A stretch of DNA of 64,000 bases from Chthonomonas calidirosea. GTDB lineage: Bacteria; Armatimonadota; Fimbriimonadia; Fimbriimonadales; Fimbriimonadaceae. The notes under the pieces are model-generated. The model did not search any database. It was not told where the DNA came from and saw only the letters and a program-made list of their open reading frames with translations. The translations under genes were made by a program, and so were the position numbers. Location: assembly GCA_945859975.1 (NCBI GenBank), contig CAMAPH010000003.1, positions 90,871-154,870 of the forward strand. Reading direction: 5' to 3'. Below, one piece after another: positions 1-64,000 of this stretch (its first letter is position 1; the number at the start of each line of letters is the position of its first letter).

Positions 1-722
1 CGATGATCGTGGACGAATGGGGTCCGTACGATTTTAAGCGCCCCATTCTTCGTGTCAAGCCGATGTCCGACACCTCGACCGGCCTCGTGCTGCAGTTGCT
101 CGGTCCAAAAGGGACTTGGAAGATCAAGAGCAGCAAAGGCGTAACCGCCGTGCTCAACTCCAAGGTCAGCCCCGCCGAGATCACGTTGCAGCGCGATACA
201 AAGGTGCCAGACCGGAATCTCACCGTCACGTACAACGGCGCGGAAACCGTGGACTATCGTGGAGTTCAGACGCCAAAGAACACCGACGTCGACGTGACGT
301 GGCGCGAGTTTCGTGCCGAAGCCGAGTGGGACGTGAACTTTTACCTCTGGGATCCGGCCACCCAAGATCCGCGCAAGGACGACCAGGCCTTCCGCCGCAA
401 CCCCGTATTGACCAGCGAGAAGGTCAAAGAACTCGACTTCGCGGGCTACGGCAGGTTTGCGAAGGGTGTTCCGGCAACGCACTTTGCCACCACCGCCGAG
501 ACGGAGATCGAACTTCCATCTGGCCGCTACGAGTTCTCCGTCGTCGCCGATGACGGCATTCGCTTGTATGTTGATGGCGAACTGGTCATCAAGGACGGTT
601 GGAAGTACCAGGGACCGACCGAATACAAAACGGTGTTCTCGGGCGGGAAGCGAAAACTCAGGATCGAACACTTTCAGATCGACGGATATGCGTCGCTGAA
701 GACAAAAATTCGACGACTGTGA
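1..722 (+). CDS. PA14-domain protein, C-terminal part (5' truncated by window)
   Basis: C-terminal PA14-like motif G-R-Y-E-F-SVVADDGIRLYVDGELVI-W...IEHFQ; ORF begins at window edge. Confidence 0.7.
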   Translation, partial: MIVDEWGPYDFKRPILRVKPMSDTSTGLVLQLLGPKGTWKIKSSKGVTAVLNSKVSPAEITLQRDTKVPDRNLTVTYNGAETVDYRGVQTPKNTDVDVTWREFRAEAEWDVNFYLWDPATQDPRKDDQAFRRNPVLTSEKVKELDFAGYGRFAKGVPATHFATTAETEIELPSGRYEFSVVADDGIRLYVDGELVIKDGWKYQGPTEYKTVFSGGKRKLRIEHFQIDGYASLKTKIRRL

Positions 723-764
723 GCCGGAAAGACAAAACTGTGCGGGGAATTGTCAACTCCTTTG

Positions 765-770
765 TATAAT
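765..770 (+). promoter_or_regulatory. possible sigma70 -10 element for the ATP-grasp operon
   Basis: perfect TATAAT 47 nt upstream of ATG 818; no well-spaced -35 seen. Confidence 0.4.
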
Positions 771-817
771 GCGGCATCTCCAAGGCGCGCAACGAGGCTC
801 GCCCGCGATTCTTCCTA

Positions 818-2329
818 ATGCAAAACGAGTCTCCTTCGCTGTTTGACGCCTACGATCGAGGCGGGTTTTACGATGAGATGCTGACCGAAAATGGTCCGCG
901 GGCTCATTACCAAAAGCTGTTTCAGAACCTTTCGGCGATGTCCCCGCACGACTTCCGAGCGCGGACCGAGTTGGCGGATTTGACCTTGATGAATCAAGGA
1001 ATTACCTTCACGGTGTACGGAGACGAGGAAGGAACGGAGAAACCCTTCCCGGTTGACTTGGTGCCCCGCATTATCCCGGCAAACGAATGGGCACACCTCG
1101 AGCGAGGTCTCGGCCAGCGCGTTCGCGCGTTGAACCTGTTTCTCCACGACGTTTATCACGAGGCCAAAATCCTTTCCGACGGCCCGATCCCGCGTGATCT
1201 CGTGGTCAACGCTCCGAACTTCCGGAGAAACTTCATTGGCGCAAACGTCCCGGGCGATATCTACATCCACATTTGCGGCTCGGACTTGATCCGTGATGGG
1301 GATGGAACCTACCGCGTCCTGGAAGACAACTGCCGAACCCCGAGTGGTGTGAGCTACATGCTGGAAAACCGGCTGATCCTCACCCGAGTTTTTCCGGGGC
1401 TGTTCCGCGAAAACAGCGTTCGCCCGATCGATGACTACCCGAGCGTGCTGCTCAACAACCTCCGATCGTTTGCCCCTCCAGGGCGAGAAGAACCCAACGT
1501 GGTCCTGCTAACACCGGGCGTCTATAACTCGGCTTACTTCGAGCACGCTTTCCTTGCCCAACAAATGGGCATCGAATTGGTCGAAGGGCGCGACCTGTTT
1601 GTAGACGACAACATGGTCTTCGTCAAGACCACCCGAGGTCCGCAGCGGGTCGATGTCATTTACCGCCGCATCGACGACGATTTCTTGGATCCGCTTGTCT
1701 TCCGCCCCGAGAGCGCGCTCGGCGTTCCAGGCATCGTAAATGCCTACCGAAGCGGCAACGTCGTTCTGGCCAACGGAATCGGAACCGGCGTTGCCGATGA
1801 CAAGGCGATCTACCCGTTCGTGCCCGACATGATTCGCTACTACCTTGGTGAAGAGCCGATCTTGGAGCAAGTTCCAACCTATCTCGGCTGGCGAGAGAGT
1901 GACCTTCAGTACATGAAAGACCACGCAAAGGACCTGGTTTTCAAGGCCACCAACGAAAGCGGCGGCTACGGAATGCTCATTGGTCCCCAAGCCAGCCCAA
2001 CCGAAATTTCCGACTACCTGAATCAAGTCATGGCTGACCCGCGCAACTACATCGCCCAACCACTGATTGCCCTTTCCCGAAGCCCGTGCTTTGTGGAGGA
2101 TAAGTTTGAAGGGAGGCACGTTGACCTTCGGCCATTCATTCTCTGCGGAAAAGATTCCGTCACGATCATGCCCGGAGGCCTGACGCGGGTGGCGCTTCGA
2201 AAAGGATCGTATGTCGTCAACTCAAGCCAGGGCGGCGGCAGCAAAGACACTTGGGTCCTGGGAGAATCGCGAAACGTGATGCAGCAAAGCATGGGCTCAA
2301 TGGTCCAGCGCATGGAGGGAGGATGCTAA
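818..2329 (+). CDS. circularly permuted type 2 ATP-grasp protein
   Basis: motifs GITFTVY, PRII, VLEDNCRTPSGVSY, LTPGVYNSAYFEH, DVIYRRIDD, GVADDK, GGLTRVAL, VVNSSQGGGSKDTW. Confidence 0.93.
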   Translation: MQNESPSLFDAYDRGGFYDEMLTENGPRAHYQKLFQNLSAMSPHDFRARTELADLTLMNQGITFTVYGDEEGTEKPFPVDLVPRIIPANEWAHLERGLGQRVRALNLFLHDVYHEAKILSDGPIPRDLVVNAPNFRRNFIGANVPGDIYIHICGSDLIRDGDGTYRVLEDNCRTPSGVSYMLENRLILTRVFPGLFRENSVRPIDDYPSVLLNNLRSFAPPGREEPNVVLLTPGVYNSAYFEHAFLAQQMGIELVEGRDLFVDDNMVFVKTTRGPQRVDVIYRRIDDDFLDPLVFRPESALGVPGIVNAYRSGNVVLANGIGTGVADDKAIYPFVPDMIRYYLGEEPILEQVPTYLGWRESDLQYMKDHAKDLVFKATNESGGYGMLIGPQASPTEISDYLNQVMADPRNYIAQPLIALSRSPCFVEDKFEGRHVDLRPFILCGKDSVTIMPGGLTRVALRKGSYVVNSSQGGGSKDTWVLGESRNVMQQSMGSMVQRMEGGC

Positions 2330-3321
2330 GCCGACACGCCGATTGCGCTTTCTGGATCGGTCGCTATATCGAGCGTGCCGAAGCTACGGCGCGCATGATC
2401 GACGTGCATTATCACTTCGGCCTAGAAAGTCCACTGGTGGGCCGAGCGCTCACGTGGGAGGCGATTCTCGCCATCTCGGGCCAGAAGAAGAAATTCAACT
2501 TGCGCTACCGAGAGATCAACGAGCGCAATATCCTGCATTTCTTCGCGTTCGACCAAAACAATTCGAACTCGATTCTGAACTGCGTCCGTTTGGCCCGCGA
2601 GAACGGGCGAGCAATCCGCGACCAGATTTCCAGCGAAATGTGGGAGTCGCTTAATCGCTACTATCTCGACTATCGGCGTTGGAACGTGGATCGGGTCATC
2701 TCCGAGTCGCCGTTTGCGTTCTTCCAAAGCGTCAAGAACGGCTCTCACCTTTTCCAAGGCATCACCAACCGAACGCTGATGATGGGCGAGACCCGCGACT
2801 TTCACGATGCTGGGCGCTTCTTAGAGCGAGCCGACCAAACGGCCCGAATTCTGGACGTGAAGTACCACGACTTGCTTCCTCGATTTACTTCTGATGTCTC
2901 TATTCCGGCCCCCACCGATCCAGCGGTTGTCGATCCGTTCTCGGTTGGCGGCACGGTCGATACCCACGGCTGGACCGCCGTTCTGAAGTCCGTTGGCGCT
3001 TTCGAAGCCTTCCGCAAGACTTATCGGCAAGGGGTCACCCCGGCGCGGGTCGCCGAGTTTCTGATCCTCAACCCTCAATTCCCGGCCTCGGTTCGACACA
3101 GCATCGGTCGCGTCGAAGGCTGCGTTCGGCGGGTAAGTGGAAATCGCGACCTCAGCCCGAGTAACCCAGCTGAGCGTGCCGTCGGGCGCCTGTACAACGA
3201 CCTCAATTATCTGCGCGCAGATGAGATCATCGCTTCTGGACTTCACGAGTTTTTGGAAACGGTCGAGAAAAGGTGCGCAGAAATCGGCTTTGCAATCGGC
3301 GCAACCTATCTAAAATACTAG
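2323..3321 (+). CDS. alpha-E domain protein
   Basis: MLSRHA..FWIGRYIERAE, ARENGRAIRDQIS, GRFLERAD; ATG 2323 follows GGAGGGAGG RBS and overlaps upstream gene end. Confidence 0.92.
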   Translation: MLSRHADCAFWIGRYIERAEATARMIDVHYHFGLESPLVGRALTWEAILAISGQKKKFNLRYREINERNILHFFAFDQNNSNSILNCVRLARENGRAIRDQISSEMWESLNRYYLDYRRWNVDRVISESPFAFFQSVKNGSHLFQGITNRTLMMGETRDFHDAGRFLERADQTARILDVKYHDLLPRFTSDVSIPAPTDPAVVDPFSVGGTVDTHGWTAVLKSVGAFEAFRKTYRQGVTPARVAEFLILNPQFPASVRHSIGRVEGCVRRVSGNRDLSPSNPAERAVGRLYNDLNYLRADEIIASGLHEFLETVEKRCAEIGFAIGATYLKY

Positions 3322-3361
3322 TCCTTTTGGGACCAACGCTCGTCCGTATTTCACCTTTACC

Positions 3362-4249
3362 ATGTACCTTCAAATTCGGCACCAAACGGAGTATCGCTAC
3401 TCCGGAGTGTGCACCGAGAGCCATAACGAAATTCGAGTGCAACCGTTCGATAATGAGTTTCAACGGCTTCTTGAGTTTAAACTCCAAACCTCGCCGGCCG
3501 TACGCATCTATCATCACCAAGAAATTGGCGGCACGGTTCACCACTTCAGCATTCGGGCGTGGCACGAGCGGCTCGTGATCGAAGCCAGCGCAACCGTCGA
3601 AACCCTCGCGTTCAATCCATTCTCGCGGGTAAATCTCGTTAACCTTGATTTCGATTTCTACAAGACTGACTTCGTAAAGCAGAACTACGCAGAATTCCTG
3701 GTTCCGTCCTTATACGTTCCACACTTGCCGGAAGCGCATCAACTCGCCGTACCGTTCTTAGACCCAAGCAAGCCAGCGGCCGTTGGCCTGCTCGATCTCA
3801 ATAGGCACTTCCATGAATGGCTCTCGTACGACACGGACGCGACTCACGTCCAGTCCACCTTGCCCGAAGTGCTCCAAAAGCGGGCTGGCGTTTGCCAGGA
3901 CTTTGCCCACCTTATGCTGGCCGCTTGCCGAAGTCACGGAATCCCCGCGCGCTACGTCAGCGGATACTTGTACATCGGTAAAGATTCCAGCATGCGCGGA
4001 GAGCAAGCGACTCACGCGTGGATTGAATGCCTAATGCCGGACGGAAAATGGGTTGGCTTTGACCCTACAAACAATCTGCTCGTGAACAACCAGTACGTGA
4101 AAATTCACTGGGGCCTGGACTACGGCGATGTATCACCCACGAAGGGCGTTTACATCGGTCCGAAAACCGAGAGCCTCTCAATCCACGTTGGAATCAAAGA
4201 ACTCGTGCCGTCAGAAGTCTCGGTTCTAAACTACACGCCTATCGCTTGA
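3362..4249 (+). CDS. transglutaminase-like protein (bacterial transglutaminase N domain + core)
   Basis: N-terminal IRHQTEYRY; GVCQDFAH, ARYVSGY, HAW, GFDPTN, DYGDVSP. Confidence 0.92.
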   Translation: MYLQIRHQTEYRYSGVCTESHNEIRVQPFDNEFQRLLEFKLQTSPAVRIYHHQEIGGTVHHFSIRAWHERLVIEASATVETLAFNPFSRVNLVNLDFDFYKTDFVKQNYAEFLVPSLYVPHLPEAHQLAVPFLDPSKPAAVGLLDLNRHFHEWLSYDTDATHVQSTLPEVLQKRAGVCQDFAHLMLAACRSHGIPARYVSGYLYIGKDSSMRGEQATHAWIECLMPDGKWVGFDPTNNLLVNNQYVKIHWGLDYGDVSPTKGVYIGPKTESLSIHVGIKELVPSEVSVLNYTPIA

Positions 4250-4799
4250 CGAGTTTCCACGCCGCAGGCAGCATGCCCCAAGCGATTACGGACTTCGCAA
4301 ACGCGCCGGAAATAAAGGGCGCGACGCCAAGGTTCCACGCCTGACCGGAAGGAACAAAGAAGCTCAGCCAAGTGGCGCCTACGGCGAGAATCACGACGTT
4401 GGAAATCACCAATCCGAGGCCAAGGCCCCATACATTCTTGGTCCAACCACGCTCGGTGGCCCAGCCAAGGAGCCAAGCTGCCATTGCGAAAGCCACGAGG
4501 TATCCACCCGTTGGCCCCATCAACTTTGCCGGTCCACCCGAGAACTCTGCAAAGATTGGTAATCCAGCCGCCCCGGCAAGCACGTAAGAAACCTGAGTCG
4601 CTGCGGCCAATCGTGCTCCGTAGGTTAGACCGCAGACGGTAACCGCGAGCGTTTGCAGCGTAAATGGCACCGGCTGCCACGGCAACGAACATTGCGCTGC
4701 GAGTGCGGTGAACAGCACGCCAAAGATCACTAACCCGATGTCGCGAACCAAAGTCCGGTTCGGCAGAACGTATGACACCAAGGTCGCCTCTGAGTTCAT
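4239..4799 (-). CDS. bioY: biotin transporter BioY
   Basis: PVPFTLQ, GLPIFA, GPTGGYL motifs; hydrophobic. Confidence 0.92.
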   Translation of the reverse strand: MNSEATLVSYVLPNRTLVRDIGLVIFGVLFTALAAQCSLPWQPVPFTLQTLAVTVCGLTYGARLAAATQVSYVLAGAAGLPIFAEFSGGPAKLMGPTGGYLVAFAMAAWLLGWATERGWTKNVWGLGLGLVISNVVILAVGATWLSFFVPSGQAWNLGVAPFISGAFAKSVIAWGMLPAAWKLVKR

Positions 4800-4844
4800 A
4801 TCAAGAGTTTGTACCCTTATGCAGGGTTGGGTAACTTCCCAGAC

Positions 4845-5897
4845 ATGCCTTCGGTTTCGTTTTCCGTGCTATCCCTGCAGAAGTTGTATCCATTGGCGAT
4901 CAGCCGCGGAGTGATGACATCGTCGGACAACCTCTTTGTCACGGTTCGAGATGGCGATCTAGAAGGCATTGGCGAACTCTCTCCCGCAACCGGATCAGCT
5001 TGGACCGCCGTGTCTGGCCAAGCCCAACTGACGGCCTTCGTTGATCTCTGGAGTGCGGACCCAGATTTTCTTTCGCCCCACGTGACGTACCAGCGCATGT
5101 TGGAGGCAACTATCGATCCTCCGGCCATGGCCGCCTTAGATGTTGCGCTTTGGGATCTCCTGGCAAAGCGGGCGGGACTGCCCTTGTACCGCCTTCTGGG
5201 CTTGCCGTTGCCGACCGTGCCGACCAGCGTCACGATCGGAATCAATCCACCCGAAGTCACGCGTGAGCGGGTGCCAGACATTCTTCGCCGAACCGGCGCA
5301 AAGTGCCTAAAGATCAAGCTGGGTTCGCCGGATGGGCGCGAACACGACCGCGCCCATTTCCTCGCCGCTGCTGAAGCGGCAGCACCCTTCAACGCCGCCC
5401 TCCGGGTTGACGCTAACGGCGGCTGGACGGTGGATGAAACCAATGAGATGATTCCTTGGCTTGCGGATCGCGGTGTGGAATATGTCGAGCAGCCATTGCC
5501 GAAGGGAGCAGAGGCAGATCTTCCTCGTGTGTTTGAGAACCGCAAACTGCCCATCTTCGTGGATGAAAGTTGCCGCACCAGCCACGATATTCCGAGCTTC
5601 GCTAAGTACACCGACGGCGTGAACTTGAAGCTCATGAAATGCGGCGGAATAACGGAAGCCTTGCGAATCGTGGGGACGGCTCGCGCTCATGGCCTACAAA
5701 CGATGATCGGCTGCATGAGTGAGGCATCCATTGCGATCGCCGCCGGAGCCGCGATCGGTGCGCTCTTCGACTACATCGATTTGGACAGCCACCTGAATCT
5801 GAATCCGGACCCGGCATCTGGTGCTCCAATCATCGATGGCGTTGTCATTCCAACCGAGGCCCCAGGTCATGGAGCTCAACTCAATGCTTCCAACTAA
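4845..5897 (+). CDS. dipeptide epimerase (L-Ala-D/L-Glu epimerase, enolase superfamily)
   Basis: KIKLG, VDANGGW, EQP, DE, NLKLMKCGG, MIGCM, DLD; start placed at ATG 4845. Confidence 0.88.
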   Translation: MPSVSFSVLSLQKLYPLAISRGVMTSSDNLFVTVRDGDLEGIGELSPATGSAWTAVSGQAQLTAFVDLWSADPDFLSPHVTYQRMLEATIDPPAMAALDVALWDLLAKRAGLPLYRLLGLPLPTVPTSVTIGINPPEVTRERVPDILRRTGAKCLKIKLGSPDGREHDRAHFLAAAEAAAPFNAALRVDANGGWTVDETNEMIPWLADRGVEYVEQPLPKGAEADLPRVFENRKLPIFVDESCRTSHDIPSFAKYTDGVNLKLMKCGGITEALRIVGTARAHGLQTMIGCMSEASIAIAAGAAIGALFDYIDLDSHLNLNPDPASGAPIIDGVVIPTEAPGHGAQLNASN

Positions 5898-6939
5898 CGC
5901 CAAACTCGCGCTATACATGGAGCAGAGCCTCACCATTCCCGCCGGGAAGATGGGGCACGGCGTTCTTCGGTACTCGCCAAACGAGATCAGCGCCGTGATT
6001 GACTCCGAATTCGCCGGGAGATCAACCGGCGAGTTCGGTTTCCCGCGAGATGTTCCGATTGTCGCATCCGTTGAGGACGCCGCCGCCCTCGGTGCAAATG
6101 TCTTCGTTCTTGGGATTGCACCATCTGGAGGCGCAATTCCCGCCGAATGGTTTACGGTCATCGATCGGGCAGTCGAACTCAAAATGTCGCTGGTGAACGG
6201 ACTTCACGACCGTCTAGGCGCACGCTATACCGACCTCCCACGCCTTGAAGATGCCAAGGGCCGTGCTCAATGGGTCTGGGACATCCGAGTTGAACCCACT
6301 GGATTGGTGAACGGCACTGGATTGGCCGCAAAGTTCAATAACCGCCGTGTGCTGATCATCGGAACCGATATGGCGGTGGGGAAAATGACCGCCGGTCTAG
6401 AGATCAACCGCCTTGCGCTTGAGCGAGGCATCAAATCCGCGTTCGTGGCAACGGGCCAGATCGGAATCACGATCACCGGTGGCGGAGTTCCTCTCGATTG
6501 CGTCCGCGTGGACTTTGCGAGTGGCTCCATTGAGCGAGAAGTAGTCGCCGCAAGTTCAGCTGGCGCGGACTTGGTGATCATCGAGGGCCAAGGCTCCTTG
6601 GCACATCCGAGCAGCACGGCGAACCTACCACTTTTGCGCGGCTCGTGCCCAACGCATCTTCTGCTTTGCGTTCGAGCCAAGCAAGAGCACTTAAAGATGC
6701 TTGAGCACATCAAGGTTCCGGACCTTCGCCAGTTCATCACGTTGTATGAGGACCTTGCGGAGGCTGCTGGAACCTACCTACGCCCGAAAACGGTGGCGGT
6801 CGCCGTGAACACCGCCCATCTTTCCGAAGCGGAAGCCATTCCGGCGATTAAGGAGATTGAGGACCGGCTGCAGTTGCCTGCCGCCGATCCAGTTCGTCAG
6901 GGTCCGGTGCGATTGCTGGATGCTCTCGTTAGCCCATAG
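5884..6939 (+). CDS. DUF1611 family protein (DgcN-like)
   Basis: GIAPSGG, NGLH, GTDMAVGKMT, ATGQIG, IEGQGSLAHP; coupled to epimerase. Confidence 0.88.
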   Translation: MLPTNAKLALYMEQSLTIPAGKMGHGVLRYSPNEISAVIDSEFAGRSTGEFGFPRDVPIVASVEDAAALGANVFVLGIAPSGGAIPAEWFTVIDRAVELKMSLVNGLHDRLGARYTDLPRLEDAKGRAQWVWDIRVEPTGLVNGTGLAAKFNNRRVLIIGTDMAVGKMTAGLEINRLALERGIKSAFVATGQIGITITGGGVPLDCVRVDFASGSIEREVVAASSAGADLVIIEGQGSLAHPSSTANLPLLRGSCPTHLLLCVRAKQEHLKMLEHIKVPDLRQFITLYEDLAEAAGTYLRPKTVAVAVNTAHLSEAEAIPAIKEIEDRLQLPAADPVRQGPVRLLDALVSP

Positions 6940-8161
6940 GAGCAACGTTCCAAAGGGCTGCCATCGGCAAGCCGATGATGTGCTTGTTAATGCGAACCGT
7001 TCGAGTGCCATCGTACAGAATGACCCCGCGATGGAATCGCTCGGGATCGAGCGACTGGAGATACTCCAGCCCGTGCGAGTCACTCGGACTTAGGCTTCTT
7101 GAAGCTTTCACTTCAATACCGACAATCTTTCGGTCACCGACTTCCAGAACAAAGTCGACCTCTTTCTGACGCACCGTTCGCAGGTGGTGCAGCCATGGAC
7201 GAACGTCGGAGTACGTCTGCAGTCGAGCAAGCTCATTCGCCACAAAGCCCTCCAAAATCGGCCCAAGCCGCAGTCGATCCTGCTTCAGATGACTTGCCTC
7301 GATGTGCAGGAGGTGACTCGTCAGCAACGAATCACACAGGTACACCTTCGGTGACTTGACGAACCTCGTGCCGATGTTGCCGGACCACGCAGGTACCTGC
7401 TGGACCAAGAACATCTTCGCCATGAGATCGATGTAGCGACGAACCGTGGTGGACGGAATCCCGGTGTCTCGAGAAAGACTGTCGATGTTCAACGTGCCGC
7501 CGTTTCTTGCGGCCAGCAGGCGAAAAATCTGAGGAAACTGACGCGCCCCTTCGATGTTTGCCAAGTCGCGAACGTCACGATCAAGCAGCGTTCGAATGTA
7601 CGAATCTGCCCAGTCCCTACGCCGATCTGCCCTTCGAGCGAGGGCAGGCTGCGGAAATCCGCCCCGGACAACGCGGTCGATGAGATCGTCCTCCTCCGGC
7701 CAGGTCCCGGCCTGAATTGGATCATCCGAAAAGATGCGGTCGATGAAGTTTCCATCATGACCGTCAATTTCAGCCTGAGTGAGCGGAAGAAGATCGAGCA
7801 CCTCCATCCTGCCTGCAAGACTTTCCGAGACCTTCGGTAGCGTCAGTACGTTCGCCGAGCCGGTTAGGAGGTAGCGACCCGCTGTCCGGTTTCGATCAAC
7901 CCGGAGTTTGATCGGAAGCAACATCTTCGGCGCGCGCTGCACTTCGTCGATGGTCACCGCCCCCGGAAAGCTATCCAAGAAATCGCCCGCGTTCGTGGTG
8001 ATTTGCTCAAGAATGACCGGATCGTCAAGCGTGACGTACTCGCGGTCGGTCAGCTCCTCGACCAGCGTGCTCTTGCCCGCCTGTCGGGGACCAACGATCA
8101 TCGCTACCGGATTGTCCGAGAGCGCATCGCGCAGCTTCTTGATAAGTCTTCGCCTGACCAC
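6929..8161 (-). CDS. AAA_14 ATPase with DUF4143 and C-terminal PD-(D/E)xK-like domain
   Basis: Walker A GPRQAGKS, Walker B TIDEVQ, LTGS, SLAGR, GGFP, KSPKVY, EVDFV...GIEVK. Confidence 0.9.
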   Translation of the reverse strand: MVRRRLIKKLRDALSDNPVAMIVGPRQAGKSTLVEELTDREYVTLDDPVILEQITTNAGDFLDSFPGAVTIDEVQRAPKMLLPIKLRVDRNRTAGRYLLTGSANVLTLPKVSESLAGRMEVLDLLPLTQAEIDGHDGNFIDRIFSDDPIQAGTWPEEDDLIDRVVRGGFPQPALARRADRRRDWADSYIRTLLDRDVRDLANIEGARQFPQIFRLLAARNGGTLNIDSLSRDTGIPSTTVRRYIDLMAKMFLVQQVPAWSGNIGTRFVKSPKVYLCDSLLTSHLLHIEASHLKQDRLRLGPILEGFVANELARLQTYSDVRPWLHHLRTVRQKEVDFVLEVGDRKIVGIEVKASRSLSPSDSHGLEYLQSLDPERFHRGVILYDGTRTVRINKHIIGLPMAALWNVAPMG

Positions 8162-8188
8162 AAGAATAATTTACCTAACAACCTGCAC

Positions 8189-8342
8189 AATTCCACCATC
8201 AAGTAGCGGATTTTACACCACTAGATGGAGGATTTTACGCCATTTGTCGGCGGAGGACCCCACAACTCGTGGCGCAGAATTCGTCGATCCACGAAGGATA
8301 ATCCTCCACTTGGTGGCGGATTATCCACCACCAAGTGGAGGA
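8189..8342. repeat. tandem array of seven degenerate 22-bp palindromic units
   Basis: aattccaccatcaagtagcgga / ttttacaccactagatggagga / ttttacgccatttgtcggcgga / ggaccccacaactcgtggcgca / gaattcgtcgatccacgaagga / taatcctccacttggtggcgga / ttatccaccaccaagtggagga; exact 22-bp period. Confidence 0.85.
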
Positions 8343-8396
8343 TTATGACAAATTTTATCAGAAATCAAATTCGATTTCTAAGAAAGAACTGAAAAG

Positions 8397-9098
8397 TCAG
8401 CGACGCGCGGCTACGAGAATTTTGCGCCAGCGCTCAGACAAAAAGTCGGTCGAAACGCCTTTCTTGCCGCTCGAGCTATGAACAAAGTAGCCATTGCCTA
8501 GATAGATACCGGTATGACCAATCTTCCAGCGTCGGTTCTCCCAGAAGTACAACCGATCGCCCTTCTGCAAATCCTCTAAACGCTCGATTGGTTGCCCCAC
8601 CATGGCTTGCTCGGAGGCCGTTCGAGGGAGCTTTAAACCGATCTCGCCGTAAAGTTTCTGAACGAAGGCGCTGCAGTCGATTCCATTCTGGATATCGTTT
8701 CCACCCCACTTGTACGGCGTGCCGATGAAGTTCAACGACCATTGCGCCACCGCGCCACGAGAGGTGGTGCTTGCCAAAGGCAACCCTTTGGATCGCGTAT
8801 TCGACGCGCGAGACACCGTGACTTCATACGGGAGTACGGCTACTTTTGCGGACGGGACGTAGCCTTGGGTGCCGTTTGACATCAACACTTTCAACCACTT
8901 CGGGTTGCTGTACCAATTGACACAGATGTACTCAAACGCCTTGGCAGTGTAATAGGCGCGACTCTGGCTGTTGGGTGCGCGATAGATTTTGGTCGTTTCG
9001 ACGGTTTGGCCATACCGGCCGAGGACCGACTTGGTGTCAGCCGCAAGCACGCCTTGAGCAATCGCTAAGGCGGTTACGGTTAACACCAACGTTTTCAT
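8397..9098 (-). CDS. secreted SH3-like + NlpC/P60 (C40) peptidoglycan endopeptidase
   Basis: signal peptide; GTPYKWGG, DCSAFV, LPRTA, GDRLYF, GHTGIY, FVHSS. Confidence 0.92.
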   Translation of the reverse strand: MKTLVLTVTALAIAQGVLAADTKSVLGRYGQTVETTKIYRAPNSQSRAYYTAKAFEYICVNWYSNPKWLKVLMSNGTQGYVPSAKVAVLPYEVTVSRASNTRSKGLPLASTTSRGAVAQWSLNFIGTPYKWGGNDIQNGIDCSAFVQKLYGEIGLKLPRTASEQAMVGQPIERLEDLQKGDRLYFWENRRWKIGHTGIYLGNGYFVHSSSGKKGVSTDFLSERWRKILVAARR

Positions 9099-9781
9099 TT
9101 CGCCATCACCAACTGAAAGCCCTTCAAAATCCCAATACCGTCCGTTCCACCTAAGATCGATCGCGTTGCTCGTTCTGGGTGTGGCATTAGGCCAAGAACG
9201 TTCCCAGCCTCATTCAATACGCCCGCAATTCCGTCAACGCTCCCGTTCGGGTTTGAGTCCGCATCAAAGGCTCCAGAAGCATTGACGTATCGAAACGCGA
9301 TTTGTGCACGATCTTCCATGCGTTTCAGATCATCGGGCTCGACAACGTAGCGACCTTCTCCGTGAGCGATTGGGATTCGAACAATGTCGGCGGCTTCCGC
9401 GGTCCACGCAGACCGGCGGGTTTCGGTCTTTAAAAAGACATCGCGACATACAAACTTCTGCTGCTCATTTAGCAGCAATGCTCCCGGAAGAAGACCTGCC
9501 TCACAAAGAATCTGAAATCCGTTGCAAGCGCCCAGCACGGGTCCGCCTTCTGCCGCAAAGCGCACAACTTCTTGCATCACGTTCGAGCGCGAGGCCATCG
9601 CGCCACATCGAAGATAGTCGCCGTAGCTGAAGCCGCCCGGAACAAATACTCCGTCGAACCCCTTCAGAGAAGTCTCTTCGTGCCAAACGTACGCGGCATC
9701 AATTCCCATGTCTGCAGTCAGGGCGAAAAACGCGTCCTGATCACAATTTGAACCGGGGAATCGGAGAACCGCGACTTTCAA
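9095..9781 (-). CDS. purQ: FGAM synthase glutaminase subunit PurQ
   Basis: FPGSNCD, PGGFSYGDYLR, GACNGFQ, PIAHGEG, MPHPER. Confidence 0.97.
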   Translation of the reverse strand: MKVAVLRFPGSNCDQDAFFALTADMGIDAAYVWHEETSLKGFDGVFVPGGFSYGDYLRCGAMASRSNVMQEVVRFAAEGGPVLGACNGFQILCEAGLLPGALLLNEQQKFVCRDVFLKTETRRSAWTAEAADIVRIPIAHGEGRYVVEPDDLKRMEDRAQIAFRYVNASGAFDADSNPNGSVDGIAGVLNEAGNVLGLMPHPERATRSILGGTDGIGILKGFQLVMAK

Positions 9782-9783
9782 GG

Positions 9784-10017
9784 TCAGACAATCTCCTTGA
9801 TCTCGAACCGCTCAATGACTGGGTTTGCCAGGAGCTTCTCGCACATTTCCTTGACGCGAGCTTCTGAGTACTCAGCAAGTTCGATCTCGATCAGCTTGCC
9901 CACTCGCACTTCGCTCACTTCGGTGAAACCAAGATTTTGGAGCGAGCCGGCCACGGTTCTCCCTGCGGAGTCAAGCAATGAGGGCTTTAGCGTAACGAGA
10001 ATTTGAGCGCGGGCCAC
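9784..10017 (-). CDS. purS: FGAM synthase subunit PurS
   Basis: VTLKPSLLD..G, VRVGK, LLANPVIE; likely GTG start 10017. Confidence 0.93.
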   Translation of the reverse strand: MARAQILVTLKPSLLDSAGRTVAGSLQNLGFTEVSEVRVGKLIEIELAEYSEARVKEMCEKLLANPVIERFEIKEIV

Positions 10018-10062
10018 ATCTATAGTTTGGCTTATTCTGGCCACACCGGTAGACTCCCGCCA

Positions 10063-10932
10063 ATGAAACTGAAGCTAGGATTACCGAAAGGGAGCTTACA
10101 AGAGGCCACATTTGCGCTTTTTGCTCGTGCCGGCTATTCGATCAAGGTCGACGGACGATCCTATCAGCCTATCGTTGACGACGAAACGCTGGAGCCAGTC
10201 CTCCTGCGTCCGCAAGAGATTCCACTTTACGTTGCCGACGGCGTGATTGACGCTGGCCTTACAGGTAAAGACTGGATTGAGGACACGGGCGCGGACCTCC
10301 AAGAGATCTGCGAACTGCGTTACAGCAAGCTCACGAACAATCCGATTCGCATTGTTCTCGCCGTTCACCAGGACAGCGACATCCACTCGGCTGCAGACCT
10401 GGCCGGAAAGCGATTGGCCAGCGAGTACGTTCGTCTCACGCAGCGATATCTCGACAAGCACGGTGTCCAAGCCGAGGTTGAGTTCAGTTGGGGTGCAGAC
10501 GAAGTAAAGGTGCCGACCCTCGTTGATGCGATCGTCGTAAACACCGAAACCGGAAACTCCCTCCGAGCACACAACCTCCGAATCGTGGACACCCTGCTAA
10601 CTTCCACCACTCGATTCGTCGCTTCGAATCAGGCTTGGGCTGATCCTTGGAAACGAGAACGAATCGAGTCGCTCCAGATTCTGCTCACCGGAGCTATGAA
10701 CGCTTCGAAGCTGGTGGGGCTGAAGATGAACTTGCCAAAAGCGAGCCAATCTGAAATCCTATCAATTCTCCCGGCGTTGAACACACCAACGCTATCCACC
10801 CTGTCCGATGAGAATTGGGTGGCGGCCGAGGTCATTCTCAGCGAAAAGGAAGTACGGGACCTGATCCCGGCTCTAAAGCGCGCAGGCGCAACGGGATTGG
10901 TGGAGTACCCACTAAATAAGGTCATCTATTAG
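10063..10932 (+). CDS. hisG: ATP phosphoribosyltransferase (long form)
   Basis: LPKGSL, RPQEIP, DAGLTG, ETGNSL, C-terminal regulatory domain; start ATG 10063. Confidence 0.95.
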   Translation: MKLKLGLPKGSLQEATFALFARAGYSIKVDGRSYQPIVDDETLEPVLLRPQEIPLYVADGVIDAGLTGKDWIEDTGADLQEICELRYSKLTNNPIRIVLAVHQDSDIHSAADLAGKRLASEYVRLTQRYLDKHGVQAEVEFSWGADEVKVPTLVDAIVVNTETGNSLRAHNLRIVDTLLTSTTRFVASNQAWADPWKRERIESLQILLTGAMNASKLVGLKMNLPKASQSEILSILPALNTPTLSTLSDENWVAAEVILSEKEVRDLIPALKRAGATGLVEYPLNKVIY

Positions 10933-10949
10933 GTCACACTAAACACTAG

Positions 10950-12014
10950 ATGACCACTCCCCTCGATCTCGGAAATCGCCAGGTACTTACCGAACTTGAC
11001 CCGCTCGGCATGCTCGCCTTGATCGAGGACTTTCCTGATCAGTGCCGACGGGCCTATGCGATCGCATTGGCCGCCGAAGTAGGCAGCCTCAACTTCGAGC
11101 CATCGTTCGCCGTGCTGAGCGGCATGGGTGGATCTGCGGCAGGCGGAGATTTTGTCAAAGCCGTTTTCGAAGCGCAAGGCACGATTCCCTTCCAAGTGAT
11201 CCGAGATTACGACGTTCCGAACGGCGTTGGACCCAACACGGTTGTGTTCATCGCAAGCTATTCGGGAAACACCGAAGAAACCCTCAGCGCATACGAGCAG
11301 GCAACCGAGCGCGGAGCGCACATCGTTGTCGTGAGCAGTGGCGGCAAGATTTCTGAGCTCGCAAAAGAGCGCAATCAAACGTTGATCACGGTTCCCGGAG
11401 GCCAGCCGCCTAGATCGGCACTGGGCTACATGTTGATTCCCGTTCTCGTGGCTTGCGAAAAGCTCGGACTCATTCCGGCTCAGCCGTACGAATCAGCTTT
11501 CGCTCTGCTCGACCAGGTAACGGCCGACCTTGGTCCAGCCGCACCAAACAACGACGCGATGGCGCTTGCAAACCAGTTCCACGGAAAAGTTGGCCTCTGC
11601 TACGGCCTTGGCGGATACCGTGGCTACATCGGAAATCGCTGGCGATGCCAGTTCAACGAGAACGCGAAATACCTGCTGTTTGCAAACTCGTATCCTGAGC
11701 TTTGCCATAACGAGATCGTGGGCTGGGTCGAGGCGAAGCAACAAGCCGATGCTTTCTTTGGCGTCGTTTTGCAAGATGGAACTGAGCCGGAGCGCATGAA
11801 AGTTCGGGCACAGGTTACGGCCCAGGTCATCGGCGAGGACGTGGCCACGTTTGCCCCGGTTTTTGCTCGGGGAGAAGCCTTGCTTGAGCGCATGTTGACT
11901 CTCACGTTCATCGGTGACTGGGTAAGCATTTATCTGGCGCGACTCAATGGCGCGGATCCAACCCAGATTGCCAACATCGACACCTTGAAGACCGAGCTGG
12001 CCAAACTCGGATAA
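10950..12014 (+). CDS. bifunctional phosphoglucose/phosphomannose isomerase (SIS)
   Basis: GMGGSA, SYSGNTEET, SSGG, NENAK, PELCHNEI. Confidence 0.92.
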   Translation: MTTPLDLGNRQVLTELDPLGMLALIEDFPDQCRRAYAIALAAEVGSLNFEPSFAVLSGMGGSAAGGDFVKAVFEAQGTIPFQVIRDYDVPNGVGPNTVVFIASYSGNTEETLSAYEQATERGAHIVVVSSGGKISELAKERNQTLITVPGGQPPRSALGYMLIPVLVACEKLGLIPAQPYESAFALLDQVTADLGPAAPNNDAMALANQFHGKVGLCYGLGGYRGYIGNRWRCQFNENAKYLLFANSYPELCHNEIVGWVEAKQQADAFFGVVLQDGTEPERMKVRAQVTAQVIGEDVATFAPVFARGEALLERMLTLTFIGDWVSIYLARLNGADPTQIANIDTLKTELAKLG

Positions 12015-13225
12015 TGGCGACGCGTAGCCATTCCGAGATTCGCGAACGGTTCCCGGCCTTGGCTTCAGGCTATGTCTTCATGGACAACGCCGGCGGGTCA
12101 CAGGTGCCGATCGACGTGATTGAAGCGACGACCCGCTACTTCCACGAAACCTATGTACAGGTCGGCGGGGCGTATCCGGCGTCCATCGCGGCGACCGAGA
12201 ACATTCAACTCGCACGAGAATTCCTCCGCCAATTCTTTGGGGACGATGTTGCTCAAGCACAGGGTGAGGTGATTCTCGGTTCGTCGACAACCGTGCTCAT
12301 GAACCTGCTAGCGGACGCAATCGCAAACCAGTTGCCAGCCGGTGCCGAGATAATCGTTGCAGAAAGCGGTCACGAAGCGAACGTTGGCCCCTGGGTGCGG
12401 CTTGAGGATCGTGGGTTCAAAGTGACACTTTGGCCCATCGATTCCGAAACGGGCCACTGTCGGCCCGAGACCCTAGCCTCGCTTGTGACCGAGAAGACGG
12501 CCATCGTTGCCTGCCCGCACGTTTCGAACCTTCTCGGGTCGGTCGAAGACATCCGGACCGTAACGGCAATCGCTCACAAAGTCGGCGCGCAGGTGGTGGT
12601 AGACGGCGTTGCCTTCGCTCCGCATCTTCCGCTTCAAGTTCTGGACTGGGGCGTCGATTGGTATGTGTTCAGCGCCTATAAGGTCTTCGGGCCACACATG
12701 GCAGCGCTTTGGGGCAGGACATCTCAGCTTCAAGCACTGAAAGGTCCAAATCACTTCTTCATCCCGCAGGACGGAACGGCGTATGCATTCGAACCTGGTG
12801 GACCGAACCACGAGGGTTGCGCCGGAATTCGCGGACTGGAACGCTACTTGGAGTGGCTCGCTCCCGGCGGCAAGCAAGCCGCCATGGCCCGAGTTGCCGA
12901 GATTGAAGCACCCCTTACCGAGCAGCTTCTGGCGTTTCTAAACTCGAAGCCGAATGTCCGCATCATCGGGCCAAAGGACGCTTCTTCCGAACGGCTGCCG
13001 ACGATCTCCTTCGTCCACGCCAGCTTAAGCAATGCTCAGATCGTAGCTACCGCTGCCGAGCACGGCATCGGAATCAAGTCGGGACATTTCTACTCTTATC
13101 GACTGTGCGAAGGGCTCGGACTTTCGCCCGAAGAAGGTGTGGCTAGAATAAGCCTGTCGCACACTACGAGCCAACTCGAGTTGGAAAAGCTGTTCGACGT
13201 GCTCGGACCAATCCTGTCGGCTTAA
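12014..13225 (+). CDS. cysteine desulfurase-like class V PLP aminotransferase
   Basis: DNAGGSQ, HEANV.PW, VDGVAFAPH, FSAYKVFGPH (PLP lysine). Confidence 0.85.
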   Translation: MATRSHSEIRERFPALASGYVFMDNAGGSQVPIDVIEATTRYFHETYVQVGGAYPASIAATENIQLAREFLRQFFGDDVAQAQGEVILGSSTTVLMNLLADAIANQLPAGAEIIVAESGHEANVGPWVRLEDRGFKVTLWPIDSETGHCRPETLASLVTEKTAIVACPHVSNLLGSVEDIRTVTAIAHKVGAQVVVDGVAFAPHLPLQVLDWGVDWYVFSAYKVFGPHMAALWGRTSQLQALKGPNHFFIPQDGTAYAFEPGGPNHEGCAGIRGLERYLEWLAPGGKQAAMARVAEIEAPLTEQLLAFLNSKPNVRIIGPKDASSERLPTISFVHASLSNAQIVATAAEHGIGIKSGHFYSYRLCEGLGLSPEEGVARISLSHTTSQLELEKLFDVLGPILSA

Positions 13226-13836
13226 GCCGGGACTGAAATCCGGTCGTCGATAAAGTTCAGGACCGCGGCGACGTTAAGGTCGGTATCGACTTCGCCACTG
13301 ACCACGACGTCCGCAAGGTCGCGGATCGGCTGTACGTAGCGATAAAACATTGGCGTGACCTGGTTTCGGAACCGGGCCATGACTTCTTTCTCGTCACGTC
13401 CCCGCTCGCGAACGTCTCGGTCCAATCGGCGGCGTAGGCATTCTTCCTCTCCGGTGTCAACGAAGATGCTGACGTCGCAGATTTCGCGAATCGGGGAATA
13501 GCAAAGGGAGAAGATGCCTTCAATCATCACCGTCTTGCGAGGAAGTACCTTGTGACGGCGTGGGCTGCGGGTGTGCTTCGTAAAATCGTAGCGTGGCGCA
13601 TCGATGGCTCGTCCGGCACGGAGGAGTTCAATGTGCTGTTGCAGAAGCTCGTGATCGATGGCCTCCGGGTCGTCAAAGTTGACCCGGCATCGCTCTTCGA
13701 ACGGAAGATGGTCCAGCGGACGGTAGTAGTCGTCCGTGCGAATAATCACGGCTTCCAATCGTGCCGCAAGCGCGTCGGCAAGCGTAGTTTTCCCGCTCGC
13801 TGATCCCCCTGCTATTCCGATTGTTGTACGATACAT
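13222..13836 (-). CDS. udk: uridine kinase
   Basis: IGIAGGSASGKTT, DDYY, NFDDP, EGIF, RRLDRDVRERGR; start placed at ATG 13836. Confidence 0.9.
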   Translation of the reverse strand: MYRTTIGIAGGSASGKTTLADALAARLEAVIIRTDDYYRPLDHLPFEERCRVNFDDPEAIDHELLQQHIELLRAGRAIDAPRYDFTKHTRSPRRHKVLPRKTVMIEGIFSLCYSPIREICDVSIFVDTGEEECLRRRLDRDVRERGRDEKEVMARFRNQVTPMFYRYVQPIRDLADVVVSGEVDTDLNVAAVLNFIDDRISVPA

Positions 13837-13981
13837 CCCCGATTCTGAGGGTACCAGCAAAGAGCTGGGGGTATCCAAACTTGGCTGATCTTGCGCCCGG
13901 AAGCACAACATTGGTTACTACCATATTCGAACTCCTAACCAGATCAACGGTTCGCGAACTCAAAAAGACTGCGAGAGACGG

Positions 13982-14923
13982 CTACTTGGAACTTAGCTTC
14001 AGCGAACGGCTTATCCGGCTCAGAACATCATCCACGGAAATTCCGCTGAGCGACTCGGAATCGTATAAGCAGTTCTCGACTTGGCCATATGGGCAAGATC
14101 GCTTTGGACGCGTGATACTGTAAAGCCCGATGGCGGGGGTGCCGACAGCAGCGGCGATGTGCGTGCTACCCGTGTCTCCCCCGACATGGATGGACGCCAT
14201 TCGGATCAGTGCTACCAATTCACGAACATTCGTTTCACCGATAAGATCGACAAACGTGCCTCCGGCAGCGGCGACTTCCGCGCCGGCCGCGCGATCAGCA
14301 GCCGCTGGACCACCGACCAGAACCGTCGGCAGATCATCGGAACGGCAAGCCTCAATGAGCTTGGCAAAGCTTTCTGCCGGCCAACGCTTGGTCGCCCAGC
14401 CCGCACCCGCGTTCATTACGGCGAACCGACCGACGAGACCGCGCTCCTTAAGCTTCTTTCTTACCGACAGCACGTCGGCTTCCGGGGCTTTTAGCCGAAA
14501 CTCAGCTTGATCAACTTCAACCCCATAGGCTCGGACCACGTCAACGTACTGATCAACAATGTGGAACGAGGTCGGGTCTGGCTTAACCGCGCCAGAAAAG
14601 AGCCAACTTCCCTCTCGCTGCCAGTGGTAGCCAAGCTTGACCTCCGCCTTGGCGCGCGCTAGGCAAAGACCGCTCTTTAAAAGCCCTTGAAGATCAAACG
14701 CTGCATCAAATCTTTCTGGCCAAGTAGGGATCGCCGAGAGCCCCGGCTTCACGACGGCCACTTCGTCCACCGCATCACAGCATTCGACAATGCCCGCAAA
14801 CCGACGATCAACCGCCCACGTGATGTGGCAGTCTGGATGGGCCGATTTGAGGGCACTCGCCACCGGGAGCGAACAAACAACGTCTCCCAGCGCGGAAAGA
14901 CGAGCGATCAGAAAGCGCTTCAA
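13982..14923 (-). CDS. glycosyltransferase family 9 (LPS heptosyltransferase-like)
   Basis: RLSALGDVV, DLQGLLKS, KRWP, GDTGSTHIAAA. Confidence 0.9.
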   Translation of the reverse strand: MKRFLIARLSALGDVVCSLPVASALKSAHPDCHITWAVDRRFAGIVECCDAVDEVAVVKPGLSAIPTWPERFDAAFDLQGLLKSGLCLARAKAEVKLGYHWQREGSWLFSGAVKPDPTSFHIVDQYVDVVRAYGVEVDQAEFRLKAPEADVLSVRKKLKERGLVGRFAVMNAGAGWATKRWPAESFAKLIEACRSDDLPTVLVGGPAAADRAAGAEVAAAGGTFVDLIGETNVRELVALIRMASIHVGGDTGSTHIAAAVGTPAIGLYSITRPKRSCPYGQVENCLYDSESLSGISVDDVLSRISRSLKLSSK

Positions 14924-15852
14924 ACGTTCACCGCTTGAGACAATTGGTGAAAGGCAGCGAGAACTTCATCTGTCGAAACCGAGGACGTGTCCTCCCCGTG
15001 CTTGAGAACAATGCCATTTGTCGCGTAAGGACGAAAAGTGTTGGGGTCAGTTGGACCAAACACACTCACCACCGGGGTGCCAAGCGCTGCCGCCATGTGC
15101 CCGGTCCCCGTGTCTGCCGCAAGGTGGACTACGCTCCTTGCAACAACGCTCAACGTATCTTTCAATCGCAGTTTCCCGACCTCGTTCGTAACGCCCGGCA
15201 TATCAAAGCCTTTGTCGGTTCGACCACCAAGCAGCGTCACTTCGTAACCGGCAGCGACAACTTGTTCTGCAATATGCTGCCATCGCTCCAAAGGATAGGC
15301 CTTAAATTCTTGCCCGGCGGAAACCGAAATGCTCACTAACTTCGGATTTGTCTCGGACGAAACAGCGGGCATCACCGGCATCTTGGGAAGACTGTAGTCC
15401 CCCATTGTTTGCAGGACACGCTGAAACCACTCGATTTGATGAAGCCCTTCCGGGCGATTGCCAAGGACAGGATTCAGCTTCGCCGCGAAGCCATCTGTTG
15501 CCGCCGCAGAAATACGTCGCTTCGGGGAGGCAATGCGAAGGCAAATGGCAGTTTTAGAGTGTCCTTGAAGATCGATGCCGAAGTCGAAGCCGATCTTCCG
15601 TAATCGGGTGTGCTTTAAAACTTGCTCCTGCCAGGTTGTCGGAGACCATTTTTTCAGCCGCCATCGATCTCGCGGAAACTCAACCCGCTGGCTTACGAGC
15701 CGATGCCGATCGATCACCGGAGCGCAACGGCCCTCAACGGCCCACACCAAGAAAGCATCCGGATGCCGTTCTTTTATCGAGGTCGCCGTCCACGCCGCCA
15801 TCACGCAGTCACCGATTGCGCTGAAGCGAACCAACAGAATCTTTGGCCCCAT
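14920..15852 (-). CDS. glycosyltransferase family 9 (LPS heptosyltransferase-like)
   Basis: RFSAIGDCV, DLQGHSKT, DTGTGHMAAALGTP..FGPT. Confidence 0.9.
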   Translation of the reverse strand: MGPKILLVRFSAIGDCVMAAWTATSIKERHPDAFLVWAVEGRCAPVIDRHRLVSQRVEFPRDRWRLKKWSPTTWQEQVLKHTRLRKIGFDFGIDLQGHSKTAICLRIASPKRRISAAATDGFAAKLNPVLGNRPEGLHQIEWFQRVLQTMGDYSLPKMPVMPAVSSETNPKLVSISVSAGQEFKAYPLERWQHIAEQVVAAGYEVTLLGGRTDKGFDMPGVTNEVGKLRLKDTLSVVARSVVHLAADTGTGHMAAALGTPVVSVFGPTDPNTFRPYATNGIVLKHGEDTSSVSTDEVLAAFHQLSQAVNV

Positions 15853-15863
15853 GTACTTTTAGT

Positions 15864-16763
15864 TTAACGCGCTGTGATAAGTCCAGCACGTTTTGCGCTT
15901 CGCCAACGATCGTGGAGCCAAAGGTACTGCTCGGGATACTCCCGAATGACTGATTCAAGGACTGCGTTCATCTCAGCCGCGATCTGGGTCGGATCATCGC
16001 ACGTATTGTCTGGGTCGATCATCGGTTTCACGATGCAGTGGAATTTGCCGACGCCAACTTTTGCGCAATACACCGGAACCAGAGGCGCGCCGCTGCGCTT
16101 GTGAATAATCGCTGGACCAAGGACCGTGCCGCAGGGGTAGCCGAAGAACGGAACGAAGCACTCGGAAGAGTTCTGATCCGGTAGTACCGCCACCAGCCGC
16201 TTGGATTTGAGTGCGCTCAGCATCCCGCGGGCCGCGCTGCCTCGGCTTAAAACTTCAATCCCGGTGCTTTCCCGGAACTTCAGAACCTTGCTCTGAAAGC
16301 CTTCATCCTCAACGTCGCGAGCAACCACCGTGATGGGCCAATCAAGCGCCGTTCCGAACGCCGCAAACCGCTCCCAGTTCCCGAAGTGCGCGGTGAGGGC
16401 AAGGATGCCTTTGTCTTGCTCTTTCGCGGCGTTCACGTATTCCTCGCCCTCGTAAGTTGTGCTGGCGATTAGTTGCTCCTTCGTTCGCAAGCGGCTCCGA
16501 AGAAAATCGGCCATGAGCATTCCGAAATGCTCGAAAGTTCGCGTGCCTAGGCGAAGAACCTGAGCTTCGTTAAGTTCTGGAAACGCCATCGCAACGTTGG
16601 CGAGCGTCTGGGTTCGGTGCTTTTTGTCTAAGCGCATGAAGAGGCGGCCCAGTTGGGCGCCTCGGCGCTCCGCATCGGCTTCGCTCTTTTTCTCAAAATG
16701 CCGGACCGCATGGTCGAACACGTTGCTGGCCAATCGGTTAAGCGCTTGCTTTTTAGAGATCAT
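15864..16763 (-). CDS. lipid A late acyltransferase (LpxL/HtrB family)
   Basis: AHFGNWE, PDQ, VPFFG, PEQYLWLHDRW; downstream of lpxK. Confidence 0.88.
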   Translation of the reverse strand: MISKKQALNRLASNVFDHAVRHFEKKSEADAERRGAQLGRLFMRLDKKHRTQTLANVAMAFPELNEAQVLRLGTRTFEHFGMLMADFLRSRLRTKEQLIASTTYEGEEYVNAAKEQDKGILALTAHFGNWERFAAFGTALDWPITVVARDVEDEGFQSKVLKFRESTGIEVLSRGSAARGMLSALKSKRLVAVLPDQNSSECFVPFFGYPCGTVLGPAIIHKRSGAPLVPVYCAKVGVGKFHCIVKPMIDPDNTCDDPTQIAAEMNAVLESVIREYPEQYLWLHDRWRSAKRAGLITAR

Positions 16764-17718
16764 TCAACCGCTCTTCTATCCACGTCATAAACTCATCCGC
16801 AGGCTCAATCCGAACGGAATGCTTCGCAACAATCAAGTGCCGCTCGGCGAGGTCTCGTCTCTCGCGAAGCTTTACCCAGTCCTTTTGCGTAGTTATGATC
16901 GGCAGATCCACCGGCACGGGAGCCAAAAGGTTACCTGCCTGCAAATCGTCATGGTCCGGTAAGCGAAGGTCTCGCGCCGGGGGGCCGGATACTTTTCCGC
17001 TCGCCAGCAAACTTTGTAAAAAGCGCTCTGGTTGCCCGATTGCGCTCAGAACCGCGTATTCACCGCCAACCGGGTCAACTTCAAGCGGATTGGCAACCAC
17101 GCGAAAGTCCCCGGGGATGACTAAATCCGCACGTCGCTTGCGCCAGCGGGGCTCGCGGTACGGCCCGGCCGGGAGACAAAGTCGATTTCGTCTAGGCGGA
17201 TCGAGCACGACCGAGACCCGTTTGGCCACCGGCAAATGCTGAAAGCCGTCGTCCATCACCAGAATCGAATCCGCGAACTGCTCTCCGGCAATCGTAGCCG
17301 CGGCGAGCCGGTCTCGACCCACGATGATCGGGACGTTCGGGAGTTCTTCGCGAAAAAGTGCTGGCTCATCTCCCCAAGCCGAAGCTAGGATGGGGCCATC
17401 TGGCGCAAGCTGCGCCCCGGTCGACATGGGCCCACCGTATCCGCTACTGCTGATCACAACCCTATGGCCACGAGCCAAGAGTTGTTGGGCAACGAACACT
17501 ACCGTCGGCGTCTTTCCAACCCCGCCGACGACCAGATTGCCGATGCACAAAGTGCGTGGGTGAGGCATCTTCGCCCGCTTGAGTCCGAGCTTGTACCACG
17601 CCAGATAGCACTCCCATCCGATTGCATAAAGTCCGGCGAGTGGAAGGAGCGCGATCCGCCCCAGAACCGGGCCGATGGCACGTGATTCCCAGAACTCCTC
17701 GACGTGCATGGGACTCAT
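16753..17718 (-). CDS. lpxK: tetraacyldisaccharide 4'-kinase
   Basis: IGNLVVGGVGKTP, GDEP, DDGFQH, LPAGPYREP, DH, TQKDWVK; alternative start at 17709. Confidence 0.93.
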   Translation of the reverse strand: MSPMHVEEFWESRAIGPVLGRIALLPLAGLYAIGWECYLAWYKLGLKRAKMPHPRTLCIGNLVVGGVGKTPTVVFVAQQLLARGHRVVISSSGYGGPMSTGAQLAPDGPILASAWGDEPALFREELPNVPIIVGRDRLAAATIAGEQFADSILVMDDGFQHLPVAKRVSVVLDPPRRNRLCLPAGPYREPRWRKRRADLVIPGDFRVVANPLEVDPVGGEYAVLSAIGQPERFLQSLLASGKVSGPPARDLRLPDHDDLQAGNLLAPVPVDLPIITTQKDWVKLRERRDLAERHLIVAKHSVRIEPADEFMTWIEERLNDL

Positions 17719-17743
17719 TCTGGCAAGGTTCCATACTCAAGAT

Positions 17744-18076
17744 ATGGCGACCCTCTTCACCAAGATCATTGCCCGTGAGATACCGGCCGAGATCGTGTAT
17801 GAAAATGAGCATGTCGTGGCGTTTAAGGACATCGCGCCACAAGCACCCGTGCATATCGTCATCGTGCCGCGCCAAGAGATTCCTGGGCTCGCATCCTTAC
17901 CCGAGACAGGAGACCACTTGGCCATCCTGAACGCGGCAAAAACGATCGCCGAACAGTTCGGGCTCACATCCGGCTATCGGCTGGTGATCAACCAAGGCGA
18001 GGATGCCGGACAGTCGGTGCCCCACCTTCACGCGCATTTGCTTGGCGGGCGAACTTTGAGTTGGCCTCCTGGCTAA
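17744..18076 (+). CDS. histidine triad (HIT) nucleotide-binding protein
   Basis: FTKII.REIPA, DIAPQAPVH, GQSVPHLHAH; start ATG 17744. Confidence 0.93.
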   Translation: MATLFTKIIAREIPAEIVYENEHVVAFKDIAPQAPVHIVIVPRQEIPGLASLPETGDHLAILNAAKTIAEQFGLTSGYRLVINQGEDAGQSVPHLHAHLLGGRTLSWPPG

Positions 18077-18098
18077 AGAGTGCGATATAGTGACGCTT

Positions 18099-19478
18099 AT
18101 GCGTCGTCTCGCCATCGCCCTAATGTTCGTTCTCGGTGCAGCCGTTCCGGCCGATTACCCAATCTTCGAGACGGACTTCATTCCCCCCGCCGAGCATAAA
18201 GAGCGGAGAGACAAGGTGCGTACGGCGATTGCCCAAGGCGGGGTCGCGGTCTTCTTTAGCAACCCGGAGCGAAACCGCAACAACGACGTTGATTTTCAGT
18301 TTCGGCAAGACTCAAACCTCCTCTATTTGACGGGTTTCAACGAACCGGACAGCGCCCTGGTCTTGATTCCAAATGGCATCGAGGTGAACGGCAAAACGGT
18401 TAAAGAAGTTTTGTTCTGCAATGTTGCGACTCCGATGTCGGAAACATGGCTTGGCTACCGCATGCAGCCCAAGGGAGCTGAATCGATCCTGAAGATCGAG
18501 GCAGCGCTTCCGAACACCGACTTCGCAAATTTCCTGAACCGATTGCCGACCGCAAGCGCAGTAAAGGCGACTCTCCCAGATGGTCCAACCGGGCAACTGT
18601 CTCGGATGGTAGAGGCTTACCGGACTTGGGAGGCAAAGACTTCAGCGCCAAAACCAAGCCTGAACGATACGCTCGCGAAGTACCGGGTCATCAAATCTCC
18701 CGATGAGCTGCGACTGATGCGCCGGGCCATTTCCGCTTCGGTTGACGGACACATTGAAATGATGCGGAGCGCGGAAAAGGGCATGAACGAGTACGACCTT
18801 GGCGCGATCTTCCACTACGTAATTGGACGCCGAGGGTGTGAGTACGTGGGCTATCCGAACATCGTCGGTAGCGGCCCGAACGCCTGCACTTTGCACTACA
18901 CGGCGAATCGCCGAAAAGTGACCGGAGATGACCTGATCTGTGTGGACGCCGGGGGCGAGTACCACGGCTACACCGCCGACGTCACCCGAACCTGGCCCAT
19001 CGATGGCACATTCAACCCGGAACAAAAGGCGATTTACGAACTCGTGCGAGAGGCCCAAGAAGCTGGAATCCGCGAATGCGTCAGCGGCAAGCCATTCAGT
19101 GGTACCGATCGAGCCGCGCGATCGGTGATTGCGAAAGGCTTGGTCAAACTTGGAATCATCAAGAAGGAGAATGAGGCCGGGATGTACTTCATGCACGGCA
19201 CCTCGCACTTCCTGGGACTTGACGTCCACGATTCACAAGGCGCCAACGTGCTGGCACCGAACATGGTGCTCACGGTGGAGCCGGGCATTTACATCAAGGC
19301 AGGCAGCCCGTGCGACCAAAAGTGGTGGAACATTGGCGTGCGCATTGAGGACGACATTCTGGTGACGAGCGGCGCACCCGTGAATCTAAGCGCCAAAGCC
19401 CCACGTACGATCGCGGAGATTGAGAAGCTGATGGCACAGACCGGGATCGGAAACGTCCTCTTCGGCACGGACAAGTAA
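18099..19478 (+). CDS. Xaa-Pro aminopeptidase (M24B) with probable signal peptide
   Basis: FRQDS..YLTG, LHY, DAG, ADVTRT, HGTSHFLGLDVHD, EPGIY, GVRIEDD. Confidence 0.92.
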   Translation: MRRLAIALMFVLGAAVPADYPIFETDFIPPAEHKERRDKVRTAIAQGGVAVFFSNPERNRNNDVDFQFRQDSNLLYLTGFNEPDSALVLIPNGIEVNGKTVKEVLFCNVATPMSETWLGYRMQPKGAESILKIEAALPNTDFANFLNRLPTASAVKATLPDGPTGQLSRMVEAYRTWEAKTSAPKPSLNDTLAKYRVIKSPDELRLMRRAISASVDGHIEMMRSAEKGMNEYDLGAIFHYVIGRRGCEYVGYPNIVGSGPNACTLHYTANRRKVTGDDLICVDAGGEYHGYTADVTRTWPIDGTFNPEQKAIYELVREAQEAGIRECVSGKPFSGTDRAARSVIAKGLVKLGIIKKENEAGMYFMHGTSHFLGLDVHDSQGANVLAPNMVLTVEPGIYIKAGSPCDQKWWNIGVRIEDDILVTSGAPVNLSAKAPRTIAEIEKLMAQTGIGNVLFGTDK

Positions 19479-19482
19479 AGCC

Positions 19483-19513
19483 ACGGTCCCTGGCAAATTT
19501 TGCCAGGGACCGT
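19483..19513. terminator. inverted repeat between convergent genes
   Basis: acggtccctggcaaa-t-tttgccagggaccgt, perfect 15-bp arms. Confidence 0.8.
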
Positions 19514-19517
19514 CAAC

Positions 19518-20924
19518 TCAGGCGAACTGGAATTCGGGAGTAGCGAACAGAAGTCGAGAAACCGATGAGCCGACCTTCTGCGCCATCACGCGGTTCATCG
19601 GACCGGTCATTTCTTTTTCGGCATTTGCAACCAAGATCTTTCGACGATCTGGATTCAGCTTCGCGTCGAAGAGGGAGGCAAGGCGATCCACGACTTCAGA
19701 CGGCGTTGTTGCACCGTTGAAGAGGGCTTCGTATGGATACCCATTCCCAATTCGTCGACCTTTGCCCGTGCCGAAGAGCGCCGCAGACCAGCCCATCCGC
19801 TCCACCATCGTCGCCGAAGAAATCCAACCTTCGCCGCCTTCCCAACCCGCGACGTCCGGCGGATAGAGCAGTTGCATTCCCATGTTTTTCATCGTTGTTC
19901 CTGCTCCATAAGCTGGGAGGAGTGCAATTCGTTTGTCCAAGCCTCGGCTCGTGGATTCACGCATGATCGGCCCGAACCCGAGTTGCCGCAAGGTCGGAAC
20001 GACAAAGTCAACGGGTGTCTTCACAACCGCACGCTCCGCCTTGTCCGAGTAGAACTCGCTCGAACGCATGATCGCCTTCAGCGTGGTCTTGATGTCGAGG
20101 TTCGAATCACGGAAAACCTTTGCGATTCGGGCCACGAACTTGGGCTCGGGCTCGGGATAGACAAACCAAGCGAGGAGCTTTTCCGTGATGTACTCCGCGG
20201 TTCGAGGCATTTCGCAAAGATGATTTAAAACGTCTTCACCGGTAAGCGGGCCGGACTTGCCGAGGACGACTTTCATTCCCGTGTCGTGTAATCGCGGACG
20301 GAAGAGGAATTCCCCCTTTGGTGGTTGACCGTCATCCACGTTTCGGCGAGATCTCATGACCGACCAACCCGTAAATGCCCTTGCAGCCTCTTGTACGTCT
20401 TTTTCCGAGTAGTTTCCGACCCCGAGGGTGAAAAGCTCCATGACTTCTCGCGCGAAGTTCTCGTTGGGCTTTCCACGGACGTTCTCCTGATTGTCGAGCC
20501 AAAACAGCATCGCAGGGTCTTTGCTCATGTTGGTGAGCAAAGAGCGGTAGTTCCCCGTGGCGTACTGCCGAAGGGTCTCATTCTGCTGCAGCATGAACTC
20601 GGAGGCTTTAACCTTGCTCGCGCTCGTGGCGAAATGGTCGTGCCAAAACAAGGTCATTTTCTCTTGCAACGGACGGCGCGTCGCGATCATGCGAGCAATC
20701 CACCAGGCCGTGAGAATCGGCATCGGGAGGTTTTTTGCCTTTTCCGGCTGCAAGTCGTACGGGTTGATGTTGAACCCTTCGTCAACCGATTCGTACTCGG
20801 TCAGGCGGTCAACGGCTCCGTTGAGACCATCCTTCAAGTAATAGTCCAGTTCGGCCTCGCTTGCGCCAAGGCCAAACCTCCGTAGCAAGTGGGCTCCCTT
20901 TTCTCGATCGGTCTGAAGCGGCAT
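19518..20924 (-). CDS. DUF1800 family protein
   Basis: HLLRRFGLG, EKMTLFWHDHFATS, PNENFAREVMELFTLG, ARAFTGW, PPDVAGW, PEFQ. Confidence 0.92.
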   Translation of the reverse strand: MPLQTDREKGAHLLRRFGLGASEAELDYYLKDGLNGAVDRLTEYESVDEGFNINPYDLQPEKAKNLPMPILTAWWIARMIATRRPLQEKMTLFWHDHFATSASKVKASEFMLQQNETLRQYATGNYRSLLTNMSKDPAMLFWLDNQENVRGKPNENFAREVMELFTLGVGNYSEKDVQEAARAFTGWSVMRSRRNVDDGQPPKGEFLFRPRLHDTGMKVVLGKSGPLTGEDVLNHLCEMPRTAEYITEKLLAWFVYPEPEPKFVARIAKVFRDSNLDIKTTLKAIMRSSEFYSDKAERAVVKTPVDFVVPTLRQLGFGPIMRESTSRGLDKRIALLPAYGAGTTMKNMGMQLLYPPDVAGWEGGEGWISSATMVERMGWSAALFGTGKGRRIGNGYPYEALFNGATTPSEVVDRLASLFDAKLNPDRRKILVANAEKEMTGPMNRVMAQKVGSSVSRLLFATPEFQFA

Positions 20925-20972
20925 GAAAGCTAATGACGGTCAAACGCAGGTGAGGTTCACCGAGAAGACACG

Positions 20973-21003
20973 AAAAAGGTCAGCCGATTGTTCCGGCTGA
21001 CCT
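20973..21003 (-). terminator. intrinsic terminator of the 65-aa gene
   Basis: ggtcagccg/cggctgacc stem followed by T-run on the minus strand. Confidence 0.75.
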
Positions 21004-21036
21004 ATGGAAGCGGTTTGAAGAGCGAAGCGAACTCGC

Positions 21037-21234
21037 TTACTGAATCTCTTCGCCTTCGAAAGCGGTGTAATCCTTTTCGGAGCACAGCTTGTACAACGGG
21101 GTGCCGTTCTCTTCGGCAACGAACTGGTAGCGCACCTGCTCAGCAGACTTGGTCTTGATGAACACTTTTCGCTTCTTGACTTTGCTGTCTTCTACCTCAA
21201 CGTGAGTACGGGTCTTAAGATTATAAAACTTCAT
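21037..21234 (-). CDS. small Lys-rich hypothetical protein (65 aa)
   Basis: GAGGGA RBS before ATG and its own terminator. Confidence 0.75.
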   Translation of the reverse strand: MKFYNLKTRTHVEVEDSKVKKRKVFIKTKSAEQVRYQFVAEENGTPLYKLCSEKDYTAFEGEEIQ

Positions 21235-21570
21235 CTATCCCTCGGGTGAACCAAACCAAACCTTTCATAGGTTCACTATAGTCGCTCACGATCATAACAC
21301 ACTCTTAGCTTCTCGGGAACACTTTTTTGACATTAACCCCGTGCTAAAAGTGTTTCCTGAAGATAAATCTACCTTCTAGCAAGATCATGAACCCGCATCT
21401 AACACTTTCATCACCATTCCGGGTAGTGTTAAGTACACCAAGTAAATTGTCGTCAATCACAATGACGCAACTTACGCCGCTTGCGCGGCAAGGGAAAAAA
21501 AGTCGCCTATTGGACCCAGTTCTTTCCAGGTTGGGATCATCCGTCCAAAGCAGGCGTCATAAAACTAATC

Positions 21571-22056
21571 ATGAGACAAAGAAGAAGTAAAGAAGCTAAG
21601 GTTGCCCCAGTGGCACCCGTCATGAACGAAGCACGGCTTTACGAGGAACATGCCCTCACAGAACTCAAGAACGCGGGCTACCGAATCACCATGCCACGAG
21701 TTCAGGTCATCCGAGCGCTTTCGGACTCGGAGATCGCTCTGAGCGCGTACGCAATTCACGAGAAGATCGTGACTACCGGTGGCAAGATTGACGTCGTCAG
21801 CGTTTATCGAATTCTGAGCACCCTCCAAGAAGTCGGACTAATTCACCACATCGGCATTGTTGACGGTTACTTCCCGGCTCGGACAACCAAGCCAGATGCA
21901 ACCGCAACCGAAGTTGTCGTTGATGTCGACACAGACAAGGTTCGAGAGCTCACCCTCCCGTCCGAAATCATCGCTGCCATCGACAAGCAGGCCAAGGCAC
22001 AGGGATTTGAAGCCCACTTGCTGAAGGTCGAAATCCGCGGCAAGTTTTCAAACTAA
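21571..22056 (+). CDS. Fur-family transcriptional regulator (atypical)
   Basis: LKNAGYRITMPR..VI, SAYAIH, SVYRILSTL.E.GLI winged helix; start ATG 21571 or 21622. Confidence 0.75.
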   Translation: MRQRRSKEAKVAPVAPVMNEARLYEEHALTELKNAGYRITMPRVQVIRALSDSEIALSAYAIHEKIVTTGGKIDVVSVYRILSTLQEVGLIHHIGIVDGYFPARTTKPDATATEVVVDVDTDKVRELTLPSEIIAAIDKQAKAQGFEAHLLKVEIRGKFSN

Positions 22057-22067
22057 AGCCCACGATT

Positions 22068-22105
22068 GAAAAAGCCCCGCTCACCTGGTGAGCGGGGCTT
22101 TTTTC
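22068..22105. terminator. bidirectional intrinsic terminator
   Basis: gaaaaagccccgctcacc-t-ggtgagcggggctttttc between convergent genes. Confidence 0.9.
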
Positions 22106-22122
22106 TGTCTGTTCGTCCTGGG

Positions 22123-23691
22123 TTAGAACGTGACCGTTGCTTCTACCTTTGTCGTGGCGCCGTCCGAGAATCGGCTGTAAGCAACCGAAGTGCTTTCGCC
22201 CGACTTCATCTTGCTCACGACTTCTACGATTTCGTTCGACGAACTGATGGCTCGGCTGCCGATCTTCGTGATCACGTCACCGGGCTTCATGCCAAGGGTG
22301 GCCGCAGGGCTTCCAGGGCTTACGCTGAGCACTACAGCGCCCTTCGTTCCCTCTGGCACACCGAACTGCTTTCGCATCTCGGCGGTCACATCCGCAACGC
22401 TTACGCCAAGCCGTGGCCGCGAGGAGTCGGGCGTGATCGGCTGGACTGGCTTTTCCTCTGGGATCATTTTGCGGAGCTCTTCTGGAATCTCCATCCCGAA
22501 CGGCGACTCAAGCTCGTCCGACTGCGGGCTGGTCATCTTAGGCGGTTCTGGTGCGGCTCCTAGCTTCACCTTAGCGCTTGCCGATTTTCCGTCACGAACG
22601 TACTTGACGTCCACTTCGGTGCCCGGAGCATAAACAAGCATCGAGTTGCGCAAATCAACCGAGGAATCGATCTTTCGGTCTCCGATCTGGACGATAATGT
22701 CGCCCGGTCGCAGACCAGCTTTTCCGGCTGGCGTGTCGGATGCGGTGAAGCCAGGCATGTCTCGGCCCGGATCAACCACTTTCGCGCCACCAGACAGTTT
22801 CATGTCCTTCTTCTCAAACTCTTTGAGAGACTCCATTCGGACGCCGAGATAAGCTCGGGTGACTTTGCCCTTCTCGAGCAGAATGTCTCCGATGAACTTG
22901 GCCTGATTGCTTGGAATCGCAAATCCGATGCCTGCCGATACTCCGCTTGGGCTGAAGATCGCGGTGTTCACCCCGACTACCTGACCATCGATGTTGATCA
23001 GCGGTCCACCCGAGTTGCCTCGGTTGATCGACGCATCCGTCTGAATCAAGTCGGCATAAACCTTGTCCTGAATGAACTGCTCGCTTCGGTGCAGCGCACT
23101 GACGTGCCCAACCGTGACGGTGTTTTCGAGACCAAACGGCGCGCCAAGCGCCATCGCGAACTGCCCGGGCCGAACTTTGCTTGAGTCAGCGAAGCTAAGC
23201 GTCGGCAAGTCCTTCGCCTCAATCTTTACCAGCGCAATGTCAGCGAAGGGAGCGCGAGTAACCGTGCCCTTAAACTCTCGTCCGTCCTTCAGTGAGACCG
23301 TGACCTTTGTTGCATCTCCAACGACGTGGTCGTTGGTCATGATGTAGCCATCAGCGCGGAAGATGAAGCCGGAACCTTCGCCTTGCGAAATCGGAACGCG
23401 TCGTCCGTCTTTCCCTTGGGCTCTTTCTTGGACCGCTTTAATGTCCACAATCGCCGCTCCGGCGTATTCCGCCAGGTTGGCAAATGAAGTGTCGAGGTTG
23501 CGAAGCTCCGCCATGCTTTCGGCAGAAGTTTCGGCGACAAGTCGAGGCGCGGCTATGGCCGGCTTTTCTTGCGCAATGACTTGAGGGAGCGCCTTGCCGC
23601 TAAAGACCGCCGCCATGCAGACGGCTCCCAAAGCAAACCCGGCTCCAATGGTGAGATACACCGACTTCGGTGTTCGAATGGATGGTTTCAT
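22123..23691 (-). CDS. DegP/HtrA serine protease with two PDZ domains
   Basis: GSGFI, TNDHV, DIALVKI, IQTDASINRGNSGGPL, two PDZ domains. Confidence 0.95.
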   Translation of the reverse strand: MKPSIRTPKSVYLTIGAGFALGAVCMAAVFSGKALPQVIAQEKPAIAAPRLVAETSAESMAELRNLDTSFANLAEYAGAAIVDIKAVQERAQGKDGRRVPISQGEGSGFIFRADGYIMTNDHVVGDATKVTVSLKDGREFKGTVTRAPFADIALVKIEAKDLPTLSFADSSKVRPGQFAMALGAPFGLENTVTVGHVSALHRSEQFIQDKVYADLIQTDASINRGNSGGPLINIDGQVVGVNTAIFSPSGVSAGIGFAIPSNQAKFIGDILLEKGKVTRAYLGVRMESLKEFEKKDMKLSGGAKVVDPGRDMPGFTASDTPAGKAGLRPGDIIVQIGDRKIDSSVDLRNSMLVYAPGTEVDVKYVRDGKSASAKVKLGAAPEPPKMTSPQSDELESPFGMEIPEELRKMIPEEKPVQPITPDSSRPRLGVSVADVTAEMRKQFGVPEGTKGAVVLSVSPGSPAATLGMKPGDVITKIGSRAISSSNEIVEVVSKMKSGESTSVAYSRFSDGATTKVEATVTF

Positions 23692-23705
23692 GATTCTGTT
23701 TCGAT

Positions 23706-24866
23706 TTAGGGTCCGGCGCAGATCACCGTGCCCGAGTGCGATTTAATCGCGGTTAGCACGGTTAACTGCATTGGCGAGAAGTAGGGTTCCCAGCCGGTTA
23801 AAACTAGGTCCTGTGCCGGGTCAATCGGCTGGAAACACCACCCTGCAGGCTGCAAAGTGCCGATTTCGCCCGAGCGAGTGAATGCACGAAGAAGGTCGCG
23901 ACGAATGTCGTTGCTCATCTCGGAGACCACCAAGAGGCGCACGTCTCCGACGGTGCCCGACGATCCCATCTCCATGCTCCGAATCTTCACATCATTGGAA
24001 CTCAGCCACTGGTAAACGGTTGCTTTCACAAGGCCATCCGTAATTCGGACGGCAAGCGCGCGCCACCGGTCGCTGGTGGTCAACTGCATGTCTTGGACCT
24101 TGAAGCCCATCGGTAAGTTAGGAGGAAGGATGGGTGCAAAACCTAGCTTGCGCTTGGCATCCGGGGCTTTGAGGCTCTGCGGCGGATCGTATGACAAGAC
24201 TCTCGCACCGCCGACTGGTTTCATCTCGAAGCGCTCAGGATCAATTTCCGACGGAAACTGGATCTCACGCGTATCGTAAATGATCCTTTTGCCACCTTCG
24301 AGCGAACTCGTTTCCATCCGTAGCGGGTAACCCGTTTTTCGGTCAACGTAGTACCGACGAGTGTCCATTCGATCGTCGTGCGGCGATGCCACGATGCAGT
24401 GCGTGTCCCGCCCCGCGATCTTGACACTTGTTCCGAACTTAAGGTCGTAATTTTTCCTCGCAAGTTTCCAACGAGCCTCAGCGTCGTCCTCCTGCAAATG
24501 GGGAGAGGCCTGATCGATCATCACGTTTTGGTCGGGCAAATACACCCGTAAGCGTTTGCCGTCGTCTACCGACTCGGTGCCTTGGCGTCGAAGCGGCTGA
24601 GTTACGACGTGGTGAACCTTTCCGTCCTTCGAGCGTTCAACCCGAACGGTTTGGTGCTGATCCTCGCCCGCAGGGTCGCGCTGGATGATCACGGCCGTGA
24701 CGTGCGACGAGAAACTGCGTCGCATGCTTTTCAGTAGCCAAGCGTCGGCGTCGTCGCCACAGGTAGGCACTCCGGGGCCAGCGGCAACCGCAATTGGAAC
24801 AAGGCTCCAAGCAACGATCGGAAGCGCAAAAGCGGCTCGTTTAGCGATTCGGGTCAGATTGAACAT
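23706..24866 (-). CDS. MucB/RseB-like periplasmic sigma-E regulatory protein
   Basis: signal peptide; LolA-like pattern (IAGRDTHCI, RRYYVDRKTGYPLR, F.P, LPMGF); lies between anti-sigma and degP. Confidence 0.65.
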   Translation of the reverse strand: MFNLTRIAKRAAFALPIVAWSLVPIAVAAGPGVPTCGDDADAWLLKSMRRSFSSHVTAVIIQRDPAGEDQHQTVRVERSKDGKVHHVVTQPLRRQGTESVDDGKRLRVYLPDQNVMIDQASPHLQEDDAEARWKLARKNYDLKFGTSVKIAGRDTHCIVASPHDDRMDTRRYYVDRKTGYPLRMETSSLEGGKRIIYDTREIQFPSEIDPERFEMKPVGGARVLSYDPPQSLKAPDAKRKLGFAPILPPNLPMGFKVQDMQLTTSDRWRALAVRITDGLVKATVYQWLSSNDVKIRSMEMGSSGTVGDVRLLVVSEMSNDIRRDLLRAFTRSGEIGTLQPAGWCFQPIDPAQDLVLTGWEPYFSPMQLTVLTAIKSHSGTVICAGP

Positions 24867-25314
24867 TGATCACCGGGATGCCCCCCATCGGGTCCGTGCC
24901 GACGGCATAGATCTGATCACGCTGAATGTCAAAAGCGATCGATCGATCCGGGGTCGTCTGCGTTACCGGGGCGGAGTCCGCCTTTAAGACGAATTGTAAG
25001 ACCAATAAGGTAGCAACCATCGAGCAGGCAGCGATTCCGGCAAACGTGAACGCTGGTCGGAATTGGAAGTTCCACTGTTTGCGCGGTGGTTCCACTTGGC
25101 GCATCACGTTCGCGATGAGGCGCTCTTCGAAGCATTCTGCTGGCTCTGGGGCGGCGCAGCGACCGAGCATTTGTTTGATGGTCGCGAGCGAGTCCATCTC
25201 TTCGCGGCACGATGCACAGTCAAAAACGTGAGCCCGAACGGCCGTATGTTCGTTGCCTGGTAGCTCCTTATCCAGATAGGCACTCAGCCTTGCTTGCACG
25301 GCTTTACAGTTCAT
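24841..25314 (-). CDS. zinc-binding (zf-HC2/ZAS) transmembrane anti-sigma factor
   Basis: MNC...LSAYLD.EL, HVFDCASC (HxxxCxxC), one TM helix; start ATG 25314. Confidence 0.88.
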   Translation of the reverse strand: MNCKAVQARLSAYLDKELPGNEHTAVRAHVFDCASCREEMDSLATIKQMLGRCAAPEPAECFEERLIANVMRQVEPPRKQWNFQFRPAFTFAGIAACSMVATLLVLQFVLKADSAPVTQTTPDRSIAFDIQRDQIYAVGTDPMGGIPVINVQSDPNR

Positions 25315-25900
25315 TTGCAAACCTTCCAAAGAAATCTGGGGAGTTCTTGAGTAAGTGATCCCGAAGTTGCTTTCTACCCCGATGGATGCGGGACCTCACG
25401 GTGCCAACGCTTGTTTTCATAATCTCGGCGACTTCTTCGTACGCCATGCCTTCTACGTCCGCAAGAATAACGGCCGTTCGAAAATCCTCGTTCATCGAGA
25501 GCAAAGCCTTCTGAACTGGCTCCGCCATCGAATCATTCATAAGCTCTCGGTCGGGCGACGACTCCTCGTCAGCAACGTCCCAAGTCGTCGTTCCTTCTGG
25601 TCCCGAGTTGTCCAGGCTCGTGGTTTTGAGCCGACCTTTTCGGCGAATCAGGTCGATGTGCGTGTTGCTGATGATGCGATACAGCCAGCTGGTAAATGGC
25701 AGGCGGTCATCGTATTTATCGAAGAATCGGAACGCACGAACGAACGATTCCTGAACCAAATCCTCGGCTTCCGACGGATTTCCGGTTAGGCGATACGCAA
25801 GGCCGTAAGCCTGCTTGTGGGTATCACGAATGAGCCCCTCGAACATTCGCGCTCGATCTTTCACAACCTCGGTCCTTTCTCTCAAAGCTGCAAACAGCAT
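25304..25900 (-). CDS. ECF RNA polymerase sigma factor (RpoE/SigW-like)
   Basis: AEDLVQE.F, FTSWLYRI, GMAYEEVAE, GTVRSRIHRGR. Confidence 0.95.
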   Translation of the reverse strand: MLFAALRERTEVVKDRARMFEGLIRDTHKQAYGLAYRLTGNPSEAEDLVQESFVRAFRFFDKYDDRLPFTSWLYRIISNTHIDLIRRKGRLKTTSLDNSGPEGTTTWDVADEESSPDRELMNDSMAEPVQKALLSMNEDFRTAVILADVEGMAYEEVAEIMKTSVGTVRSRIHRGRKQLRDHLLKNSPDFFGRFANEL

Positions 25901-25932
25901 CGCATTACACTCCCTGAATGAGTACCAAAGGT

Positions 25933-25961
25933 GTTACGCATGATACGCGTGGTTAGGTTCC
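25933..25961 (-). promoter_or_regulatory. putative ECF autoregulatory promoter GGAACC-N17-CGTAAC
   Basis: AAC -35 and CGT -10 ECF signature about 33 nt upstream of the sigma start. Confidence 0.55.
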
Positions 25962-26933
25962 CGTTCTTGGGCCCTTCTTAGGTCGCAGCAGGCGCGCGAA
26001 CAGGGCGTCCGTTACGATCGCCTCGTGGCCATTCTGTTTGAGCCTACGGTGACTCTCGATTATTGCCTGCGTCCATTCGCCTGGAACCCGGTGATCTTTG
26101 GACAGCAACGTGCCGAGTCTTTCCAGCGTTTCTGCCGCGGCATAACGCTCTTTTCCGGGGAAAGCGGGTTCAAGCCGTTCGGTCAGGTCGCGAAAGTCCT
26201 CTGCCACCGCCAAAGCCGACGTGTGATTCTTGGTTGGCAATACGCGCGCAAATTCAATCAGCTCTGAGTACCGGTCCCGATGCTCAAAAATTTCACGCAG
26301 CCGGCCCGGGGTGTTTTCGGCCAGCGCAAGCTCGGCGGGCGTGAAGTCACCCATCTGGCTCACGATCTCTTCGACGGTTGGTAACTCGCACATCACGGCA
26401 AGACAACGACTTAGAATCGTTGGAAGAACGCTGCCCGCGCTTGGAGTGGTCAAAATGAATCGGCCATGCGGCAGGGGCTCTTCGAGCGACTTCAACAGCG
26501 CGTTTGCCGCGCGGTGGTTCATCCGGTGAGCGTCCGTGATCGTCACCACTTTATGGCGAGACATGAGCGGCATCGAGCGGAGGAAGGTGTCGACGGCTAC
26601 CGGATCATCTTTGTCTGGATGCTCATCTTCCCGAATCTGTTTAATCAGAATCTGGTCCGAGCTTGCGCTAGGCGTGATCGACAGAACGTCGGGATTGTTT
26701 CCCCGCTCATAGGCTCGGCAAGCCCGATCGGGTTCGCTAGAGATCGGGTCGTTGGACAGCCAAGCTTTCATCAGAATGCGCACCAGTTCTGACTTCCCGC
26801 TACCGGGTGGGCCATAAAACAGAACGGCGTGTACGCCGAGGTCTCCTACCGCGAGCTTGGAGACAAACCGCTTGGCGCCAGCGAGCCCGACAAGTTTGTC
26901 GAGTTCAGAATCGATGGAATTGCTCAACGTCAA
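25953..26933 (-). CDS. holB: DNA polymerase III delta' subunit
   Basis: HAVLFYGPPGSGK, PDV, IKQIRE, AANALLKSLEEP, LPTILSRC. Confidence 0.85.
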   Translation of the reverse strand: MTLSNSIDSELDKLVGLAGAKRFVSKLAVGDLGVHAVLFYGPPGSGKSELVRILMKAWLSNDPISSEPDRACRAYERGNNPDVLSITPSASSDQILIKQIREDEHPDKDDPVAVDTFLRSMPLMSRHKVVTITDAHRMNHRAANALLKSLEEPLPHGRFILTTPSAGSVLPTILSRCLAVMCELPTVEEIVSQMGDFTPAELALAENTPGRLREIFEHRDRYSELIEFARVLPTKNHTSALAVAEDFRDLTERLEPAFPGKERYAAAETLERLGTLLSKDHRVPGEWTQAIIESHRRLKQNGHEAIVTDALFARLLRPKKGPRTGT

Positions 26934-27234
26934 TCACAAACATTACCGCTCCACCAACTGGGACCTTGACCGGGCTCGGAATGAAGCCGCCAGGAGTTGT
27001 GGCGTCAAAAGGCATCACGTTCACGAGCTGGTCTCGAGATTGGCAACTTTCCTTGAACAGTTTTTTGAGGGCGGGCAGATCGTTCTCTTCCGAGCCGATG
27101 AGCATCGTGGTGTTTCCTTCCCGAAGGAAACCGCCGGTCGAACCGATGATCGTGAATTTGAATCCAGCTTTGACCAATTCATCGGTCACGTGGCCCTTGT
27201 CTCGGTTGTGGACAATGCAAACGGCGAGTTTCAT
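26905..27234 (-). CDS. darA: cyclic-di-AMP receptor, PII-like (DarA/PstA/YaaQ family)
   Basis: STGGFLREGNTT, VGGAVMFV; adjacent to holB. Confidence 0.88.
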   Translation of the reverse strand: MKLAVCIVHNRDKGHVTDELVKAGFKFTIIGSTGGFLREGNTTMLIGSEENDLPALKKLFKESCQSRDQLVNVMPFDATTPGGFIPSPVKVPVGGAVMFVIDVEQFHRF

Positions 27235-27320
27235 TAAGCCTGATTATAAAGGAAGCGCCGAACCGCGTGGGTTGCGGATTCAAAAACGCATCACGAACTC
27301 AGACTCCGATCGCCAGACAC

Positions 27321-27353
27321 AAAAAAGCTCCGACGCATTTGCATCGGAGCTTT
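27321..27353 (-). terminator. intrinsic terminator of prepilin-lipoprotein module 1
   Basis: aaagctccga..tcggagcttt stem with T-run on the minus strand. Confidence 0.75.
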
Positions 27354-27358
27354 CAAGT

Positions 27359-27544
27359 TTATTCGCCCTGGCTCGTAGGCTTTTCGATGGTTTCGCCTCG
27401 CTGTTGAGCGAGAGCTTCTGCCTTCTTTTCTTGGTTCTTGTAGCTCGCCTCGGCGCCTTCGGCCGAGACGTCTCCCCCACCGGAACAACCGGCAAGGGAG
27501 AAGATCGCTAGACCAAGTGCCAGACACTTAGTCCAGTTGCTCAT
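27359..27544 (-). CDS. small lipoprotein (61 aa)
   Basis: lipobox LAGC; TGATG overlap with upstream prepilin-like stop. Confidence 0.8.
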   Translation of the reverse strand: MSNWTKCLALGLAIFSLAGCSGGGDVSAEGAEASYKNQEKKAEALAQQRGETIEKPTSQGE

Positions 27545-28494
27545 CAGTTCTGGAGGCCCCAGAACGGATAGTTAAGGTTGGTGGTCGGCGTTGGCTGACC
27601 GGAGATCGTGCCGCTCGAAATTCCGCACTGCTGCGAAGCGTTGAGGGTCACACCGTACTCGGCGGCGGTAGGCGTGTTGCCAAGGAATGCCTGTGGCTTG
27701 ATGCTCTTCGCGTGGCCGTCGGCGTATCCGACAACGATGCTCTCGGCGAAGACTCGGCTGGAGTCGATTCGACCGGTGTTGACGCAGCTAGCATCGGTGA
27801 CGAAGAAGTTCGCTGCCCAGAATTCTCGGATGGCGGCTGGGTAAACGGTCTGCTCAGATGCCGAGCTCTGATCGGCTCGGAGAACGACTGGCGCGTAGTT
27901 GATGAGCGGGTTGCTGAATTCGAACAACAGCATTGCGTCAGCAACGGCTGGAAGAGCGTTCTGGCTGCCACCGAAGATCGAGTTTCGAAGTCGGCCTGCA
28001 GCCGTGTTCGATCGTAGGTAGGTGTTGACCGCACCGGTGATACCGAGGTTAAGTGCGAAGCCACCCATGATCTGACCGTTGTCGCTCCACTGTCGAGGCG
28101 TACCAGCGTCAATCTTGGTTCGACCTGGGTGCTCGAAGAGGCCTACGTTCTTGGTGTAAGGCAACACCCACTTCTGCCAAGAGTAGTGGTTCATTCGGTA
28201 TGGGTACGGACCTGCACCCGAGCAGCCGTCGCCGTTCGAAGGCGTATAGCTAGCTGCATTGAGGGCTGGGTTGAGCGCGGATCGAGCGATACAATCGTCG
28301 TTTCGAGGATAGATATCGTCGTAGTCGCTGGTGTACAGGAACATGCTGGTCGAGATCTGCTTCTGGTTCGAGAGAGCAGCAGTCTTCTTTGCAGCAGCCT
28401 TAGCCTGTGCGAAAACTGGGAAAAGGATAGCTGCGAGAATCGCGATGATCGCGATAACTACGAGCAGCTCAATGAGGGTAAATGCCTTTTTCAT
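27544..28494 (-). CDS. prepilin-type N-terminal cleavage/methylation protein (DUF1559-like) 1
   Basis: [45 protein letters not shown]-terminal YADGHAK. Confidence 0.92.
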   Translation of the reverse strand: MKKAFTLIELLVVIAIIAILAAILFPVFAQAKAAAKKTAALSNQKQISTSMFLYTSDYDDIYPRNDDCIARSALNPALNAASYTPSNGDGCSGAGPYPYRMNHYSWQKWVLPYTKNVGLFEHPGRTKIDAGTPRQWSDNGQIMGGFALNLGITGAVNTYLRSNTAAGRLRNSIFGGSQNALPAVADAMLLFEFSNPLINYAPVVLRADQSSASEQTVYPAAIREFWAANFFVTDASCVNTGRIDSSRVFAESIVVGYADGHAKSIKPQAFLGNTPTAAEYGVTLNASQQCGISSGTISGQPTPTTNLNYPFWGLQN

Positions 28495-28631
28495 GAGTCT
28501 ATATTGGGATCCGAAACTACCGCTTCGCGACCTCACGAAAATTGTGAGTTGGAATTGTTAAGACTTTGTTAACGACATCCGAATAAATTCGCTGATTTTT
28601 GAAAGCTCATGAACTCCATTCGCCCAGATGG

Positions 28632-28665
28632 AAAACGGGTGCGGGTGACTTTGCCACCCGCACCC
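28632..28665 (-). terminator. intrinsic terminator of module 2
   Basis: gggtgcgggtg/cacccgcaccc stem, T-run on the minus strand. Confidence 0.75.
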
Positions 28666-28680
28666 AACCGAGACTTAGAC

Positions 28681-28833
28681 TCAGTACGCGTTCTTATCGT
28701 CGCCGGTTGCTTTTCGCTCTTTTTCGATCGCGGCTTGTGAGTCTTGCGCTTCCTTTTGGGTCGGTTCTCCGCAACCGCTCAGGAGAGCGGCGCAGACGAT
28801 TCCGAGCGCAAGAAAGATCGCAAGTCGACTCAC
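28681..28833 (-). CDS. small lipoprotein (50 aa), absent from ORF track
   Basis: hand translation [50 protein letters not shown]; lipobox LSGC; GTGA overlap with prepilin-like 2 stop. Confidence 0.8.
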
Positions 28834-29804
28834 TGTCCGAGGCCCCAGAGTGGGTAGTTCACGTTGAGGTTAACCGCAGCACCAAGTCGCTGGGTCGAAC
28901 CAGCGAGCCCAGCGGCCGTTGGGCTCATTCCTGGCGAGTACTCGGCGATGGTTGGCGTTGCGCCGATCATGGCTTCGGCCTTCAGGTACTTCGCGTGGCC
29001 ATCCGCGTAGCCAATCGTGAATCCACCGTTTTCGGTTCGAGCTTCAATGATCGTCTTGCCGACGACCGTTCCGTCGTTGGTTCCGTTGTACAGGTCGTTG
29101 ATGAGGTGCTCTCGAACAACTGCTGGGTAAACGGTTGCGGTTCGGTTGGTGAACTCAGCGTCAAGGAATCCGTTTGGAAGCACCGACGTCGTTGGGTTTG
29201 ACGTGACCCAGAACAGCATGGTCGAAGCAGGCTGTACGAGGGCAGTCTGAGTTCCACCGGTCCAGCTGTTTCGATAGATTCGGGAGCTAGCACCGATCAC
29301 GGCTTCGTCGTAGGTGTTCAACGATCCGGTGATCGCAAGGTTGATTGCGTAGCTGCCGAACATCTGACCGCAAGATTCCCAAGCGCCGTTTGGACAGCCG
29401 AAGGTTGCACCGGTGACTCGACCCTTAACTGGGTTGAAGAACATGTCAACGTTCTTAACGTATGGCATAACCCACTTTGGCCAGCTGAAGTGGTTCAACC
29501 GGTTGTAGAACTGAGTCGATCCATCTGGCGTGCATCCCTGACCGGCGGCCGAGTTGAGCGCCGCAGTCTTGAGCGCTGGATTCAGCGAGCTGAAGAGCAC
29601 GCACTCGTCGTTTCGAGCGTAAACGTCATCGTAGTCGCTGGTGTACAGGAACATACTCGTCGTGATCTGCTTCTGGTTGGAAAGCGAGGAAGTTCGCTTC
29701 GCGGCGGCCTTCGCCTGAGCGAAAACTGGGAAGAGAATTGCCGCGAGAATCGCGATGATCGCGATGACGACGAGGAGCTCAATCAGGGTAAATGCCTTTT
29801 TCAT
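28830..29804 (-). CDS. prepilin-type N-terminal cleavage/methylation protein (DUF1559-like) 2
   Basis: same N-terminus and YADGHAK; ends NYPLWGL. Confidence 0.92.
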
Positions 29805-29948
29805 GATGTCCGTTCCTGCAGGTGCCCAAAATCCCGAACGACCTCAACACCCACCGTCCACGAGTAGTTTAAGGACAAATTGTTAAGAGTGTTTTAAGTT
29901 TCTTTGGTTTTGCAAAAGAAACTGAGAACACCGTAGTTTTGCCAGCCG

Positions 29949-29984
29949 AAAAAAAGGCGACCACGGAATTGTCCGTGGTCGCCC
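29949..29984 (-). terminator. intrinsic terminator of module 3
   Basis: ggcgaccacgga/tccgtggtcgcc stem, T7 on the minus strand. Confidence 0.8.
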
Positions 29985-30006
29985 TTTCCGCCAATACGCG
30001 ACTGGC

Positions 30007-30228
30007 TTACTGTTGCCCTTCGACCTGACCGTCGTTTCGAGCGGCTTCCCGAGCTTTCTGCTCTTCGAGCTCTTTCTCTTTCCCGGCGGCTTTCATGGCC
30101 TTTTCGTAGTTCTCCTGAGAGAACTCCTGCTTCATCTTTTGTGAATCAGCTTCCGTCACCTCGGTTGGTGCACAACCGAGGCTACAGACTGCAATGACGC
30201 CCAAAAGCAAAAGTCCAAGCTTCTGCAC
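30007..30228 (-). CDS. small lipoprotein (73 aa)
   Basis: GTG start in TAGTG overlap with prepilin-like 3 stop; lipobox SLGC; charged helical body. Confidence 0.78.
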   Translation of the reverse strand: MQKLGLLLLGVIAVCSLGCAPTEVTEADSQKMKQEFSQENYEKAMKAAGKEKELEEQKAREAARNDGQVEGQQ

Positions 30229-31202
30229 TAGTTCGCTACCAGTCCCCACATTGGGTAGTTGATGTTCAAGTTCGGCTGCACGAAGCCGAGGTTGCCCGAG
30301 GTCAGGTACCGGCAGTCGTCCTGGAAGGTCCAGCCTGCGGTGTGGCTACCCGTCACGCCCAAGTACTCGAGCTTCGAAGGGGTTCGGCCGAGGAAGTTTC
30401 CAGCATTAAGGAACTTCGCGCTGCCGTCAGTGAAGCCAACGGTGACGCCGCCCGAAGCGATCTTTGCCGAGTCTGGCTCGGTTCCGCTGGTTCCTGCGAT
30501 GCAGTCAGCGATCGTGCCCTTCATGAGCTTATAACGCCAGAATTCCCGGATTGCTGCTGGGTAGATCGTGACGGTTGGGGTGATTCCCTGGGAGTCGACC
30601 GATCCGCCTGGAAGCATTGGAACGCCGGAGTTTGGAACTTCCAGCATGATCAACGTCTCGGATGGCGATGGAACCGAGGTGGTGGAACCGCCAAGCCAGC
30701 TGTTTCGAACCTGTCGCGAGAAGGTCGGCGTTCGGTTGTAGGTGTCCAACTGTCCGGTAACCGAGGTATTCAGTGCAAAACCGCCAACGATCTGGCCGTT
30801 GTTGTTCCAGTTTGCGCTGTCCTTAACGCGAAGTGGGTGCTCGAAGAGAGGAACGTTCTTGATGTACGGGAAAACCCACTTCTGCCAAGAGAAAGCGTTT
30901 CGTCGGTACTTGAAGTTGCCGGTGGTGCAGCCGACGCCGATACCGTTAGCCGGAAAGTCGTTGAGGTTCAGAGCTGAGTTCAGCGAGCTACCAGCAACGC
31001 AATCGTCGTTTCGCGGATACAGGTCGTCGTAGTCGGTGGTGTAGAGGATGATGCCGAGACCGATCTGCTTCTGGTTCGAAAGTGCAGCGGTCTTCTTCGC
31101 CGCAAGCTTGGCTTGTGCGAATACAGGGAACAAGATCGCCGCTAGGATCGCAATAATCGCGATCACGACTAGGAGCTCGATAAGGGTGAATGCTTTTTTC
31201 AT
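30228..31202 (-). CDS. prepilin-type N-terminal cleavage/methylation protein (DUF1559-like) 3
   Basis: [11 protein letters not shown] start at 31202; FTDGSAK; ends NYPMWGL. Confidence 0.92.
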   Translation of the reverse strand: MKKAFTLIELLVVIAIIAILAAILFPVFAQAKLAAKKTAALSNQKQIGLGIILYTTDYDDLYPRNDDCVAGSSLNSALNLNDFPANGIGVGCTTGNFKYRRNAFSWQKWVFPYIKNVPLFEHPLRVKDSANWNNNGQIVGGFALNTSVTGQLDTYNRTPTFSRQVRNSWLGGSTTSVPSPSETLIMLEVPNSGVPMLPGGSVDSQGITPTVTIYPAAIREFWRYKLMKGTIADCIAGTSGTEPDSAKIASGGVTVGFTDGSAKFLNAGNFLGRTPSKLEYLGVTGSHTAGWTFQDDCRYLTSGNLGFVQPNLNINYPMWGLVAN

Positions 31203-31343
31203 GAGAGACGCTCTTCGTTCGAACCGAACAATGAAATTTTGCCCTTTTTTTGTTAACAAAATGTTATTGGGCCGCAAAAAGTCTAGTCCGGACTTGGTGC
31301 CCCGTCAAGGTCGCGTCAGGCACGTGCGCCATTCTGCCCCCTC

Positions 31344-32594
31344 CTATTCTTTGTAGAGTCGAGCTTGTTCCCGGAAGCCAGCAAACTCTAGAACTTCATG
31401 TTCCATCCGACCGGTAATTTCTGCAAGTGAGGTTTGGCTTTCGATGACATTACGAAGCCAGTCATTACCCGCGAGAATGTCGATTGGCATTCGATCGTGA
31501 ACGTATTCGTACGGTGGTTGTTTCCAGGAGAATCCGTTTAGTTGAGTCTCCGCCGACGCCGCTTCAAACATGCTTGGGCGTTCAACTTTGCTGGAATCGA
31601 CAAGGCCGGTCTGACGAATACAGGCTTGAAGAATCGCAATGTAGGTCAACACCGGACGAAACGTTAAGCGATCCGTGACATGGACAAAACATCCCTCGCA
31701 CAGCTTTTTGGCGTGCTTGTTGAAAGTTGGTTCGAACTGGATCGGGCGGAACTTCACACCTTCCAAACCAAGCCCGTTGAGATCTTCCGCCAGCTTCCAA
31801 CCGTCCAAGAACGGCGCGCCAAAGGTTTCAAAGGGTCGAGTTGTACCGCGGCCCTCGCTTAGGTTTGTGGCCTCCAACAGGCAACCGCCGGGATAGACAA
31901 CCGCCGTTTCGACGGTGGGCATGTTTGGGCTTGGCATTGCCCACGGATAGTCGAGCGTATCGAAATACTGATCCCGGTGCCAACCCTGGACCTCCACGAT
32001 GTCCACCTCGGCCCGACCCGACAAGTAGCGGGCATTGACGTAGCGAAGCACCTCTCCTGCGGTGAGTCCATGGCGAGTTGGGACGGAGTACAGACCCACA
32101 AAACTCGAATACGTCATGTCCAAAACCGGCCCTTCCACCTGAGTGCCGCCGATTGGATTGGGGCGATCGAGGAGCAGCATCGGAATCCCCAGCTCGGAAC
32201 AAGCCTCCATGCAATGACAGATCGTCCAGACGAAGGTGTAATAGCGGCTGCCAATGTCGGGGATATCTGCGACCAAGAGCTCAACACCGGTGAGCATTTC
32301 GGCGGTCGGCTTTCGATGATTGCCATAGAGCGAATGGATCACGAGTCCGGTCCGCGAATCGGGCAAACCTTCCCACTCGATCATGTTGTCTTGGGTGTGC
32401 CCATAAAGCCCGTGCTCGGGCCCGAAGACTGCCGCGATCGTGAGAAAACCGGATCGGTGGAGCGGCAAGAGCAAATCCAGAATGTGATCTGCGTTCACAT
32501 CGATGGTCGCTTGGTTGCACACGACGCCAATCCGCTTTCCGCGCAATTTTGCGAAGTCCGAGGCGACAAGCTGATCAAGTCCGGTTGCGATCAC
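31344..32594 (-). CDS. DUF1343 / NamZ-like exo-beta-N-acetylmuramidase
   Basis: FGPEHG, SLYG, DIPDIGSRYYT, LDRPNP, RHGLT.GE, PSPNMP, SEGRGTTRPFE. Confidence 0.88.
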   Translation of the reverse strand: MIATGLDQLVASDFAKLRGKRIGVVCNQATIDVNADHILDLLLPLHRSGFLTIAAVFGPEHGLYGHTQDNMIEWEGLPDSRTGLVIHSLYGNHRKPTAEMLTGVELLVADIPDIGSRYYTFVWTICHCMEACSELGIPMLLLDRPNPIGGTQVEGPVLDMTYSSFVGLYSVPTRHGLTAGEVLRYVNARYLSGRAEVDIVEVQGWHRDQYFDTLDYPWAMPSPNMPTVETAVVYPGGCLLEATNLSEGRGTTRPFETFGAPFLDGWKLAEDLNGLGLEGVKFRPIQFEPTFNKHAKKLCEGCFVHVTDRLTFRPVLTYIAILQACIRQTGLVDSSKVERPSMFEAASAETQLNGFSWKQPPYEYVHDRMPIDILAGNDWLRNVIESQTSLAEITGRMEHEVLEFAGFREQARLYKE

Positions 32595-32630
32595 CGCTGA
32601 ACTTTACTCTCCGGAACGACCGCCGAAAGA

Positions 32631-32663
32631 ATTTGTCACGGCAACGTCACGGAGATGTTTCGG
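32631..32663 (+). promoter_or_regulatory. heptamer direct-repeat box (GTCACGG, 11-bp period)
   Basis: atttGTCACGGcaacGTCACGGagatGTTTCGG upstream of 32714. Confidence 0.6.
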
Positions 32664-32713
32664 GACGGTTGGAATCATGTATCCATCGCTCAAAGAGAGC
32701 GAGAAGAGAAACC

Positions 32714-33622
32714 ATGAAAAATTCGCAAATCCTCGTTGCTCGTGCTCTGTTCATTTCCGGCGTAGCAATGGCACTTGCGTCGGGTGCCAATGCCCAGTTT
32801 TCCTTCACCCCAAAGGCCCCCCAGCACCTGTTCCGCGCCGAACAGATGGCGCTCGGGATCCACGAACAAACTTACTATGGCCACCTGGGCGAGCATGTGA
32901 ACGGAGCATACGTCTCCCACAATCGATACGGGGCCAGTTGGGCAAACACGGTCGTTGAGTTCGGAACCTCGATCTACACCAAAGACAAGCCGGTGTACGC
33001 GACCTACTACAAGAACAATACGGTCTGCGGAAACTTCGTCACGCGGATGCTGGGAGTCGCCTACAACTGGGATTGGACCCAGTACAGCATTCCTGGCGAA
33101 ACGGCAACGAACAGCCCAAACAGCCGACAGTACGCGAAGCTGATTCAAAACAACATCGGATTCACGCAAGTCACCGACATTGCGACCGTGACAAAAGGCG
33201 ACATCATGGTGATCGACTACAAGACGGATCCCGACAGTGACGTCAATAGCGGTCACACGATGATCGTTCGAAGCAACAACGGCTTCTTCACGACTCAAGC
33301 CGATGCGGTTGAAAGCAAGGTGTACCGAGTTTGGTCGTTCGGGATCGTCGACAGCACTTCTTCGCCCCACGACGACACGTATGACCGTGCCGATAGCCGC
33401 AGAATCACCTTGAAATCTGGTGCGACGCACTCGGCCAAGGGTGCCGGAGTTGGGACGCTCTTTGTGATCACAGACACGGCCAACGCCATTCAGGGATATG
33501 CCTGGAAGTTTACGACGGCTTCGTTTAGTAAGTCGTACACGAACATCATGAGCAATAGCGGCCAGACCCAGACGGCAAGACCGATCTCCATTGGTCGGCT
33601 GATCCTGCCAGCACAACCTTAA
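32714..33622 (+). CDS. secreted hypothetical protein, possible papain-like/NlpC-P60 fold
   Basis: signal peptide ending ANA; VCGNFV...KGDIMVI...SGHTMIV. Confidence 0.7.
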   Translation: MKNSQILVARALFISGVAMALASGANAQFSFTPKAPQHLFRAEQMALGIHEQTYYGHLGEHVNGAYVSHNRYGASWANTVVEFGTSIYTKDKPVYATYYKNNTVCGNFVTRMLGVAYNWDWTQYSIPGETATNSPNSRQYAKLIQNNIGFTQVTDIATVTKGDIMVIDYKTDPDSDVNSGHTMIVRSNNGFFTTQADAVESKVYRVWSFGIVDSTSSPHDDTYDRADSRRITLKSGATHSAKGAGVGTLFVITDTANAIQGYAWKFTTASFSKSYTNIMSNSGQTQTARPISIGRLILPAQP

Positions 33623-33628
33623 AGGCGT

Positions 33629-34027
33629 CTATCCAACGCTCATGCCATCGACAATCGCCTGGAAGGCTGATTTCCAGGCGGTTTCCACTTCTGGTGTCCA
33701 TTGCTCGCCTAGGGTAAGCGCCATTTCCGTCAACAGAACCTGCCCCATCGGTGCGTAATGGTCCGGCTTCACGCCGTACGCCTCGTGCCGCTTTCCGAGC
33801 CCGGAGAGCATTGGCTCCAGAATCTCCGGGTGTTCGATCTGCTCCACTAGAAAACTCAGCATCTCCATCAGGCGAGCTTTCTGCCTCGTCATGTCGGTGC
33901 CAAACATCGGTCGGGTCTCCGGCAGTGCAGCAAACAGCGCGGAATAGAATCGTTCGGCAAAATCCGACTCGGGTGCGCCGAGAAGGGTCACCGAACGGTT
34001 TAACTCGCGAATCTGATTCGACGTCAT
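33629..34027 (-). CDS. single-domain globin (flavohaemoglobin-like globin domain)
   Basis: FY..LF...PE.RPMF, Q(E7), LGKRH..YGV...HY, AW. Confidence 0.9.
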   Translation of the reverse strand: MTSNQIRELNRSVTLLGAPESDFAERFYSALFAALPETRPMFGTDMTRQKARLMEMLSFLVEQIEHPEILEPMLSGLGKRHEAYGVKPDHYAPMGQVLLTEMALTLGEQWTPEVETAWKSAFQAIVDGMSVG

Positions 34028-36924
34028 AACACCACGCTATCAAGTCGTCGGGACATTTCCGTGACAAATGCCGGTTCTCGAACAAATTCTTCTGCCGCCG
34101 CGTTTGCCATGGCACACGCCATGTCTTTCGAGTCGCACGTCCAGAGTGAGGACCAGACCGGGTGCGCCGGTCCATCGGATTCTTTTCCGCGCCAGTGGGC
34201 CGCCGCTGCTTCGGCGGCAAGGGAGAGGCTCGGATTCGCTTCACGAGCGCACATTGAGAACAAATCGAACGAATTGGCCAGGAACAAGTCGCTGAGCTGC
34301 GCGCAACCGGTGAACAGCTTAGAGATCGCGATCCGAAATCCGACAAGATCGCCCGTGCGGTGCGAATGTGATGCGCGAACTCGATAGGTTTCCCAAAGCA
34401 GGCTTCGATTGCCACCGCGCTCGGCAATCTCGTCGGCTTCATGCATGATCGTCTCGAACTCGCTCGGTTCGATTTCTGCGTACGCCAGAAGCGCGCCGCA
34501 CAGGAAGTCCTGCAGGCCAATCTCCCTTAGCCGCTGTGTCCCCTGGCGCAAAAGCGGACGTGCGGCTTCGGATCGGCCGGCTCCTAGATAGATCCGCGCA
34601 AGGTCGGCATAGCTACGTGACATTTCCGCCAGGTCCGGAGATCGTAATCTTGCCGCGAAGACTTGTTCGGCTATCTGGACGGCACTCGCAATCTCGCCTT
34701 TCTTCAAAAGCAGGTTGCTGATTCCCGATCGGGCAAGGTCCCGGCCGTTAGGCTGATTTAGCCGGTCGAACGTATCTGCCGCGCTTTGGGCAAGTTCGAT
34801 GGCACGATCCACGTTTGTAAAGGCGAGGGTTCGGGCAGACCAGTTCATCTGCACCCATGCCACACCGCCAACGTCGCCGATCGCCGAAAAGGCTTTTTCG
34901 GCTCGGGCGAAGGCTTCATCCGCTTCCAAATCCTCCCGCAGGAGGGAGAGAAAAAGGGCCAGACCAAGTGCCGCCTCCGCAAACGTGATCGTTTGCGTTT
35001 CCGTCGCTTGTCGTACGGCAACGCGAACGGGTTCGACGAGCTTGGCCGCGTTGCCCTGGGCGCATCCCCAACGCCAAATCCCGACCACAAACTTGGTCGC
35101 GATCGAAGGAGCAACCTGATTCGCGCGTCGAATGGCCCAGTCCAGTAGGTCGGCCTCTTTGGCCATCTCCGCGTAGGCCACCGCTTGCTCGGGTCCCGTC
35201 TGCTCCCGGCTCAGGCGGTATGCCCAAGTGGCGATCCCTTCCAAGACTGCGGTCTCTTCCGCTTCGAGTTCGGAAGCGTCGCCCGCTGAGCGGATGGCGG
35301 CCCGGATGGGTTCAAGCACTCGGAATCTACGCCCTGCGCTGGTCGCTTCGACTTGCAACAAGCAGCGGCGGGCGAGTGATTCCAATAGCTCCGGGGCACC
35401 GGAACCCAGAATCTGGTCCGCCAAGCTGCGGTTGGTGCCGTTGGGCAAAAACGCTAACCTGGTCATCGCGGTGCGGAGTTCGGGGTCAAGTTCGGCGCGG
35501 ATTCCCAGCCAGGCGGCTTCCAATCCGGGTTCGCGCTGCGCTCCCGAGCCACCCTTGAGAACCCACTCCGTGAATCCCTTGTCCCATTGCTGCAGAATCT
35601 CGCTCGGGGTCAGGATTCGGAGACGGCTGCCGTACAGCCGGAGCGCTAGCGGCAGGCCATCCAGCTTCTGGACGATCATGCGAATCGCCGACCAATCGGA
35701 TTCGGTGAAGGCATCAACAATCGAGGCGTCAAGTCCGTACAGTAGAAGCTGTACCGAGGCGTAGGTTCGCAACTCGGCCGGCGATTGGTTCGAGGCGGGA
35801 ATGGGCAACGGACCGAGGTAGATCGGGCTCAAATCCTCTCGCCCCAAGTTCGCGCGCGAAATGGTTAGCAGGCGATGCCCAAGACGCCGGGCAGATTCTG
35901 CTGCGTGGCCCAGTTGCTGGGGAGACAGTTCTTCAAGCCGTAGCACCAGCGAACCCTGAGGCGTATTGCTCTCGAGCCCATGCACGACCGGCAGCCCGGT
36001 TTGCTGACGGAAGTGCCAGGCAATCTCGCGCGCGAAGTGGGATTTGCCAATGCCGATCGGCCCAATGAGGTTCACCCAGGCTTGCGGATTTTCGAGGGCA
36101 GCTAAGGCAGCCGCGAGTTCGCTTTCGCGACCGAATGTGGTTGGCGGACGCAACACCGGCTCGGTGACTACAGCAACCGAGACCGGCGCGCGATCTGCGG
36201 GGGCTTCTCGCAGAATGGAGCGCAGTTCGTCGCTTGGCCGCCGACCAAGCTCGCGTTGCAGCAGTTCTTCGTAGTTCTGCAGCGCCTGTCGCGCCCTCGG
36301 GTGCTTACCCCGCGCGACCAATCGCCGCAGAAGGGCCCGTTGAGAATCTTCGTCCAGCGGGTCGTGTTGAACGGCTTGGAGGCTGGACTCGATAGCTTCA
36401 TCCAGAAGGCCTCCCGCTTCTTGAGCTTCGGCCAGGGCCAGCCATGCTTGGCGAACACGTTCAGCGTACGATTGCCGAACGGAGAGAGTCCACGGCTCAA
36501 GGTAGCCCGCCAAAAACGGACCCGTGACCTGCTTTGTCGCGAGATCGTATTGCTGAATTCGGCGCTCCGAATCCTCGGCGATCGAAGCGTTGCGCATCGC
36601 CGCATCAAACTCCCAGACATCAACCGCAAGGTCCGTTGCCACCAATGAGACCCATTGTCGGTCCGCGTCGATGATGTGCCCAAACGGACCAAGCGATTCT
36701 CTCAGGCGCCGAAGCTCTTGCCGTAGCCGGACTCGCGTTACATCGAGATATTCGTCGGGCCACAACTCTTCCGCCAGTTCGTCCCGGCCCATGCGTCGGT
36801 CGCGCGCGGTTGCTGCGCGGGCCAAAATGAGAGCACTTCGACGAGTTGGAAACCGGGCAAGGGTCCCCTCGGCGTGTTCAATTCGGAGTGGCCCGAAGAG
36901 ATGCAAACGGGCCACTAAACTCAC
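34024..36924 (-). CDS. AfsR/SARP-family regulator (wHTH-BTAD-ATPase-TPR)
   Basis: LFGPL, RDELAEELWP, VDVWEF, GPFLAG, DPLDE, FGRESEL, GPIGIGKS, LDGLPLAL, C-terminal helical repeats. Confidence 0.88.
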   Translation of the reverse strand: MSLVARLHLFGPLRIEHAEGTLARFPTRRSALILARAATARDRRMGRDELAEELWPDEYLDVTRVRLRQELRRLRESLGPFGHIIDADRQWVSLVATDLAVDVWEFDAAMRNASIAEDSERRIQQYDLATKQVTGPFLAGYLEPWTLSVRQSYAERVRQAWLALAEAQEAGGLLDEAIESSLQAVQHDPLDEDSQRALLRRLVARGKHPRARQALQNYEELLQRELGRRPSDELRSILREAPADRAPVSVAVVTEPVLRPPTTFGRESELAAALAALENPQAWVNLIGPIGIGKSHFAREIAWHFRQQTGLPVVHGLESNTPQGSLVLRLEELSPQQLGHAAESARRLGHRLLTISRANLGREDLSPIYLGPLPIPASNQSPAELRTYASVQLLLYGLDASIVDAFTESDWSAIRMIVQKLDGLPLALRLYGSRLRILTPSEILQQWDKGFTEWVLKGGSGAQREPGLEAAWLGIRAELDPELRTAMTRLAFLPNGTNRSLADQILGSGAPELLESLARRCLLQVEATSAGRRFRVLEPIRAAIRSAGDASELEAEETAVLEGIATWAYRLSREQTGPEQAVAYAEMAKEADLLDWAIRRANQVAPSIATKFVVGIWRWGCAQGNAAKLVEPVRVAVRQATETQTITFAEAALGLALFLSLLREDLEADEAFARAEKAFSAIGDVGGVAWVQMNWSARTLAFTNVDRAIELAQSAADTFDRLNQPNGRDLARSGISNLLLKKGEIASAVQIAEQVFAARLRSPDLAEMSRSYADLARIYLGAGRSEAARPLLRQGTQRLREIGLQDFLCGALLAYAEIEPSEFETIMHEADEIAERGGNRSLLWETYRVRASHSHRTGDLVGFRIAISKLFTGCAQLSDLFLANSFDLFSMCAREANPSLSLAAEAAAAHWRGKESDGPAHPVWSSLWTCDSKDMACAMANAAAEEFVREPAFVTEMSRRLDSVVL
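34034..34069 (-). promoter_or_regulatory. heptamer-repeat box plus -10 for globin (inside 3' end of SARP gene)
   Basis: minus strand atttGTCACGGaaatGTCCCGA-N8-TAGCGT-N6-ATG. Confidence 0.6.
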
Positions 36925-36969
36925 GCCGACTATTATTGCAAAGTGCGAGCAAAACTTGGCAAAAAATGC

Positions 36970-38010
36970 CTAGTCCGCGGTGGCGTAGATGGCTTCGTCT
37001 TCCGCCGTAAACGGCAAATCCACCCTTCCACCGGTACGGCCGGAATGGTAAGTGGCAAAGATAAGCTCCGTTGCGCGCAGGGCCCGGCGAGCCGAGAGTT
37101 CCGACTCTTGACCGGTTTCGAGGCTAGCCGCGATATCGGCGAAAGCCAAAGCAAACGCGTCGAGTTCGCCGTCCTCGAGCTTGATCGAGATTTCTTCCCA
37201 ACCATTTGTCCCATCCGACCAAACGCGGAGCGAATCCCAACTGGTCGCGCCAATCTCAATGAATCCCTTTGAACCTACAACCCGAATCTGCACCTTCCAG
37301 CCGTGATCGCCCTCGGTGGGCATGATCGCTCGGACGCCGTTCTCAAACTTGATGAGACTGACACCTTGGCCTTCCAACTGGACGCCGAACACTTTGTGTC
37401 CGCCCGATGGCTCAACTTGTCCCAGAACCGATACTGCCGGTGATTCGGCATTGAGGAAGAACGCCATGTCGAACCAGTGGGTGCCCCAGTCGAAAAGGTT
37501 ATGCGTCGGTAGCTCAAGCACCTGAAGCTCGCCAATTCTCCCGGACTCGATGAGGGATTTCGCGATGGTGTACGCCTTGTCGAACCGGCGCTGGTGGTTG
37601 AAGGTGAGTTGCGTTCCGGATGCCGCACAGGCTTCGACCATTCGTTTTGCCGCGGCCCAGGTTGGAGCCATTGGCTTCTCGCAGTGGACGGCCGGAACCT
37701 TCGCCTCGGCGCAAGCAAGCACCATCGACTCGTGAAGGTGGGGCCAAGTGCAAATGCTTACAAGGTCCGGCTTCACCGTTTCCAGCATTTCTTTGTAATC
37801 CGTAAAGATTTCTGCTGGGCCGTGTTCCTCTGCAAATGCTTCGGCGTTCTCGCGAACAATGTCGGCCAGCGCGACCAGTTCGGTATTGGGACACGCGATG
37901 TACCCACGCGCATGGCTGTGGGAAATGCCGCTACCGGTTGAACCCTCAGCTTTCCAGGGCTTGCCGCAACCGATGATGGCCGAACGAAGAATCCGCGATG
38001 ATCCTGACAT
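36970..38010 (-). CDS. Gfo/Idh/MocA oxidoreductase
   Basis: IIGCG, ICTWPHLH, CEKPMA, NHQRRF, DWGTHWFD. Confidence 0.92.
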   Translation of the reverse strand: MSGSSRILRSAIIGCGKPWKAEGSTGSGISHSHARGYIACPNTELVALADIVRENAEAFAEEHGPAEIFTDYKEMLETVKPDLVSICTWPHLHESMVLACAEAKVPAVHCEKPMAPTWAAAKRMVEACAASGTQLTFNHQRRFDKAYTIAKSLIESGRIGELQVLELPTHNLFDWGTHWFDMAFFLNAESPAVSVLGQVEPSGGHKVFGVQLEGQGVSLIKFENGVRAIMPTEGDHGWKVQIRVVGSKGFIEIGATSWDSLRVWSDGTNGWEEISIKLEDGELDAFALAFADIAASLETGQESELSARRALRATELIFATYHSGRTGGRVDLPFTAEDEAIYATAD

Positions 38011-38019
38011 TTGGCGAGT

Positions 38020-38904
38020 CTACAACGGCGGCATGACGAAGGAGATCGCTTTCGGGAGCACCCGAGTTCTAAATCCGCCGGGAGCGGTCAGTTCTCCGTC
38101 CATGAGCACGGGGGTGTCATTCGGACCAATGACTTCTATGGATTCGGTCTGCCAAGTTTGCACTTTCGGATGACCGAGGTGCGCGCCTTTAAAGACCTTG
38201 GGAAACTGCCGAAGAAATTCCGACTTGCTCATTTCGCCCACCAAAACCACTTCAAGCTTGCCGTCGTTGATGTTTGCGTTCGGGGCGATGCGCATTCCGC
38301 CGCCGTAGCTTTGGCAGTTTGCGACCGCGCACAGAACAGCAAGGGTTTCCAGCGACTCTTCTTCGGTTTTGATTTTCAGGCGGATAGGTTCAAAACGGCG
38401 CAGTTCACTGATCACCGCAAGGATGTACGCGGCGGTGCCGGTCGTGAAGCGAAAACCTTGATTGATCCGATTTGCCACCACGGCATCAAATCCCATCCCG
38501 GCCACGTTGATCCAGAACTTGTCTCCCGCGATGGCAATGTCGATCTTTTCCGTGTGCCGTTCTGCGAGCACGTTGAAGGCACTTGGAAGATTGAGTCCGA
38601 TTCCCGCGCATCGCGCGAAATCATTGCCGGTACCCACCGGCAGAACTCCAAGGGCGGGGAGATTGCCCTTCCTCCGCATGGCACCGTTAAGTACTTCTCG
38701 CAGGGTGCCGTCACCGCCGGCGGCAATCAGCACATCGCAATCCGGCGCGGTCGTGGCCAGTTGGGTGGCGTGGCCGGATCGCTCGGTGAACATGAACTGG
38801 GTGTTCCAGCCGACCTGTTTGATCCAGGTCTGGATTTCAGATATCGCACGTTGGGCTCTGCCGCGACCTGCCGACGGATTGAGAATGATGACGGCGTCCA
38901 GCAA
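38020..38904 (-). CDS. diacylglycerol/lipid kinase (YegS/DagK family)
   Basis: NPSAG, AGGDGT, PVGTGNDFA, GFDA, YGGGM.IAP, DGE. Confidence 0.92.
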   Translation of the reverse strand: MLDAVIILNPSAGRGRAQRAISEIQTWIKQVGWNTQFMFTERSGHATQLATTAPDCDVLIAAGGDGTLREVLNGAMRRKGNLPALGVLPVGTGNDFARCAGIGLNLPSAFNVLAERHTEKIDIAIAGDKFWINVAGMGFDAVVANRINQGFRFTTGTAAYILAVISELRRFEPIRLKIKTEEESLETLAVLCAVANCQSYGGGMRIAPNANINDGKLEVVLVGEMSKSEFLRQFPKVFKGAHLGHPKVQTWQTESIEVIGPNDTPVLMDGELTAPGGFRTRVLPKAISFVMPPL

Positions 38905-38959
38905 CTATCCGGACCTCCCGGAGCACAAGGAATCGCCGCCCCGAGTACGCTCGGAGGCG

Positions 38960-39532
38960 TTGAAAGAAATCGGAATTTTGGTCGGCCCAACTGGTCGTGG
39001 TAGCAATATGTCGGCCATCGCAAAGGCGTGTGCTGATGGGAGTTTAGACGCCCGGGTCAGCATAGTGATCGCACCCCGAGAGACTACCCCCGCAAAATCG
39101 CTGGCTCAAGCGCTGGGAATCCCGACCGCAGTTGTTCCATACGGTGAGGACTACCCCGCACGACTCCTAGATGCGCTCGCTCAGGTTCAACTGGTCTGCC
39201 TAGCTGGATATCTAAAGCTGTTGCCTTCAGATGTCATTGCCGCCTTTCCGGGACACGTTTTAAATATTCATCCTGCACTGTTGCCTAAGTTTGGCGGCAA
39301 GGGGATGTATGGTCATTTTGTGCACGAAGCGGTCATTGCTGCTGGCGAAACGGAGTCTGGTTGCACCGTTCATCGCGTGACCGGGGCATATGACGAGGGG
39401 CAGGTTTTGGTGCAGATGCGTTGCCCGGTATTGCCGGATGATTCTCCCGACACGCTCGCCGCGCGCGTTCTAGAATTGGAGCATCGTGCCTACACGGAAG
39501 CCATCCGCCATGTCCTCGCCGAAACCCTATAG
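38960..39532 (+). CDS. purN: phosphoribosylglycinamide formyltransferase
   Basis: GRGSNM, LAGY, NIHPALLP.FGG.GMYG, SGCTVHRV...YDEG; TTG start after GGAGG. Confidence 0.92.
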   Translation: MKEIGILVGPTGRGSNMSAIAKACADGSLDARVSIVIAPRETTPAKSLAQALGIPTAVVPYGEDYPARLLDALAQVQLVCLAGYLKLLPSDVIAAFPGHVLNIHPALLPKFGGKGMYGHFVHEAVIAAGETESGCTVHRVTGAYDEGQVLVQMRCPVLPDDSPDTLAARVLELEHRAYTEAIRHVLAETL

Positions 39533-40172
39533 CTGGCTTCCTCGGGCGTTGTTTCCCCTCGGACGCTGCCTGATTCGATTGCAGCTTCGGAAGTTTGTCG
39601 GTCGAAAGCCGTGGGAACCGGTGCCTCTGGAAGTCGTGGGGCCGTCGGAGATTCCCTCCGGTGGGCTGCTCATCATCGGGAATCACCGCAGCGACATCGA
39701 TCCACCTTTGGTGCAGTACAACTTCCCGCGCGGGATTCACTTCATGGGGCAGGACTACCTGTTCGAGATGAAGATTTGGGGACCAGCGATTCGGTTCTTT
39801 CACGCCTTTCCGATCTCGCGTGGAAAAGTCGATCGCGCCGCGCTGCGGCATGCAATCGAGCTCCTGAAAATGGGTGAAGTGGTCTGTATTTTCCCCGAAG
39901 GCGGAATCACGACGGCCTACGGGGTTCGGCCCTTGGAAGCCGGAGTCACGCTGATCCTTCGTCAGACCGGGGCGACCGTGCTTTGTTGCGGCTTGCACGG
40001 CACCGCCGAGTTCATGAGCGGAGGGGACTTGAACGTGCGGGTGGAGACCGGAGATGTTAAGGTGTTTTGGGGCGAACCTATTCGTTTTGCGAAGGACGCC
40101 GAGCCAGACGTTGTGCTGGACACCTTGCGGTCAGAACTGATTCGGCTTTCTGGCATGCCCGCGGTCGAATAA
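39510..40172 (+). CDS. 1-acyl-sn-glycerol-3-phosphate acyltransferase (PlsC family)
   Basis: NHRSDID, FPISR, IFPEG. Confidence 0.85.
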   Translation: MSSPKPYSWLPRALFPLGRCLIRLQLRKFVGRKPWEPVPLEVVGPSEIPSGGLLIIGNHRSDIDPPLVQYNFPRGIHFMGQDYLFEMKIWGPAIRFFHAFPISRGKVDRAALRHAIELLKMGEVVCIFPEGGITTAYGVRPLEAGVTLILRQTGATVLCCGLHGTAEFMSGGDLNVRVETGDVKVFWGEPIRFAKDAEPDVVLDTLRSELIRLSGMPAVE

Positions 40173-40205
40173 AAAAGCCGCTCAGCGTTTGCTGAGCGGC
40201 CTTTT
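40171..40205. terminator. bidirectional intrinsic terminator
   Basis: aaaaaagccgctcagc-gttt-gctgagcggccttttt type hairpin between convergent genes. Confidence 0.88.
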
Positions 40206-40217
40206 GTGACTTTAGAG

Positions 40218-40658
40218 TTAGCCTCGCGGTCGGAAGTTTTCGCCGACTTGCTCTGGCTTCTTCTGTGGCGGCCATTCGCGTGGGAAGGCCGATCCTCCGT
40301 TGTTTGGAACATTGGTTTCCCAACCACTCACTGGCTCATACTGCCGCGTGGCGTAGTCGCCAAGGATGCCGAACATCAGGAACAGAACACCAAATCCGGT
40401 GACCACCCAGATCTTCGCGAGCTTTGATGCATGCATCACGCCCATGAAGATCCAAATAACGAAAACGGCTTTGACCGTCGCGATCAGCATGGCGACAACG
40501 TTGTTGATGATCACATTGCCAAAGTTTTGCGTGCTTGCCCACCAAGTAACAATCAGCAAGAACATCAACCAGAGCATGTTGCCTAACAACAAGGGCACTG
40601 ATAGCACGTGCGAGTGTCCGCCGTGCTTGGAATCTGAAGAAAGAGGAGTGCTTGCCAT
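40218..40658 (-). CDS. cytochrome c oxidase subunit IV family
   Basis: three TM helices, IATVKAVFV..FM, follows subunit III. Confidence 0.8.
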   Translation of the reverse strand: MASTPLSSDSKHGGHSHVLSVPLLLGNMLWLMFLLIVTWWASTQNFGNVIINNVVAMLIATVKAVFVIWIFMGVMHASKLAKIWVVTGFGVLFLMFGILGDYATRQYEPVSGWETNVPNNGGSAFPREWPPQKKPEQVGENFRPRG

Positions 40659-40664
40659 GATTGA

Positions 40665-41357
40665 TCAGGGTTTCGGCATCAAGTACATCAGCGGGAACAG
40701 GAAGATCCAGACGAGGTCAACGAAGTGCCAATAGAGACCGACGAGTTCGGTTGGGATGTAATCCTTGGTAACCATCGGCGAATTTCTCCACCACTTGGCC
40801 ATCAAGTAACCGATGACGATCATGCCGATGAGAACGTGAAGGCCGTGAAGACCGGTCATCCCGAAGTAAAGGCCAAAGTACAGTTGGGCGAAGTTTGGCG
40901 TCGCACCGTGAAGATATTCCGGGTGCGAACCAAAGCCAGGGCCCGGATACAAGTGGTGACCAAACTTTTCTTGGTACTCAAAGTACTTGACCACCATGAA
41001 CGCTCCGGCGCACACCTGTGTGATCGCAAGCATGCTGAGGACGCCCCATTTCTTTTGAAGCTGAGCGTAGCGAACGGACATCGCAACCGTGAACGAACTG
41101 AACAGCAACACGAACGTGTTGATCATTCCCATCTGAACGTTCAAGGCTTCATGGGCCAAGAAGAAGTCCATTTGGTACATGGAGCGGTACAGCGTGTAGA
41201 TGAGGAACAGGGCACCGAAGAACATAACTTCGGTGACCAAGAACGTCCACATTCCAACGATGTAGGAGTCGTTCTGTTGCTCCATGTCTTCGAACTGGTG
41301 GTGCAGGGCCTCATCGTGCCCATGGCCATGTCCGTGATCGCTTGCGATTGCCGCCAT
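40665..41357 (-). CDS. ctaE: cytochrome c oxidase subunit III
   Basis: [40 protein letters not shown]. Confidence 0.93.
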
Positions 41358-43093
41358 TATCGTTTCTCCTTCTCGCTTTCGATTGACTTAGCTTCGTTCG
41401 AAAGGTAGCTTGGCACTTCCAAAGCTTGAGCAGCCTTGTCTTGCTCGTGCTCGGTCACCGGATCGAAGTCGTAGACTTCATCAAGAACAACCGGGATCTG
41501 GAGGAAGTTCGACGTTGGAGGAGGGGACGAAGTCTCCCACTCAAGTCCGTGCGCTCCCCAAGGATTGGCACTGGCCTTCGCTCCCTTCGTGAGGGATCGG
41601 GTTAGATACAGGCCCGGAATGATGAAGGACAACGCGAGGACCGTCGATCCCAGCGTCGACATGATGTGGTACGGCTGGAACTCCGGCGCGAAGTAGTAGT
41701 AGTGGTATCGGCGAGGCATTCCCATGAAGCCCACGATGAACTGTGGGAAGAACGTAAGGTTGAAGCCGATGAAGACCAAAACCGCGTTCCATTTCGCAAT
41801 GCTCTCCGGATAAAGTCGGCCGGTCATCTTGGGCCACCAGTAGTGGAGGCCACCCAAGAACGCGGTCACCGCACCACCGACCATCACGTAGTGGAAGTGA
41901 GCCACGATGAAGTAGGTGTTGGTGAGGTGAACGTCAGTTCCGAGACATCCCAAGAAGAGGCCGGTGAGTCCGCCGATGGTAAACAGGCCGATGAAGCCCA
42001 GAGCGTAGATCATCGGTGTTTGAAGCCGAATGTTGCCCTTGTACAGCGTTGCTGTCCAGTTGAACACCTTGATGGCGCTCGGGATGGCAACAAGGAAGCT
42101 GATGAGCGAGAAGACGACGCCTTGGTACATCGACTCGCTGGAGATGAACATGTGGTGGCCCCAAACGAGGAAGCCGAGACCCGCGATCGCCAACGTGGAG
42201 AAGGCGATGAGGTGGTAACCGAAGACTCGCTTTCGGGCGAAGTTCGCGATCAGCTCGGACTGGACTCCAAACGCCGGCAGGATCATGATGTAGACCGCCG
42301 GGTGGCTGTAGAACCAGAACAGGTGCTGGAAGAGAACGGGGTCGCCGCCGAGTTCAGCGCTAAAGATTGGAAGGTGGAAGACTCGCTCGAAGATGATGCA
42401 GAGCAGAGTGACGGCAACGACGGGCGTACCGAGGATGATGACGACACCAGTTGCGTACAGCGCCCAAACCATGAGCGGCAGTCGGAACCAGGTCATTCCC
42501 GGAGCGCGCATCTTGTGCGTCGTGACAATGAAGTTGATACCGGTCGTGATGGAACTGAATCCGGCAATGAAGATGCCGGTAAGCACCATCGTGACGTTCG
42601 AGTTCGCGTACATGCTCGAGTACGGAACGTAGAAAGTCCAGCCCGAATCGACTCCACCGTTGATCATTCCGCCCATGATGCAGGCGCCGCCGATCATGAA
42701 GAGGTACCAACTGAGCAAGTTAAGGCGCGGGAACGCCATGTCGCGCGCTCCTATCATCAGCGGTAACAGGAAGTTCCCGAGAATGGCCGGAATGGCCACG
42801 ATGAGGAACAAGAAGACCATGATGATCCCGTGAGCAGAGAAGACCTTGTTGTAGGTTTCAGACTCAAGGATGAAGCCAGCAGGCGCGGTGAGTTCGTAGC
42901 GGATCAAACCCGCCGCAATGCTTCCCAGGAAGAAGAAGAAGGAAACAGTAACGAGATACAGGATCCCGATACGTTTATGGTCCCCCGTGAGAAGCCACGA
43001 CTTAATCGACCAATCGGCGTTTAAGTAGTTTGTCTCGGTCCGGGGCGTGGCGCTATCGGCGGTCACGTTTGGATCTGCAGGAATTGCACTCAT
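41357..43093 (-). CDS. ctaD: cytochrome c oxidase subunit I (A2 type)
   Basis: [24 protein letters not shown] (YS motif = A2), WGHHM, HFHY, GMPRRY. Confidence 0.97.
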
Positions 43094-43095
43094 TT

Positions 43096-44250
43096 TTAGT
43101 TTCCTTTTGCCTCCTGTTGAGCGGCGATTGCATTTACTGCCAGTTCCCCAGATCGGGTGGTTGGCGTTGAGTCAACGCGTCGCATTGAAGAATTTTGATA
43201 TTGGATCGCGTTCGCCGCGAACGGGCTCATCGTGCCCTTGGTTCCGTTCAAAACGGCAGCGGCAGTGTCGGTACCGCTTGACGATGGACCACCAACGGAC
43301 GAACCGATGACTTTGATGTAAGCCATTAATTTAAGTACGTCTTCTTCGTTGATCTGACCGTCATAAACGGGCATCGTATTGCTGTAGCCGTTCGTGATTT
43401 TGTTGTGCGGCCGCAAGATGGACTCTCGCAGGTAGCTCTGGTCGGCAATCACGCTGCGACCACCAGTGAGGGTTCGCTTCTTGCCCCAGATTCCGTAAAG
43501 GCTTGGAGCGCGCATGTTGTCTTCCGCGCCGTGGCAGTTGTTGCAGGCAAGCTGCTTGTAAAGTCTTTCTCCGGACTGCTCGAGGGTGAGAGTGGCTTGG
43601 CTCTGGCCGCCGTTCTCAATCCAGTTCGCCCATTCGCGCGGTTCCATGACGACAACCGTGCCGCCCATTTCGCTGTGCTGCGTTCCGCAATACATCGAGC
43701 AGAAGAGGTGATACTTGCCCGGCTGGGTCGGGGTGAACCACATCGTGGTGTAGCGACCGGGCACAACGTGCATCTGAGCTCGAAATGCCGGAATATAGAA
43801 AGCGTGGATGACGTCTTGCGAGATCATCGTGAGCTTGAATGGCTTGCCAGCGGGAACGTGGAGAGTGTTGTTCTCTCGAACGCCGTTGCTGTGCTGGACG
43901 TGCCACATCCACTGCTTACCGATGACAAAGATCTCCTGTGCATCGGCGGGCGGGACTCGCATCGTGATGAAGAGCTTGGTGCCGAAATAAAACATGATCA
44001 GCGCCAAGATGAGTGGAATGACCGACCAAGCGGTTTCCAAACGTGCATCTTCGTAAATTGGACGTGAGCGGTCCGCATCTGACCCGCGCTTGTACTTGAT
44101 GACAAAGTAAATGACACCAATGCCAACCATCACCGTGAAGATGACCGTTAGCGCCAAGAGGGCATAGAAGATAAGGTCGTGCTCTCGGGAGAAGCTCGAC
44201 GCTTGGGGCGGGGTTGCGGGGAAGTTTGAGAACATAAATTTTCTCTGCAC
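43096..44250 (-). CDS. ctaC: cytochrome c oxidase subunit II with fused cytochrome c (caa3 type)
   Basis: CuA ligands [21 protein letters not shown] heme c. Confidence 0.95.
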
Positions 44251-44267
44251 TTAAATGCCTGACCAGG

Positions 44268-45149
44268 TCAGGCTTTGGGCAGGCCTCCTTCTGGGACAGC
44301 CGGCTGCCGATACTTAAAGGATAGGAATCCGATCCAGCACATCATGATGAGCGCGAAGCTAACTCCGGTGATCTTCAAGGCGTTCTCGACCACGGGCCGA
44401 TACTTTGAAGCCGAAGGGGAAAGGCGAATACAACCGAACATTCGGGTCTGGTCAGCTTTGAATCCAACGACATCGTTCTTCGCGTTGTCGAGGTTTGACT
44501 CAAAGATGATCGACGGTAAATCGTTGCCAATGGTATAGCCAACGATCTTGCCTTTTGGAGTGATCGTGACGGTCCCAGTTGGGTGGTTGAGCACGTTTTC
44601 CATCGGGCGGTATGCCCAGCGGAAGCCCAACGAGTTGGTGACAGCTTTGATGTCATCGAGGTTGCCAGTGAGAAGGTGCCAACCGTTGGCGCTGGATTGA
44701 TCTTCAAGCCCGCGCAGGATTTGCGCCTTCTTCTTTGCCGCAACTTCCGGGGTTTCGGTCGGGTTGAGGCTCAGGAAAATGACATCGAAGTCTTTGCCAA
44801 CGCGAATGTCGGTGGTGTTGCCGATGTTAATGCGGTTGGTCCGGCCGGAAGCGTTCAGCTTTCCGACGGTCTTCATGAGATTTTCGATGATGACCGGGCA
44901 ACCTGATGGGCAGGTGAAGTAGACGGGAAGGATTACCACTGGACGATCTTCGAGGATTGCGCCGATGGATGTTGTCGCCCCGGTTTCGTCCTTAAAGGTC
45001 GTTTTCAGGTCAACGGATTCTCCGAGCTTTTGCGTAATGCCCATGTCGTCCGCAAGACTTGGCGTCTTCGGAGCTTCGGTTTGGGCGGTCGCAAACACTG
45101 CACCAAAGAGGGCAGAAATTGCGAGCAAAGGTCGGAGATTGAGATTCAT
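44268..45149 (-). CDS. SCO family protein
   Basis: YFTCPSGC (CxxxC), W.LLTG, H; start ATG 45149. Confidence 0.85.
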   Translation of the reverse strand: MNLNLRPLLAISALFGAVFATAQTEAPKTPSLADDMGITQKLGESVDLKTTFKDETGATTSIGAILEDRPVVILPVYFTCPSGCPVIIENLMKTVGKLNASGRTNRINIGNTTDIRVGKDFDVIFLSLNPTETPEVAAKKKAQILRGLEDQSSANGWHLLTGNLDDIKAVTNSLGFRWAYRPMENVLNHPTGTVTITPKGKIVGYTIGNDLPSIIFESNLDNAKNDVVGFKADQTRMFGCIRLSPSASKYRPVVENALKITGVSFALIMMCWIGFLSFKYRQPAVPEGGLPKA

Positions 45150-45153
45150 TGTC

Positions 45154-45738
45154 TTAGTGCGCGGCTCCGTCTCCAGGCGCTGGAGTCGATGTCTTTCCGG
45201 CTGGGCCGAACTTCTCGACGGCAGCATCTTCGGCTGCTTTCATTCGGCTAAGCGCGGCTTCCTTCGATTCGGTGAAGCTCACGTTCATGTCTGGCTGGGT
45301 TGTGCCCTTCGAGACTGCTGGAACGCTTGCTCCGGTCGAGATGCCTTTTTCAACGAGCTTCTCGATTGCGGCATTGATCGGAATGTGAGCCTGCGCATCC
45401 TGAGGACCGCTGTAGTTGTTCATGCGCTTGGCCTCGTTCTGCCGCATGTCGGCGATGTCCGTTCGGGCGCTGACGTTTGTCTGCAACACCGGATTCGGAG
45501 CCGTTGGAATGACGCGCATTTTGTTGTAGCCCGATTGCTTGTTCGCATACATCGGGTTCATTCCGATCATGTTGATCGGCCCGATTTTAATTCCGAACAG
45601 GACAACCCAGCTGATCGCGATCATCGCCGCCGCAAACGCGAAGAAGATGATTACAGCTTTCGTGATCCCTTTCAGGTTTATGTCGCGGACTTCATAGCCC
45701 ATCTCGACTAGTGGATCTTCACGCTTTTCAGTGTGCAT
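45154..45738 (-). CDS. ActG-like single-TM subunit of alternative complex III
   Basis: GYE..D, one TM helix, P.LQ, HIPI..A; follows actF; start ATG 45738. Confidence 0.65.
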   Translation of the reverse strand: MHTEKREDPLVEMGYEVRDINLKGITKAVIIFFAFAAAMIAISWVVLFGIKIGPINMIGMNPMYANKQSGYNKMRVIPTAPNPVLQTNVSARTDIADMRQNEAKRMNNYSGPQDAQAHIPINAAIEKLVEKGISTGASVPAVSKGTTQPDMNVSFTESKEAALSRMKAAEDAAVEKFGPAGKTSTPAPGDGAAH

Positions 45739-46951
45739 GTGCCTTTGCCTCCTGGAGTCGGGTGTCGTAAACCGGGAACAGCGCTGCCTGCTTCGTTTGG
45801 TGGGCGAACATGGCGAGCCACAGGCAACCAACCGAGACGCAAGCGAGAATGTCGAAGAAGGTCTGCCCACTGAGCGGACCCATCTCTGCACGGCCATGAA
45901 TCGCTGGGATCACCAACATGTACATGTCGAAGAAATGCATCACCAAAATCCAGCCCGTGATTTTCGCAAGGTTCATCACGTTAGTCTTCGATCGCGGTGC
46001 GATGAGCAGGAAGAACGGGATGAAGAACCGTCCGATGATGAGGAGCAGGCCGAGGATTCCCCAGTGGTTGCTCTCCATGCCTTGCGGATACATCGCACTA
46101 CTTCGTTTTGCAAAGTAGGCCGTGGTTTCTGGGATGTTTCCGTTCCAGATGATGAGGAACTGCGAAATCGTGGTGTAGCCCCAGAACATGGTCAGGGCGA
46201 ACATCATGTTGCCCTGGTCTCGCGTGAGCTGAGGTCGCAGAATATCGGTGAAAGGCTTCTTGCCAGCTTCGGTGCACTGCAGGAGAAGGCAGAAGGCGAG
46301 AGCCGCGCCGCCACCGGCGATGATCTGCCAAGGGCCGTACATCGTGCTGCTCCAGTGCGGTTCCATGCTCATCACCAAGTCAGTGACGAAGAGCGTGGAA
46401 GCAAGGAAGAAGAAGACCAGACTAACGCCCGCCCAGCTAGAACGGCCGGCTTCGAGCTTAAAGTTGAGGTTCTTGTCTTGCCGAACCGTCGAGTGTCGGA
46501 AGAAAGCAGAAAGAGCGGCGAAGAGAACGAGAACCGCGATGACTCGAATGGTCCAGCCTGGTTGGTTCAAGAACCATTCCTTTCGTCGAAGGACCGGATC
46601 GGCCATGGTGAACGCTCGGTCGGCCCACTCGTACAGATGGATCGGCTGCAGGAGGACCGGGATGAGGAGGACACCCATGAGGGCGAAAATCTTCCAGCCT
46701 GAACCGGCTTCCAATAGTCGAAGGATCGCGAGCGACCACTGACCGCGAACGGCGTGGTGGAGGATGGTTATTCCGAACATGCCGATGGTGATCGACATCC
46801 AGAAATACCAGCCAAACATGAACGATCCCCACATCTTGTCGTTGCCGGAGAGCATCATGCCCCAGCACGCGAGGGTTCCAACAAGACCGAGCACACCGGC
46901 ACCAGGTGCCAACTTGCCAAGATTAAGCGTTTTCTGCTGCGTCTCTTCCAT
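45728..46951 (-). CDS. actF: alternative complex III membrane subunit ActF
   Basis: polytopic; LYEW, D.VMSMEPHWSSTMYG, FWGY...SQFLIIW.GNIPE. Confidence 0.88.
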   Translation of the reverse strand: MEETQQKTLNLGKLAPGAGVLGLVGTLACWGMMLSGNDKMWGSFMFGWYFWMSITIGMFGITILHHAVRGQWSLAILRLLEAGSGWKIFALMGVLLIPVLLQPIHLYEWADRAFTMADPVLRRKEWFLNQPGWTIRVIAVLVLFAALSAFFRHSTVRQDKNLNFKLEAGRSSWAGVSLVFFFLASTLFVTDLVMSMEPHWSSTMYGPWQIIAGGGAALAFCLLLQCTEAGKKPFTDILRPQLTRDQGNMMFALTMFWGYTTISQFLIIWNGNIPETTAYFAKRSSAMYPQGMESNHWGILGLLLIIGRFFIPFFLLIAPRSKTNVMNLAKITGWILVMHFFDMYMLVIPAIHGRAEMGPLSGQTFFDILACVSVGCLWLAMFAHQTKQAALFPVYDTRLQEAKAHAH

Positions 46952-46953
46952 AA

Positions 46954-47637
46954 CTAGTGCGCGGCTCCTTCTGCATGACTCTCTCCACTGTGCGATTCAC
47001 CGCTATGCGAGTCGCCACTGTGTGAATCGCTACCGTGTGAATCGGCTCCGGTGGCCGCCTCGTGCTTCTGTCGAGCAACCTCAATTTCGGTCCGGCTGAC
47101 GCCAAAGGCGCCGGGGGCTTGGCTGACTTGCAATGCCTTGATGTAAGCAACGATCGCCCAGCGGTCAGATGGCTCCACTCGGGAAGAGTAGGAGTACATC
47201 GCGCCGTAACCGTTCGTGATGACGTCGTAAAAGTGACCAACCGGCATCTTTCGGAGGCGGTCCGTGTGGTAATTGCCCACGGGTCGCTTCAGCGTAAATC
47301 CTCGGTTCGCGATCATTCCGTTGCCGTCTCCAATCTGGCCGTGGCAAGGGGAGCAGTAAACGTTGTATCGCTCCTGACCTCGCTCCAACAGCGCCTTGGT
47401 TAGCGGAACGGGAAGGGTGTCAACCCATTTACCGTTTACGGCACCGGTGAAGAAGGCATCGTCCTTTCGGATCTTGCCTCGAGCAATCGTTCCGGTAAGG
47501 AGCGGTCGGCTCATCTGGCCATCTGGGAAGAAGTCATTCTCACCAAGTGGCTCTCCCTTTGGCTGTCGCCACATGTCGGTGTGGCATCCAGCGAGCGAGA
47601 TCGCTGCGAGGGCAAAAAGCGGAATTCGTGGGTTCAT
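46954..47637 (-). CDS. actE: alternative complex III monoheme cytochrome c lipoprotein ActE
   Basis: lipobox LAGC, DM..QP, CSPCHG, GYGAM, DRWAIVAY. Confidence 0.9.
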   Translation of the reverse strand: MNPRIPLFALAAISLAGCHTDMWRQPKGEPLGENDFFPDGQMSRPLLTGTIARGKIRKDDAFFTGAVNGKWVDTLPVPLTKALLERGQERYNVYCSPCHGQIGDGNGMIANRGFTLKRPVGNYHTDRLRKMPVGHFYDVITNGYGAMYSYSSRVEPSDRWAIVAYIKALQVSQAPGAFGVSRTEIEVARQKHEAATGADSHGSDSHSGDSHSGESHSGESHAEGAAH

Positions 47638-48184
47638 GGTTCCACCTCACTTACTCGGATCGGCTCATGGTCTTGGAGGAAGCGCTTGACTTTCTCCGCA
47701 TCAAAATGAGCGTCGGCGGATTCGATGGCGAGGAAGAACCGATCTTGGGTCGCTCGCTCGAAGCCAGGCGTGTTAAAGATGCTGTGGTACGGCTGAGGCA
47801 GCCGATTGAGCGCGATCATGCTGAAGAATGCGGTGAGACCCGCGAACAAGATCGTGGCTTCGTAGGTGACCGGGATCATGCTCGGAAGCGAGACCAACGG
47901 CTTTCCACCCACGTTCATTGGATAGTCAAAGACGTGCACGTAGTATTGGAGCGTATAGCCAAACAACGCTCCGGTCAGCCCACCCGCGAAGCAGAGGAAC
48001 GGTACTTTCACGTCCTTGAACCCGATGGCCTCCGAGAGGCCATGGATTGGGAACGGCGAGTACGCATCCATCTTCTTAAACCCGGCTTTGCGGGCACTTT
48101 CGGCCGCGCTCATCAGCTTCTCTGGCGTGTCGAACTCGGCAACGACGGCGTAAACGGTGCTGGTTTCTTCAGCTACGGCGTGGC

Positions 48185-48188
<4 letters not shown>
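47634..48188 (-). CDS. actD: alternative complex III subunit ActD (DUF3341)
   Basis: DAYSPFPIHG, YPMNVGGKP, PVTYE. Confidence 0.92.
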
Positions 48189-49616
<1,428 letters not shown>

Positions 49617-49627
<11 letters not shown>

Positions 49628-52600
49628 GAGCAGCCTCCGTCTTCACCGTTCCAGTTTGTCCTTCTGAATGAGATTCTTCTGAGTGAGCTGCGCCCTCACT
49701 GTGGGTTTCCTCACCGTGCTTTTCTTCACCGTGCTCTTCCCCGTGCTTAGCCTTCTTTGGCTTTGGCGCCGGAATCGGAGTGATCTCCGGATTCGGGTTG
49801 CGAAGCTTGGCCAAGTGGCTGGTGCGAGGTCGGGTTTGCAGTTCTTCAAGCAGCAACCAAGCTCGTGGATCGTTTCGAAGTTTCGAAACTCGGCTGGACT
49901 TGTCGGCGATGTTTCCAAAGACGATGCTTTGGGTCGGACAAGCCTGCTCGCAAGCGGTGATGATTTCGCCGTCCTTTAGGTCCCGACCGGCTTTCTTGGA
50001 TTCCTTTCGGGCGTCATTGATTCGCTGCACGCAGTAGGTGCACTTCTCCATGATTCCTCGGCCTCGGACAGTGACGTCCGGGTTGTTCAGCATCTTGACG
50101 AGCTGAATTCCGTTCTGTCGTTCCTCGGTCGTGTTTCCAAGCACGGCCGCGATGGGTCGAACCTTGGTCATGAAGTTCGGCTGGTTATCTGAGTAGTTCA
50201 GATAGTTAAAGCGGCGAACCTTGTAGGGGCAGTTGTTGGAGCAGTATCGCGTGCCAACGCAGCGGTTGTAAATCATTTGGTTCAAGCCTTCGTGGCTGTG
50301 AACCGTTGCGGCAACCGGGCAAACCGGCTCGCATGGAGCCTTTTCGCAGTGCACGCACATCAGCGGCTGCCAAGTGACTTCCGGATTGACATCGTCGCCC
50401 TTGAAGTAGCGGTCGATTCGAATCCAGTGCATCTCACGGCCATTCGCGACCTGCTGCTTGCCGACAACCGGAATGTTGTTCTCCGCTTGGCAAGCGGTAA
50501 CGCAGGCGTTACAACCGATACAGGTGTTGAGATCGATGGCCATTCCCCACTGAGGTCCATTCCATTCGAAAACTTCCTCAACGTAGAGGTTGTTCTTCTT
50601 GATCTCTTCCTCTGGGAAGGCGAACTCCGGCACAACCTCTTCTGGGTCGCGCAGGAACTGCTGCAGGGTGACTTCTCGCAGGATGTCGCGCTCGTCAACA
50701 ATTCGGTCGCTTTGGAGTGGCCGGTGACCCTGGGTCGTAACCAGTTGGGCACGTTCGTTGAGCTTCGTAATCTTGACGTCAGTTGCAACGTTGAGTGCAG
50801 AAACCGTTCGAAGTCCGAAGACGTTGACGCCGCCACCTTCCGTTGGGTCTGGGACGCCACCGTTGGTGCTCGAAGTCGCCACCGCTCCGCCAACCGTTCG
50901 GCCATAGCCATAGTTAACGAGGATCGAGTCGTCCGCCTGTCCGGGCTGAAGGAAGACGCCGATCTTAACCGACTTATCGCCGACTTCAAGATTGACGACG
51001 TCCTCGTGGGTGAGACCGAGTTTCTTCGCGGTCGCCATCGACATGATCGCCGCGTTGTCCCAAGTCAGCTTTGTGACCGGCGCAGGAAGCTCCTGCAGCC
51101 ATCCGTTGTTCGCAAAGCGACCATCAAAGATCGTTGGGTCCGGTCGGAAGTTGACTTCAATTTCCGTGCCGCCAAGCGGCAATTCAGCAGGCACCTGAAC
51201 GTTAGGCAACGCCTTCGGAACGAAAGCGGTGTTCTTGATGACGCCGTCGTGAACGAAGTCACGCCATCGAGCTTCGAACTCGCCCGAACCCGGCATTCCT
51301 GCCTGTTGCCAGTAGCCCTTGAGGATGTCGTATCCCGCAATCGGCTTTCCGGAAAGCGAGCTGAGAACTTCGATCGCACTTCGGCCCTCGAAGAGCGGCG
51401 CGATGAGCGGTTGAATGATCGAAACGGTGCCATCGTAGGCACGGAGGTCACCCCACTCTTCAAGCGGGTGAGTCATTGGCAGCGCCCATTCGGCTAGAGC
51501 AGCCGTCTCGTTCTGATCTCGACCGAGATAGATCACGTGCTTTGCGAGCTTCGCATTCTTCTCGAATTCAACGTCGCCGGGTGCATCGAATGCGGGGTTC
51601 CCACCGACCACGAGCAGCACATCCACCGAACCGCTCGAAAGCGCGTCCTTTAGATCGCCAATTCCCGAAGTCGCGTAGGCAGCATTTACCGGACTGATGT
51701 ACTTAACCGCGACGCTCTGCAGCGCGGCATTGATGCTCGCGACGAGCGCGTGGACTTCCCAAGGCTGGTGTGGACCAGCGATGACAAGCGCATTTGGACC
51801 GGCGAGCTTGAGGTCCTCGATCATCGCGGCGAAGTGGGCCCGATTGACGTTCTGAGGAACGGCGGTGCGGATCGTATTGATGCCGAGCGCCTCGGCGATC
51901 GCACCGGCAATTCCGGGGACCGCAACGCTCTTAACTGCCCAGCGGTGATCGGCCATCACGCCAACGAGGGTTGGCGTGCTTTCAAAGGCGTAAACGCGGT
52001 TCATTTCGCCGGTGAGGCCGACAACTCGGCGACCCGCGGCAAAATCTCGTGCGTACTTCAACGCGCCCGGCTGCTCCTCAGGGGAGAGGAAGCTGCTATC
52101 CAGCGAAACGATTACTTTCGCTTGAGTGAAGTCGTAAATCGGTTCCAGCGGCGTACCGCTCGAGTTCCGAAGTCCGTTGATAACATTGCTTCGGTCCTGC
52201 GGCTCATAGCTGTACCAGGTCGCCTTTGGATGCGCGGTCTGGAATGCCTTGAGCTGCGCGAGCAAAGTTGGCGAGGTCACCGCTCCGGTGAGAACGGCAA
52301 TGTTTTTTGCGCCAGCGATAAGCTTGGTCGCGGTCTTGTTGAAGAGCTCCCAAGTTGAGACGTCGCCGTTGTTGATGACCGACCGTGCGCGGTCTGGATC
52401 GTAGAGACCCAAGATTTCGGCCTGCGAGAAAACGTCTAGCGCGCCAAGAGAGCCAGGGTGAAGCGGGTTCCCTTCGATCTTGGTTGGGCGACCTTCATGC
52501 TGCTCAACCAAAACGCCCATTCCGAATCCGGCGAGCGGAATCGAGGATGCATAGTAAAGCGGAACGCCCGGCACCAGCTCTTCTGGCTGCTTGACGTACG

Positions 52601-52919
52601 GGATGACCTTGTCTTGAGGGAGGAAGACGCCTCGGCAGCCCGCAAGTCCGGCGAGCGCCATCGAAGCGCCCATGAACTTGAGCAGGTCGCGTCGATTCAT
52701 CGTAAGCAAGGTGGACCGGTTCGGGAACTCGTCGTCCATCCACTTGCGAAACTCCTTGGTGTCCGCGATCTCGTCTAGGCTCTGCCAGTAGTGCTTGCCT
52801 GACTTTCCGGCGAGCTTTGCCTGAATGGCATCAATGTCCAAACCGCCGTTAGCGGCCGGCTTCTGCTCGGTGAGCTCGACCGCGTCTTCTCTCTTTTCCA
52901 TGCCGTCGTTTGCTTCCAT
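49617..52919 (-). CDS. actB: alternative complex III subunit ActB (TAT-variant molybdopterin-fold + Fe-S)
   Basis: YWQSL, RRDLLK, GRPTKIEGNP.HP, NNGWLQE, CIGCNAC, CVHC..APCEPVCP, RCVGTRYCSNNCPYK. Confidence 0.95.
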
Positions 52920-52920
52920 A

Positions 52921-53676
52921 TTAGTAGTGGCACACCGAGCAGTCTGCGAGCTGCTGAACCTTAATGCCGTAGTCCTTCACGAGCTGCTTTCCAGCCTCTC
53001 GTTCCTTTGGATTGTCCGTTCCGTTGAACGTGCCAAGGATGAGGGCGCGCTCGCGCTCACTTAGTCCGTCTAGACCGGTCGTCTGGTACTTCCAGTACAG
53101 ATTGAAAACTTGCTGGCGAGGCTGCAGGTCTGGCCTGGTCTCGTCCTTATAGATGTGCCGATCCGGCGCGCGGTGGCATTCCAAGCACCATTGCATCTGG
53201 AATGGGTTGCCCTTGTAGGTGATCTGCATGTGCTGCACGGGGCCGTGGCACGTGTTGCAGTTCAGACCGCGGGAAATGTGAATGCTGTGGTTGAAGTGAA
53301 CAAAGTCGGGGACCTTGTTGACGAGATTCCACTTGATCGGCGTTCCCGTCTCGTAGCTCTGGCGCACTGGCTCAAGAAGCGGCGAGTTGGTCCAGATCTG
53401 CGAGTGGCAGCTCATACAGGTCTCGGTTGCCGGAAGGCCCGCATAGCTCGATTTCTCGACGCTGGTGTGGCAGTAACGGCAGTCGATTCCAAGTTCCCAC
53501 GCATGGTGCTGGTGCGAGAACGGAATGGGCTGGTTGAGCGGGACGTTCACCTTGGTATTGGCAGGTGATCGGCTCAACGCCGCGATGGCAAGCCAAACCG
53601 TCGGAACGCCGATGGCTAGCCCCATAAGGGTCGCCTGCGTGATATGGTTTGCACTCGGTTTAAAGATCTGCGCCAT
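52921..53676 (-). CDS. actA: alternative complex III pentaheme cytochrome c ActA
   Basis: QPIPFSH..H and five CxxCH motifs (CRYCH, CMSCH, CNTCH, CLECH, CSVCH). Confidence 0.95.
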   Translation of the reverse strand: MAQIFKPSANHITQATLMGLAIGVPTVWLAIAALSRSPANTKVNVPLNQPIPFSHQHHAWELGIDCRYCHTSVEKSSYAGLPATETCMSCHSQIWTNSPLLEPVRQSYETGTPIKWNLVNKVPDFVHFNHSIHISRGLNCNTCHGPVQHMQITYKGNPFQMQWCLECHRAPDRHIYKDETRPDLQPRQQVFNLYWKYQTTGLDGLSERERALILGTFNGTDNPKEREAGKQLVKDYGIKVQQLADCSVCHY

Positions 53677-53826
53677 TAGGACCTCTCATTTGGAAATCGG
53701 ATTCATGCAGAACCTGCTCAGGTTCAGTCACGTCTCCGTGGATAACGAAAGCTTGTCGACTCTGACGAACGCCCCCAACCCCGATCAATGGTACCGAGAT
53801 TCGATTCGAACGTGCTGAAGAAACCA

Positions 53827-55707
53827 TCATGCCAACACCACCGAGCGGGAGACCGCAAACGCCAAGAACAGCAGGGCGAGATAGAGCATGGAGTAGTGGA
53901 AAAGTGAACTTGCGTGCGGTCGATCTATGTTTCGCCATAGCTCGATGCACTTGCGGACAAGGAGAAGATTGAGGATCGCCGCCGCGATGCCGTAGATCCA
54001 GCCGACTTGCGGCATCAGGAACGGAATCATGGTGACGATAACCGTCACGACGGTGTAGATGCCGATCTGCTGAACGGTGACCTTTTCGCCTTTCACAACG
54101 GGCAGCATTGGAACGCCGGCCGAAGCGTAGTCGTCCTTCAACATCAAAGCAAGAGCCCAGAAATGAACGGGGGTCCAAACGAAGATGATCGCGAAAAGAT
54201 ACAGCGCTAGCGGCGGCAAATCGTTGGTTACGGCGGACCAACCGACAAGAGGCGGGAAGGCACCGGCGGCTCCACCAATGACGATGTTGTGCCAAGTTCG
54301 ACGCTTCAAGAGCATCGTGTAGACCACAACATAGAATACGAGTCCGCTAAGAGCCATCACGGCACTCAACAGGTTCGAACTCAGCCAAAGAAGCAGGAAC
54401 GATCCGGAGCTGAGTGCGAACGCGAACGTGAGCACTTGGCGAGAGGTAATCGACTGAGTCACGGTTGGCCGACTCGCCGTTCGCTTCATCGTCAAATCGA
54501 TGTCGCGGTCGATGACCATATTGATTGCGTTCGCCGCACCGGCCGACATGTATCCACCGAGCGCAACGGCAAGGAACTGCCAGATTGGCGGGAAATGACC
54601 TTGCGCCGCGACCATTGCGGTCAGCGTAGTGAACAGAAGCAAACTGATGACGCGAGGCTTTGTGAGCGCAATGTATGCGTTGACCAGAGCGCGACCCTTG
54701 AGTGGTTCGCCCGCCTCAACGCTGTCCGGCGCCGGTCGCCACTCAACGCGTTCGACATTGTCGGCGAGGGCAAACATCGCCACGCCGGTCATCGTAACGA
54801 CCAAGATGTCCGCCATCACCAGATGGAACACCTGCATGAAGATCGGGGCGTTGTACCAGATCGTGATGCCGCCAACGATGCATTGAAAAATGTAAACGCC
54901 GGACATCAGCTGAGCCGCCGCTTTGACCTGTGGACTCGGCCTCAAGTGAATGATGAGCCCGGCGTAAAGGAAGATGTATAGCCCTACCGAAGCCGCAATC
55001 AGCGGATGTAGCGGCTGAAGCTGAACCATCCAGTGGCTCGTGGGATCCTTCGCAGCTTGAAGAACGTTCTCTGCCCGGTGAAGCTGATGAGCAAGAGCCG
55101 AGACGGCGCCGCTGAAGCCAAGCAATACGGCCCCAACGAACCCCATCACGATCATGGTGCCAGCCGTGCCCTGCCCTTTACTGAGCATCTTCGGCGCGCC
55201 ACCGGCGCTCAATGCGGCCATCGCAAGCGAAGCGAGAAGCGAGTAGGTCGAGACAACGTGGAAGGCCATTACGGCCGCTCGTAGTGGCGTGTCGTTTACC
55301 GTAACTAGCTGAAACTTCACGAGGGCGGCGCCAATTAATCCTTCCAGCGCCGTTAGAACGAAGGTCGCCACCGTCGCTTTCCGGACCAAGTGTCCTTTCG
55401 GAAAGATGCGGAACGCCCAAATGACCAACCCAAGCACAAGCGGCCCGAGGATTGCGGTGGACAGTCGATGCGAAAGCTCAATCACGCGGCCCATGCTTCC
55501 GGCCATCGGGCTGTGCGACTGATCGCAGCCTAGCCAAATGTCGCCGCAACCATCGCCGGAGAAGCTGGCTCGGACGTAAACGCCCCAACCGATCGCCAAA
55601 AGGGTGTAAACAAGAAGGCCCCAAGCGAACTTCGCAAACGGCGGAAGCAGCTTGAACGATTCACTGTACTTTCTGAAATTATTGAAAGTTGAGAATACTC
55701 CCTTCAT
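53827..55707 (-). CDS. fused heme A synthase (CtaA/COX15) and heme O synthase (CtaB/CyoE)
   Basis: N-half SGDGCGD.W.GC, IELSHR, further His; C-half LTKPRVI, N...DRDID..M.RT..RP, YT..LKRRT..NIVIGG, WTPVHFWAL. Confidence 0.9.
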   Translation of the reverse strand: MKGVFSTFNNFRKYSESFKLLPPFAKFAWGLLVYTLLAIGWGVYVRASFSGDGCGDIWLGCDQSHSPMAGSMGRVIELSHRLSTAILGPLVLGLVIWAFRIFPKGHLVRKATVATFVLTALEGLIGAALVKFQLVTVNDTPLRAAVMAFHVVSTYSLLASLAMAALSAGGAPKMLSKGQGTAGTMIVMGFVGAVLLGFSGAVSALAHQLHRAENVLQAAKDPTSHWMVQLQPLHPLIAASVGLYIFLYAGLIIHLRPSPQVKAAAQLMSGVYIFQCIVGGITIWYNAPIFMQVFHLVMADILVVTMTGVAMFALADNVERVEWRPAPDSVEAGEPLKGRALVNAYIALTKPRVISLLLFTTLTAMVAAQGHFPPIWQFLAVALGGYMSAGAANAINMVIDRDIDLTMKRTASRPTVTQSITSRQVLTFAFALSSGSFLLLWLSSNLLSAVMALSGLVFYVVVYTMLLKRRTWHNIVIGGAAGAFPPLVGWSAVTNDLPPLALYLFAIIFVWTPVHFWALALMLKDDYASAGVPMLPVVKGEKVTVQQIGIYTVVTVIVTMIPFLMPQVGWIYGIAAAILNLLLVRKCIELWRNIDRPHASSLFHYSMLYLALLFLAFAVSRSVVLA

Positions 55708-55776
55708 TGAACTACGCTTGAATTATATCCCTCTCCATCCCGGAAAGGGAACCACACCGCGTGGATTTGACGTTAT

Positions 55777-57165
55777 TTAGGCGATTCTCGGGAAGCCGCG
55801 TTCGTTGAACAGGCTAGTCGCATGTTCAATCTGCGTCTTCATTGCTTCTGGCCCAGGAGCACCTAGGGAATTTCTGCGCGCTACCGAACCCGTCGCACTG
55901 AGCACCGACAGCGCGGTTTCTGGAATTTCAGGGGCAATTTCGTGCAGCTTTTCTGGCGTTAGGTCTTCCAAAACGATGCCTTCGCTCACGCAGGCAACGA
56001 CGATTTGTCCGACGATTTCGTGAGCTCTCCGGAACGGGACACCTTGCGATGCCAAGTAATCGGCTAGGTCGGTGGCGGTCGAGAAGTCTCCGTAGGTTCC
56101 TGCGGCCATTCGCTCAAGTTGCCAATCGGCAGATTTGAGCATCAAGTTGATCAGCTCAATGCTGTCTCGGCACTTGCGAAGGCTATCGAAGAGCGGTGGC
56201 TTGTCTTCTTGGGTGTCTCGGTTGTAGCCGAGTGGCAACGCCTTCATCACGCCCGCAAGCGTGGTCCAGTTGGCAATTGCCCGGGCGGTTCGGCCACGGA
56301 TCAACTCGGCCATGTCCGGATTTCGCTTCTGGGGCATGATGCTAGAGCCGGTGGTAACACCGTCGGCGAGCTTCACGAAGCCGAATTCCTTACCGCTCCA
56401 GAGAATCAGTTCTTGAGAAACGCGGCTCAAGTCCAGCATGATCAGCGCGCAAAGGTGGAGCGCATCGAGGATGTACGACCGATCGCTTGTGGCATCGAGC
56501 GCGTTCGGAATCGGAGCAATGAAACCAAGTTCGTCGCTCGTCATCTGCCGGTCGATGGGGAATGAAGTTCCGGCCAGCGCAGCGGAGCCAAGCGGACAGT
56601 GGTTCGTCACGGTAAGGATTCGCTCGGCGCGGCAGCCGTGCCGCTGGAGGGCCCAGAAGTGAGCCAAGAAGTGGAAGCCAAGGGTGATCGGCTGGGCGCG
56701 CTGCTGGTGGGTGTAGCCCGGCATCAGCGCGGATTGATACTCTGCGCCAAGCTCAAGTAAGAGTCCCTGCAGGTTCTTCAGGTCGTCCTGAAGCGAAATG
56801 AGCTCGTTGACGACGTACATTCGGGTGTCGGTCGCGACTTGGTCATTTCGAGATCGAGCGGTGTGGAGCTTGCCCGCTACGTCGCCAACGAGTTCATAGA
56901 GTCGTGTCTCGATGGCGGTGTGAATGTCTTCGACGTCGAGCTTGAGATAGCTCGGGCCCTGTTCGTGGATTTTTTCGAGTCCATCGATGAGTTGCTTGGC
57001 TTCATCTTTTGTTAAGATGCCAACTTCCCCAAGCATCCGCGCATGCGCAACGCTGGCAATGATGTCCTCTTGCCAAAAATTCAGATCCGAGTGGATCGTT
57101 TGTCCAAAACGATCCACCAGTTCCGATGTGCTCTCTGTAAACGCTCCGCCCCACAGCTTCCGCAT
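55777..57165 (-). CDS. argH: argininosuccinate lyase
   Basis: KLWGG.F, EDIH, LHTARSRNDQ, GYTH, TGSSIMPQKRNPD. Confidence 0.97.
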   Translation of the reverse strand: MRKLWGGAFTESTSELVDRFGQTIHSDLNFWQEDIIASVAHARMLGEVGILTKDEAKQLIDGLEKIHEQGPSYLKLDVEDIHTAIETRLYELVGDVAGKLHTARSRNDQVATDTRMYVVNELISLQDDLKNLQGLLLELGAEYQSALMPGYTHQQRAQPITLGFHFLAHFWALQRHGCRAERILTVTNHCPLGSAALAGTSFPIDRQMTSDELGFIAPIPNALDATSDRSYILDALHLCALIMLDLSRVSQELILWSGKEFGFVKLADGVTTGSSIMPQKRNPDMAELIRGRTARAIANWTTLAGVMKALPLGYNRDTQEDKPPLFDSLRKCRDSIELINLMLKSADWQLERMAAGTYGDFSTATDLADYLASQGVPFRRAHEIVGQIVVACVSEGIVLEDLTPEKLHEIAPEIPETALSVLSATGSVARRNSLGAPGPEAMKTQIEHATSLFNERGFPRIA

Positions 57166-57262
57166 GCCGAGATTCTTTTACCCGCCAATCGAGATTGCCG
57201 GGTGACCTTCTTTTGATTCGGAAGTAAATTTTCTTACCGATTGCATTATCACCATCAAAGTT

Positions 57263-58633
57263 CTAGGCCGCTCGCTTTGCGATTGTGTTTTCGTGCACGG
57301 TCGCAAAGCTCTCAATCAGAGCTTGTGCAGGAACACCTTTCGAGACCAGGAATGAGGTTGCTGCAAATGCTCGGGCGCCAGAACCGCAGTGCACGGCGCA
57401 GGGTTGCATTTGCTCAACCGTGCTGCTCAACAGCCGAAAGATCGGCAAGTGCTTCGAACCTGGTACGTGCATTTCCGCCCGCTCGGACCCGGTTCGAACG
57501 TCGACGATTGACATGTCGTTCGGTACATCCTGAGACTGAACTTGTGGAAATGCCTGCCAGTCGGATTGAGGAACGCTTCCGGAAAGCGAATATCCGCGGA
57601 TATCCCTGAACCCAATGCTTTGTAAGGCAGCCACGGCCGCCTTTGCATTCTTGTCCGAATCGCTGAGCACAACAATCGGTCGGCCGAACTCAACAAGTGA
57701 TCCTGCCCAGTTCGTGAACGAGCGACCAAGAGGAATCGTCAAGCTGCGGTGAAGGTACTGACTCAACACTGCAGGTCGTTGACGAGTGTCGATCACTTGA
57801 AAGTCTTGTCCGAACAAATCCTTCAGGACGTTGCCGGCATATCTGCGAAACGGAGTTGCGTAATCCTCGGCGGTGAGACCAAGCTTGTTGACGCGTTTCA
57901 TTTCGGCGAAATATCCCGGCGGCTCGGGTTGGTTAGCCAACGCTTCGGCAACAAATGCTTCTTCGGTTTGCAGTTGCAAACCCCAGTTATGCCTGCGCTC
58001 TTGGCCAAGCGTCGTTTCTGGGGTGCCGCCCAGGCTCTTGCCGCAGGCTGATCCTGCGCCATGTCCTGGCCAAATGAGGATGGAATCGTCGTACTTGGCC
58101 AGCTTCTGAACAGATTGGTACAGCACTTTCGCGCTGTCTTCCATCGTGTTCGCCATTCCCGCTGCCGTTTCGAGGAGGTCTGGCCGCCCGAGGTCGCCAA
58201 CAAAGACGAAGTCGCCGGTGAAGAGCCCCAGCGTTTCGCCATCGCTGGTTTCTAAGCCGAAAGTGAGGTGTTCTGGGGTGTGCCCCGGAGTGTGGATGGC
58301 TCGAACAACGATCTTTCCAATCTGGATGGTGTCGCCATCTTTGAGTAGGCGCGCGGAGTCTGCAAAGGCGTACTTCCATTCTGCGGGGCCCTCGTCTGAG
58401 ACATGGAGCTGTGCGCCCGTCCGAATAGCGAGCTCTCTCGATCCCGATACAAAGTCGGCATGAATGTGAGTTTCGGTGACGTGGCTGATCTTAAGACCAT
58501 TGCGTTCGGCAAAGTCCAGATAGCGATCGAGGTTCGTGGTCGGATCGATCACGATCGCCTCGCCAACTACCGGACAGGCGATGAGAAAGCTAGCCTGGGC
58601 AAGCATGTCATCGAAGAAACGTTCGAAAATCAC
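57263..58633 (-). CDS. MBL-fold persulfide dioxygenase fused to rhodanese domains (CstB-like)
   Basis: ETHIHADF.SG, TPGHTPEH, TGD..FVGD.GRPDL, PGHGAGSACG, C-terminal HCGSGARA rhodanese. Confidence 0.9.
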   Translation of the reverse strand: MIFERFFDDMLAQASFLIACPVVGEAIVIDPTTNLDRYLDFAERNGLKISHVTETHIHADFVSGSRELAIRTGAQLHVSDEGPAEWKYAFADSARLLKDGDTIQIGKIVVRAIHTPGHTPEHLTFGLETSDGETLGLFTGDFVFVGDLGRPDLLETAAGMANTMEDSAKVLYQSVQKLAKYDDSILIWPGHGAGSACGKSLGGTPETTLGQERRHNWGLQLQTEEAFVAEALANQPEPPGYFAEMKRVNKLGLTAEDYATPFRRYAGNVLKDLFGQDFQVIDTRQRPAVLSQYLHRSLTIPLGRSFTNWAGSLVEFGRPIVVLSDSDKNAKAAVAALQSIGFRDIRGYSLSGSVPQSDWQAFPQVQSQDVPNDMSIVDVRTGSERAEMHVPGSKHLPIFRLLSSTVEQMQPCAVHCGSGARAFAATSFLVSKGVPAQALIESFATVHENTIAKRAA

Positions 58634-59169
58634 GCTCGCACCTCCACTGAATTCTTCTGCTTTGGCTTATTCCAAGGCATCGCTCCCAAGAGCATGGCGA
58701 AGCCGCAGATATCCGTAAGGCCAGCGAAGGTGAGCCCGGCTCCAACGAACCCAGCCAGCCCGAACCAGGCAGGCGAAACCGTCGCACCAAGGATTGTCCC
58801 GGCGAGCACCATAAGTCCCGCACCAAAGCGAACTTGCCGTTCGAGCGCCCAGGTTGAATTGGCGCTGGCAACAACGGAATGTCCGGCCTGCTTCCAAGCC
58901 TCCGTTCCGCCTTCCAAAATCACCGAGTTAGCAAGGTCGGAAGGAATCCGCGCACAGGCCATCGTTGCACGGGTGCCTGACTTGCAGACCAAAACGACAT
59001 CCGACTGAAGATCGGCATGACGCGCTTCTACTTGTTCAAGTGGGATGTTGATTGCGCCGGGGATGTGGCCAACGTTGTATTCGCCGGGACTACGGACATC
59101 GACGATTTGGAGTCTGGATCCAGACTCGAGTTGCCGGGACAGCTCTTGTGCGCTGACGGTTTTGTTCAT
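58630..59169 (-). CDS. rhodanese + DUF2892 membrane protein (YgaP-like)
   Basis: DVRSPGEY..GHIPGA, CKSGTR, LERQV, GAGL.FAG...C. Confidence 0.9.
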   Translation of the reverse strand: MNKTVSAQELSRQLESGSRLQIVDVRSPGEYNVGHIPGAINIPLEQVEARHADLQSDVVLVCKSGTRATMACARIPSDLANSVILEGGTEAWKQAGHSVVASANSTWALERQVRFGAGLMVLAGTILGATVSPAWFGLAGFVGAGLTFAGLTDICGFAMLLGAMPWNKPKQKNSVEVRA

Positions 59170-59178
59170 TCTGTTGGG

Positions 59179-59208
59179 TAAGAGTGCCGTCCGGGCGGCA
59201 AGGATTCA
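59179..59208 (-). promoter_or_regulatory. putative ECF promoter TGAATCCTT-N15-CTCTTA (copy 2)
   Basis: same bipartite motif and spacing as 59964-59993; 9 nt before ATG. Confidence 0.7.
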
Positions 59209-59958
59209 TTTCCACTCCTGAATCAGAACAAAGATCGCCGTAAGAACAACGGTGACCGCAAAAGCCTGCTTGAGTTGTGGAACCTGGAGCTTTGATCTCA
59301 CAAGGATTCCCACAACCATTCCGAGGAGGGCAACCGAGGTAACGCTCCAGATGGTTGGCCATGGATAGGTTCGGCCACCCATGACATCTGCGCTTATGCC
59401 CGCAAGGCAGTTGATGGTGATAATCCCAAGGGAGGTGCCGAGCGCCACCGGCAATGAAAGTCCGAGGCCAAGAACGAGGGCCGGGATAATCAGGAAGCCG
59501 CCGCCTGCGCCAAGTATGCCGCTCAGCGCGCCTACGACAACCGCACTAACGATCACTTTCCAGAGGGCAATCTGAGCCTTCTTGTCATCGACTGGTCGAG
59601 TCATCGCGTACGCGGCAAGAATCATCAGGCCAGCGAACGCGGACATCAGCAACTTGTCGATCTCAAAGCCAAAAACCGTCTTCGGCACAAATTGAAAGAA
59701 GAGGGTCCGCGAAAGGATTGCTACGGTTAACGAGATCGGGGAGAAGATGAGCAGCGTTTTGTAGTCAATATTCTTCTGCCAAGCACTGGTTGCGGTGCCG
59801 ATGGCGCTAAGAATTCCGACCACCACGAACGCGGCCCCGGTTGCAGCCTGCGGGCTGATGCCGAACCCGTAGACGAGCAGGGGCACGGTCAAGATTGAGC
59901 CTCCGGCGCCAACAAGGCCCAGACTCAGACCCATAAGCGCGGACAATAGCCAAGTCAC
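59206..59958 (-). CDS. sulfite exporter TauE/SafE family
   Basis: duplicated GL.G.GG..L.(V/I)P motifs, GTSL, polytopic. Confidence 0.9.
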   Translation of the reverse strand: MTWLLSALMGLSLGLVGAGGSILTVPLLVYGFGISPQAATGAAFVVVGILSAIGTATSAWQKNIDYKTLLIFSPISLTVAILSRTLFFQFVPKTVFGFEIDKLLMSAFAGLMILAAYAMTRPVDDKKAQIALWKVIVSAVVVGALSGILGAGGGFLIIPALVLGLGLSLPVALGTSLGIITINCLAGISADVMGGRTYPWPTIWSVTSVALLGMVVGILVRSKLQVPQLKQAFAVTVVLTAIFVLIQEWK

Positions 59959-59963
59959 GGTGT

Positions 59964-59993
59964 TAAGAGCGGCGACCGCTGGTAAAGGATTCA
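59964..59993 (-). promoter_or_regulatory. putative ECF promoter TGAATCCTT-N15-CTCTTA (copy 1)
   Basis: 5 nt before tauE GTG; second identical copy before the rhodanese gene. Confidence 0.7.
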
Positions 59994-60506
59994 GGCGCAG
60001 GCATGCTGGTCTAAGTAGTCGCGAACAATGTGGCGGGCGCGATGGAGTCGCGACTTCACCGCCGCAATGGATATTCCAAGCTCGCTCGCTGTCTCCTCGG
60101 CGGAAACTTGCTTTAACTCACGCAGTTCGTAAACCTCTTTCATTTTGGGCGGAAGGGAGTCCAGAGCATCAATGACGCATCGATGCATTTCTGCAGCTTC
60201 GACCTGCTGTTCAACATTGATGGACGGGTCTACAGGCTCGAATCCATCTTGTAGGGCCAGGATGGGCCTAAGTGCTTCGTGCCTTTTTATCCTCGTGCAG
60301 GCGCGTCTTGCGATCATCGCCAGCCACGCTTGAAATGCCGCAGGATCTTTGAGGTTTTCTTGGAATCGATATGCGTTCAGGAGCGACTCAACCAGGACAT
60401 CCTCGGCATCATCGATGTTTCCGCAAACGCGGACCATCTGTCGATACACCGCGTCTTTGTGCTGCCTGACGAGCCGCTCGTACTCCACGCTTGTATTGTG
60501 CTTCAC
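59991..60506 (-). CDS. ECF RNA polymerase sigma factor
   Basis: DAEDVL, FQAWL..IA, ETASELGIS..AVKSRLHRAR; GTGA overlap with dnaE2 stop. Confidence 0.9.
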   Translation of the reverse strand: MKHNTSVEYERLVRQHKDAVYRQMVRVCGNIDDAEDVLVESLLNAYRFQENLKDPAAFQAWLAMIARRACTRIKRHEALRPILALQDGFEPVDPSINVEQQVEAAEMHRCVIDALDSLPPKMKEVYELRELKQVSAEETASELGISIAAVKSRLHRARHIVRDYLDQHACA

Positions 60507-63500
60507 CCCACTAGAAAGTCCGCGACGGCAACGGGGAGTTTGATTTTCCGATCTTGCAGTAGCTGTGGACGGTAAGGGAAAACGCGGTGGGCCAAGAAGG
60601 CCATGTGGCCGTCTCGATCTTGGGCTTCTCCGATGATGGTCACGTAAGGCGAGCAGACGATCGCATGCCCGTCTCGCTGGTAGACCGCATCAAAACATGT
60701 GACATTGAGGAGCCCAGCTTCATCTTCAAGATCGAAGAAAACCACGCGCTTTCCGCTCGGGGTCGGGGGAAAGCGGAGTCGGATGGGATTGCCAACGACG
60801 ATTGCCTTTTGCCCAGGTTTGAGGGATTTTGCCCGACTGCTGAGCACTCCCCCTCGGGAGGAAATGCGATCTCTTTCGAAGGCCATGAGGTGATGTTCAA
60901 TATCAAGCCCCATCACGCGGCGCTCGTGAACGGCTTTCTCGGCTTCGGAAAAATCCTCAATCTCATTCGGAATTTGGGGTTCCGGGACGTCGAACGGTAG
61001 CTCAGGGTTTGCCGAAGGTTCGATTTCCGCCAGCGCCATTGCTTCTGGAATCGCCCAGAGGAGGGCTCGACGGTTGGGATGCAAAGAATCAAAAGCTCCG
61101 GCTAGGATCAGATTCTCTAACTCATCACGATTGGGCCGAATTCGGGAACAGAAATCGAAAATGGACCGAAACCGAATCTGCTGGTTGGCGGGGTTGGCGT
61201 GGAAACCCGTGCCATCTGGTGCGGTACCGAGGTTGATCACGGTGGGGGTTTGGACGATTCGCTCACGGGTGTCTTCCGACAAACCTGCAATTTGGGTGAG
61301 TCCCACCCGGATGGCCCCATTCGGAACGATAACCTTCGGGTCCATCGCGCTTTTGGCGTCTTCGACGCTGAATTCCGCCCCAGATCGATTGACATCTGGG
61401 TGAAGGATTGGCACTCCCCGGACCCTTGCCTCATTGACGATGGTGCACGGGCCGTAATAGCCCGCCGGTTGGGCAGAGAGGAGGGAGGCAAAGTACTCCG
61501 CCGGGAAGTTCTGCTGGCAGTAGACACTTCGAATCGAAACCTCGGCAAAGGCCAAAGCGTGACCCTGGGCGAAGCCGTAGCCTTTGAATCCCGCAACGTA
61601 CTCAAACACCTGCTCAGCCACCGCGGGGGAGAATCCGTTTGCGGTCACCCGCTTGAGAAGTTCATCCCGAATGGTCTGACCAAAATCTTCTCTTCGGCGC
61701 TTATGAATCGCATCCCGTATGTCTTCTGCTTCCCCACCGGTATAGCCGCAGAAGGTCTGTAAAAGCTGGTCAACCTGTTCCTGGAAAACGATGATTCCGT
61801 AGGTGTGGCCAAGAATCGCTTCGAATTTGGGATCGAGAAAGGTGTAGGGCTTGCCTCTTCTTCGGGCGATGAGTTCGTTGATCTTGACCGCACCACCGAC
61901 ACCGGGTCGGATGCCAGCTTGGACAAGACTCGCATCTTCCAGATTGTCGGTCTTTAGCCGAACGTGGGCTTGGCGCATGGCGGGAGAAGCGGATTGAGGG
62001 ATGCCAATCAGCTCTCCCGAGCGAAAGGAACGATAGATTTCTGGATCGTCGATCGGCACCGACTGGACGTTGAAGCTCTCATCGTGCTGACGCATTCTCC
62101 TCTCGGTGCCTGAGAGCACATCTTGCCCACGAAGACAGAGGATGTCGAACTTGTCGAAGTAATACTTTGCCGAGCGTTTGTCCCATTGAATAAGGCGGAG
62201 ATTTTCTTGTTGCCCGTCATATTCGCAGTCCGAGGCGCTCCACATGACGGGGACCGTTTCGGAAAGTGCCCGATCTGAAATGACCACTCCGGACGAATGG
62301 CATCGCATGTCACGAGGAACGTCCATGAGCAATTCGGCGAGGCGGAATACCCAGCGGAACTTGTCTTTCGGAATGCCGCTGCCCCGAAGCTCGGGCTTCT
62401 TTTCGAGCGCAGAGAGAATTTGGTCTGGGGCCACTCCGCCGTGCATGCGTTTCGCCAAGAAGCTGATGGACTCGCTGGGCAACCCGAGCGCTTTGCCGAC
62501 TTCGCGAATGATGCCGCGGCTGCAGAAAGCGCCGATCGCGGCAACTTGCCCCACCCGGTCAACCCCGTACTTTTGAATCAGATAGTTCCGAATATCGTTC
62601 CTTCGGTGAGCCTCGAAGTCGATATCAATATCAGGTCGCTTCGTTCCGTCATCGGGCAGAAATCGGTCGAAGTGGAGCTTGTGCCGGATGGCATCTATCC
62701 TAGACATCCCGAGCACATAGGACACCGCGGAGTCTACGACTGACCCACGTCCGCTGAGTTGGATATTCCGATCTCGAGCCCAATCGCAGAAGTCGGTTGC
62801 CACGAGGAAGTGACCGGAAAAACCAAGCTTCGCTATTCGGGCGAGTTCGAAGTGCAAACGCTTTTTGTGCTTGACGGAATCCAGTCCATAGACCGCCCGG
62901 GCGCGCACATCCACGATCTGCTTCAGGGCTTCGTCATCATTCTCATACAGGGCAGGGAGTCGGGTTCGGGAGGGCAAGACGTCCTCGTCGATGGCCTCTG
63001 CAATTCGAAAAGTGTTTTCGACCCACTCCGGTTCATCCGCATATCGAGCTCGCATCTCGATTGCGGTGAGAAAGAACCTTTCAGCGTTCATTGACCGTGC
63101 TGGCATGTGAGGCACGGCGGGTTGGCCGTCGGCTCGCTGAGGCTTGCGGCCGACCACTTCTTCCACCAAAGAAAGAGAGTGCGAGCACATCAGCGCGTCT
63201 TGCGCGGGGAACTGGTCGCGCCGTGGGTGGGTAATCGGCCCGCCAGCAACCTGGAGAAGTTGATGTCGCTCGGCTAGTTGATTGAGTCGAGACTCGACGA
63301 TCTGCTCCCAAGGGTGCCAGGACCGCTCCATTTGAATGTAAACCTGCCCCACCCCATAAAGCTCTTTCAAACGGGAAACGATCTCATCCGCCCGGTCTTG
63401 TTCGTTAGCCATAAGGGCACGATTGACAGGACCAAGGTCACCACCGGTGAGACACAAGAGGTCGCGAGAGTAGCGTTGTAACAAGGACCAATCGGCAAGG

Positions 63501-64000
63501 GGAAAACCTCGTGGCTGGTTCAAGTGGCATTCGGTGATGAGCTGCGAAAGTCCGGTGTATCCCCGCTTGCTACGGGCATAGAGGACCAAACTTCCACCCT
63601 CTGGAATCTCGATGGACGCCCCGATTAGCGGCTTGATTCCTTGGCGATTACAAGCTCGTTTGAACTCTACGCAACCAATCAGCGAGAAGGGATCGGCGAT
63701 CCCTACGGCCGTGCAACCGCATTGAGCGCCGTAGGCCGCGAGTTCCTCGGCGAGGATGATGCTGCGGCCAAAGCCGTAGCCCGACATGCCGTGAATCGCC
63801 ACGTAAGGGCCTGATTGCGACGGGGCGTAGGCAATAACCTGCCCGGCTTCGGGCCGAAGATCGGGGCGAGTCGGAACGGCTCGGCTTCGTGTTCTCGCCC
63901 CCAGCCGCTCCTCTCGGACGCGTTCGTAATAGGTTTCCGGGAGGTCGCCACAGGCGGCAGCGCATTTTTCGTCGCGGACTTTTCGCTCTCGCAGAACCCA
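60503..64000 (-). CDS. dnaE2: DNA polymerase III alpha, error-prone DnaE2 type (5' truncated by window)
   Basis: GRGS, PDIDIDF, QWDK, KFDIL, GYGF...HA, AQPAGYY, C-terminal OB fold; frame stays open from 63802 to the window end. Confidence 0.85.
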   Translation of the reverse strand, partial: WVLRERKVRDEKCAAACGDLPETYYERVREERLGARTRSRAVPTRPDLRPEAGQVIAYAPSQSGPYVAIHGMSGYGFGRSIILAEELAAYGAQCGCTAVGIADPFSLIGCVEFKRACNRQGIKPLIGASIEIPEGGSLVLYARSKRGYTGLSQLITECHLNQPRGFPLADWSLLQRYSRDLLCLTGGDLGPVNRALMANEQDRADEIVSRLKELYGVGQVYIQMERSWHPWEQIVESRLNQLAERHQLLQVAGGPITHPRRDQFPAQDALMCSHSLSLVEEVVGRKPQRADGQPAVPHMPARSMNAERFFLTAIEMRARYADEPEWVENTFRIAEAIDEDVLPSRTRLPALYENDDEALKQIVDVRARAVYGLDSVKHKKRLHFELARIAKLGFSGHFLVATDFCDWARDRNIQLSGRGSVVDSAVSYVLGMSRIDAIRHKLHFDRFLPDDGTKRPDIDIDFEAHRRNDIRNYLIQKYGVDRVGQVAAIGAFCSRGIIREVGKALGLPSESISFLAKRMHGGVAPDQILSALEKKPELRGSGIPKDKFRWVFRLAELLMDVPRDMRCHSSGVVISDRALSETVPVMWSASDCEYDGQQENLRLIQWDKRSAKYYFDKFDILCLRGQDVLSGTERRMRQHDESFNVQSVPIDDPEIYRSFRSGELIGIPQSASPAMRQAHVRLKTDNLEDASLVQAGIRPGVGGAVKINELIARRRGKPYTFLDPKFEAILGHTYGIIVFQEQVDQLLQTFCGYTGGEAEDIRDAIHKRRREDFGQTIRDELLKRVTANGFSPAVAEQVFEYVAGFKGYGFAQGHALAFAEVSIRSVYCQQNFPAEYFASLLSAQPAGYYGPCTIVNEARVRGVPILHPDVNRSGAEFSVEDAKSAMDPKVIVPNGAIRVGLTQIAGLSEDTRERIVQTPTVINLGTAPDGTGFHANPANQQIRFRSIFDFCSRIRPNRDELENLILAGAFDSLHPNRRALLWAIPEAMALAEIEPSANPELPFDVPEPQIPNEIEDFSEAEKAVHERRVMGLDIEHHLMAFERDRISSRGGVLSSRAKSLKPGQKAIVVGNPIRLRFPPTPSGKRVVFFDLEDEAGLLNVTCFDAVYQRDGHAIVCSPYVTIIGEAQDRDGHMAFLAHRVFPYRPQLLQDRKIKLPVAVADFLVG

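Follow-up and report, generated by a model that had tools for sequence, protein, structure and literature searches.

The array of seven repeat units directly upstream of an ATPase-nuclease gene in the 64,000-nucleotide stretch of Chthonomonas calidirosea DNA analysed here (the window) is best explained as the operator of that gene, read by the winged helix of the gene's own product, autorepressing and expanded in this lineage; we put the probability of this reading at about three in four. A conserved site that overlaps the promoter of its gene and accompanies that gene is what characterises an autoregulatory operator, and such a site is present here. Operators of this type appear to accompany PDC-S01 genes in many bacteria, and the product of the gene itself is the most likely protein to bind the enlarged copy described here. 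The features of the locus are the following.

6929..8161, minus strand: PDC-S01 gene (AAA_14 plus DUF4143), 410 amino acids, GTG start; STAND-like ATPase, winged helix and PD-(D/E)xK tail
7103..7249, minus strand: predicted PD-(D/E)xK catalytic motif E310, D336, E350, K352, intact, located by alignment columns
7334..7498, minus strand: predicted winged helix-turn-helix, residues about 222-276, with predicted helices 226-233 and 237-249 and strands 253-256 and 272-275
8168..8173, minus strand: TAAATT, likely the -10 element of a leaderless promoter, 6 nt from the GTG and at a position shared with homologues
8189..8232, no strand: proximal operator block, units 1-2, over the -35 position; 18.1 and 23.6 bits with a matrix trained without the own lineage
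8233..8298, no strand: decayed middle units 3-5, in phase, gap-free in the three-genome alignment
8298..8346, no strand: distal operator block, units 6-7, which form a 49-bp palindrome and score 27.4 and 28.0 bits, the highest values in the genome; 110 bp separate it from the proximal block
8352..8380, minus strand: possible second promoter TAGAAA-17-TAAAAT with TG extension, a consensus match only
8397..9098, minus strand: NlpC/P60 gene (Pfam), conserved upstream neighbour, outside the module

Layout of the repeat array

The original prediction, made from the sequence of this DNA, described seven head-to-tail units at an exact period of 22 bp (8189-8342), the first of them 27 nt upstream of the GTG, and a near-perfect palindrome at 8298-8346. 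Both descriptions and their coordinates were right, the GTG being at 8161; the palindrome has 24-nt arms that are 96% complementary, with 1 nt between them. Identity within the array is 0.57 at lag 22, 0.48 at lag 44 and 0.54 at lag 66, with 0.15-0.3 at most other lags. The lag-22 value is the highest in the window among stretches of 158 bp (99.9th percentile 0.46), and the array is the only region in the whole 3.12-Mb genome (95.8% complete) with a lag-22 identity above 0.5 per 110 bp. TRF reported units 6-7 alone.

The best units had been described as containing a dyad. Only units 1, 2, 6 and 7 are strong (18-28 bits with an independent matrix); units 3-5 are weak, with 4.8 bits for unit 3, less than 3 bits for unit 4 and 6.5 bits for unit 5. 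The half-site comprises 8 bp, T-Y-C-n-C-C-A-Y, plus an AT-rich flank, and its orientation alternates every 10 and 12 bp, giving the 22-bp period. A further claim was that all dyads face the same side of the helix. The in-vivo helical repeat is near 11 bp per turn, and with this value the units do share one face, but a helical repeat of 10.5 bp turns every unit by ~34 degrees, so that the units spiral and units 1 and 7 come to lie on nearly opposite faces.

REP-like dispersal of the unit, which had been named as a point to check, was found nowhere in the genome by either the lag-22 scan or the motif scan. A CRISPR array was rejected, as the units are degenerate and head-to-tail without spacers, and so was a repeat RNA of the Rfam type, with no match at gathering level in the array.

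The array might nevertheless act as RNA, either as a hairpin that terminates or stabilises the NlpC/P60 message or as a small antitoxin RNA resembling those of type III toxin-antitoxin systems. The sense strand does fold (z -9.4, with a 25-bp stem), and the changes seen in the two other genomes of the lineage keep the palindrome paired, being mostly compensatory or G-U; yet any dyad array folds and mutates symmetrically. There is no U tract, 0 terminator-like sites were found, the only Rfam matches are sub-threshold ones to miRNA hairpins, and the corresponding repeat of a sister clade is not palindromic. Furthermore, the unit of relatives precedes the -10 of a leaderless gene and so falls outside the transcript of that gene, which argues against a function as RNA. 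We consider this highly improbable.

Promoter and neighbouring genes

The hexamer TAAATT that had been placed 6 nt before the GTG was found at 8173-8168 on the minus strand. A TAnnnT ending exactly 6 nt before the start codon is present in 33 of the 77 dyad-bearing order-level homologues; this is by far the modal distance (next 9). The -10 TA..T is retained in G073, another genome of the lineage, and an extra weak half-site at 8166-8177 (6.7 bits) overlaps TAAATT. The promoter of the ATPase-nuclease gene is probably leaderless, with the operator over or beside the -35. The suggested overlap of operator and promoter is in line with this, the TAnnnT spacing matching that of homologues and units 1-2 covering the -35 position. 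A promoter-consensus search of the array region found 2 sites against 0.4 expected. A consensus match at 8352-8380 ends just before the distal block and its transcription start would fall on that block, so that the block could instead guard a second promoter. In two RNA runs (X1 and X2; shares 0.07, contigs only) neither the array nor the gene was covered.

The neighbours of the gene encode NlpC/P60, a purQ-like amidotransferase, DUF1611 and an enolase-family epimerase. These are housekeeping genes, and the two flanking proteins tested gave 0 PADLOC matches, so a defence-island context is absent. NlpC/P60 lies upstream in 33 of the 71 Fimbriimonadaceae-level (f1) loci and DUF1611 downstream in 15, both of which are undercounts as the flanks were short. 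The GC3 of the gene is like that of its neighbours, and together with the fixed neighbourhood this suggests a vertically inherited gene rather than an island-like one.

The ATPase-nuclease protein

The predicted identity of the gene product as an AAA_14/DUF4143 ATPase-nuclease was confirmed by Pfam matches to both domains (AAA_14, E 6.8e-22; DUF4143, E 8.4e-40) and by a full-length match of the 410-aa protein to the PADLOC PDC-S01 profile PDLC04790 (E 1.2e-144). The gene is the only PF13635 (DUF4143) match in the genome, and the close relatives of its product are found in the Fimbriimonadaceae and Fimbriimonadales. DUF4143 is listed as a PD-(D/E)XK family (PMC3424549), and PDC-S01 is described as an ATPase fused to a PD-(D/E)XK domain (PMC12988326).

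An AlphaFold2 model (pLDDT 90.3) comprises an ATPase domain, a helical lid, a winged helix and a C-terminal alpha/beta domain. The predicted recognition helix is 237-249, starting P236-S237-T238, and residues 201-251 gave a weak match to an HTH regulator (E 0.044). The ATPase motifs G29-K30-S31 (Walker A), D72-E73 (Walker B) and R118 are intact. A sequence search of the PDB with the 410-aa protein gave 0 matches. The best structural matches of residues 1-286 were two archaeal ATPase-wHTH proteins of the STAND / Cdc6-Orc1 clade, PAB2304 (2qen; Z 15.7, rmsd 4.5, 246 residues aligned) and SSO1545 (2fna; Z 14.4, rmsd 4.3, 245 aligned), followed by STAND proteins and Cdc6/Orc1 (DNA-bound 2qby, Z 9.8). 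Unlike PAB2304 and SSO1545, to which it is 17-18% identical, the 410-aa protein carries an extra C-terminal nuclease domain. Cdc6/Orc1 proteins (2qby, 2v1u) bind origin repeats via their winged helix. A homodimer prediction returned a score of 0.00, which gives no answer either way.

In the mechanism we propose, the winged helix would read the 8-bp half-site, and the bound protein would cover the -35 of the leaderless promoter and so repress its own gene. The ATPase domain would probably let neighbouring subunits co-operate, and thereby oligomerise, along the phased sites.

Conservation of the dyad upstream of homologues

A homologue match was obtained in 105 of the 201 order-level genomes. 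After removal of five duplicates, 110 distinct loci were fetched, of which 107 could be parsed (87 of the close clade and 20 of other subfamilies). The motif was trained on 84 upstream regions from Fimbriimonadales, with the own genome and two near-identical relatives left out, and came out de novo as the dyad AAWATTCnCCAc-N3-gTGGnGAATWTT. Its four best matches genome-wide are units 7, 6, 2 and 1 of the array (28.0, 27.4, 23.6 and 18.1 bits), followed by a site at 16.8 bits.

The dyad scores above 12 bits upstream of the gene in 69 of the 84 training loci, an in-sample figure, and 15 of the 84 are without it. Out of sample, it was found above this threshold in 40 of 73 metagenome loci and in 3 of 10 plasmid loci (Azotobacter, Pseudomonas and Thermus), 7 of the original 90 loci having been dropped for a short flank or lack of a Walker A motif. 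With the 27-column matrix none of the control windows of the training loci exceeded 12 bits (0/83 far-upstream, 0/84 in-gene, 0/84 downstream), the same controls gave 0 for the out-of-sample loci, and shuffled controls gave 3/3340. Among other PDC-S01 subfamilies 1 locus of 20 exceeded the threshold. Inspection of homologue upstream regions had been proposed as a check, and it returned the same dyad at the same place in most close homologues.

The original prediction also regarded the gene and its cis array as one unit. This is supported, since the dyad travels with the gene: around NlpC/P60 none was found in any of the five genus genomes in which the ATPase gene was not found (best score 4.5 bits). 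A mobile cassette flanked by a direct repeat, the other copy lying at the stop codon, was considered as well and rejected: such a repeat was seen in 0 of the 84 order-level loci and in a single locus (L166) among 117 dyad-class loci.

Recognition helix and repeat type

When 165 proteins were sorted by their upstream repeat, 117 belonged to the dyad class, 21 had a non-palindromic 22-bp repeat (AnTCCnaATTgGaCGA) and 27 had neither. The recognition helix of this sister clade (21 loci) mostly starts with D-x-K-T, versus P-x-T/S-T/S in the dyad class. In their mutual information with repeat class, positions 236, 238 and 240 rank 2, 4 and 7 among 410. In a FastTree phylogeny built without the winged helix, the split between dyad and direct repeat is a single change and so represents one event. 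The expected co-variation of the repeat with the winged-helix clade is suggested by these ranks and by a sister clade that differs in both helix and repeat, but the main split amounts to one change on the tree.

Within the dyad class, a post hoc partial Mantel test on residue columns (95 non-redundant loci, tree distance removed) placed residue 237 at rank 3 of 343 columns. Glutamine at this residue goes with the half-site TCA(A/T)CCA, histidine with TTCCCCA and alanine with T(C/T)CACCA. Many of the top 25 columns fall within 223-244, and the highest ranks are taken by columns 205 and 331, outside the recognition helix. These associations favour a direct readout of the operator by the own winged helix. 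That the ATPase itself is the likely reader had been suggested at the outset, and this suggestion is strengthened by the dyads in place upstream of homologues and by a repeat type that seems to follow the recognition helix.

Sites away from an intact gene bear on the same question. Orphan operators in three genomes (G021, G033 and G004) sit on deletion remnants of the ATPase gene; those of G033 and G004, where the full-length gene of this clade was not found, still score 41 bits. A shared remnant breakpoint, which would have pointed to a non-autonomous element, was rejected: G021 differs from the other two, in which the breakpoint lies at a short internal microhomology. The three-half-site pattern gave 114 rows in the 201 genomes, of which 62, from 35 genomes, fall on the gene or on remnants of it. 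Elsewhere it gave 48 collapsed sites, 36 in the 92 gene-bearing genomes (control 11) and 12 in the 109 others (control 15), a difference with a Fisher p of 0.01. This p is an overstatement, given that sister genomes share several of the sites as orthologues and that an orphan operator is counted among them. Some of these secondary sites are lineage-specific sites of operator strength (24-34 bits with a 41-column matrix) inside unrelated coding regions. A site in an aldehyde dehydrogenase gene, for example, occurs in 2 of 16 orthologues and is missing from five further gene-bearing genomes, and a 33-bit site occurs in 2 of 13 orthologues of genus g2. A conserved regulon was therefore rejected, the extra sites lying in unrelated genes. 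In the own genome there is no secondary site above 14 bits (control 11.3).

It is conceivable that an unlinked host regulator, and not the ATPase, reads the sites, given the orphan operators that persist in two genomes without a full gene found and the extra sites away from the gene in some genomes. However, the same dyad accompanies the gene onto plasmids of Proteobacteria and Thermus, different motifs occupy this position in other clades of the gene, and the secondary sites form no common regulon, with none above 14 bits here. We regard a host regulator as very unlikely and the ATPase as the probable reader.

Expansion of the array

With 11 phased half-sites in this genome (G000), 10 in G038 and 11 in G073, the arrays of this three-genome lineage are the longest in the set. 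The operators of relatives usually have 2-5 half-sites over the leaderless promoter (median 3-4). Judged from this set, the length of seven units is a lineage-specific expansion of an operator of 2-5 half-sites and not the norm of the family.

Between this genome and G073 the protein is 96% identical at the amino-acid level and four-fold sites are 52% identical. Of the 22 positions per unit, 17, 14, 12, 6, 11, 20 and 19 are identical in units 1 to 7, respectively. Units 3-5 (29/66 identical) diverge at the neutral rate, taken from the four-fold sites, and the decayed units differ between the two genomes, whose arrays align without an indel. What is conserved are two blocks at a distance of 110 bp with a drifting spacer between them that stays in phase, an arrangement like that of main and auxiliary operators; a pair of in-phase blocks is also present at metagenome locus L137. 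Selection would have kept both blocks as the operator grew from 2-5 half-sites to seven units in this lineage, and they may be connected by a loop or a continuous filament.

As to why the operator grew, the expansion might tighten the control of a protein with an intact nuclease motif. Within f1, copies with an intact nuclease have a median of 5.5 half-sites versus 3 in the others (naive p 0.01), a comparison that reduces to 3 independent pairs (p 0.5 in a sign test). Outside the family, the operators of intact copies are short, with a median of 3-4. For both reasons the case for tighter control is weak.

Alternatively, the operator may be real and its extra units the product of a neutral tandem amplification that is now decaying. 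This is compatible with the neutral divergence of units 3-5 and with relatives that manage with 2-5 half-sites, and self-correction of the palindrome could also preserve units 6-7. On the other hand, units 6-7 are the best conserved (39/44) though farthest from the promoter, and neither the indel-free alignment with G073 nor the two in-phase blocks of L137 fit this explanation well. We see it as a serious but minority possibility next to an expansion kept by selection.

Relation to known systems

The locus resembles PDC-S01 (PDLC04790; AAA_14 plus DUF4143; COG1373) in its full-length profile match, in the combination of an ATPase with a PD-(D/E)XK domain and in being a single gene. It differs in the phased operator that forms part of the unit, as the accessible text of PMC12988326 mentions no cis element. 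An upstream operator for DUF4143, COG1373 or PDC-S01 genes was not found in the literature naming them, including the accessible parts of PMC3424549, PMC12988326 and PMC13356809; this search covered few subscription papers.

The C-box pairs of restriction-modification controller proteins are dyads that lie in pairs over the promoter of the regulator itself, which is often leaderless, and the auxiliary operators of lac, gal and ara form a second block in helical phase ~100 bp away. The array is like both in having dyads over its own promoter and a second in-phase block. In contrast to C-box systems, the putative reader is a domain of the ATPase-nuclease itself and not a separate small regulator, and neither a methylase nor another second gene is present.

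Plasmid iterons and parS/parC arrays share a period of ~22 bp, a head-to-tail arrangement, a position beside a winged-helix or ATPase gene and, on the reading proposed here, autorepression. The array differs from them in being chromosomal, in its palindromic units and in having no Rep, ParA or ParB neighbour, no AT-rich unwinding element and no DnaA-box cluster. The original prediction had considered an iteron- or parS-like assembly, and a platform for replication or segregation would agree with a fold related to Cdc6/Orc1 and DnaA, with one half-site that is one mismatch from a DnaA box and with the position of the gene, 25-281 kb from dnaA in 6 of the 7 family-level genomes where both share a contig and ~18 kb from the cumulative GC-skew minimum of its own contig. 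The dnaA-side position is, however, explained by linkage to NlpC/P60-purSQ, and the gene lies near the terminus in two genomes (G056 and G021). It was not found in 15 of 46 genus genomes and is thus dispensable. Searches with general consensus sequences placed the canonical parS on another contig and found a single DnaA-like box, with no cluster in the window. This part of the prediction was not borne out, and we give an origin-like role only a very slim chance.

Nuclease decay and possible roles

Of the 71 f1 proteins, 8 have a complete E310-D336-E350-K352 motif, three of them from this lineage; it is complete in 16 of 16 proteins of family f4 and 75 of 78 others (91/94 outside f1; the labels f1 and f4 were assigned by hand). 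The ATPase motifs are intact in 165 of 165 proteins, and the operator is kept in 56 of the 63 f1 genes without a canonical nuclease motif. This nuclease-dead, operator-keeping pattern in the Fimbriimonadaceae is new here. As the nuclease is apparently dead and the site kept in most close relatives, a DNA-binding role rather than phage defence only is suggested.

We know of no established substrate or mechanism for PDC-S01. It is reported to rank fourth in frequency among the defence-type systems of prokaryotes (PMC12988326), and an Argonaute/plasmid study lists a homologue from Thermus among up-regulated genes (PMC4406477). The array could sequester an active ATPase-nuclease until phage infection releases it, which would be compatible with its proposed function as an operator. 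Membership of a PADLOC candidate family, the catalytic motif intact here as in 91 of 94 homologues outside the family, and plasmid copies that adjoin toxin-antitoxin and transposase genes are consistent with such a switch. However, the 145 PDC candidates were described as untested when defined (10.1101/2024.01.29.577857), and another PDC-S01, assayed against T4, T5 and T7, fell outside the four systems that gave protection (10.1101/2024.09.26.614923). Neither flanking gene tested matched PADLOC, and in the family the motif is degenerate in 63 of 71 orthologues and the locus largely fixed. A housekeeping neighbourhood, a fixed position and the decay of the nuclease in most orthologues speak against the suggested role in defence, which did not find support; we hold the switch to be possible, though doubtful.

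A broader view would treat PDC-S01 proteins as self-addressed, sequence-specific DNA-binding ATPases that have been domesticated in the Fimbriimonadaceae, where repeated decay of the nuclease would have left ATPase, winged helix and operator in place. The selected function would then be ATP-dependent assembly on phased sites, with a live nuclease held here by two looped or bridged blocks and a chromosomal role beyond self-repression indicated by strong secondary sites within unrelated host genes. We consider this rather unlikely as a whole. A family that keeps the ATPase and the operator but mostly not the nuclease motif does call into question the counting of all PDC-S01 as defence.

The candidate cognate site defined here offers a first direct handle on the biochemistry and structure of PDC-S01, including the protein-DNA complex, its ATP dependence and cleavage near the site, with residue 237 as a candidate natural specificity code. 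Seven more f1 proteins carry Q-x-K in the nuclease motif and may be active.

Operator sites at other loci

Among the 117 dyad-class loci, in which the gene of the PDC-S01 ATPase (AAA_14 and DUF4143) has a palindromic half-site operator, L166 is the only one to carry, besides the upstream operator, a full copy of it at the gene's 3' end. Intact operators were found on ATPase gene remnants at three loci, where an internal deletion has fused the last 30–40 codons to the operator; the breakpoint in G021 differs from that in G033 and G004. Phased sites of operator strength (23–34 bits with the 41-column scoring matrix) are located within the coding regions of unrelated genes in ATPase-bearing genomes, and their distribution is lineage-specific.

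Operators on ATPase remnants and within unrelated genes (L, fetched loci; G, order-level genomes)
L293, G021: intact operator on ATPase remnant
L239, G033: intact operator on ATPase remnant
L240, G004: intact operator on ATPase remnant
L233–L236, G007 and G029: intragenic operator-strength sites
L226, G200: intragenic operator-strength site
L230–L231, G104 and G186: intragenic operator-strength sites
L297, G002: intragenic operator-strength site
L294, G075: intragenic operator-strength site
L228–L229 and L248–L250, genus g18: intragenic operator-strength sites, in DUF1611

At L117 and L127, a second 22-bp tandem array of different sequence lies immediately upstream of the dyad operator. Its lag-22 identity is 0.93 in L117, a Pseudomonas mendocina plasmid, and these second arrays are possibly plasmid iterons.

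Inspection by eye of other PDC-S01 subfamilies of the same order (L097–L115) revealed distinct palindromes of their own immediately 5' of the start codon. The upstream motif of L112, L114 and L115, which belong to another subfamily than the window's gene, is in part identical over 13–14 nt to the decayed unit 5 of the array (8285–8298, minus strand). The genome studied yielded no member of that subfamily, and the shared stretch is not conserved in the near relative G073. The match is probably due to chance.

Other features of the window

8354–8385: imperfect, AT-rich inverted repeat of 32 bp between the array and the NlpC/P60 stop codon, overlapping a possible second promoter
about 26300: switch of cumulative GC skew from negative to positive (region about 24000–40000; contigs C3 and C19 of the genome studied, G000)
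27544–31277, minus strand: three tandem paralogues, presumably prepilin-type

The gene dnaA is located on a different contig, which has no skew switch; the replication origin may be unlinked from dnaA. A search of the window detected no cluster of DnaA boxes. The three paralogues share an N-terminal motif of 12 residues, and their upstream sequences are alike and contain TTGTTAAG.

Follow-up and report, generated by a model that had tools for sequence, protein, structure and literature searches.

How is a set of genes for persulfide and sulfite handling controlled when it stands behind an ECF sigma factor, with none of the usual regulators beside it? The question is raised by four genes on the minus strand of the window, the 64,000-nucleotide stretch of DNA analysed here. 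To our knowledge, the bacterial persulfide and sulfide sensors described so far are repressors or enhancer-binding proteins (CstR, SqrR/BigR, FisR). The ECF sigmas of thiol stress, SigR and SigH, sense through a separate zinc anti-sigma. A previous interpretation, made from the letters alone and called below the sequence-only reading, suggested that the sigma of this cluster, in which it saw four cysteines and no adjacent anti-sigma gene, may sense reactive sulfur itself through its cysteines and drive near-leaderless transcription. It named as checks the ECF group of the sigma, the conservation of cysteines and motif in orthologous loci, and a genome scan for the motif. Open reading frames and Pfam domains bear out the gene order that it gave:

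59991-60506, minus strand: ECF sigma gene (PF04542 and PF08281; the longest ORF encodes 171 aa)
59206-59958, minus strand: tauE, a TauE/SafE-family permease (PF01925, E 1.3e-31; 250 aa, GTG start)
58630-59169, minus strand: YgaP-like membrane rhodanese (PF00581 and PF11127; 179 aa)
57263-58633, minus strand: CstB-like MBL-rhodanese (Lactamase_B and rhodanese Pfam domains; 456 aa)

The cluster, which reads from the sigma gene to the MBL-rhodanese gene, is flanked by dnaE2 and argH. The sigma protein consists of sigma2 (PF04542, residues 12-77 of 171) and sigma4 (PF08281, residues 109-158) and nothing else, and falls in the size range of about 160-200 aa, which places it among the ECF (group IV) sigma-70 factors. 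Its best solved relatives are SigE, SigW, SigH and SigL, and in an NCBIfam scan it scored under every equivalog cut-off. Translation probably begins at the GTG at 60488, for a product of 165 aa, which is also the length of the two closest homologues in the database. In a relative with 84% identity (L025) the codon at this position is ATG, and a 2-nt difference upstream disrupts the longer frame. The sequence-only reading had described a 171-aa protein with four cysteines and a terminal HACA; the cysteines and the HACA stand, while the length is probably too great. The AlphaFold model of the sigma has a pTM of 0.44, so that the arrangement of the domains is undefined in it; the last predicted helix ends at residue 168, three residues before the end at 171.

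The GTG start of tauE aligns with the ATG of its orthologues, and the product is nominally a sulfite exporter. The YgaP-like protein joins an N-terminal rhodanese domain, with catalytic Cys62, to a C-terminal two-helix DUF2892 with Cys155; both cysteines are invariant in 52 sequences, and the gene is present in single copy in the genome. Its stop is overlapped by the start of the MBL-rhodanese gene, also single copy, whose product is made of an MBL domain and two rhodanese-like domains. This protein is matched over its full length by PDB 3tp9 (E 3e-98, residues 2-434) and by 3r2u (E 1.2e-88, residues 1-434), which we take to be the S. aureus protein, and less closely by ETHE1 (4chl, E 6e-12). 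By homology it is of the CstB type, a predicted persulfide dioxygenase-rhodanese fusion. Similar enzymes are found in the S. aureus cst operon (CstR; tauE, cstA, cstB, sqr) and in the E. coli ygaV-ygaP pair, both under persulfide-sensing repressors. The likeness to cst extends to the TauE permease, the sulfurtransferase and the dioxygenase-rhodanese fusion, but here the cluster has no repressor gene and no sqr, and a sigma gene instead. No gene for a CstR-, BigR-, SqrR- or FisR-type regulator was found in or beside the cluster. A genome-wide search for the CsoR family yielded one gene, on another contig (C13) beside sugar kinase and pilin-like genes; with no link to sulfur genes, it was rejected as a regulator of the cluster.

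Each of the two gaps that follow the sigma and tauE genes contains one exact copy of a bipartite motif, TGAATCCTT-N15-CTCTTA, the two spacers being unlike each other:

59964-59993, minus strand: predicted promoter 1 (-35 box TGAATCCTT at 59993-59985, -10 box CTCTTA at 59969-59964)
59179-59208, minus strand: predicted promoter 2 (-35 box TGAATCCTT at 59208-59200, -10 box CTCTTA at 59184-59179)

Both copies were found at the coordinates given by the sequence-only reading, before tauE and before the rhodanese gene. They also have the geometry that it had noticed: the -35 box of promoter 1 includes the TGA of the sigma gene and its CTCTTA stops 5 nt short of the tauE GTG, and the -35 box of promoter 2 includes the TGA of tauE, with CTCTTA ending 9 nt before the ATG of the rhodanese gene. 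Elsewhere in the 3.1 Mb genome no further exact match was detected. Allowing up to 2 mismatches, the window has 3 matches versus 0.06 expected, a number reached in 0 of 100 shuffles. The third of them, at 31187, has 2 mismatches and by eye overlaps an apparent minus-strand start codon; no plus-strand ORF of at least 60 aa begins within 150 nt downstream of it. In a whole-genome PWM scan window site 1 scored 13.7 and is not separable by score alone, because control scores reach 14.8. Two top PWM matches with CTCG (contigs C37 and C74) lie within duplicated sequence and were judged to be chance. Before cydAB there is a third motif-like site, shared with the near-identical genome alone; it is a lead and was left out of the regulon.

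Both intergenic sites were present in all 10 loci of a first set with the order sigma-tauE-rhodanese (sigma identity 39-97%), and their spacers vary freely. A strict form, GAATC-N18-NTCT at most 100 nt upstream, was then counted among genes adjoining the sigma family: it precedes 41 of 55 rhodanese-TM genes and 16 of 18 tauE genes, counts that overstate independence because the loci are interrelated and partly duplicated in the set. The background is 54 matches in 1.6 Mb, or 0.0034 per 100 nt; GAATC and TCT being the search pattern, independent evidence is restricted to position, flanking bases and spacing. By reading, most of the genes missed have one-base or one-spacing variants. The consensus of 56 instances is TGAATCCTTTT...CTCTtC. 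The motif follows the family through different gene layouts. In the relatives of the window the sigma gene comes first; in Acidobacteriota the layout is promoter-rhodanese-sigma-OsmC, the motif heading the rhodanese-sigma operon in 36 loci, 14-37 nt upstream of the start (2 nt in one instance) and with no gene ending inside it; in Armatimonas the sigma gene is last and the motif heads tauE-rhodanese-MBL-sigma. In 5 genomes with a stand-alone sigma, 24 matches were obtained versus 2 for a reversed control. Further genes preceded by the motif encode thioredoxin, OsmC, YgaP-TM-only and HlyD-type proteins.

A further argument comes from the ECF classification. The predicted promoter of ECF284, a group that has not been characterised experimentally, has GAATCCTTT in the -35 and CTCTT in the -10 region (Casas-Pastor et al. 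2021, PMC7826278), the same words as those of the cluster motif. The part of that paper covered here assigns the group wholly (100%) to Actinobacteria and gives it a putative anti-sigma at +1, a two-helix AhpC/TSA-like protein (PMC7826278). AhpC-TSA_2 genes do adjoin the Armatimonas members of our sigma family, but the close relatives are Fimbriimonadaceae/Armatimonadota, the +1 gene encodes TauE, and the part of the supplement covered has 0 mentions of rhodanese or TauE. Compared by the published descriptions of promoter, taxon and neighbours, the promoter agrees with ECF284, and the origin and the +1 partner do not. Since the motif tracks the family across phyla and gene orders, and equals the ECF284 prediction, these data support the proposal that it behaves as the cognate promoter of the sigma family. 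We infer from this that the sigma binds the motif and that transcription starts just behind it. Judged from spacing only, both predicted promoters would give near-leaderless transcripts.

We next consider whether an anti-sigma was overlooked. A Pfam scan of the neighbours of the sigma gene gave no known anti-sigma domain, so for canonical types the claim that none is adjacent is upheld. No orphan ZAS gene was found in the genome: all 3 of its zf-HC2 genes adjoin another ECF sigma. More distant relatives of the sigma (30-37% identity) are paired at +1 with RsrA-like zinc anti-sigmas, zf-HC2 proteins of 78-109 aa whose genes overlap the sigma gene by 4 nt; 10 of the 10 small +1 ORFs scanned matched zf-HC2, one of them under the cut-off.

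The cysteines of the sigma are at positions 28, 70, 110 and 170 (171-aa numbering). Cys28 and Cys70 proved invariant, in 101/101 loci and 121/121 database homologues, and all four were present in the 18 orthologues recovered from a search of 41 genomes of relatives (17 from the genus of the window, its own locus among them, and 1 from a different family within the order). Cys110 covaries with the terminal cysteine: a single tail Cys is accompanied by C110 in 52 of 54 sequences, and a tail CxxC is confined to sequences without C110 (7/7), a minority of the family (7/121). C28 and C70 are also present in 7 of the more distant relatives that have a ZAS partner, so that their presence does not mark independence from an anti-sigma. 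Direct thiol sensing by the sigma is plausible but unproven.

The explanation that we prefer is that the four genes form a module against thiol and sulfane-sulfur stress under an ECF sigma of their own, which would belong to a SigR/SigH-like lineage after loss of the RsrA-type zinc anti-sigma. Polymerase carrying this sigma would initiate at two GAATCCTT-N15-CTCT promoters, one before tauE and one before the ygaP-like/cstB-like pair, which would occupy the entire 36-40 nt intergenic gaps; leaders would be about 0-5 nt long, and the starts would fall 5-9 nt past CTCT, an estimate that borrows the spacing between -10 box and transcription start from other ECF promoters. Sigma activity would be gated by thiol chemistry at its own cysteines, the universal sigma2 pair Cys28/Cys70 and, in this sub-lineage, an additional sigma4 pair, Cys110/Cys170: persulfide or disulfide stress would modify the pairs and switch the sigma on, probably with the help of the co-conserved membrane rhodanese as sulfur donor or tether. 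The inducing signal and the thiol switch are our inference, and for the explanation as a whole we stand about midway between belief and doubt. A stronger form, in which the sigma itself is the reactive-sulfur sensor, a 'ZAS-less SigR' that has taken over the thiol switch of the lost anti-sigma, we propose tentatively and would sooner doubt than accept. The sigma2 pair, together with the sigma4 pair or with the tail cysteines of the YgaP-like protein, would then make a metal or dithiol lock that keeps the sigma closed or held at the membrane, and persulfide or polysulfide, perhaps supplied by the dedicated membrane rhodanese, would break it.

Alternatively, the YgaP-like rhodanese/DUF2892 protein might be the real regulator, acting as an anti-sigma of an unusual type or as an obligatory co-sensor. 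It would hold the sigma at the membrane, maybe through shared Cys ligands, and free it upon persulfidation of its catalytic Cys, the cysteines of the sigma being a mere docking side. Because nearly all layouts have this protein alongside the sigma, the statement that there is no anti-sigma may be wrong in substance. It is the sole constant neighbour (+1 or +2 in the lineage of the window, -1 and in the same operon in the 36 Acidobacteriota loci), its gene is under the motif, in strict form in the 41 of 55 cases counted above, and where the rhodanese domain is absent YgaP-TM-only proteins follow the motif (L049, L114 and L118). There is a precedent as well, two-helix DUF2892 proteins having been proposed as a new type of anti-sigma for ECF285 in the part of the ECF survey covered here (PMC7826278). 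The cytoplasmic tail of the partner has one Cys or more in 33 of the 34 cases with a 2-Cys sigma, and two or more in 15; with a 4-Cys sigma it lacks Cys in 8/14 and has a single one in 6/14. This contrast, however, coincides with the phylum split and may be lineage noise. Moreover, the protein has no known anti-sigma fold (Pfam), a rhodanese is expected as a plain target in a sulfur-detoxification regulon, and a YgaP-like gene is missing from the vicinity of many sigma genes of the family. We regard this reading as a serious rival, with the balance leaning against it.

Another option is that the cysteines do not serve to switch the sigma and would be structural or ancestral, and that control lies in synthesis or degradation of the sigma (dnaE2 read-through, proteolysis). 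The motif is absent upstream of the sigma gene, whose frame abuts dnaE2, starting 15 nt past the dnaE2 stop or overlapping it, so that the sigma level may be set elsewhere; a scan for sigma-70-like promoters at 57000-61000 gave 0 sites, and C28 and C70 are older than the loss of the ZAS partner. Yet dnaE2 is the neighbour in the closest relatives only (L004/L024 and L025), the Acidobacteriota and Armatimonas sigmas are under their own promoter, a positive feedback that normally needs a post-translational brake, and two invariant plus two covarying cysteines are hard to explain as leftovers. This is unlikely in our view. Very improbable is a motif that would be no promoter at all, and would serve as the operator of a classical persulfide repressor or as an RNA or termination-reinitiation element. 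Such an idea comes from the window itself, where both copies overlap a stop codon and finish next to a start codon, where by reading both spacers contain short GC-rich inverted repeats, and from the presence of one CsoR-family gene in the genome. But this gene is the distant one described above, the motif is asymmetric and bipartite, with a fixed spacing and a free spacer sequence, and in Acidobacteriota it is clear of any gene end and, one case aside, farther from the start. The RNA element or spacer hairpin was rejected: the consensus structure had 0 pairs over 39 instances, fold z-scores were +0.96 and -0.38, and the mean spacer-hairpin z was -0.06 over 66 instances.

If the sigma does sense sulfane sulfur directly, it would be the first sigma factor shown to do so, across at least three phyla; a literature search, in which most matches were judged by title or opening of the abstract, found no paper on such a sigma. 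The family appears as a sister lineage of SigR/SigH, with no canonical anti-sigma, invariant cysteines, a link to a membrane rhodanese and a compact, portable predicted promoter. It makes it possible to ask whether a sigma alone can be a thiol sensor, what DUF2892/YgaP proteins do, and how a ZAS-dependent circuit is rewired. The sigma and its promoter are also a candidate orthogonal, sulfur-responsive expression part.

Finally, we compared the system with the better known ECF groups, in each case with the part of the source covered. ECF12 (SigR-RsrA, SigH-RshA) governs a thiol-redox regulon that includes thioredoxin, from GGAAT-N17-18-GTT promoters (PMC7826278). The GAAT core of the -35 box, a spacing of about 18 nt and thioredoxin in the regulon are common to both, and the next-nearest relatives found are pairs of a sigma and a zf-HC2 protein; but CTCT(T/G)A takes the place of GTT in the -10 box, there is no ZAS at +1, the sigma has conserved cysteines, and the regulon has persulfide and sulfite enzymes at its core. 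CorE, CorE2 and SigZ (ECF238, formerly ECF44) resemble the sigma here in having no anti-sigma; they are regulated via their own cysteines (PMC8999054, PMC7826278). Our sigma has one tail Cys, none in the 78-109 linker, and ends at 171. ECF26 (Starkeya novella SigE, Sinorhizobium RpoE1/RpoE4) ties ECF sigmas to the detoxification of sulfur compounds, and thus offers precedents for ECF control of sulfur-oxidation genes; these sigmas, however, use a GGAATAAA/GTT promoter, and their anti-sigma, encoded at +1, has one helix (PMC7826278). In SigK-RskA (ECF18/19), a Cys133-Cys183 disulfide within the sigma tunes activity (PMC7509140). SigK keeps its dedicated RskA, whereas no RskA-type domain was found among the neighbours here, and no counterpart of the sigma2 pair is described for SigK in the part of that paper covered. 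As with Cys110 and Cys170, one Cys of the SigK pair is early in sigma4 and the other near the C-terminus, at positions that may be equivalent; the covarying pair here is 60 residues apart versus 50 in SigK, and 4nqw was a weak match to the sigma.

ORF and Pfam reading of the window gave four closely packed genes on the minus strand at 57263-60506, flanked upstream by a DnaE2-type polymerase gene and downstream by argH:

59991-60506, minus strand: ECF sigma factor, whose only domains are sigma2 and sigma4
59206-59958, minus strand: TauE/SafE permease, second gene of the cluster
58630-59169, minus strand: rhodanese/YgaP-TM protein of 179 aa, with a rhodanese domain at the N-terminus and a YgaP-like two-helix domain (DUF2892) at the C-terminus
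57263-58633, minus strand: MBL-rhodanese protein of 456 aa, with metallo-beta-lactamase fold and rhodanese domains

The 456-aa protein matched the solved MBL-rhodanese fusions 3tp9 (E 3e-98) and 3r2u (E 1.2e-88) over its full length, and human ETHE1 persulfide dioxygenase more weakly. Read as 171 aa, the sigma ORF overlaps the dnaE2 stop. A relative with 84% identity has an ATG where the window has its second GTG (60488), its frame being broken upstream, and the two nearest database homologues are both 165 aa long, so that the true length is probably 165 aa; cysteines are numbered here after the 171-aa ORF.

The sequence-only reading had described an identical bipartite motif before tauE and before the rhodanese gene, using the upstream TGA. 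This was borne out: TGAATCCTT-N15-CTCTTA matched exactly at 59993-59964 and 59208-59179, the chance expectation in the window being 0.06 with two mismatches allowed. The genome scan proposed in that reading, done with GAATCC-N15-19-CTCTTA over the whole 3.1 Mb (95.8% complete), yielded no match outside the cluster. Each copy starts with the stop codon of the gene upstream and ends short of the next start codon, by 5 nt (first copy) or 9 nt (second copy), meaning that the promoter-like element spans the entire intergenic gap.

The sigma was found (E <= 1e-20) in 21 of 41 related genomes. Of these 21 loci, 10 (among them that of the window) have the order sigma-tauE-rhodanese, and all 10 show GAATC-N18-CTCT in both places, the spacers being unrelated; in two loci without tauE, GAATC-N18-ATCT precedes the rhodanese gene. 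A second sample of 80 further loci from Armatimonadota, Acidobacteriota and a few others (one genome per species scanned) brought the total to 101. There 41 of 55 rhodanese-TM genes and 16 of 18 tauE genes have the strict motif (GAATC-N18-NTCT) no more than 100 nt upstream, against a background of 54 matches in 1.6 Mb on both strands (0.0034 per 100 nt) elsewhere in the loci, counts that come from kindred genomes and from two fetch routes with partly overlapping loci (L004 and L024, for instance, are duplicates). Most misses were judged to be variants (CTCC or CACT as -10, 17-nt spacing, GAACC or AAATC as -35, start estimate off). GAATC and TCT are the search pattern itself and hence not independent evidence; the position, a T before GAATC, CTTT after it and a C before TCT were conserved though not imposed by the pattern.

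Three layouts were distinguished:

Layout A, relatives of the window: sigma, motif over the sigma stop codon, (tauE), motif, rhodanese-TM, MBL-rhodanese
Layout B, 36 Acidobacteriota loci: motif, rhodanese-TM, sigma, and last an OsmC-like gene (as Pfam showed in 2/2)
Layout C, three Armatimonas-type loci: motif, tauE, motif, rhodanese-TM, MBL-rhodanese, (AhpC-TSA_2), sigma

In layouts B and C the sigma lies inside a motif-headed operon, the classic autoregulated ECF arrangement, which is our strongest argument that the motif is the sigma's own promoter. The promoter predicted for the uncharacterised group ECF284, 'GAATCCTTT in -35 and CTCTT in -10' (Casas-Pastor et al. 2021, PMC7826278), uses the same words, and among the groups compared from the supplementary text of that paper ECF284 is the only one with GAATC. 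In five congeneric genomes where the sigma has no adjacent sulfur genes, the motif occurs 24 times versus 2 for the reversed control. Since properly spaced copies there precede thioredoxin, OsmC, YgaP-TM-only and HlyD-type membrane-fusion protein genes, the predicted regulon is one of thiol and sulfane-sulfur stress. We consider the motif well supported, and very probably correct, as the promoter of this sigma family.

CTCT lies 7-12 nt from the start codon in layout A (25 instances); in layout B the distance is 14-37 nt, with one outlier at 2, and the gap holds purine-rich stretches resembling ribosome-binding sites. Other ECF promoters start transcription about 5-8 nt after the -10 box; applied to the spacing in the window, this distance would give leaders of about 0-5 nt. 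No consensus RNA structure was found over the motif instances, no unusual folding at the motif copies and no general hairpin tendency in the spacers. A CsoR-family repressor was judged very unlikely as controller: the genome's single CsoR-family gene lies elsewhere, in an unrelated context.

A third motif-like site, GAATCCTTC-N14-CTCTAA, was seen outside the window (G000:C4:59737, locus L153 1238-1264), at a distance of 168 nt before cydA; by an estimate from base composition, chance alone would give this genome about 0.26 sites of the kind. The near-identical genome G014 shares the site, but it is absent upstream of cydA in the sigma-bearing G020. cydAB encode cytochrome bd oxidase, which is sulfide-tolerant.

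As claimed from the sequence alone, the sigma has no adjacent anti-sigma gene: Pfam detected no anti-sigma domain in any neighbour. The three zf-HC2 genes of the genome each directly adjoin another ECF gene; one such pair, an ECF sigma gene and directly downstream of it the zf-HC2 anti-sigma, is in the window at 25204-25519 (G000:C3:116074-116389). When the search was extended to the phylum of genome G041, close family members without anti-sigma were found in two genomes. One of them, G041, retains an unlinked motif-tauE-motif-rhodanese-MBL cluster (G041:C233; L126, L127), with two motif copies, on a contig other than the sigma's; its sigma gene is followed by a motif with 17-nt spacing and a P-type ATPase carrying a hemerythrin domain at its C-terminus (L061 5495-7845).

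In the next relatives (30-37% identity), the sigma gene is overlapped by 4 nt by a gene for a 78-109 aa protein, and all 10 such proteins scanned matched zf-HC2, one below cut-off. Because of this pairing, the family looks like a SigR/SigH-type lineage after loss of its RsrA-like partner. Seven of the sigmas paired with zf-HC2 proteins carry Cys28 and Cys70; judged from these comparisons, the sigma2 cysteine pair predates the loss of the zinc anti-sigma, and the sigma4 pair was found only in forms without it. In L132 (1459-1500, minus strand), a distant relative bearing the anti-sigma, the sigma stop codon is likewise embedded in GAATCCTTT, an indication that sigma stop and -35 box were already joined in this compact way before the anti-sigma was lost; the zf-HC2 gene there starts directly after a GTCT, 26 nt on.

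The idea that the sigma itself senses reactive sulfur called for conserved cysteines, and these were found. All four are kept in the 18 orthologues of the relatives search (L003-L020; 17 from the window's genus, its own locus counted, and L009 from a different family within its order), and Cys28 and Cys70 are present in 101/101 loci and 121/121 aligned database proteins. Among the latter, Cys110 accompanies a single tail Cys in 52 of 54, a tail CxxC is confined to proteins that lack Cys110 (7/7), Cys110 stands alone in 31 and neither is present in 29. This is consistent with a functional pair in each of sigma2 and sigma4. Proximity of Cys28 and Cys70 is plausible, since the predicted helices (2-28, 31-47 and 55-86) would place residue 70 roughly level with the 28-30 turn.

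The rhodanese/YgaP-TM protein is a rival regulator. It is the sigma's one constant companion, under the motif (strict form, 41/55 genes), and in 52 sequences neither its catalytic Cys62 nor Cys155, in the DUF2892 part, varies; for ECF285, PMC7826278 proposes DUF2892 two-helix proteins as a novel class of anti-sigma. At least one cytoplasmic-tail Cys is carried by 33 of 34 partners of 2-Cys sigmas (at least two by 15), whereas partners of 4-Cys sigmas have none (8/14) or one (6/14), a difference that runs along the division between phyla. The protein could be a main target, a sulfur donor or an anti-sigma, and we cannot decide among these roles. Direct sensing by the sigma's own cysteines is a reasonable candidate mechanism; the chances of some thiol switch on the sigma appear about even, and sensing without a partner we hold to be rather unlikely. 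The system combines a SigR-like regulon and cst-like enzymes with cysteines in the sigma itself, as in SigK or CorE.

A promoter scan of 57000-61000 found no sigma-70-like promoter between dnaE2 and the sigma gene. The latter abuts the error-prone polymerase gene (60503-63802, minus strand), either overlapping its stop or starting 15 nt past it (60488-60506), a neighbourhood that no relatives but the closest (L004/L024, L025) retain. With dnaE2 as neighbour and a LexA gene on contig C13 of the genome, expression of the sigma could conceivably be tied to the SOS response. Elsewhere in the window, 53827-55707 (minus strand) encodes a 626-aa fusion of a CtaA/COX15 heme A synthase domain (residues 26-306) and a UbiA/CtaB prenyltransferase domain (357-605).
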